From: Chthoniobacteraceae bacterium
GTDB taxonomy: Bacteria > Verrucomicrobiota > Verrucomicrobiia > Chthoniobacterales > Chthoniobacteraceae
NCBI GenBank assembly: GCA_031409655.1
Contig: JANNXQ010000218.1
Span: 1 to 31,010, forward strand
Reading direction: 5' to 3'
Length of the DNA: 31,010 bases
Positions 1-31,010 of this stretch are shown here, in pieces (positions within the stretch are counted from its first letter, which is position 1; the number at the start of each line of letters is the position of its first letter). Below the pieces are notes generated by a model. It did no database searches. It was not told the DNA's origin and saw nothing but the letters and a program-made list of their open reading frames with translations. Made by a program: the position numbers and the translations under genes.

Positions 1-114
1 CAGGAAAGCCACACGCACTTTCGCCCCGGGCCGCTTCCTTTACCGCACCTGCCACGCCGAGCCAAGCCCCCCCGCATCGTCCTTCCGGCGTCCAGCTTCC
101 CCTAACTCACCATA

Positions 115-648
115 TCAAATTCCAGACACTGCAAAATCCGGGTAAATAGAGGTTCCCTCTAGGGCATACCGATAGAAAACAATAAAACACAACAGCAGAA
201 TAAGTTGAAAGCCCACAGCAAAAAGATTTGTAATAACCGCCGCGATTGGAACAGCAATTCTAGGAAAGTACACCTTTCCGAAAAGTCCAATATTACTGAT
301 CAACGTCGTGGACGTTGCACTAAAGTTGTTAGCGAAGTATGTCCATGAGAGCCTTCCGAACATGTAGAAAAGCACTGATGGTTGACCGTCGGTAGAGAGC
401 TTAGCAACTTTTCCAAAAACAACTACAAACATCATCGTGTTGACCAGCGGTTGAAGGAGATACCAAAGAGGCCCAAAAACTGTTTGGGCGTATCTAAAAC
501 TGAAATCCCGCTTGACGAGCAGTCGCACGAGGTCCCGATATTCCCAGAGTTCCCTAAACGAAGGCCCACGCCACGACGTATCTGCCTTTATTCGAAGTTC
601 GTAGCCTTCCATTCCTTCTTGCCCGTCAAATAGCTTTACGGTACTCAA
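115..648 (-). CDS. wzm: ABC-2 type polysaccharide export permease (Wzm-like), apparently 3'-truncated (177 aa)
   Basis: N-terminal signature ELWEYRDLVRLLVKRDFSFRYAQTVFGPLWYLLQPL and the later GLFGKVYFPRIAVP motif are typical of Wzm. It lies directly downstream of wzc. The ORF stops after only about half of the expected membrane segments. Start is TTG 648, or alternatively ATG 612. Confidence 0.8.
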   Translation of the reverse strand: MSTVKLFDGQEGMEGYELRIKADTSWRGPSFRELWEYRDLVRLLVKRDFSFRYAQTVFGPLWYLLQPLVNTMMFVVVFGKVAKLSTDGQPSVLFYMFGRLSWTYFANNFSATSTTLISNIGLFGKVYFPRIAVPIAAVITNLFAVGFQLILLLCFIVFYRYALEGTSIYPDFAVSGI

Positions 649-681
649 AAAAGCTAAGTACTGAGATTGGGGTGCTGGTTC

Positions 682-2769
682 CTAAGCACTCTCCGAAGCA
701 GCAGGCTGCGCGTAGTACTCCCCGTACTTGTGGTAGTAATAATATTCTGCCGACTTTCCGTCTGCAGCGTTGAGAATGAGCCCAAGAACATTCACTTGCC
801 GTTTACCCAAAGCGTCCAATGCACTCCGTGTCAATCGGGCCGAACTGACTCCAGCTCGAACTACGAACAATGTCGCATCGATCTTTGGTGCAAGGCTTGC
901 AGTATCATCATTTGCCAAAACTGGCGCACTATCAACGATGATACAATCGTACTCCTTATATACCTCCTGGAGAAGTCTATCTGTGTTCTTTGAGAGGAAG
1001 TGCTCGCTGGTACCAGCGATAACCTTCCCTCGCGGGAGAAGAGAAAGGTTCGCGACGCCAGTCGGAATAATTGATTCACGCCAACCCACCTGCTCTGTCA
1101 GAACCGAGCTTAACCCTGGAAAAGCTTCGACAGAAAAATATTCATGTGCAACCCCTTTCCGCAGGTCGCCGTCGATCAGCAGTGTCTTAGCGCCCCCTCC
1201 CGCGATCGTTATCGCAAGGTTAGCGGCGACCGTGGACTTACCCTCTCCAGGGACTGCACTCGTAATGAGCATTGTCTTAGGCCGCGTTCCGTCAAACGAC
1301 ATAAAATGCAAGGTGGAACGCAGATTCCGATATGACTCAGCGAAAACGTGCTGCTTTTCACCAATTGTTAACAAATTCAGTCTTCCTTTGGTTGCCTCTT
1401 TAGGGACTTGCCCTAACAGATCCTCAGGAAACCTCTCTTGAAGTTCATCCGCCGAAATTATCCGGTCATCCAGGAGCATTGCTAAGAACAGAATCCCAAA
1501 CCCAACAAGAAGTCCAGTTACTCCGCCCGTTGCGAGATCCTTTGCAAATCCGAGTTTCGTCGCCGTTGGATGTGTTGCCGTCTCCATGACGGTGACAACA
1601 TCGGCTTGAAGGTTTGCATTCATACCAATCCCTGTGATGCCAGATAACAACTTGTCTGACAACAGCTTTGCTCGCTCCACTTTTGCTTTGAGTCGGTCGA
1701 ACTCATAAATTTGTCGCGTAAGCTCGAGAGCCTTTTCACCCGTTATTTTAATGGCGGCCTCCAGATTCTCGATCTCAAGCCTGATCGCTTCCTTTTTGTT
1801 TTCCAATTGCAACAAGCTCTGCGCTTTAAAAAGCCCGATGAGACTCTCCTGATGTTGGATTTCGGAATCAAGCTTCTTGATTATTGGATGCAGCGGACGC
1901 ATTTTTTTCGAGTAGCGCTCCTTCTCGGCCTTTCTCAGTTGCAATTCCTGCTTTGCCCGAAGATATTCCCCTTCAGCGCCAAGGGGGCCCGCATTCGGAC
2001 TACCGACAGTATCTACACCATCCGCTGCGGGACTCTTCTCCTGCTTGCGCTCAAGATTTTGGTCCAAGGTCATTACCGTTAGCAATTGGAACTCCCGCTG
2101 CAGTTGCTCTAGTTTTTGATTCAGTGCGCTTAGATTTCTTGCGGCACTGTTCCCTTCCTGTTCGATCAGTGGAACATTGTTACTTTTGCGAAAAGCAAGA
2201 AGTTCCTCGGTTCCGGATTCGATATCCTTCTCTAGTTTCAACAACTCATCGGTGATTGAAGTTAATGCCGTTTCAGAAGTGTCCTGGCGCAGTTCCCTGC
2301 GAATGCGTATGTACTCCTCCATGCAGGCATCAAGATATGCCTGCGTATAGTCAGGCTTATCACCAATTGCAGTGAGCACGAAGAAGGAAGTCCCCTGCTG
2401 CTGCGACACACTGATCGAGACCGCACTGGCCTGCAACTCCGGGTGCATCGTTTCAACCCGCGCTGCTGCGCGCTGCCGCACTTTCTGACTCTGCATGAGT
2501 TCGCTTTGCGTTCCGTAAAAATTACTCAACTCTTCACTATAAATTGCACCTTCCGGCAACGCTATTCTCCCACTTACCATCATTCGACCAATCGAAATGT
2601 ATGATGGCGCTTTTTTGGAATCATTCCACGCAGCCAAGGCGACACCTACGCCGGCTGTAATAACCGGCACCCACCACCATTTCTTGATACTTGACAAGAA
2701 ACGATGCGCTCGAGAAAGCGCCCTGGACGCAGACGGCGACCGCCCCTTTACTGCAAAATCTTCACTCAT
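682..2769 (-). CDS. wzc: Polysaccharide co-polymerase / tyrosine autokinase (Wzc/EpsB family)
   Basis: Two TM segments flank a coiled-coil periplasmic region. Walker A PGEGKS, A' LIDGDLRK and B IIVDSAP are present, with a C-terminal tyrosine cluster EYYYYHKYGEYY. Confidence 0.93.
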   Translation of the reverse strand: MSEDFAVKGRSPSASRALSRAHRFLSSIKKWWWVPVITAGVGVALAAWNDSKKAPSYISIGRMMVSGRIALPEGAIYSEELSNFYGTQSELMQSQKVRQRAAARVETMHPELQASAVSISVSQQQGTSFFVLTAIGDKPDYTQAYLDACMEEYIRIRRELRQDTSETALTSITDELLKLEKDIESGTEELLAFRKSNNVPLIEQEGNSAARNLSALNQKLEQLQREFQLLTVMTLDQNLERKQEKSPAADGVDTVGSPNAGPLGAEGEYLRAKQELQLRKAEKERYSKKMRPLHPIIKKLDSEIQHQESLIGLFKAQSLLQLENKKEAIRLEIENLEAAIKITGEKALELTRQIYEFDRLKAKVERAKLLSDKLLSGITGIGMNANLQADVVTVMETATHPTATKLGFAKDLATGGVTGLLVGFGILFLAMLLDDRIISADELQERFPEDLLGQVPKEATKGRLNLLTIGEKQHVFAESYRNLRSTLHFMSFDGTRPKTMLITSAVPGEGKSTVAANLAITIAGGGAKTLLIDGDLRKGVAHEYFSVEAFPGLSSVLTEQVGWRESIIPTGVANLSLLPRGKVIAGTSEHFLSKNTDRLLQEVYKEYDCIIVDSAPVLANDDTASLAPKIDATLFVVRAGVSSARLTRSALDALGKRQVNVLGLILNAADGKSAEYYYYHKYGEYYAQPAASESA

Positions 2770-2855
2770 ATGGAATTACTATATATTTAGAATCAAGATC
2801 GGATACTATTGCCCCTCAAAGGCGGGCCCTCCAAAGGGAACGCACAAATGCTGAA

Positions 2856-3755
2856 CTACTTGAAGTTAAAGAATTTCTCATCCACAAAAATTGAATCTTC
2901 AGGTAGTAGTTCCACGTCTTTCCCGGCATCCCCCTTCTCCAGAATTGCGTTCACATCTATAAAGATGGTCTCGAGTTTCTCTTTTGATACACCACTGCGC
3001 ATTAATCTCACTTTTTTTTTATTGGCATACTGCGAAAAGCCACCAGCTCTTAAAATTGCCTTACTGACAGTCAACACTTCATCAACAGGCAACTCATACT
3101 GGCTTGGTCGAAGCACTTGCCCACTCAAATAGAAGCGCCCACGCGACCCTGAACGCGCGCCGGCCGAATCCAGAGATATCAGGACTGTTGCCTCGTAGTA
3201 GTACTCTTTCTCCAGCAGTTTCTTCACATGAAAGGCCAGTTGCTTGCACGTTTTCCCACCGACGGCAACGCGTCCAATATAGGGAACTTCAATCTCACCC
3301 GAATCGGTTACTGCAAGAGAGCGCGCCGCAGTTTCGTCCTCTACAATATTCAGGCTTATCTTGTCGCCGATGGATATCGCCCGCTTGTCGTTTAATCCCG
3401 CCATTGTGTTAGGGGTCAGCTCCTTACTCCCAAAATCGTCTTGTTGCGGGGGGGGGCGCACCGATTTGGCAGGCGCAGCAGGCCGCTTCGAGGGAGGGCT
3501 CTCAACGCCACTGCGTCCGGAGGGGAGGATTTGGGTTCCGCGTTGGGACTCGATAGGTGCGTTTTCCACTGGAATGGCCCTCCGGACTTCAGGAGCACTT
3601 CCATTTTTCGCAGATTCCTGTCCTCCAGAGGGCAAGACTCCGCAACCAATCATAATTGCAATATATGCAAAAAACAGATTCCTGATGGCTGAAAAAACTG
3701 ATTTCCGCGCTCGTTCGGGAGGGAGCGATTTCACGTTTGAAAGAATTGGCTTCAT
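2856..3755 (-). CDS. Polysaccharide export protein (Wza-like, Poly_export + SLBB domains)
   Basis: GDKISLNIVED...VTDSGEIEVPYIGRVAVGGKT (Poly_export) and LSGQVLRPSQYEL...AILRAGGFSQYANKKKV...DVELLPEDSIFV (SLBB). It has an N-terminal hydrophobic stretch and a Pro-rich linker. ATG 3755 was chosen because it avoids overlap with the upstream gene. Confidence 0.88.
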   Translation of the reverse strand: MKPILSNVKSLPPERARKSVFSAIRNLFFAYIAIMIGCGVLPSGGQESAKNGSAPEVRRAIPVENAPIESQRGTQILPSGRSGVESPPSKRPAAPAKSVRPPPQQDDFGSKELTPNTMAGLNDKRAISIGDKISLNIVEDETAARSLAVTDSGEIEVPYIGRVAVGGKTCKQLAFHVKKLLEKEYYYEATVLISLDSAGARSGSRGRFYLSGQVLRPSQYELPVDEVLTVSKAILRAGGFSQYANKKKVRLMRSGVSKEKLETIFIDVNAILEKGDAGKDVELLPEDSIFVDEKFFNFK

Positions 3756-3771
3756 AGAGTGTACTCGTCGT

Positions 3772-5373
3772 TCAAAATTGATATTGGAGAGACATGTCCA
3801 ACCGGTTTTCTGCATATCCAAGCCCACTTTGGGGCGAACCTGAGGCCGTATTCGATTCACGTTTCAAATATCGATATTGCAGCGATAGAGTCATTTTTTT
3901 TGAGAGATTCAAATAGCTAAAGATTCCAAACTGATACAGTTTGATCTCCTGGGCGAATTGCCCTCCAGATTCCTTTGCGGACTCAATCGAAAAATTTGTT
4001 CCCAAACCGGCATTTTGAAAGATCGCCAAACTGAGCCGATGACGAAGATAGGTCACTCCTGTTGAATTAGAGGCTGTTCCGAGTTGGGATTCATGTCCTA
4101 TGGATATAGACTGGCCGAGGTAGGAGTTTATGTTGTGATTTATTTCCAATGAACTATACCAGTCATTCAGACTGGACAGGTCGCCAGTTGTGCCGCCCGA
4201 GCCAAAGGATCCGATTTGGTATCCAAAAGTCCCGCGAAGCGCAATTGCTTTGCTCACTTTGAGAGAAGCGCTGATTCCGACGCTATAATTTGTCGCGTCG
4301 TTCAGGAATTCTTGTTCGTAATTTACGATGGATCCATTTGCCTGAACGCCAAGGGAAAGGGCGTCATTAATGCGGACGTCCGCGCTTGCCCCAAATTGCT
4401 CAGAGGCTTGATCGAGGCTCTCAACATCCGATTGAAGTGAAATAGCGTTAAAGTGATCATAGCGGAATGATGCTGAGACGCGGCTATTCATGTCCCAGAA
4501 AACAGACACGCCAGCTACGTTAACGAATTGGGCGTATTGAGCGGGTGCCCGTTGCGTGATAAGGTCGAATTGTTGCTGTGGGATTGAGGGGCGCTCGTGA
4601 ATATTGATTCGGAAATTTCCTATTTTTATATCAAATGATATTCCGGCGTCGGAATCTAATCCCAAAGACGCGTTTGTGAGCGTTCGGCTTTCATCTTCGC
4701 GATTCATGTCCCACAGATATCCAAGACTGAGTTGGATCGATAGCGTGTTTTGACTCGTTATCTGATATGAACCGTAAATATCGAAATGCGGAATGACGAT
4801 AAGGTCAGCCTGCTTGTTGCTATCCGAGATATTGACATTGTCGGTCACCTGGACATCGATCCCCGCCCCAAAGCGGAAGGGCATAGGACCAATTTTGATA
4901 TTGTAGTGTTGAAGGGTTGCTTGCCTTTCTGCTCTTGCAATGAGCCGATCTCGTTCCCTTTCTGCCTGTGAGTTTACGGTTGCGGGGCCCGAGATCCCAG
5001 TTTGGAGTGAATTGTATCCAAAACTTGACGCAGCAGTATTCGATTCCGGGCCTTCGATTACGCTTTGCGAGCGTTGCCCAAGGTTTAGGGGCGACTCTTC
5101 GGCCCGGGCACTGTCAATTCGGGCGGAAGGGCGGACCAAGATGGGCTGTGGCTCGTTCGGAAATAAATTCTGCTGTTCAGACAAGGGAGCGGGCTCTTGC
5201 GGGAGTTTTGCGGGATTGAGAGAAGCCGCTGGAACTTGAGGCTCCGTTTGCGGAGTTTCCGGGCTGGGCAGGGTGTTTTCCACCTGCGCGATCGCATTCG
5301 CCACCAGATGAAGACTTAATCCAGTAACAAACACGATAGCCGCAAACGACGCTTTTGATTTTGCGCACTGCAT
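3772..5373 (-). CDS. Outer-membrane beta-barrel protein associated with the EPS locus
   Basis: Signal peptide-like N-terminus (MQCAKSKASFAAIVFVTGLSLHLVANAIA), Pro-rich linker, alternating amphipathic beta-strands and a terminal aromatic BAM-type motif (MSLQYQF). It sits between the exosortase and wza-like genes. The ORF extends to TTG 5445. Confidence 0.8.
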   Translation of the reverse strand: MQCAKSKASFAAIVFVTGLSLHLVANAIAQVENTLPSPETPQTEPQVPAASLNPAKLPQEPAPLSEQQNLFPNEPQPILVRPSARIDSARAEESPLNLGQRSQSVIEGPESNTAASSFGYNSLQTGISGPATVNSQAERERDRLIARAERQATLQHYNIKIGPMPFRFGAGIDVQVTDNVNISDSNKQADLIVIPHFDIYGSYQITSQNTLSIQLSLGYLWDMNREDESRTLTNASLGLDSDAGISFDIKIGNFRINIHERPSIPQQQFDLITQRAPAQYAQFVNVAGVSVFWDMNSRVSASFRYDHFNAISLQSDVESLDQASEQFGASADVRINDALSLGVQANGSIVNYEQEFLNDATNYSVGISASLKVSKAIALRGTFGYQIGSFGSGGTTGDLSSLNDWYSSLEINHNINSYLGQSISIGHESQLGTASNSTGVTYLRHRLSLAIFQNAGLGTNFSIESAKESGGQFAQEIKLYQFGIFSYLNLSKKMTLSLQYRYLKRESNTASGSPQSGLGYAENRLDMSLQYQF

Positions 5374-5428
5374 GAGCAGGTCTACTCTCTTAAGTTGACG
5401 AGGCCCCGACGGTATTCTGCAGTCATGA

Positions 5429-7009
5429 TTACGATTCGCTGACAATCAACTCCGGCGCACGATGCTCCAAGTGTCTTCTCGCTTCCTCCTCATTTGCAGC
5501 ACCTAACACACCGATCTGAACGAGCTTTTGCCCGAGATTTCTCCTCCCAAACCAAGCACTCTGCAGCCGACCCGCGATGCTCATGTCGAATCTCCTCCCT
5601 TGAGCCGCTCCAGACATCGCCTGATCTTCCCATAAACAGCGGTAAACGTACATGAGCGAATTACTGGCGTCGAAAACCGTGCCATCGAACGTTAAGACAG
5701 CGCCTCCGATCGGGATACTCACCGGTTCTGTTTTCTGCACCATTTTGAATCCGGCAGCAGGCATGCAAATCTCGGGCCGATGCATTGTCGCAAGTTGCGC
5801 CGACGCTCTCCCTGGCTCCCAAGTTAGAGCATACACATGCCAGCTCATTCCCTCCGGCCAATTCATCACTGCCGATGTTCCTTCACTAAAACGCAGAATC
5901 GACCGCACCTCATCAGGCACAATCTGGTAGCGAAACGACGCACTTTCAGCAGGCCACTGGAAACGCCATTCGGCAACTGGAATGCGTCTTCCTTCTCGAA
6001 ATTGATACCATACTTCTGTCATGCCATAGGCTGCCAGAAGCCAGACACCGGATACCACCAAGGCAACTGAAGATAGGCCAGATTTGGACTGGGACGACCG
6101 GGTGGGGCGCTGGTCAAAAGTCTTATCTCCTGTAATCATTTTAGAGAGCAGCCACAAGAGCACAAAGGAGATCAGGAAAATGGTATATCCAGCGGGGTCA
6201 TGCCAAGTATCGACTGCGCCGGTTCCTTCGGCGGCAGTTCGCCAAGCGAGGAAGAAAGTTCTGCACAGATTAAGAGTGAATGCGATTAGGATTCCGCCAA
6301 AGATGAGCGCCACGCGTTTGGCCCAGAATAGACGGTAGTATTCGCTGAAAAATGCGGACGCCATCAACGTGCCAGCCAAGGAACGCATGCCAGAGCACGC
6401 TTCTGCCACGCCTACCGATCCAACTGCAAGTTCGATTACATTTCCCCGCTGTAATGCGGGGATACTTATTGAATTTAACACCTCTACGGTTACCTTTGTT
6501 ACGGCGCCAGTCAGGTATTTTACGGTTGCTTGCTCCATTCCCAGCGGCCAAGGCAAACAAAAGAAGACGAGAGCCAGCGGTAATGTGAAATGGCGCACCC
6601 AAGCGACCCCACCAACGGTGGCAACCATTGCCAATGTTAATACCACGACAGCGGTGGCATTTGCCCAGTTTAATGGTCGCCAATCCGGGTTTGACTCCTG
6701 GATCACACGGATTGGGAACAGCGCGACTAACGCAACCGTCAGAATCAACCGCGCCAAAATACCCGATCCGTTGTTGCTCGGATTTGGCCGATCGCCCCAC
6801 CGTCGACTTATCAGGTAAACAATAAATAAGGGGACGAAGAATCCGAATTCGTACTGAGAGTTGGTTGACCAGTCGGTGGTCAGCTTCGCGATCATTGCAC
6901 CCCAGGCCAAAATCAATACTACACCGTAAAGGAAGGGGCGCGGCACGGAAGCAAAGGGAGGGGCCGCCGCTTGCGGTTTAAACTGAGTCGTTTCGGGGGC
7001 GACTTGCAT
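5429..7009 (-). CDS. Exosortase (EpsH family) fused to a C-terminal EpsI-like domain
   Basis: Multi-TM protein with a catalytic-triad pattern: Cys in VAEACSGMRSL, Arg in LNLCRTF and His in DTWHD. The C-terminal soluble domain carries the EpsI-type HRPEICMPAAG motif. ATG 7009 was preferred over the upstream extension. Confidence 0.88.
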   Translation of the reverse strand: MQVAPETTQFKPQAAAPPFASVPRPFLYGVVLILAWGAMIAKLTTDWSTNSQYEFGFFVPLFIVYLISRRWGDRPNPSNNGSGILARLILTVALVALFPIRVIQESNPDWRPLNWANATAVVVLTLAMVATVGGVAWVRHFTLPLALVFFCLPWPLGMEQATVKYLTGAVTKVTVEVLNSISIPALQRGNVIELAVGSVGVAEACSGMRSLAGTLMASAFFSEYYRLFWAKRVALIFGGILIAFTLNLCRTFFLAWRTAAEGTGAVDTWHDPAGYTIFLISFVLLWLLSKMITGDKTFDQRPTRSSQSKSGLSSVALVVSGVWLLAAYGMTEVWYQFREGRRIPVAEWRFQWPAESASFRYQIVPDEVRSILRFSEGTSAVMNWPEGMSWHVYALTWEPGRASAQLATMHRPEICMPAAGFKMVQKTEPVSIPIGGAVLTFDGTVFDASNSLMYVYRCLWEDQAMSGAAQGRRFDMSIAGRLQSAWFGRRNLGQKLVQIGVLGAANEEEARRHLEHRAPELIVSES

Positions 7010-7596
7010 TAAGCTATTGTTTCTCCGCTTGATCCTAGAGCAAACGCAAACCGCTCCGCTGCGAGGAGCGATGAGGCGTTGTCCTCGTAGGATTGGTGGA
7101 CGCGAGTCTGAAGCCGCGGATGCGCTCACTTGGCTGAGTATTGCGCAAGCTGCCGCACGTGGACACCGCAAATAGTGTCCACTCGACTCGGATTTTCACT
7201 GTCAGGTAGTGGCCTATGCCGATGATTTACTTGGGTGAGCTGATGCTCTTGACTGCCAACCACGGTGCTTTTCGTTCCCACTTCCCGTGCAGAGGTTCTG
7301 CAGGGGCTGTGAGACTGAGAGCTCTGTAATTAGCACGTCGGGGACGGGCTGCATAGCACTGTGAATGGGGCGGGCCAAGGGACTGCGGTTAGGGTTATTA
7401 TAGTTAATGCAGGGTCGCGGCAACAAAAAGTCACCTTTTCCTTCGCTGCGAGGGCTCAGAAAACGATAGAACTTGCCGGTCGGGTTTGGGGAGTGCGTTT
7501 TTGGGCTTTGGCGGCTGCGATGTGCATGGCGCAATGGCTGGACGGTTTGTTGACACGGAGCGCGAGCGACCTACGCTGCGCGGAAGCCTGACGACG

Positions 7597-9915
7597 ATGG
7601 AATCACACGGCACGCTCTCCAAACCCAGCCAGCCCCGAGGCAGTCTTTCCGTCGTGCTTCGGGAGTTTCTCGCTTTGTCGGAAGATGTCCTTCAATCGAC
7701 GAGTTCTCCAATCCAAATTCTCGATCTGAATCGGTTGATCGTTTGGGAAAATTCCGCTTCTACCCGACTTTTTGGAAGGGAGATTCCGAACCTGATCGGG
7801 ACAGCTCAGGGCGAATTGTTTCTGCAAGCAGCCAGGGATAGTGGGCGCTTGGAAAATGAACCGCCGGGTCCGCCAAAGCCGCTCGAAACCACGACGCAAA
7901 TATCGATAGGAGAATCATTTAAAGGAGGCGACGATGGCACTTTTCCAGCCGATTACCTCGCTACGCCGATCTGCGCTGCTGGTGGCCCGATTGGGACGTT
8001 GGTTATTTTTTGCAATGACAGCCGGCACCTCCCAAGAGCGCTTGGTAGAAGTGGCGATAACTCTGTGTCTCACAGCATCTTCGAGAGCGGCACTGATGGG
8101 GCATACGAAGCCACCTCGGATGGGCGCCTCGTGACCGTAAATCGATCTTTTGCGGAAATCCTTGGGTACTCTTCTCCGGACGAAATGGTCTCCGCGATAT
8201 CGGATATCGGCTGCCAACTTTATGTCGAACCCTCTAGGCGGGAGGAGATTGTAGAACGCCTCCACGCTTCGGGCGAGGTTTCGCGGTTTGAATCGCAGAT
8301 GTTTCGGCGTGACGGCACAGCCACTTGGATCTCGGAACGCGCCACAGTGCTTCCTGGGGAAAAAAAGATGCCCCTCCGATACCAAAGCACCGCACACGAC
8401 ATCACGTGGCGCAGGCTAGCCGAAGAGGTTTTGCTGCAAGCTGAAGAAAAGTGGCGGGCGCTCGTCGAGAGCAGCAGTGAATGCATCATCATCGCCGACG
8501 GCAGCGGAATGATCTTTTTTTCGAATGGCAACGCTCAAAAATGTGCACTCGGGTGCCCAGGTGGGAATGTTTTCTTGGAATTCAGCCAAAAGAGCGGCGA
8601 TGCACTGCGGGGGGCAATCGACCGCGCTTTTCGTACCCTGCAGACCGAGTCCCTGGACTTGGAGCGGGCCATTCCTCGGTCCGCTTCGTCCTGGTACGAA
8701 GTCCGCGTCGTTCCGATTGAGCGCGCTGGAGCGGTGGAGCGGGTGATTCTGATTGCGACGGACGTCACGGCGAAACGGCTTGCGGAAGATGCCGTCCGCG
8801 ACAGCCAGCGTTTCATCGGCCGTGTGGCGGACGCCTCGCCAGCGATCCTTTACGTCTATGACGTTCTAAATGAACGGTATGTCTACGTGAACCATCAGGT
8901 GGAGAAGATTCTCGGCTACACGGCTGAGGAGTTTCTTTCCGGGGGAAAAGTCCTGGCGGATGAACTGGTCCACCCCGACGACGCGGGACTCCTCGTGGAG
9001 CGAAAGCGGCGGATCACGGATGCGGCGGACGATGGGGTGGTCTTTGAGTGCATGTATCGGATGCGCAACTCGCACGGCCGATGGCTCTGGATTCGCACGC
9101 GCGACGTCGTTTTCACCCGGGGAACGAATGGCCGGCCGGAGCAAATCATCGGCATGGCCGAGGACGTCACTGAGAGGCGCCGGTCCCGCCACGAACTGGA
9201 ACACTCGCGCGGGCAGTTGCGGGCGCTTTCGGCGCGTCTCCAGGAAGCCCGGGAGGAGGAGCGAGCCGCCATTTCCCGGCGCGTGCATGACGAACTCGGG
9301 CAAGCGCTGACGGCCCTGAATTGGGAAATTGCCTGGCTCAAAGACCGGTTGACGCTGGCGATGCAACGCCAGCAACCGGAATTTGCCGACAAACTCAGCG
9401 GCATGAGCGGCATGGTGGATACGATGATGCAGTCGGTCCGCAAAGTCTCCGCGGAGTTGCGCCCGCCGATCCTTGACCATTTCGGCCTCGTCGCCGCGAT
9501 CGAGTGGCAGGCAAATGAATTCCAGGCGCGCTACCGGATCGTCTGCGAAATCCTCGCCCGCGAGAAAATGGACGTGCCAAACCGCGACGTCTCGACCGCG
9601 GTGTTCCGGATCTTTCAGGAAATCCTCACCAACGTTGCCCGCCACGCCAGCGCCACCAAAGTGCGCGTGCAATTGAATGAAAATCCGAGCGGGATGGCGC
9701 TCATCGTGAATGACAACGGACGCGGCATCACCGAGGGCCAAAAGACGCACTCGCTCGGCATCCTTGGCATGAGCGAGCGAGCGCATCTCTTTGGCGGCGC
9801 CGTCGAGATCACAGGCTCGCCAGGGAAAGGGACGACCGTGACAGTCCTCATCCCGCGCGAATCGATCACCCACCCGATCGTGCCGAAGAAGGAAACGCTG
9901 CGGAAAGTGCAGTGA
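7597..9915 (+). CDS. Cytoplasmic multi-PAS sensor histidine kinase (HisKA_3/NarX-UhpB class)
   Basis: About four PAS/PAC repeats (e.g. VNRSFAEILGYSSPDEM; VHPDD...YRMRNSHGRWLWIRTR), H-box RRVHDELGQ, N-box FRIFQEILTNVARHA and G-boxes NDNGRGI / GILGMSERA. No TM segment is seen. Start is uncertain (ORF open from 7486). Confidence 0.92.
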   Translation: MESHGTLSKPSQPRGSLSVVLREFLALSEDVLQSTSSPIQILDLNRLIVWENSASTRLFGREIPNLIGTAQGELFLQAARDSGRLENEPPGPPKPLETTTQISIGESFKGGDDGTFPADYLATPICAAGGPIGTLVIFCNDSRHLPRALGRSGDNSVSHSIFESGTDGAYEATSDGRLVTVNRSFAEILGYSSPDEMVSAISDIGCQLYVEPSRREEIVERLHASGEVSRFESQMFRRDGTATWISERATVLPGEKKMPLRYQSTAHDITWRRLAEEVLLQAEEKWRALVESSSECIIIADGSGMIFFSNGNAQKCALGCPGGNVFLEFSQKSGDALRGAIDRAFRTLQTESLDLERAIPRSASSWYEVRVVPIERAGAVERVILIATDVTAKRLAEDAVRDSQRFIGRVADASPAILYVYDVLNERYVYVNHQVEKILGYTAEEFLSGGKVLADELVHPDDAGLLVERKRRITDAADDGVVFECMYRMRNSHGRWLWIRTRDVVFTRGTNGRPEQIIGMAEDVTERRRSRHELEHSRGQLRALSARLQEAREEERAAISRRVHDELGQALTALNWEIAWLKDRLTLAMQRQQPEFADKLSGMSGMVDTMMQSVRKVSAELRPPILDHFGLVAAIEWQANEFQARYRIVCEILAREKMDVPNRDVSTAVFRIFQEILTNVARHASATKVRVQLNENPSGMALIVNDNGRGITEGQKTHSLGILGMSERAHLFGGAVEITGSPGKGTTVTVLIPRESITHPIVPKKETLRKVQ

Positions 9916-9992
9916 GGCAGCGCACCGGCCGGCGCCGCGTCAATTTGGAATGAAAGGTTTGAATCGATGCTTGAAGCGCGCCTCCGAGTGTC

Positions 9993-10010
9993 AGCACACT
10001 AGATGCTTTC
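9993..10010 (+). promoter_or_regulatory. Palindromic AGCA-N7-TGCT motif (sigma54-like spacing), copy 1
   Basis: AGCACACTAGATGCTTTC; the TGCT ends 13 nt before ATG 10021. A near-identical copy has the same spacing before ATG 11026. Confidence 0.5.
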
Positions 10011-10020
10011 ACTTCGCGTC

Positions 10021-10905
10021 ATGCATTCTCCAACAAGGAAGTCGGCCCGTCGGACTCTCGGGAGGACCGCGCGCAAGACGAACGGCACCAAAGCCCGTCC
10101 GACCAGTGCCGCCAAGGCTGGCGCGGCCTCCGGGAACGGCGCTCCCGAAGGTGCGGCCTTGCGCGAGCAGCTCCGATCCCTCTCCGCCCGTCTCCTCGAA
10201 GCCCGCGAACAGGAACGCGCCGCGATCTCGCGCCGCGTCCACGATGAGCTGGGGCAAACGCTAACCGCGCTGCAATGGGATGTCGGCTGGCTCTCCGAGC
10301 GGCTCTGCGGATTGCAGAATGACGCGAACCGCGCGGTCGAAGCGCGCATCGCAGGCATGGCCGCCTCAATCGCGACAGCCTTGGAAACAGTCCACAAAGT
10401 CGCCTGCGAACTGCGCCCACCACTCCTTGACCAATTCGGCCTCGCCATAGCCATGCGCAGCGAAGTGGAGCAATTCCGCACCCGCTACAGCGTGCCTTGC
10501 GAGTTCATCGCGGACCCATCTTCCCGCCCCACAAATCGGTGCGTCGCCACCGCGATCTTCCGCATTTTTCAGGAAATCCTGACCAACATCGTCCGCCACG
10601 CCCAAGCGACCCAGGTGCGCGCCCGACTTTCGGAAGACGCCGACGCTGTACTTCTGGTCGTCAGCGACAATGGCCGCGGGATCACCGCCACTGGCCCGTC
10701 AAAATCATTGGGCATTTTAGGGATGCACGAGCGGGCGTGGTTACTCGGCGGCGAAGTCACGATCCGCACCACCCCCGGCATCGGCACGGCCGTCGAGGTG
10801 CGTGTTCCCCACGCTCAGCAGCTTGAAGATGACGCTCCGGCTCTTGGATTTCCGACGAGAGCACCCGCCATCAGCCAACCGTTGGATCCGGCGGATTTGG
10901 GATAG
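10021..10905 (+). CDS. Sensor-less HisKA_3 histidine kinase, paralog of the upstream kinase core
   Basis: REQLRSLSARLLEAREQERAAISRRVHDELGQTLTAL closely matches the upstream kinase. N-box FRIFQEILTNIVRHA, SDNGRGI and GILGMHERA are present. Only a short basic/Ala-rich tail precedes the kinase core. Confidence 0.88.
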   Translation: MHSPTRKSARRTLGRTARKTNGTKARPTSAAKAGAASGNGAPEGAALREQLRSLSARLLEAREQERAAISRRVHDELGQTLTALQWDVGWLSERLCGLQNDANRAVEARIAGMAASIATALETVHKVACELRPPLLDQFGLAIAMRSEVEQFRTRYSVPCEFIADPSSRPTNRCVATAIFRIFQEILTNIVRHAQATQVRARLSEDADAVLLVVSDNGRGITATGPSKSLGILGMHERAWLLGGEVTIRTTPGIGTAVEVRVPHAQQLEDDAPALGFPTRAPAISQPLDPADLG

Positions 10906-10997
10906 GCAAAAGGTCCCATTGCGGTGATCCTTGGGGCCATGGATAGTTGGACCGCCGCAGGAAACCGCGCTCAATCAAAAAACTCCGCGAACACCCG

Positions 10998-11015
10998 AGC
11001 ACGCTAGCTGCTTTC
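10998..11015 (+). promoter_or_regulatory. Palindromic AGCA-N7-TGCT motif (sigma54-like spacing), copy 2
   Basis: AGCACGCTAGCTGCTTTC; the TGCT ends 13 nt before ATG 11026. Confidence 0.5.
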
Positions 11016-11025
11016 TCATTTCGCG

Positions 11026-11778
11026 ATGCATCGTAAAGCTAAGAAAAAGACAACTCCCGAGGGTGAAGCCATCCCGCCGACGCCCGGGGTTGGACGCACC
11101 GAAGCGCCGGTCGCTGCCGCCGCAGTCGCCAAGTTGCGCATGCTCGTCGTGGACGATCATCCCGTCGTCCGACGCGGCTTGATCCAAACGCTGGCCGAAG
11201 CCTTTCCCGGCGTCCTACTCGGCGAAGCGGCCAATGCCCAGGAGGCTCTCGAGCAAATCTGGAACAACGAATGGGACGTGGTCCTCCTCGATGTGAGCAT
11301 GCCTGGCCGCAGCGGACTGGACGTCCTCAAGGAAGTCCGCCAAGAGCGTCAAAAGCTCCCCGTGCTCGTCCTCAGCATGTATCCCGAGGACGAATTTGCC
11401 CTGCGCGTTTTGCAAAATGGCGCCGCTGGCTACCTCACGAAACAAACCGCCCCGCACGAACTCGTCCTCGCCGTCAAAAAAGTCCTCACCGGAGGCCGCT
11501 ACATCAGCCCCTCGGTCGCCGAGCGCCTCGCCGAGCACCTAAACCGCGACACCGAGAAAGCACCCCATCAACTCCTTTCCGACCGCGAATATCAGGTCAT
11601 GTGCATGCTCGCCGCCGGCAAGACTGTGAAGGAAATCGGCGCGGAACTTTCCCTCAGCATCAAGACCATCAGCACCTACCGCAGCCGGATCCTCGAGAAG
11701 ATGCTCCTCAAGAACAACGCGGAGCTGATGCGCTACGCCGTCGAAAACGAACTGGTGGACTATCGCAAGCCGCGCTAA
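11026..11778 (+). CDS. NarL/UvrY-family response regulator (REC + LuxR HTH)
   Basis: LVVDDHPVVRRGL, phospho-acceptor VLLDVSMPGRSG, GAAGYLTK, and HTH LSDREYQVMCMLAAGKTVKEIGAELSLSIKTISTYRSRILEKM. An alternative start is ATG 11140. Confidence 0.93.
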   Translation: MHRKAKKKTTPEGEAIPPTPGVGRTEAPVAAAAVAKLRMLVVDDHPVVRRGLIQTLAEAFPGVLLGEAANAQEALEQIWNNEWDVVLLDVSMPGRSGLDVLKEVRQERQKLPVLVLSMYPEDEFALRVLQNGAAGYLTKQTAPHELVLAVKKVLTGGRYISPSVAERLAEHLNRDTEKAPHQLLSDREYQVMCMLAAGKTVKEIGAELSLSIKTISTYRSRILEKMLLKNNAELMRYAVENELVDYRKPR

Positions 11779-11811
11779 CCCGCAGTATCCCGCCCGGCAA
11801 CGCGGCGGAGA

Positions 11812-11840
11812 TTGCCTTTCCCGGCGAGCCCGGCTTTCCT
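11812..11840 (+). promoter_or_regulatory. Putative sigma70 promoter of thiE
   Basis: TTGCCT-N17-TTTCCT, ending 10 nt before GTG 11851, the same geometry as the thrS promoter. Confidence 0.35.
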
Positions 11841-11850
11841 CCACGCCCTG

Positions 11851-12498
11851 GTGAAAACTCTCGCCGAATGCCTCCTCTACGGGATCGTCGATCTCGGCTA
11901 CGTCGCTCCTGAAAAAATCGAGCACGCGGCTGTGCAGATGTGCCTCGGTGGCGTGGACATCCTCCAGCTTCGCGCAAAAAATTTCTCCCTCGAAGACGCT
12001 GAGGAATTTGGCCTCCGCCTTGCCCCGATCTGCGAAACCCACCGCATCCCGCTCATCATCAATGATCACCCGGAGATTGTCCCCACCATCGGCGCGGCGG
12101 GCGCGCACGTCGGCCAGGAGGATCGTCCCGTCTCCGACGCCCGCTGGCGCGCCGGTCGCGCCCTCGCCGGCGAAGTGCCGCCCGCGATCATCGGCAAGTC
12201 CACGCACGGCTTCGCCCAGGCCGTCGCCGCGGCCGAGGAAGGTGCGGACTACATCGGCTTTGGCCCACTTTACCCGACGCCGACGAAAGCCGGCCGCACC
12301 GCCATCGGCCTCGCCGACATCCGCCGCGTCCACGAGGCCATGCGCATTCCCATCTTCTGCATCGGCGGCATCAACCGCGAAACCCTCGATGCCGTCCTCG
12401 CCGCTGGCGCGCGCCGCGTCGTCATCGTTTCCGGCATCCTCCGAGCGCCCGACATCGCCGCCTACTGCCGCGACGTGAAGGCCCGCCTGCAAGCGTAG
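11851..12498 (+). CDS. thiE: Thiamine-phosphate synthase
   Basis: LYGIVD, QLRAK, LIINDH, GAHVGQED, IGKSTH, ADYIGFGPLYPTPTK and PIFCIGGI motifs. Confidence 0.95.
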   Translation: MKTLAECLLYGIVDLGYVAPEKIEHAAVQMCLGGVDILQLRAKNFSLEDAEEFGLRLAPICETHRIPLIINDHPEIVPTIGAAGAHVGQEDRPVSDARWRAGRALAGEVPPAIIGKSTHGFAQAVAAAEEGADYIGFGPLYPTPTKAGRTAIGLADIRRVHEAMRIPIFCIGGINRETLDAVLAAGARRVVIVSGILRAPDIAAYCRDVKARLQA

Positions 12499-12550
12499 CG
12501 CGAACGGAGGAAATGGGCGTGCGCACGGTGATTGCTGAACTGCGTTCCCA

Positions 12551-13939
12551 ATGTCGCACGCCCTGACTGCAGCCCCACGGTGGTTCTTCCTCGCGCTGCT
12601 CGTCCTCGCGCCCTGGGCCTACGGCTGCACCGAGCCATGGGCCATCCGCTGGCTCAATGCCGGCCTCGCCCTCGTGCTCCTGCTCTGGGTCGATGGCTGC
12701 ATCCTGCGCGGCGTCTGGCCTGCCGTGCATCGCGCCGCCGCCCTCTGCGTCGCCCTGCTCCTCGCCCAAGGCTGGTGGATGGCCCTGAATCCCCACTTCA
12801 CCCACGACACCGCGACCCACGCCTTCCAAGCCGTCGCGGCGCCGATCCACTGGCTGCCCGGCACCGTGGACGGCGCCATCTCCCGCACCGCGATGCTCCG
12901 ACTCACCGTCCTGCTCGCCATGGTGCTTTTCACGGCGGATCTCTCGGCCTCCGCCATCTGGCGCCGGCGCCTCTGGTGGACCATCGCGCTCACCGGCGTC
13001 TCCATCGCCCTCCTCGGCCTCATCCAGCGCGTCTCCGCCGCACCCATGATTTTCTGGGAGCCGAGCCAGCGCACCGGCACCTTTTTCGCCACCTACTATT
13101 ACGCGGGAAATGCGGGTGCCTTTCTCAATCTCGTGCTCACCCCCGTGGCCGGTCTCGCCCTCCTCGCCATGCGCAATCCCGACGCCCACGCCCTCCGCGC
13201 CCTCTGGCTCCCCGGCTGGCTGCTCTGCCTCGCCGCACTCTTCGTGAACACCTCCCGCACCGCGCAAATCATCGCCTGCGGACTCACTGCCGTCTTCCTC
13301 ATCTCCCAAGCCCGCTCCCTTTCCACCGAACTCCCGCGCCGCTCCATCTGCGCCGTGTATGCCGCCGCGATTCTCGCCGCCATCACTGCCCTCGTCGTCG
13401 TCTCCGGTGCCGAAAGATCCGCCGCCAAGTGGACGATCTTCACGAGCCAGCTCAACCACGAAAACCCGCGCCTGCAAGCCATCCAGACCGCCCTCACGAT
13501 CCTGCCCGATTCCGGCATCTTCGGACTCGGCCCCGGCACCTTCGGAGCCGCCTTCCCGCACTACACCGGCCCCCTCGGCGACGGCATCGCCGGCATCTGG
13601 CGCTACACCCACAACGACTACCTCCAGACCCTCATCGAGTGGGGTCTCGCCGGCGCCATCGTCTGGGCCGTGCTTTTTTTCTGGGGAATGGCGCGTTGCT
13701 TCGCCTGCTGCCGCCCGCCTCCGATGCCGCGCCTCCCGAAGCCCGACGCCCCGCCACGCGCCCGCACCCGCGACCGCCTCGTGCTCTTCTGCGCCGGCCT
13801 CTCCCTTGCCGGCGTCGCCATCCACGCCCTCGTCGATTTCCCCCTCCAGATCGCCTCCCTCCAGCTCTACGTCGCCGTTTTTCTTGGCCTGGGTTGGAGC
13901 TCCGCCGTCTCCCGCGCCGGCTGGCAATCGCAGCCGTAG
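12551..13939 (+). CDS. O-antigen ligase / Wzy_C family membrane protein
   Basis: About 10-12 TM segments with FATYYYAGNAGAFL, NTSRTA, GLGPGTF, YTHNDYLQTLIEWG and HALVDFPLQ motifs. Confidence 0.85.
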   Translation: MSHALTAAPRWFFLALLVLAPWAYGCTEPWAIRWLNAGLALVLLLWVDGCILRGVWPAVHRAAALCVALLLAQGWWMALNPHFTHDTATHAFQAVAAPIHWLPGTVDGAISRTAMLRLTVLLAMVLFTADLSASAIWRRRLWWTIALTGVSIALLGLIQRVSAAPMIFWEPSQRTGTFFATYYYAGNAGAFLNLVLTPVAGLALLAMRNPDAHALRALWLPGWLLCLAALFVNTSRTAQIIACGLTAVFLISQARSLSTELPRRSICAVYAAAILAAITALVVVSGAERSAAKWTIFTSQLNHENPRLQAIQTALTILPDSGIFGLGPGTFGAAFPHYTGPLGDGIAGIWRYTHNDYLQTLIEWGLAGAIVWAVLFFWGMARCFACCRPPPMPRLPKPDAPPRARTRDRLVLFCAGLSLAGVAIHALVDFPLQIASLQLYVAVFLGLGWSSAVSRAGWQSQP

Positions 13940-13970
13940 CATTCCCGCCCGGCCGCGGACTTCGCCGACA

Positions 13971-13999
13971 TTGCACGCCCCGCCGAGCGCCGCTATCCT
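13971..13999 (+). promoter_or_regulatory. Putative sigma70 promoter of thrS
   Basis: TTGCAC-N17-TATCCT, ending 10 nt before ATG 14010; no Shine-Dalgarno sequence. Confidence 0.5.
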
Positions 14000-14009
14000 C
14001 GCCGCCCCT

Positions 14010-16100
14010 ATGTCCGACGAACGCAAAACCCTCGAACAACGCCACCAGATGACCGACCTGGAGCGCCTGCGCCACAGCGCCGCGCATGTCCTGGCCACGG
14101 CCATCCTGAAGATCTGGCCCGAGGCGCAGTTCGCCGCCGGGCCGCCGGTCGAGAATGGCTTCTACTACGACGTCGATCTCCCGCACCGCATCTCGCCCGA
14201 GGATTTCCCGCGGATCGAGGAGGAGATGAAGAAGGAGATCAAAGCGAACCACACCTTCGAGAAGACCATCGTCTCCCGCGCGGAAGCCATCGCGCTCGCG
14301 GAAAGCGGACGCCTCGGCGGACTCAGCGAGCGGCCGGGCAATGCGAGCAAGTTCAAGATCGGCAACCTCGCCGACATCCCCGAAGGCGAAGACCTCTCGC
14401 TCTTCCAGAATGGCGACTTCCTCGATCTCTGCGCCGGCCCGCACGTCATGCGCACGGGGAATATCGGCGCGTGCAAGCTCACCCACGTCGCCAGCGCCTA
14501 CTACAAGGGCGACGAGAAGAACCCCCAGCTTCAGCGCATCTACGGCACGGCCTTCAAGAACAAGACCGAGATGGAGGCCTACTTCACGATGCTGGAGGAG
14601 GCGAAGAAGCGCGACCACCGCAAGCTCGGCAAGGAGCTGGAGTTATTCTGCTTCGACGACGACGTCGGCCCCGGCCTCCCGCTCTGGCTCCCGCGCGGCA
14701 CGGTCTTGATCGAGGAGATCGAGAAGCTGGCGAAGGAGACGGAGTTCGCTGCGGGTTACGATCGGGTAAGGACGCCGCACCTAGCTCGGGAGAACATGTA
14801 TCTCACCAGCGGGCATCTGCCTTACTATAAAGATTCAATGTTCCCCCCAATACTGCTAGTCGACCAGCCGAGTGACAGGGCAAAGTTTGAGCAACTCGAT
14901 AGGGAGATAGCCGACTTGTACATAAGACGCGAGAAAGTCATGACTGAAGTTATTGATGCTGCGGTTGACTCTTTACCCAGTTCAGAATGGGAACATCCAG
15001 AGAAGCCGGGCGAGCCGCGTGATGACATGTTTGACGAATCGTTTCCTGGGAATGGGGAATGGCGCCAAGCGCGAGGTATCCATGTGGACCTTGAGGTGAA
15101 GATTTCTGAGTTAGAGGCACTACGCAATAGCGTCGGCGAACTTTACTACCTCAAGGCCATGAACTGCCCGCATCACCACAAGCTCTTCGGAGCGGTGCCG
15201 CGGAGTTATCGAGACTTACCCCTGCGCCTCGCCGAATACGGCACCTGCTATCGCTACGAGCAGAGCGGCGAACTGTTTGGCCTCATGCGCGTGCGCGCCA
15301 TGCAGATGAACGACGCCCACATCTACTGCACCGAGGAACAGTTCGCCTCCGAGTTCAACGCCGTGAACGAGATGTATCTGAAGTATTTCGGCATCTTCGG
15401 CATCGACCGTTACCAGTTCCGCTTCAGCACCCACGACCCGAAAGAACTCGGGAAGAAGTTCGTCGATCACCCCGATCTCTGGCTCAAGACCGAGAAGATG
15501 GTCCGCGATGTCCTCGTGGCCAGCGGCGCGCCCTTTGTCGAGGTGCCGAACGAAGGCGCCTTCTACGGCCCGAAGATCGACATCCAGATCTGGAACGTCA
15601 TCGGCAAGGAATTCACGCTGGCCACCAACCAGGTCGATTTCGCCGTCCCCGCGCGCTTCAAACTCAAATACAAGACGAAGGACAATACCGACGAGGTGCC
15701 GCTCTGCATCCACCGCGCCCCGCTCGGCACGCACGAGCGTTTCATCGGCTTCCTCATCGAGCACTATGCCGGCAACTTCCCCCTCTGGCTCGCCCCCGAG
15801 CAAGTCCGCGTCCTGCCCATCGGCGACGAAGAACCGCTCGTGAATTACGCGAAGGAAATCCAAGCCGAACTCCGCGCCGAAGGCGTGCGCGCCACCATCG
15901 ACACCGGCACCGACCCGATCAAAGCCAAGATCGCCAGCGCCGAGCAAATGAAGACGCACACCATGCTCGTCCTCGGCCACCGCGACCTCGAAGCCGGCAA
16001 CGTCAGCGTCCGCATCCACGGCAAAGGCAACGTCGGCGCGAAACCACGCGGAGAGTTCATCGCCGACCTGCTCGCAGCGATCAAAGAACGGCGGGCTTAG
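14010..16100 (+). CDS. thrS: Threonine--tRNA ligase (no TGS domain; ~90-aa insertion in the catalytic domain)
   Basis: Editing domain RHSAAHVLA / DLCAGPHV, RDHRKLGKEL, YLKAMNCPHH, motif 2 YRYEQSGELFGLMRVRAMQMNDAH, GAFYGPKID, IHRAPLGTHERF and a C-terminal anticodon-binding domain. Confidence 0.97.
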   Translation: MSDERKTLEQRHQMTDLERLRHSAAHVLATAILKIWPEAQFAAGPPVENGFYYDVDLPHRISPEDFPRIEEEMKKEIKANHTFEKTIVSRAEAIALAESGRLGGLSERPGNASKFKIGNLADIPEGEDLSLFQNGDFLDLCAGPHVMRTGNIGACKLTHVASAYYKGDEKNPQLQRIYGTAFKNKTEMEAYFTMLEEAKKRDHRKLGKELELFCFDDDVGPGLPLWLPRGTVLIEEIEKLAKETEFAAGYDRVRTPHLARENMYLTSGHLPYYKDSMFPPILLVDQPSDRAKFEQLDREIADLYIRREKVMTEVIDAAVDSLPSSEWEHPEKPGEPRDDMFDESFPGNGEWRQARGIHVDLEVKISELEALRNSVGELYYLKAMNCPHHHKLFGAVPRSYRDLPLRLAEYGTCYRYEQSGELFGLMRVRAMQMNDAHIYCTEEQFASEFNAVNEMYLKYFGIFGIDRYQFRFSTHDPKELGKKFVDHPDLWLKTEKMVRDVLVASGAPFVEVPNEGAFYGPKIDIQIWNVIGKEFTLATNQVDFAVPARFKLKYKTKDNTDEVPLCIHRAPLGTHERFIGFLIEHYAGNFPLWLAPEQVRVLPIGDEEPLVNYAKEIQAELRAEGVRATIDTGTDPIKAKIASAEQMKTHTMLVLGHRDLEAGNVSVRIHGKGNVGAKPRGEFIADLLAAIKERRA

Positions 16101-16300
16101 CTGGAGCCCGGGATTGTGTGCGGCGGCCGCGCGTGGTCTAATCCGAGCTGATTCTCAGCGTTGGTCGGCGAAAACTGCGGGGCCTTCACGGCTCCCGTGT
16201 GGTGAAGTGGGCGCAGCAATCTTCGTGGCCCATGGATGTTTTCGAGCCTCGCGCTCCGCGTCGCTTCACGCCTTGCTCAAAACCTCACCACGCCCTCGCC

Positions 16301-18568
16301 ATGCCCACGCCTTTCCTCTCCCGCATCGAACCGCTCGAAGCCCGCATCGCCCCCGCCGCCGTCTTCACCTACATCGACGTGGATGGCGACCTCGTCACGA
16401 TCAAGACGAGCAAGGGGAACAACAACCAGCTTGCGGATATCGTCGTGCCGTTCCTCTCCTCCGAGGGCGTGCCCAATGGACAGGAGTTGCAGCAGATCGA
16501 TTTCAGTATGAATGCGGCGGTCTTCAAGGGGACGGATCTCAGTGTGACCGCCGTGCGCTCGAACGGCGCCGGGGATGGCCGGGTGAACGTCGGCTACATC
16601 GATGCGACCAGCCCGGACGATGGTGCAAGCCTCGATCTCGGGAATGTGAAGATCAGCGGTGATCTCGGGCGCATCGTGGCGGGCGACGACACGGCGACGA
16701 CGCCGGGCGTGAAGTCGCTCACGGTCGGCTCGGTCGGGCGCTACGGCACGGACACGCAGGCGGGCGGCGGAAATCTCAACAGCACCATCACCGGTGCGCT
16801 GCCGTCGCTCGTGGTGAAGGGCGACTTCGCCGACGGCTCGCTCATCGTCTCGAATGGAATGACTCCAGGGGCCGGCAAGATTGGCAGCATCGCGATCGGC
16901 GGTTCGCTGATCGGCGGCGCGACGGCGGTGACCGGCTATATTTCCGCCGCAGGCGGCATCGCGAAGGTGAACATCGCGCACGATTTGCAGGGCGGGATCG
17001 GGAGCAGTTCCGGGCAGATTTTCACCGGTGCAAAACTCGGCAGCGTCACCATCGGCGGCTCCCTGATCGGCGGCGCGGGCTTCCACTCCGGGCGCTTGCA
17101 GGCGGGCAGCATCGGCACCGTTTTGATCAAAGGAAGCCTCGTGGGTGGTTCGCAGGGATCGGTGATGATGGACGATGCGACCGGCTCGATTGAAAGTGCG
17201 GGCTCGATCGGCAGTGTGACCATCGGCGGTTCCATTCTCGGCGGGAACGATCCCGCTTCGGCGACCATCAGGGCCGTCAACGGCAGCATCACGAACTTGA
17301 CCGTGGGTGGCGACATCATCGGCCGCGGAGCGCGCAGCGCGGCCGTGACGGCGCTCATCCTCCTTCAGAATGTCACCGTCCACGGTTCCATCGTCGGCGG
17401 CTTCCAGGCTCCCGATAGCGCGGAGATTCGCGGCGGGACTATCGGGAAGATCGTCATCGGCGGCGATTTGCAGGGTGGCGTGAATTCTCCTCAGTCGGGT
17501 TACATCGACGGGGTAAATTCGATCACGAGTATCACGATCGGCGGCTCCGTGATCGGGGGTATCGCCACGAATCTCGCCGACGGTGGTAATGCAGGTCAGG
17601 GTAGCGGTGCCATCTACGGGTTTAACATTGGCAGCGTCTTGGTAAAGGGAGACCTGGTCGGGAAAAGCGGACGTTCGAGCGGCACGATCTTCGCGTCGAA
17701 TCGCCTCGATCAGGTATCGATCGGCGGCTCCGTGATCGGTGGCGATGGCGAAGTCACCGGGGGTATCCAGACCGCCGGCAGCATCGGCTCGGTCAAGATC
17801 GGCGGTGATCTCCGCGGAGGCGAAACCCAGGGCTTCAACATCAATAGGAGTGGCTTTATCACCTCCCTCGGCGCGATCGGGAATATCACGATCGGCGGCT
17901 CGGTCGTCGCCGGCGCGGCGGTGGGTGGGAACAGCGTGCAGAGCAGCGGCATCATTGCGGTCGGAGATGACCTCGGCTCGCTGGTGGTCAAAGGCAGCCT
18001 CGTCGGAAACTCCACCAACTACGTCTCCATCGTCGCGCGCGGAAAAGGCGGCGCCTTCACTGGTCCGGACCTGGCCATCAAGAGCATCACCATCGGCGGA
18101 CGCGTGGAAAACACCAACATCCTCGCCGGCTACAGCGAAAGCGCCCGCGGGCTGAATGCCGACGCGCAGATCGGCTCGGTGAGCGTGGGTGGCGATTGGA
18201 TCGCGAGCAGCATTCTCGCTGGCATCAATCCCTTCACCGACGGGAAGATCGGCACGGCCGACGACCGCGAACTCCTCGGCGGCGAAGACTTCGGCTCCGG
18301 CCCGGTGAAGGACAGCAACGCGCTCACTTCCAAAATCGCGAGCATCGTGATCAAAGGCGGGGTCTTCGGCACGCCCGGCCTTACCACCGACACCTTCGGC
18401 TTCGGCGCGCAGGAGATCGTTTCCTTCAAGATCGGCAGCGTCACGCTCCCGCTCAAACCAGGCGTCGCGAATGACGTCTTCGCCACGAGCAAAGCTCAGC
18501 CCATCGCCGCGGGCCGATCCAGCGCCAACACCGGAGACGGCTTCGAGATCCACGTGTTCGAAGTGTAG
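16301..18568 (+). CDS. Large Gly-rich beta-solenoid-like repeat protein with N-terminal IEPLEARIAPA motif, probably extracellular
   Basis: Leader IEPLEARIAPA resembles the LEPRxLL motif of PVC-group extracellular proteins and is followed by YIDVDGD. There are more than 10 repeats of the type IGSVxIGGSxxGG. Codon usage is GC3-rich and typical of coding sequence. Confidence 0.75.
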   Translation: MPTPFLSRIEPLEARIAPAAVFTYIDVDGDLVTIKTSKGNNNQLADIVVPFLSSEGVPNGQELQQIDFSMNAAVFKGTDLSVTAVRSNGAGDGRVNVGYIDATSPDDGASLDLGNVKISGDLGRIVAGDDTATTPGVKSLTVGSVGRYGTDTQAGGGNLNSTITGALPSLVVKGDFADGSLIVSNGMTPGAGKIGSIAIGGSLIGGATAVTGYISAAGGIAKVNIAHDLQGGIGSSSGQIFTGAKLGSVTIGGSLIGGAGFHSGRLQAGSIGTVLIKGSLVGGSQGSVMMDDATGSIESAGSIGSVTIGGSILGGNDPASATIRAVNGSITNLTVGGDIIGRGARSAAVTALILLQNVTVHGSIVGGFQAPDSAEIRGGTIGKIVIGGDLQGGVNSPQSGYIDGVNSITSITIGGSVIGGIATNLADGGNAGQGSGAIYGFNIGSVLVKGDLVGKSGRSSGTIFASNRLDQVSIGGSVIGGDGEVTGGIQTAGSIGSVKIGGDLRGGETQGFNINRSGFITSLGAIGNITIGGSVVAGAAVGGNSVQSSGIIAVGDDLGSLVVKGSLVGNSTNYVSIVARGKGGAFTGPDLAIKSITIGGRVENTNILAGYSESARGLNADAQIGSVSVGGDWIASSILAGINPFTDGKIGTADDRELLGGEDFGSGPVKDSNALTSKIASIVIKGGVFGTPGLTTDTFGFGAQEIVSFKIGSVTLPLKPGVANDVFATSKAQPIAAGRSSANTGDGFEIHVFEV
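18168..18568 (+). repeat. Direct repeat copy A (~400 bp; C-terminal domain coding region)
   Basis: Aligns with 20162-20550 and includes a 71-bp identical block (18341-18411 = 20335-20405). Confidence 0.9.
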
Positions 18569-18632
18569 CGCCGCACTCGAGGTCCTTTCCACCACCGCCC
18601 GCATCCACCAACCGCACCCACCGACTGAATCT

Positions 18633-19925
18633 ATGATCGAACTACTCGAACCCCGCATCGCCCCCGCCAACCTCATCGCCACCGTGGTGGCACACACGCT
18701 TTTCGTCACCGGCTCCGCCGACGCCGACTCGCTCATCATCGACGCTGTGGCGGGCGATGCGACGAAGTTTGTGCTCACCCCGGGCGGCGTCGGCGGGACC
18801 GTCAATGGCGGCGCGAACTTCACCACCTCGACCGGCGTGACGGACATCGTCATCAAGCTGCTCGATGGCGACGACTCGCTGACCTTCAACAACGCCGTCG
18901 GCGGCATCTACGTGAAGGGCAGCGTCTTCGTCGATGGCGGCAATGGCGCCAATGCACTCGATGCGCGCGATCTCACCGTGGAGAAAAACTTCACCATCAA
19001 GAACGGCAAAAACCCCATCGGCACAGATACAACCAACCTAGTAAACACCAGCGTGCTCGGTGCGCTCGCCATCGCCAATGGCGACGGAGACACGCAGACG
19101 ATGCTCTCTCGCGCCTCCGCCGGCAGCTCCACCATCCGCGGCAACGTGAGCATCGTGAATGGGACCGGCGCCGACGAGACCGTGCTGCGCGACATGAACG
19201 TGGGCGGCAATGTGACCGTGGCCAACGGACATGGGGGCGGCTCCACGAATTTCTTCAATATGTTCAACACCGCGACGCGCTCACTCATCCGGGGAAACGT
19301 CGTCGTGAGCTACGCGGACGGCACGGTGAACTCCGACGGCTTGTGGGATGTGGAGGTGTTCGGCAACGTGGCGCTCAAGCACGGCGCCGGTGCGGCCACC
19401 ACGCACTTTGACAGCCGCGGCACGTCGCTGCCGCCGCTCATCCACGGCAGTCTCACTATCACCGGCACGGGCACGGCGACGATCGACGTGGGGGCGGTCG
19501 GCACCGGCGGCGGCCTCATCGTCGAGCGCAATCTCACGATCTCCTCCGGCGCGGGAAATGACGTGTTCACCTTTCGCAATCTGCACATGGGCGGCGCCAC
19601 CAAGCTCGCGCAGGGCGGCGGCAACGACACCGTGAACATCGACGACTCGACCTTCACCGGCGCCTTCGCGCTCGCCACTGGCAAGGGCAATGACGGGCTG
19701 AACCTCGAGAGGCTCGCCGGCACCGCCGCGCCGACAATCTTCGCCGCGCCGGTGTCCGTCAATCTGGGCACGGGCGCCGATAACTTCAGCCGCACCGGTC
19801 TCGCGGACGCCAACCTATTGCTCATCGTCTATCGCACCTTCGTCGTGAAATACAGCGGGGGCTACTCGTCGGCTTTCTCTCCCTCGCGCGACGTGTTCCC
19901 CTTCGGCGGCCGCCTCAGCGGTTGA
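18633..19925 (+). CDS. Gly/Asn/Thr-rich beta-strand repeat protein with N-terminal IELLEPRIAPA motif, probably extracellular
   Basis: Starts MIELLEPRIAPA and contains RTX-like GxGND turns (GAGNDVF, GGGNDTV, GKGNDGL, GTGADNF). Confidence 0.72.
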   Translation: MIELLEPRIAPANLIATVVAHTLFVTGSADADSLIIDAVAGDATKFVLTPGGVGGTVNGGANFTTSTGVTDIVIKLLDGDDSLTFNNAVGGIYVKGSVFVDGGNGANALDARDLTVEKNFTIKNGKNPIGTDTTNLVNTSVLGALAIANGDGDTQTMLSRASAGSSTIRGNVSIVNGTGADETVLRDMNVGGNVTVANGHGGGSTNFFNMFNTATRSLIRGNVVVSYADGTVNSDGLWDVEVFGNVALKHGAGAATTHFDSRGTSLPPLIHGSLTITGTGTATIDVGAVGTGGGLIVERNLTISSGAGNDVFTFRNLHMGGATKLAQGGGNDTVNIDDSTFTGAFALATGKGNDGLNLERLAGTAAPTIFAAPVSVNLGTGADNFSRTGLADANLLLIVYRTFVVKYSGGYSSAFSPSRDVFPFGGRLSG

Positions 19926-19977
19926 TCCCGAAGTTGACGGCGCTAAATCGCGCACGCTCCAAAATCTCGCAAAGCGC

Positions 19978-20550
19978 GTGGACGCGGTGCATTCTTGCGG
20001 CACGCTGCTTACTTACACCGACATCGACGGCGATTTCATCCACGTAGCCGTCACCCATGCAAAAATGGCCACGGGCGATTTCGATTTCGGCGCCGACGGA
20101 TTTCTCTCCGGCGACACCACGACGCTGCAGACGCTCGGCAAGATATCACTCTCGCGGGGCGAGATCGGCGCGGTGAGCGTAGGCGGCGACTGGATCGCGA
20201 GCAATCTGCTCGCCGGCATCAATGCCTTCACTGACGGAAAGATCGCCACTGCCGGCGACCGCGAACTGCTCGGCGGCGAAGACTCCGGCTCCGGTCCGGT
20301 GAAGGATAACAACGCGCTCACTTCCAAGATCGCCAGCATCGTGATCAAAGGCGGGGTCTTCGGCACGCCCGGCCTTACCACCGACACCTTCGGCTTCGGC
20401 GCGCAAGAGATCGTTTCCTTCAAGCTCGGCAACGTCACGCTGCCGCTCAAGGCAGGGGTCGCGAACGACGTTTTCACCACGAGCAAAGCTCAGCCCATCG
20501 GCGCGGGCCTCACCGGGGACGGCTTTGAGATTCACGTGTTCGAAGTTTAG
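19978..20550 (+). pseudogene. Internally deleted remnant or mini-paralog of the 16301-18568 protein
   Basis: Retains an N-terminal-like YTDIDGD segment joined almost directly to the C-terminal domain (IGAVSVGGDWIAS...DGFEIHVFEV). It lacks the LE[AP]RIAPA leader and the central repeats, and has only a GTG start. Confidence 0.6.
20162..20550 (+). repeat. Direct repeat copy B
   Basis: Aligns with 18168-18568; differences are mostly at third codon positions in the part compared by eye. Confidence 0.9.
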
Positions 20551-20589
20551 CGCGCGACCTCCACACCCCCGGAGCACGGCGGCAGGCGG

Positions 20590-22122
20590 TCAGAGTTGGA
20601 AGTCGATCCAGAGCGGGTCCGGCGTCACCGACTTTTTCAAGGCGGCGCGCTCGGCCGGTTTGAGTTTGGGGAGCTGGTCGATGTCGGGGTTGGTGTAGTC
20701 CTCGCCGGTCCCCCGATACTCCACGGTGAACCAGAGCCGGCCCTTGGTTTTGTCGCGCAGCCGTTCGACGAGTGACGGCAGCGGGATGCGGTCCCAACCG
20801 TTATCCAAGGCCATCTGGTGGCTCACGGGGACGACGGCGATGAGGTCCTGGCGGGTCATCATTTCGAGACCGAGCTCGCGCAGCGTCGCGTTGTGACTGC
20901 CATGGTGGCCGACTTTGTAGAAAGCGGTGCGCGCGAGTAGATCGCGCGCGGTGATCGGCGCGCCGCCCGCCCCACGACCAGCCCACGAGTTCGTGGCGTC
21001 GTGCCACGAGAGCCAGTTACCGACCTGCGCGTCGCCGGGGAAAAGCAGCACGCGGCCATCGGGTAGCTCGAAGGCGAGGACGAGGCTGGTGTTATTCGTC
21101 GCCGCGTCCAGGCGGAGGGCGATGGCACCGCCGGCAAAGAGCCAGTCGTCGTCGATCCTGCGCCAGTCTTCGCTCGCGGCATCGTAGTGCTCCGCGAGGA
21201 GTTTCGCGGACGCAGAAGTCTGCTCCGCGCGCAGGATTTTCAGATCCTGCCGGTGCGTATGCTCAAAGGGTTTCCCGACCTCGGAGAGATCCCGAAAGCG
21301 CGCTTGCGCTTCGTCGCCAACATCGAGAGCGGCGAGCAGGCTGTCCTCGAGACTCAGGCCGTAGAAGAGCTCATAGACTTCGCTGTGGACGGTGCTCGGC
21401 GTGGACTTGCGAATCTTCGCGCGGTCATGCGGCGGGCCGAGGACATAGACCCGCACGCCATCGACCCCCGGCAGTTCCAGGAGCGCGCCCGGCCGGTGAA
21501 AGTGCGGCGTCGCACCCGCAAACCCGGATCGCACGAAGTCCATCGCCTCATTGATCGAACCCGGCTTTGCCGGATCGTCCGCACCGAGGAAGCCGAGCGC
21601 GGAATCGAGCTGCCGCAATGCGGCCGTGCCCGCGGCGGAAAGCCCGCGCAGCCCGGCGAGGCGGGCGTGCAGATGGCGCACGGCGTTCTCCGTCTTCTGT
21701 TTCTGTTTGCGCAGGTCGTTGGCGAGTTCGTCGGACTCGTCCTCGGTCCACGCCAGCCAGACGTGGCGAACGTTCAGCCCATCTTTGAAAAGGTCGCGGG
21801 CCTGGGTGAAACCGGAGAGGTGATCCCAATGCTCGTGGGTGGCGACGAGCACGTCGAGGGTGCCGCGCGTCTTCACCGCGCCGCCGGCATCCAGCGAGCC
21901 GCCGGTCTCGCGGATGATGTCCGCGGCGATCGCGCGCATCTTGTCCGAATTCGGCTTCCCCTTGGGCCAGACGCCACAGTCGATGAGCACATGACACGGC
22001 TGGCGCTGTTTGGTGGTGAAGCTGAGCAAAAAGCAATCGCCCAGTCCCTGGCGATAGCAGCGGATGCGGACCGCGCTCTTCCTGGCGCGGCGGGGAGTGG
22101 CTCGGGCAGCGGGGCGGGGCAT
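20590..22122 (-). CDS. Metallo-beta-lactamase-fold hydrolase, ComEC/Rec2-like (putative nuclease)
   Basis: GLGDCFLL, LIDCG, THEHWDH (HxHxDH), NNTSLVL, LFPGDAQ and KVGHHGSHNAT motifs; no signal peptide or TM segment. Confidence 0.85.
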   Translation of the reverse strand: MPRPAARATPRRARKSAVRIRCYRQGLGDCFLLSFTTKQRQPCHVLIDCGVWPKGKPNSDKMRAIAADIIRETGGSLDAGGAVKTRGTLDVLVATHEHWDHLSGFTQARDLFKDGLNVRHVWLAWTEDESDELANDLRKQKQKTENAVRHLHARLAGLRGLSAAGTAALRQLDSALGFLGADDPAKPGSINEAMDFVRSGFAGATPHFHRPGALLELPGVDGVRVYVLGPPHDRAKIRKSTPSTVHSEVYELFYGLSLEDSLLAALDVGDEAQARFRDLSEVGKPFEHTHRQDLKILRAEQTSASAKLLAEHYDAASEDWRRIDDDWLFAGGAIALRLDAATNNTSLVLAFELPDGRVLLFPGDAQVGNWLSWHDATNSWAGRGAGGAPITARDLLARTAFYKVGHHGSHNATLRELGLEMMTRQDLIAVVPVSHQMALDNGWDRIPLPSLVERLRDKTKGRLWFTVEYRGTGEDYTNPDIDQLPKLKPAERAALKKSVTPDPLWIDFQL

Positions 22123-22136
22123 GGGGTTCTCCTGGG

Positions 22137-24059
22137 CTAATGTTCGTGGCCGCGATGCAGCATCGCAAAGGGCTCGGCGGCTTCCGCGTCCGCGCCGAAA
22201 TACGCAGCGGCCAGCGAGGCTTTCCCCGCACCCGCGAGGTATTCCCGCTGCCGCGCGAGGCGTCGCTCGGCGGAGGCGCCGGAGATCGGCTTGCGGATGG
22301 CGTAGCGCACGCGCCGCGTATCGAGGTCGATGAGCAGCGTGCAGCCACCGCGGAATTTCATCGGGTTGCCGTCGTTGTCCTTGAGGTCGCGCGTCTGGAT
22401 GAGCGAGAGCAGCACCTGATTGATGACGTCGCCATCGGGCCCCACGCGCTCGATCGCCGCAAGCGCGGCCACTTGAAAGCGCGGTACCTTTTCGCGATCG
22501 AGCCGCAAGCCGGAGACCTTTGCCTGTACTTCAAATTTCAAGCCGGTGAGACTTTCCAACCCCGGCACATCTTCCCAGTGACGCAGGATCTTGTCGTGGA
22601 TCTGCTGCCGCCAGTCGCGCAGAACGCCGAACAATTCCTCGCGCTCTTTCACGTAGCGGGCCTGCTCGACCAAACCGCGGATCCGCTCGGCGAGCGCCTC
22701 AATCGCTCCCTCGACCTCAGCGGCCTGGGCGGCATCCTTCGTCAGCGCATCGGGCGACGCCCAGCGCAGACTTTCCTCGGAGAGCGTCCGCACATCGCGC
22801 GGATACAGGCCGCGGCGGCGGAAGGCCTCGATGAAGGCGACGCGGTAGCCATAGTGGTCGTCGCGGACGAGGTCGGCGTCGGCGGTGATGATGGCACGCA
22901 GATAATCGCCAAAGGTGATCTCAACCGGCGGGCAGTAGTCGAGCGCGCGCACGCACATCGCGAGGACGTGCGACGCGGCTTTCGAGGCCTCGCCCGCGAG
23001 ACGCTTGACGAGATCGGGGTGGAGATTGCCGGCAGCGAGCACACCCGTGCCGCCGCTCGCGATCCGCAGCAGATCGGCGGTGCGTTTCTCATAGATGGCG
23101 AGGAAGGCATCGAAAACCGCGGCGACGAGGAGCGCGCCGCGCTCGTGCGGTTCGGTCTTCGTTTCGTAAGCGCGCGGGTCAGGCTTGATGGGGCGCCAGA
23201 CACCGTCCTCCACGTGCCCGATGGCGCTGCGCAGTGCGCCGTAGCCGCCGACGGCGCGGCCAAATTGCACGGCTAACTCCCCGAGCAGGCTCGGCCCGCG
23301 CAGGTCGCCGCGAGTGCGCGCGATCTGATGCTGGAGCACCTCGGGAAAGCTGAAGTGCTGGAAGAGCGCGACGATGTCGGAAAAGGCTTCGTGAAAGGCG
23401 CGCACGTCGGGATGATTCGGCTCGAGGTAGCGCCGGTGCAGGCTGTCGAGGAGCGCGTGGGTGGTCTCGTGCGCGATGATGTCGTGCGAGAGACAGGAGA
23501 AAACCATGCCGCCGGGAAAGTGCTCGCCCTCGTCATTCGCCGGCGCCGGGAAGTAACCAAAGAGCAGCGCTACTTTCTCCGGCGAGTAGTAGGCATTCGC
23601 CTCGCGCAGCGCGTGCGGATAGATGCGCAGCCGCCGCACGAAGCGCTCCTTCTCGCTCGAAGGCGCGTCCTCTCTTCCGCGCCCGCGTTCCCTTTCTGCC
23701 CAGAGGATCGTCCGGCCGAGCGCGCGCTGGAAATGGCGGATCGTGGTCATCGCCACCGCATAGACCATCTGCTGGTGAAAGCGCGGATCGCCCTCGGAAG
23801 GCGGCAGCCCATCCTGCGCGAGCACGTAGGGATCGTTGAGATTGATCGGCGCATAAAAGCACCCGCTCGGCGGATCGATGTCCACGACTTCGACCAGCTC
23901 ACCCACCGGCCCCGGAGCCACGTCTTCCCAAGGCACGCGGAAGGTCACCTGATTCACCACCGCCGTCTCGAGCTGCGTGGAGAGGCTGGGATCGAAGGCG
24001 TAACCGCGCAACCGGCGGAAGGGCGGCGCATCGGGCGAGAGTTGTTTTTGGAGAAACAT
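22137..24059 (-). CDS. Cytoplasmic gluzincin metallopeptidase (thermolysin M4/M36-like)
   Basis: NAYYSP, DIIAHETTHAL (HExxH), AFHEAFSDI (third zinc ligand ExxxD) and EPHERG parallel the thermolysin motifs. No signal peptide. A purine-rich GAGGAAAGG lies upstream of ATG 24059. Confidence 0.82.
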   Translation of the reverse strand: MFLQKQLSPDAPPFRRLRGYAFDPSLSTQLETAVVNQVTFRVPWEDVAPGPVGELVEVVDIDPPSGCFYAPINLNDPYVLAQDGLPPSEGDPRFHQQMVYAVAMTTIRHFQRALGRTILWAERERGRGREDAPSSEKERFVRRLRIYPHALREANAYYSPEKVALLFGYFPAPANDEGEHFPGGMVFSCLSHDIIAHETTHALLDSLHRRYLEPNHPDVRAFHEAFSDIVALFQHFSFPEVLQHQIARTRGDLRGPSLLGELAVQFGRAVGGYGALRSAIGHVEDGVWRPIKPDPRAYETKTEPHERGALLVAAVFDAFLAIYEKRTADLLRIASGGTGVLAAGNLHPDLVKRLAGEASKAASHVLAMCVRALDYCPPVEITFGDYLRAIITADADLVRDDHYGYRVAFIEAFRRRGLYPRDVRTLSEESLRWASPDALTKDAAQAAEVEGAIEALAERIRGLVEQARYVKEREELFGVLRDWRQQIHDKILRHWEDVPGLESLTGLKFEVQAKVSGLRLDREKVPRFQVAALAAIERVGPDGDVINQVLLSLIQTRDLKDNDGNPMKFRGGCTLLIDLDTRRVRYAIRKPISGASAERRLARQREYLAGAGKASLAAAYFGADAEAAEPFAMLHRGHEH

Positions 24060-24075
24060 CGGGGCCTTTCCTCGC

Positions 24076-25212
24076 TCAGGCGGCAAAGCCTTTGAAATGT
24101 TCGCTGCGGACCTTCTTTGCCACCGCGCGCCCGACTTCCTGCATCTCGGCAATGTGCTCCACGGAATCCATCTGTTGCACGTGCTCAGGTTTGATTTTCT
24201 TCAAGCCGAGCGCGTCGAGTCCCTCGCGCGAAAGCTCGGCGTTGTAGCGGGCATATCTAAAGAGCTTTGGCACGTCCTTGATCCCCTGCCCGATCACATC
24301 CCCCACCTCGCGATCGAGCACGTCGCCCACCACGCAATCGCCGAAGACCCGGCAGAGGAAATCCTGCTCGTTCAAGGCGGCACCCATGAGGGCCGACGGG
24401 ATGGTGCCGGCATTGTAGAGGAGATGCATTTCCTCCGGACTAAGGTTGGAGTTGGCATTGGCACTCGCTCCGGTCCCGACGGAGACGATCAGCATCTTCG
24501 CCGCGCCGGTCTCCCAGCAAAGTCGATAGGGTTCGCTCGTGGCCATGAGGAAAAGTTGAAACGCCGGGTTGTTAAACATCGTCACGCCGCCATCGACGAA
24601 GACAAAGTCCTTCGCCTTCGACGTCGCCGATGCCGGTATATGAATCTCCTCCGGCGGGAAATAAGTGGGTGCTGCCGTGCTCGCGCGAATCAGTTGCCAG
24701 AGCTTCAGCTCGGTATTGCGGCCCGTCGCTCCGGGCAGGTTGTATTTTGCCTGGGGATTGTTTGAGAGCGGCCAGGGCGAATCAGTCGTTGCATTGCGCA
24801 GCACGAGCATCAGCAGCGTGCGGAGCTTTTCGGACCCAAACAAGGTGTCCTCGCCGATGATCTTCTTGAGCATGGCGGCCAGCTTATCGGCCCGGAACTT
24901 AGTCCTGAATCGCTCCCACAGGCGGGCCTTCTCAAACATCTCCGCGCCGCTCGCCACATAGAAAGTGCGGATCGCGTCCACACTGAGACCTAATGAAACC
25001 AGCGCCGCGATGATGGCTCCGGTGCTAGTCCCGGCAACGTAGTCAAAGTAATCGGCCAGGACGAGTTTCGGCTTCTTACTCTGCGCCCGGAGATCCGCTT
25101 CGATTTTAGCCAGAATCTCCACGGCGATAATCCCCCGGATCCCACCGCCGTCGCAGGCGAGAAGTTTCCGCGGTCCGGTTTTGGCGAGTTTGTCTTTGTA
25201 AGTTGCGGGCAT
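24076..25212 (-). CDS. Patatin-like phospholipase
   Basis: DGGGIRG oxyanion motif, GTSTG nucleophile, ASTAAPTYFPP and catalytic FVDGG. Confidence 0.93.
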   Translation of the reverse strand: MPATYKDKLAKTGPRKLLACDGGGIRGIIAVEILAKIEADLRAQSKKPKLVLADYFDYVAGTSTGAIIAALVSLGLSVDAIRTFYVASGAEMFEKARLWERFRTKFRADKLAAMLKKIIGEDTLFGSEKLRTLLMLVLRNATTDSPWPLSNNPQAKYNLPGATGRNTELKLWQLIRASTAAPTYFPPEEIHIPASATSKAKDFVFVDGGVTMFNNPAFQLFLMATSEPYRLCWETGAAKMLIVSVGTGASANANSNLSPEEMHLLYNAGTIPSALMGAALNEQDFLCRVFGDCVVGDVLDREVGDVIGQGIKDVPKLFRYARYNAELSREGLDALGLKKIKPEHVQQMDSVEHIAEMQEVGRAVAKKVRSEHFKGFAA

Positions 25213-25279
25213 GGCTGGTGGAGTTGGGATGGTTGACTGAAAATGATCCGGGCAGTTGGCGGGGCGTCGTAAGACGGCT

Positions 25280-27346
25280 TCAGGCGAGTTTCGTCGGATT
25301 GATCACCTCGACCATGCCGCCGAGCTTGCGCACGCGGGATTCAAAATCCGAGGTGCCTCCAGGGCCGTCGCCCGTGGGTTTTTCGTCCCACACGAGCAGG
25401 GCGTGAATCTTCGCGCTGTCAGCGGCTTCGACCCGCGCGGTGTTGATCATCCAGAGATTGGTCCGCGCATAGATGGAGACTTCGTCCGGCGCCTTGCCGA
25501 GGCGCTCAGGCTGGGTCGCGATCTGCGCCCCTTCCCGCAGGGTGTGGAAACGGCGCACCCAGTCATTCCCCGCGCGGGCCACGGAGTCGCAGACGAAATC
25601 GGCAACGTCCTGCGCGAGCAGCAGCCGGACGGTGGCACCGCGCTTCTGGCATTCCTCGGCGAAGAGCAGATCCGCTCCGCAGGCACCACCGCAGACGGCG
25701 AGATCTCCGGCGCCGATGCCCCATTGATCGACGACGCGGGCCATGGCCGCACGCACGGTTTCCGCCTTGGCCTCGGGAAAGCGCGGCGTCGCTCGATCTG
25801 GCGCATCGATCATGTGGCCACTGCAAATGGCGATCCTGTCGAAACGCGCCGTCGGGTGCGGCAGCTCGGCGAGTCTTTGCTGGAGGAGGGTGACCACGGG
25901 CTCCACGGCCTCCGAACGATAACCGAGCAATTGCAGGAGCTGCACTTGCTCAAACATGGAGCGGATGTTGAACCACGTGAGATTCGGGTCAGCGAGGACC
26001 TGTTCGTATTCCGCCAGCGCCTCCTCCCGACGCCCCTCCAGAAGATGCAACTCACCCAGGGTCGCCCGCGCCCAGACGCCTTCCGCCTCGTCCTCGAGCT
26101 TCGCCTGCGCGGCGAGGCGCACGACGGTCTTGAGGTCGTCAAGGTCCGGGACTTCGGGCTTCGGGGTGCGTTTACTTTCTCGGCCAACGTGATCGAGCAG
26201 CATGGCCAGGGCGACCACATTGATCGCCGTGTAATAGCTGCGCAGATCGTGACGCACCGCGACCTCGTAGGTCGTGAGGGATTTTCTGCCCAGGGCCGCG
26301 TTTTTCCAGGCGAGCGCGAGACGGTCTTCGAGCGTCGCTCCACCGCTCCACGCCATCCGCCACAGGTCCTTATAGACGCGGCCGAGCAGGCCCTGAGCTT
26401 CGGCATCTCCCGGCCTCATCTTCGCCAGATCGGTAAGCTTCCGCTCCGCCTCCTTCAAGCGCCCGAGCCGGTTCGCGAGGAGAGCGAGCTGGCACTTGAC
26501 CCGGAACTCGTCCACCGAATCGCTCCCAATCAGGTCCGCATCGAGCTCCCGAAAAATCGGCTCGGCCTGCGTGAATCGTCCAAGCGCGACGAGGGCGTCG
26601 CCACATTGGCGGAGCAAATGGCGGCGGCAGTAGGGCGATGGGGCATCGCCAGCGAGCGTCAGGATGTCCTCGGTGCGCCCTTCCTTGCCGGCGATGCTCA
26701 CGCGCTGGTTCCAGTCTTCCGCCAGCGCCCGGTAGTGCTTGAAGCGCGCGGTGGCGATGCGGCTCGCGTCGGGCGGCACGAGATTCGGCAGATTGCTGTA
26801 CACCGGGCTGCCTTCCGTCGTGCGGTCGGCGGCCACCGCTGCGCGCAAAATCGCCCCGAGCCGCACGGCTTCCGCCCGGACCTGCTCCCGCCAGTCGCTG
26901 CCGCGATCGAGGCCGACGCGGAAGAGCTTTCCGTCATACTTGAAAGTGCGCATCGGGGCGACGTCGAACGGCCGATCGGACCAGCCCGCATGCAGGCAGA
27001 TCACACCGCGAGGTCCTATCGCGTGCCGAATGCCGAGTTCGTAAAAGACGTTTGCGTTCAGGATCGAAATGTCAGCGAGGACGAAATCAGCGGTGACGAG
27101 TTCGGCAAACATGTCCTTGAGAATGTCGCCGGCCGTCGCTTCTTCATCTGCCCGGAAAGGCTGCAAGCCAGCAGCCTCGAGCGCGGGCTTGAAGAGGTCC
27201 CGGTAAACGGAGTCAAAATCGACCTGCAGCTTCTCGTCTCCAGCATCCGTTGCCTGATCAATGCGCGGCCTTTTCGGCACCTCCTTTTTCCCAAAAGGCA
27301 TGACGACAAAAACCCGACGCCTGAATGCAGCGACTTCCCAAGGCAT
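25280..27346 (-). CDS. Nucleoside deoxyribosyltransferase/deoxyribohydrolase-like + TPR (DUF4071/TPR-S-like) + SLOG-like domain protein
   Basis: N-terminal FVVMPFG...FRADEE...VLADISILNANVFYELGIRHA; central TPRs (DAEAQGLLGRVYKDLW, SYYTAINVVAL, WARATLGELHLL); C-terminal SLOG-type SGHMID...RFP, GGACGADLLFAE, RTNLWM and VWDEKPTGDGPGGT. ATG 27346 is supported by an upstream promoter-like element. Confidence 0.78.
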   Translation of the reverse strand: MPWEVAAFRRRVFVVMPFGKKEVPKRPRIDQATDAGDEKLQVDFDSVYRDLFKPALEAAGLQPFRADEEATAGDILKDMFAELVTADFVLADISILNANVFYELGIRHAIGPRGVICLHAGWSDRPFDVAPMRTFKYDGKLFRVGLDRGSDWREQVRAEAVRLGAILRAAVAADRTTEGSPVYSNLPNLVPPDASRIATARFKHYRALAEDWNQRVSIAGKEGRTEDILTLAGDAPSPYCRRHLLRQCGDALVALGRFTQAEPIFRELDADLIGSDSVDEFRVKCQLALLANRLGRLKEAERKLTDLAKMRPGDAEAQGLLGRVYKDLWRMAWSGGATLEDRLALAWKNAALGRKSLTTYEVAVRHDLRSYYTAINVVALAMLLDHVGRESKRTPKPEVPDLDDLKTVVRLAAQAKLEDEAEGVWARATLGELHLLEGRREEALAEYEQVLADPNLTWFNIRSMFEQVQLLQLLGYRSEAVEPVVTLLQQRLAELPHPTARFDRIAICSGHMIDAPDRATPRFPEAKAETVRAAMARVVDQWGIGAGDLAVCGGACGADLLFAEECQKRGATVRLLLAQDVADFVCDSVARAGNDWVRRFHTLREGAQIATQPERLGKAPDEVSIYARTNLWMINTARVEAADSAKIHALLVWDEKPTGDGPGGTSDFESRVRKLGGMVEVINPTKLA

Positions 27347-27354
27347 GAACAAGT

Positions 27355-27383
27355 CGTCTATCGGATCACTGCTGGAGCCGCAA
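27355..27383 (-). promoter_or_regulatory. Putative sigma70 promoter of the four-gene operon
   Basis: Minus-strand TTGCGG-N17-TAGACG, ending 8 nt before ATG 27346. Confidence 0.3.
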
Positions 27384-27483
27384 ACACCGTTTTTTTCCCA
27401 AACGTAAGAACCGCACCCCTCTCGCCCTCGCCGTCCGCGTTTTTTCCCCGCGCATCCGCAGGCCGGGCTTCGTAGTCTGCGGC

Positions 27484-28086
27484 ATGGAACTCGATCTCGA
27501 AGGTCAATATGCGGACCGCGCTTACCCCATCCTCGCGTCACTCGTGACGCCGCGACCGATCGCCTGGGTCACGACGATCAGCCCGGACGGCGCCGTGAAT
27601 GCCGCGCCCTTCAGTTTCTTCAATGTGCTTGGCGCCACGCCACCGATCGTCGGCTTCTGCCCGGGCGATCGCGACGATGGGATGCCGAAGGACACCGCGC
27701 GCAACATCCGGCTGAGCCACGACTTCGTCGTGAATCTCGTGGATGAAACGCTGGGCGAGGCAATGAATCGGACGGCGGCGTCGCTGCCTTACGGAGCGAG
27801 CGAACTCGAGCACGCGGGACTGACGACGCGCCCTTCCAGTGTGGTGCGTCCGCCGCGCATCGCCGAAGCGCCGGTGAGTCTGGAATGCACCGAATGGGGC
27901 ACGCTCCAAATCGGCGACAACCGGCTGGTGATCGGTCTGGTGAAGCGCGTGCATCTGCGCGACGAGCTCTTCGATCTCGAGACCCGCCGGGTGCGGAGCG
28001 AGCAGCTCCACCTCATCGGCCGCATGGCTTCACCGCACTGGTATTGCCGGACGCGCGATCGCTTTGAGATGCAGCGGCCGGAGTAG
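27484..28086 (+). CDS. Flavin reductase-like (DIM6/NTAB) family protein
   Basis: VTPRPIAWVTT, NAAPFSFFN, KDTARNI, FVVNLV and PPRIAEAPVSLEC motifs. Confidence 0.9.
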   Translation: MELDLEGQYADRAYPILASLVTPRPIAWVTTISPDGAVNAAPFSFFNVLGATPPIVGFCPGDRDDGMPKDTARNIRLSHDFVVNLVDETLGEAMNRTAASLPYGASELEHAGLTTRPSSVVRPPRIAEAPVSLECTEWGTLQIGDNRLVIGLVKRVHLRDELFDLETRRVRSEQLHLIGRMASPHWYCRTRDRFEMQRPE

Positions 28087-28139
28087 CGGCCGACATTTTC
28101 GCTGCCATCCGTCCCGCTTGCGGATAGCGTGTCGGCACG

Positions 28140-28415
28140 ATGAAAGTGAACGCCGAACCCGGCAGCGAATTCCAGCCGCTGATGGATGCCATCTTTCGGG
28201 AGAAGGTGCTCCGCGCGCGCCGGCAATCTCCCGAGGAGCGCTTCGTGACCGGCTTGGATATGTTTGAGGAAGGCATGGCCTGGATGCGCGATGGCGTGCG
28301 GATGGAACACCCGGACCTTTCCCCGGAAGAAGTGGACGCGCGCGTGGCGCAACGATTCGCCCGCATCCGCCAAATTCAGGAACACGGAATCTATCGTCCG
28401 GTGCCCGCGCCATGA
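28140..28415 (+). CDS. Small helical hypothetical protein, putative partner/antitoxin of the downstream nucleotidyltransferase
   Basis: 91-aa ORF (RARRQSPEERF...GVRMEHPDLSPEEV) whose stop overlaps the next start (ATGA). CTGCCA-N17-TAGCGT lies just upstream. Confidence 0.6.
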   Translation: MKVNAEPGSEFQPLMDAIFREKVLRARRQSPEERFVTGLDMFEEGMAWMRDGVRMEHPDLSPEEVDARVAQRFARIRQIQEHGIYRPVPAP

Positions 28416-28966
28416 ATTCGCGGGAGGCGGTCTGTGCGACGCTCAAGGCTCTGGCCGAAGCCGGGATCCCGCACATGCTGACGGGAGGCCTTGCGGTGAA
28501 CCTCTACACGCTTCCGCGGTTCACCAAAGACGCCGACATCGTCATCCAGATGGAGTCGGCTGCGTTCGATGACTTCGTGCGCCGCCTGCCCGCGGAGATC
28601 CATCTTGATCCGCAGATTACGTTCGAGACGATTACCGGATCGCGCCGGCATATCCTCATGCTCGAACGGAGCGAGTTTCGTATTGAGCTATTTCTGCTCG
28701 GCGACGATCCACACCACCGTGAACGTTTCTCCAGACGGCGGCAGCGCCAATTGCCGGACCTCGGCGTCGAGACCTGGGTGGCCGCGCCCGAAGACATGAT
28801 CGTCCAAAAGCTGCGCTGGAATCGGGAGCAGGATCGCATGGACGCGAAGAACATCATTGGCGTGCAGGGCAACGATCTCGACTGGCCCTACATCGAGTGC
28901 TGGTGCGACGTGCACGGCACCCGCGCGCGGCTCGAAGAAATTCGCGCGTCCATTCCGCCGATCTAG
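28412..28966 (+). CDS. Pol-beta-superfamily nucleotidyltransferase (DUF6036/AbiEii-like)
   Basis: [12 protein letters not shown] (GG motif), [11 protein letters not shown] (DxD), and C-terminal [10 protein letters not shown]...REQDRMDA. Confidence 0.75.
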
Positions 28967-28992
28967 AGGCGACGCGCTGCGGCTGCTGTCCG

Positions 28993-30510
28993 ATGAAAGT
29001 CATCCTCGCGCTCGATCAAGGCACCACCAGCTCCCGCGCCATCGTCTTCCGCCATGACGGGAGCATCGCGGCGATGGCGCAGCGGGAGGTCCGGCAGATC
29101 TATCCGCAGGCTGGCTGGGTGGAGCACGACGCGACTGAAATCTGGCAGACGCAACTCGAGGTGGCGCGGACGGCGCTGACGCAGGCAGGAGTGAAGGCGG
29201 CGGACGTCGCAGCGATCGGCATCACGAATCAGCGCGAGACCACGGTGCTGTGGGATCGAAAGACGGGCGAGCCGATCGGCCATGCGATCGTGTGGCAGGA
29301 TCGGCGCACGGCGAAATTTTGCGACGAGCTGAAAGCGGCGGGCCACGCGGAGACGATCCAGGAACGCACGGGGCTCGTGATCGACGCCTACTTCTCGGGG
29401 AGCAAAGTGCGCTGGATGCTCGATCACATCCCCGGTGCGCGCGAGCGAGCCGAGCGCGGGGAGCTGGCCTTTGGCACCATCGACTCGTGGCTGGTGTGGC
29501 AGCTCACCGGCGGCGTGCGGCACGTCACCGATCCCTCGAATGCCTCGCGCACGATGCTCTTCAATCTGCGCACCGGCGCGTGGGACGATGAATTGCTCGC
29601 GATCCTCGGCGTGCCGCGCTCGTTGCTGCCGGAAGTGTGCTCGTCGAGCGAAGTGTATGCGGAGACGGCGGCGGGAATCTTCGATGCGCCGATCAAGATC
29701 GCGGGGATCGCGGGCGATCAGCAGGCGGCGCTCTTCGGGCAGAATTGCTTCACCCGCGGGCTGGCCAAGAACACCTACGGCACCGGCTGCTTCATGCTCA
29801 TGAACATCGGCCCCGAGCCCCAAATCTCGCGGCACAAGCTGCTGACCACGGTCGCGTGGCAGCAGGGCGGGCAGACGGATTTCGCGCTCGAAGGCAGCGT
29901 CTTCATTGGCGGCGCGGTGGTGCAGTGGCTGCGTGATGGGCTCGGCATCATCAAGAACTCCGCGGAGGTCGAGCAGCTCGCCGCGACCGTGCCGGACTGC
30001 GGCGGCGTGTATCTCGTGCCCGCCTTTGCCGGTCTCGGTGCGCCGCATTGGGATCAATATGCGCGCGGCACCATCACCGGCCTGACGCGCGGAACGAACG
30101 CCGGCCACATCGCCCGCGCCGCGCTGGAAGGCATCGCTTTCCAAGTCGCCGACATCCTCGAAGTGATGAAGCAGGACAGCGGCATCGCGATGGATGGACT
30201 GCGCGTGGACGGCGGCGCGTGCGCGAACGATTTGCTCATGCAATTCCAAGCCGACCTTCTGCAAGTGCCGGTGGTGCGGCCAAAGGTCATCGAGACCACC
30301 GCGCTCGGGGCCGCCTATCTCGCCGGGCTCGCCGTGGGCTTCTGGCAGAGCCGCGAGGAAGTGTCGCGCGCCTGGCAGGTCGAGCGCACCTTCGAGCCCG
30401 CGATGAGCGCCGATGCCGCCGCGCATCGCCGCGCGCGCTGGAGGGAAGCGCTCCGGCGCGCCGGAGATTGGGAAGAGCACTCCACGCTCAAAGGAACGAC
30501 CGCGCTGTAA
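28993..30510 (+). CDS. glpK: Glycerol kinase
   Basis: [70 protein letters not shown] and RVDGGA motifs. Confidence 0.97.
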
Positions 30511-30515
30511 ATCGC

Positions 30516-30626
30516 CAAAGTAGTCCCGGGCTTCAGCCCGTCAGGCGCTGTCCCGCCGCGCGACGCCGGACAACCCAAAGCTCGCGACGACGCTGGCGCG
30601 CAAAGTAGTCTCAGGGCTTCAGCCCG
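30516..30626 (+). repeat. Two direct copies of a GTAG-type REP-like palindrome
   Basis: CAAAGTAGTCCCGGGCTTCAGCCCG (30516-30540) and CAAAGTAGTCTCAGGGCTTCAGCCCG (30601-30626), each a GTAG followed by a GGGCT-TC-AGCCC hairpin. Confidence 0.7.
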
Positions 30627-30683
30627 TGGAACGGTCGGTGCAGATCGAGCGCGTCCATCGGATGCCACGCCGGACGAGCTAAC

Positions 30684-30703
30684 CCGGTGGCTGACGCCAC
30701 CGG
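30684..30703. repeat. Perfect 8-bp hairpin, REP-like
   Basis: CCGGTGGC-TGAC-GCCACCGG. Confidence 0.6.
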
Positions 30704-30881
30704 CTAATTTCCATCGTACCTCCGGGACCCCGCGCGCCTCCCGCATGGCACCACATTTCGTCACACCTCCTCGAAACGCTCAGAGGACAGGGAGGAGGGT
30801 CCGTATTTTTTCACGAGATGGCATAAGAGGCACGGTACCTGGAATGACGGGCTGGGAAACAAGCAGAGCCAGTCCGACTTG

Positions 30882-30993
30882 GGTGGACGGCGTCGCTCCG
30901 CGCGCCATGGGTTACCCACGCCGAAGGCCCATCTTTGAGAGTGGCGCTGTCGCGCGTGGATTTGGCATGGCGCGCGGAGCGACGCCATCCACC
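30882..30993. repeat. 28-bp inverted repeat pair (REPIN/MITE-like)
   Basis: GGTGGACGGCGTCGCTCCGCGCGCCATG (30882-30909) and CATGGCGCGCGGAGCGACGCCATCCACC (30966-30993): 27/28 complementary with a 56-bp spacer. Confidence 0.75.
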
Positions 30994-31010
30994 TAGGCGG
31001 CTGCTTTTCC

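Follow-up and report, generated by a model that had tools for sequence, protein, structure and literature searches.

A probable mosaic of two candidate anti-phage cassettes, one pairing a zinc protease with an MBL-fold hydrolase, in a Chthoniobacteraceae bacterium

The 31,010-nucleotide stretch of DNA analysed here (the window), from a Chthoniobacteraceae bacterium, carries four co-oriented genes that do not form a conserved four-gene system. Their arrangement is a one-off, and we consider it probable that the stretch is a mosaic in which two independently mobile, candidate anti-phage cassettes stand back to back. The first of them (pair A) is best read as a reduced NAD-signalling module, and the second (pair B), taken alone, is rather likely to be a metalloprotease-gated pro-nuclease. 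These readings are built on the gene content, conservation pattern, folds, motifs and defence-island context observed for the following features:

25280..27346, minus strand: pair A gene 1, TPR-S protein, 688 aa
24076..25212, minus strand: pair A gene 2, patatin-like phospholipase, 378 aa
24060..24075, minus strand: 16-bp pair A/pair B junction, with a purine-rich, ribosome-binding-site-like run in its sequence
22137..24059, minus strand: pair B gene 1, cytoplasmic gluzincin protease, 640 aa
20590..22122, minus strand: pair B gene 2, ComEC-like MBL-fold hydrolase, 510 aa

A first-pass annotation had described the block as co-oriented genes separated by 67, 16 and 14 bp and bounded by oppositely oriented neighbours, and this layout is real: the four ORFs lie on the minus strand and the genes flanking them on both sides on the plus strand. 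These flanks consist, in a Pfam scan of the window, of non-defence genes. No mobile-element repeats flanking the block and no promoter-like site at it were found, and terminator-like matches were uninformative; the four genes are probably co-transcribed here. The GC content of the patatin gene is 59%, versus 64-66% in the three other genes. The start of gene 1 at 27346 is backed by homologues that align from residue 1; the database's own call for this gene starts 15 residues later. Signal peptides had been reported as absent, and hydropathy agrees: Kyte-Doolittle maxima (19-residue means over the first 40 residues) are 0.58, 1.49, 0.26 and 0.48 in operon order, the 1.49 of the patatin corresponding to its first strand and glycine loop. 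The catalytic motifs said to be kept in all four genes could each be located by position in the window translations, and a scan of 24 window ORFs matched no TIR, STAND or CD-NTase family, as had been noted. PADLOC and NCBIfam yielded single-domain matches only, those from NCBIfam below cut-off, with no full-system match. In its domain assignments and in reading the genes as defence genes, the first-pass annotation holds.

What did not hold is the proposal of a single four-part pathway, for which co-occurrence in other genomes had been put forward as the test and was mostly not found. Protease and MBL are missing from all 93 TPR-S loci inspected (80 from metagenomes and 13 from the host's family), and TPR-S lies near pair B in one of 80 protease loci and in none of 13 family or 9 plasmid loci (1/102). 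That sole TPR-S-bearing pair B locus, L064, is a "divergent fusion" in which a TPR-S-patatin pair is divergent from pair B at about 1.5 kb. In the host's family, 13 of 150 genomes encode the protease, 12 give a TPR-S/SLOG match and one has both, on separate contigs, for about 1.0 expected by chance. The closest pair B orthologues (75% and 74%) have no pair A nearby, and a full-length orthologue of TPR-S was found in neither of their genomes. DNA likeness to the closest cassettes (G496 and G446) extends from the protease start codon through the MBL stop codon only. We found no description of the four-part combination in the literature.

Pair B is a recurrent unit. Of 80 protease loci, 77 also hold the MBL (next to the protease in 76 and 4.3 kb away in one), the three without it ending inside the protease, and so do all nine plasmid loci viewed; four remoter protease homologues of the family (29-39%) have no recognised MBL partner. 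Pairwise distances of the two proteins are correlated (rho 0.72 over 73 rows, with 0/500 permutations as high), a value to which host relatedness contributes. Binding between them is predicted by structural modelling, with a complex score of 0.75 versus 0.00 for the best of three controls, a mark reached by 116/157 solved complexes and 2/215 mismatched pairs; these counts are only rough, own alignments having been used. Contact overlap between the complex runs is at least 64%, partner pLDDT is at least 82, and the predicted interface involves the second insertion of the MBL and uses conserved PF and WRRIDxDW motifs. Because HExxH residues are absent from the interface, the model depicts docking, with no bond placed for cutting.

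As modelled (pLDDT 84, strands starting at residue 14), the protease is a cytoplasmic gluzincin of the thermolysin/fungalysin fold. M36 and M4 proteases top its Foldseek matches (E 3e-4 to 6e-4, probability 1.0), and the motifs NAYY (155), HETTH (197), HEAFSD (223) and EPHERG (303) provide key residues (H197, E198, H201, E224 and H305) that are invariant among 43 aligned relatives. It shares with thermolysin (M4) and fungalysin (M36) the fold, HExxH with a downstream Glu, the NAY strand and a distal His; it differs from them in having no recognised signal peptide or propeptide, 10-14% identity, an added C-terminal alpha/beta domain (residues ~440-615) belonging to no known family, and no match in Pfam. 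PADLOC and NCBIfam gave no match either, and a PDB sequence search with the protease as sole query found nothing. A STAND-type ATPase is fused to one relative, and tandem copies make up the remaining top long matches.

In the MBL, the motifs HEHWDH (96), GDAQ (363) and GHHGS (405) are present, and H98, D100, H101, D364, H406 and H407 are invariant among 52 aligned relatives; HxHxDH is found in 71/72 MBL rows and HExxH in 72/72 protease rows. Its best fold match is the ComEC beta-lactamase-like domain (9ic4, E 2.6e-9), and both the model (pLDDT 87) and the alignment delineate two large insertions, at about residues 130-200 and 235-340. PADLOC family matches among the 52 MBLs comprise LmuA (52/52), RTasMBL (47) and Avs1a (30), and the window MBL falls far short of the cut-offs for Avs1a and 6A-MBL. 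We predict this protein to be a gated DNase. In the proposed mechanism, the cytoplasmic zinc protease would dock onto the second MBL insertion and, when triggered during infection, cut the gating linker or linkers, at sites predicted near residues 178-192 and 238-257. The cut MBL would thereby turn into a DNase dependent on Zn, causing death or arrest of the cell; the switch would most likely be the C-terminal domain of the protease or its dimerisation. Protease-dependent conversion to a DNase has been shown for trypsin- and caspase-paired MBLs (PMC12642450, PMC12799240). The proteolytic switch that releases a nuclease, for which we infer both cleavage and DNase activity, is the best-supported part of the first-pass model.

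Pair B resembles the known protease-gated MBL modules, namely Avs1a/Avs2/Avs4-MBL, HamMAB, Lamassu- and DRT-linked MBL and Canu (PMC12799240; PMC12642450; 10.1101/2025.09.03.673762), in its two-insertion ComEC-like MBL with intact metal ligands, its co-diverging and catalytically intact protease, its presence in defence islands and its family-level matches to LmuA, RTasMBL and Avs1a. Unlike those modules, it uses a zinc enzyme of thermolysin/fungalysin fold instead of a trypsin, caspase or S8 protease, has no sensor fused to the protease in the window copy, and has a longer MBL (510 aa). An N-terminal S8 domain is added in 7/80 protease relatives, and the family may therefore overlap "S8 clade 3" of PMC12642450. 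Neither thermolysin nor metalloproteases appear in the main texts of PMC12642450 and 10.1101/2025.09.03.673762, or in the main text and one supplement of PMC12799240, a figure of which mentions nucleases beside "other diverse" protease families.

Gene 1 of pair A combines an N-terminal deoxyribohydrolase-like domain (residues ~9-190, with Glu103), a TPR-S repeat region (~230-490; PF20308, E 2.9e-13, 50.7 bits versus a cut-off of 27.6) and a C-terminal SLOG-like domain (~500-688), with motifs YELG (102), SGHM (509) and GGACGAD (553). In its alignment of 53 relatives, TPR-S is matched in 53/53 and MAP3K_TRAF_bd in 22/53, NVFYELGxRH is invariant and the key residues are all kept. The YELG motif with its catalytic Glu marks what we take to be a deoxyribohydrolase/TIR-class domain, which has no Pfam match of its own; a PADLOC TIR-effector model matches it weakly (E 5.7e-4), and PF05014 weakly matches a related fragment (E 3.8e-4). 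For the C-terminal domain, DUF1273/YpsA-SLOG look-alikes (0.94/0.85) offer a lead only; gene 1 has no Pfam SLOG match, and the TPR-S profile retrieved only generic TPRs from the PDB.

TPR-S conflict systems were reportedly predicted by Burroughs and Aravind in 2020 (J Bacteriol), and gene 1 shares with them and with BcTpr a TPR-S core and, putatively, an N-terminal glycosidase-like domain. The BcTpr preprint lists patatin-Tpr and YpsA(SLOG)-Tpr assemblies and reports BcTpr as an NADase that produces a cADPR isomer (10.1101/2023.05.26.542521). Unlike BcTir/BcTpr, gene 1 has a putative C-terminal SLOG fusion, the patatin is encoded separately and the locus holds no TIR partner. The putative hydrolase plus TPR architecture also recalls ThsI of type VIII Thoeris (CMP-hydrolase plus TPR, compared by description), a system in which a protein similar to gene 1 is a signal-activated effector (10.64898/2025.12.03.692087). 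TIR and SLATT genes beside close relatives of gene 1 are a further likeness to type VIII and type VII (ThsH, SLATT) Thoeris, whereas the window has no TIR or SLATT gene and adds the SLOG-like domain and the patatin. The view of gene 1 as a self-sufficient sensor is conjectural, its closest relatives being accompanied by TIR, STAND and SLATT genes that are absent from the window; eight TIR_2 matches over cut-off occur on other contigs of the host genome.

The patatin gene (Pfam Patatin, E 5.8e-24) carries DGGGIRG (21), GTSTG (61) and DGG (207), motifs read from the window sequence alone. Fold and catalytic motifs liken it to CapV of type I CBASS, whose structures match it (E 5e-16); unlike type I CBASS, the locus has no CD-NTase, the CBASS_lipase score of 111.8 bits is below the cut-off of 200, and plant patatin matches equally well. 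A patatin is present in 50/80 metagenome TPR-S loci, many of them short or near-duplicate, only 16 of the 50 reaching at least 2 kb past the patatin. In our best reading of pair A, the N-terminal hydrolase of the TPR-S protein would cleave NAD+ or another nucleotide under the control of an ADP-ribose-type ligand that TPR-S or SLOG reads, and would work alongside a membrane-attacking patatin; here, with no TIR, STAND or SLATT gene, the module would make its own signal or use one from elsewhere in the genome. Mechanistic precedents exist for both pairs (PMC12642450, PMC12799240, 10.1101/2023.05.26.542521, 10.64898/2025.12.03.692087).

An alternative that we judge unlikely makes the patatin a shared component: the pair B unit would often be lipase-protease-MBL, and a TPR-S-linked patatin would have been captured and used by both modules, the protease, for example, processing the patatin or the patatin's lipid or membrane cue switching the protease on. 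A lipase is indeed directly adjacent in 17/80 protease loci (13 upstream co-oriented patatins, one divergent patatin and Tle1/DUF2235 in four loci, one of these being the locus of the divergent patatin) and within one gene of pair B in 7/9 plasmid loci. Because the adjacent patatins span at least three separate starred clades, with Tle1 in addition, pair B has recruited lipases repeatedly. Patatin loci are also scarce in the host genome (four in 6.85 Mb), a Rhizobium patatin-protease gap of 10 bp is comparable to the 16 bp of the window, and protease-activated alpha/beta-hydrolase zymogens are already known (PMC12642450). A cassette of patatin, protease and MBL from a cultured host is carried by pRle248a of Rhizobium leguminosarum. 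Since a TPR-S-type patatin fills the upstream lipase slot of pair B in the window, the pairs could be partially wired together, and the tight 16-bp junction and recurrent lipase slot likewise leave room for coupling. Against a shared patatin, neither a patatin nor Tle1 lies directly beside the protease in 63/80 loci and in the two closest orthologues (G446 having a weak alpha/beta-hydrolase match downstream), the 120 best long matches, dominated by tandem copies, include no patatin-protease fusion, and the window patatin groups in a clade otherwise tied to TPR-S (SH-aLRT 100, in a quick tree that covers only about half the TPR-S-linked rows from metagenomes and no partial hits).

The four-step pathway of the first-pass annotation, which starts with infection sensing by the TPR-S protein and uses its nucleotide signal to activate the patatin as well as the protease-MBL switch, appears very improbable. 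Operon-like spacing and the second, independent TPR-S-patatin/pair B neighbourhood in L064 speak for it, as does the fact that pair B here has no recognisable sensor: pair A could provide one, and known MBL-protease pairs plug into many sensors (PMC12642450). The locus counts given above stand against it, however: TPR-S near pair B is rarer than 6A-MBL, complete systems of which adjoin 5/80 pair B loci, genome-level co-occurrence is at chance level, and the protease has no recognised nucleotide-binding domain.

The surroundings of pair B bear on its proposed anti-phage role. It is carried on 63 plasmid records, and 8/9 plasmid loci have defence-type neighbours (annotations read by eye), with CBASS, Hachiman, DarTG, SIR2 and 6A-MBL genes among those in plasmid contexts. 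Second and third neighbours are mostly housekeeping or unassigned (137 of 228 picked genes, scanned with Pfam), so chromosomal copies often lie outside obvious islands. As the other 91/228 were outside the Pfam scan, a subset of them going to NCBIfam among 81 hand-chosen proteins, this survey gives no unbiased measure of enrichment. A role as cargo of a secretion system was set aside, no T6SS or contractile-injection structural family being matched among 109 + 137 scanned neighbours. That pair B instead serves cytoplasmic lipid or phosphodiester turnover or stress-induced autolysis, with an MBL like the phosphorylcholine esterase Pce, would accord with the Pce/CbpE fold match (E 3.3e-4), with neighbours that include lipases, peptidoglycan hydrolases, S8, C14, C1 and C25 proteases, tyrosinase and LodA, and with the many housekeeping contexts, but is highly unlikely given that ComEC is by far the best MBL fold match, that defence-MBL models match every aligned MBL, and that pair B is patchy (13/150 family genomes) and plasmid-borne amid defence genes.

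Under the mosaic reading, the four-gene arrangement is of use chiefly as a natural test of whether distinct defence modules come to be wired to each other. A full version, in which cytoplasmic thermolysin-fold proteases, a very large family without a name, are a fourth class of activator for gated MBL nucleases in a self-standing anti-phage system of swappable lipase, protease and nuclease, wired here to an NAD-signal TPR-S/patatin module, strikes us as doubtful; if true, it would tie a metalloprotease death switch to signalling by second messengers. That pair B has repeatedly recruited unrelated lipases hints at a third, so far unexplained component. Gating of MBL nucleases by proteases is a defence logic that is widespread and only recently established, described to date for serine and cysteine proteases, and pair B, if our reading is true, would add a new protease class to protease-gated bacterial defences. 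This zinc-metalloprotease version comprises at least 8000 sequence clusters of protease relatives, has a predicted docking surface, copies on plasmids of cultured bacteria and, for its protease, no model in Pfam, PADLOC or NCBIfam; it is directly testable, and current defence annotation would overlook it.

All four open reading frames of the first-pass annotation are present in the window sequence on a shared strand, with gaps of 67, 16 and 14 bp, and every motif it quoted is found in them. They form two pairs:

25280..27346, minus strand: gene 1, hydrolase/TPR-S/SLOG protein (pair A)
24076..25212, minus strand: gene 2, patatin (pair A)
22137..24059, minus strand: gene 3, protease of predicted thermolysin/fungalysin fold (pair B)
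20590..22122, minus strand: gene 4, ComEC-like MBL protein (pair B)

Catalytic residues are invariant among relatives in the alignments for gene 1, protease and MBL, and tblastn against the 6.85-Mb genome gives one copy of each gene. Named close homologues carry labels that hint at Chthoniobacterales. The genes and motifs of the block are confirmed, and the four-gene system is not conserved: the TPR-S loci surveyed elsewhere lack pair B, and pair B loci almost all lack TPR-S.

The protease gave 586 genome loci. Of the 80 best, 77 contain the MBL, contig ends cutting the three misses, and one contains TPR-S (L064, where it is fused to a patatin and lies on the opposite strand). Gene 1 gave 91 metagenome loci; the 80 best, many of them near-duplicates, contain neither protease nor MBL, and pair B is absent from 13 further TPR-S loci of the host's family. 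Among 150 family genomes, many incomplete, the protease occurs in 13 and a TPR-S/SLOG match in 12; both are present in one, on different contigs, a count equal to the chance expectation. Pair B's closest orthologues, of which one is from the same genus, have neighbours other than pair A, and DNA likeness to them begins exactly at the protease's start codon and ends exactly at the stop codon of the MBL. The Planctomycetaceae locus L064 (5127-13650), where a SLATT gene and the patatin-TPR-S fusion are divergent from a protease-MBL pair, is the only other neighbourhood of both pairs among the loci viewed.

The window spans one entire contig, and the flanks of the block are ordinary genes by family scan. 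About 1 kb from the block, at 28140-28966, a 91-aa ORF overlaps the start of a 184-aa nucleotidyltransferase with weak DUF6036/AbiEii matches; the two look like a toxin-antitoxin pair. The family scan gave no cyclase match. A plus-strand ORF run at 16199-20550, rich in Gly/Thr/Asn and without a Pfam family, gives short repeated matches at many sites in same-genus genomes. The exosortase, polysaccharide-export and Wzc-kinase locus at 115-7171 (GC 48-54% vs 63% for the genome) was probably gained laterally.

TPR-S was reportedly defined by Burroughs and Aravind in 2020. Gene 1 (688 aa) exceeds the Pfam TPR-S cut-off, as do all 53 aligned relatives, 22 of which also match the ASK1-type MAP3K_TRAF_bd family. 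Its N-domain carries an invariant NVFYELGxRH motif, which we take to be the deoxyribohydrolase/TIR-class catalytic helix; the profile matches behind that call are weak. The C-domain resembles DUF1273/YpsA SLOG proteins, a lead towards a SLOG-like assignment. An adenylate/guanylate cyclase domain is fused to a TPR-S protein with a SLOG-like region at another locus, L201 (7916-9859). Gene 2 scores under the CBASS-lipase cut-off and, in a quick tree of thinned rows, clusters with TPR-S-linked patatins, far from those accompanying pair B elsewhere.

A patatin occurs in 50 of the 80 gene 1 loci (adjacent and co-oriented in 34), with at least 600 bp of sequence past it in 29 and at least 2 kb in 16; nine of the 30 loci without one have room for it. 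Extra genes are usual around close relatives of pair A: SLATT (DUF4231) homologues occur in 19 of the 80 and TIR-like matches, by a small profile built for this analysis, in eight. A fuller version from the host's family, L224 (260-8010; G514:C46), is a co-oriented TIR, nSTAND1/RDD, TPR-S, SLATT (DUF4231) and patatin operon. These TIR, SLATT and hydrolase-TPR genes match type VII/VIII Thoeris, in which TIR-made cADPR switches on SLATT and hydrolase-TPR effectors (10.64898/2025.12.03.692087). TPR-S with patatin likewise matches the patatin-Tpr assemblies listed alongside the reported NADase BcTpr (10.1101/2023.05.26.542521). Pair A belongs, in reduced form, to this predicted, partly characterised class. 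Because its locus in the window lacks both TIR and SLATT genes, and the host genome has eight TIR_2 matches over cut-off elsewhere and no SLATT match to a profile built for this analysis, gene 1 may produce a signal by itself, react to one supplied in trans, or survive as a decaying remnant.

Pfam, NCBIfam and PADLOC contain no match to the protease, and none of 43 relatives gives a hit with a meaningful E-value; its relatives number at least 8000. Its model (pLDDT 84) matches fungalysin and thermolysin, and its profile aligns to the thermolysin zinc ligands. The 120 best long relatives (P0241-P0360), a ranking that favours tandem copies, comprise 118 double and two triple copies, the first copy missing the full zinc motif in 51 by pattern; one of the 120, P0283, has a STAND-type ATPase added at its N-terminus. 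Relatives also lie in two unannotated phage-collection records (MT836994.1, 4681-5883; LR756511.1, 539341-539841), and viral proteins make up 88% of one Atlas cluster of M4/M36-like proteins. The predicted fold of gene 4 resembles the ComEC nuclease domain, and members of its family match the Lamassu, DRT and Avs1 MBL models.

Protease and MBL co-diverge (rho 0.72). Their predicted complex scores 0.75, the highest of three controls 0.00. As a benchmark, rough for this case, 116/157 solved and 2/215 mismatched pairs reach the 0.75 mark; at least 64% of contacts are common to runs, with partner pLDDT at least 82. The predicted interface places the protease N-terminal domain (residues 49-187) on MBL residues 258-333, the MBL's second insertion with the conserved PF and WRRIDxDW motifs; the zinc ligands are not among its listed residues. 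The prediction supports binding, short of proof.

Pair B matches occur on 63 plasmid records. In the nine loci viewed from the top 20 matches, the MBL is always present and TPR-S never, and eight lie amid CBASS-, Hachiman-, DarTG-, SIR2- or ThiF/JAB-type genes. On one Rhizobium plasmid (L235; NZ_CP048285.1, 9378-29225), a patatin-protease-MBL cassette is flanked on one side by a type III CBASS-like operon that includes DarTG-like genes and on the other by a Hachiman-like pair. Complete 6A-MBL systems, identified among hand-picked proteins, occur in 5/80 protease loci from two phyla. Against a defence context, the 137 scanned genes in second or third position from pair B in chromosomal loci are mostly housekeeping or unassigned, the flanks in the window are, as noted, ordinary, and four distant family homologues of the protease lack a recognised MBL. 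Across eight loci (L019, L026, L054, L187, L190, L193, L023, L194), peptidoglycan hydrolases (GH19, GH46, M15, amidases), amidase-caspase fusions, tyrosinase and LodA recur beside the protease gene.

A patatin or Tle1-type lipase directly adjoins pair B in 17/80 loci and in 3/13 loci from the host's family, and lies within one gene of it in 7/9 viewed plasmid loci. These lipases fall into Tle1 and three or more patatin clades (quick tree, thinned rows), the host genome has only four patatin loci, and chance is an unlikely cause of the recurrence. One reading of the window is that the patatin of pair A has fallen into the lipase slot of pair B. On that reading a functional link between the pairs is conceivable, at low probability. 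The complete pathway first proposed, with a sensor signal triggering both the patatin and the protease-MBL switch, is unlikely.

In the published systems, the MBL is a zymogen in which trypsin- or caspase-class proteases cut two linkers to yield a Zn-dependent DNase (PMC12642450; PMC12799240; 10.1101/2025.09.03.673762). The searched text of these three sources names no metalloprotease. Because 7/80 protease relatives have an added S8 domain, the pair B family possibly overlaps the 'S8 clade' of these systems. By analogy, pair B most likely works like protease-gated MBL nucleases and, since its protease falls outside their protease classes, would count as a new version of them.
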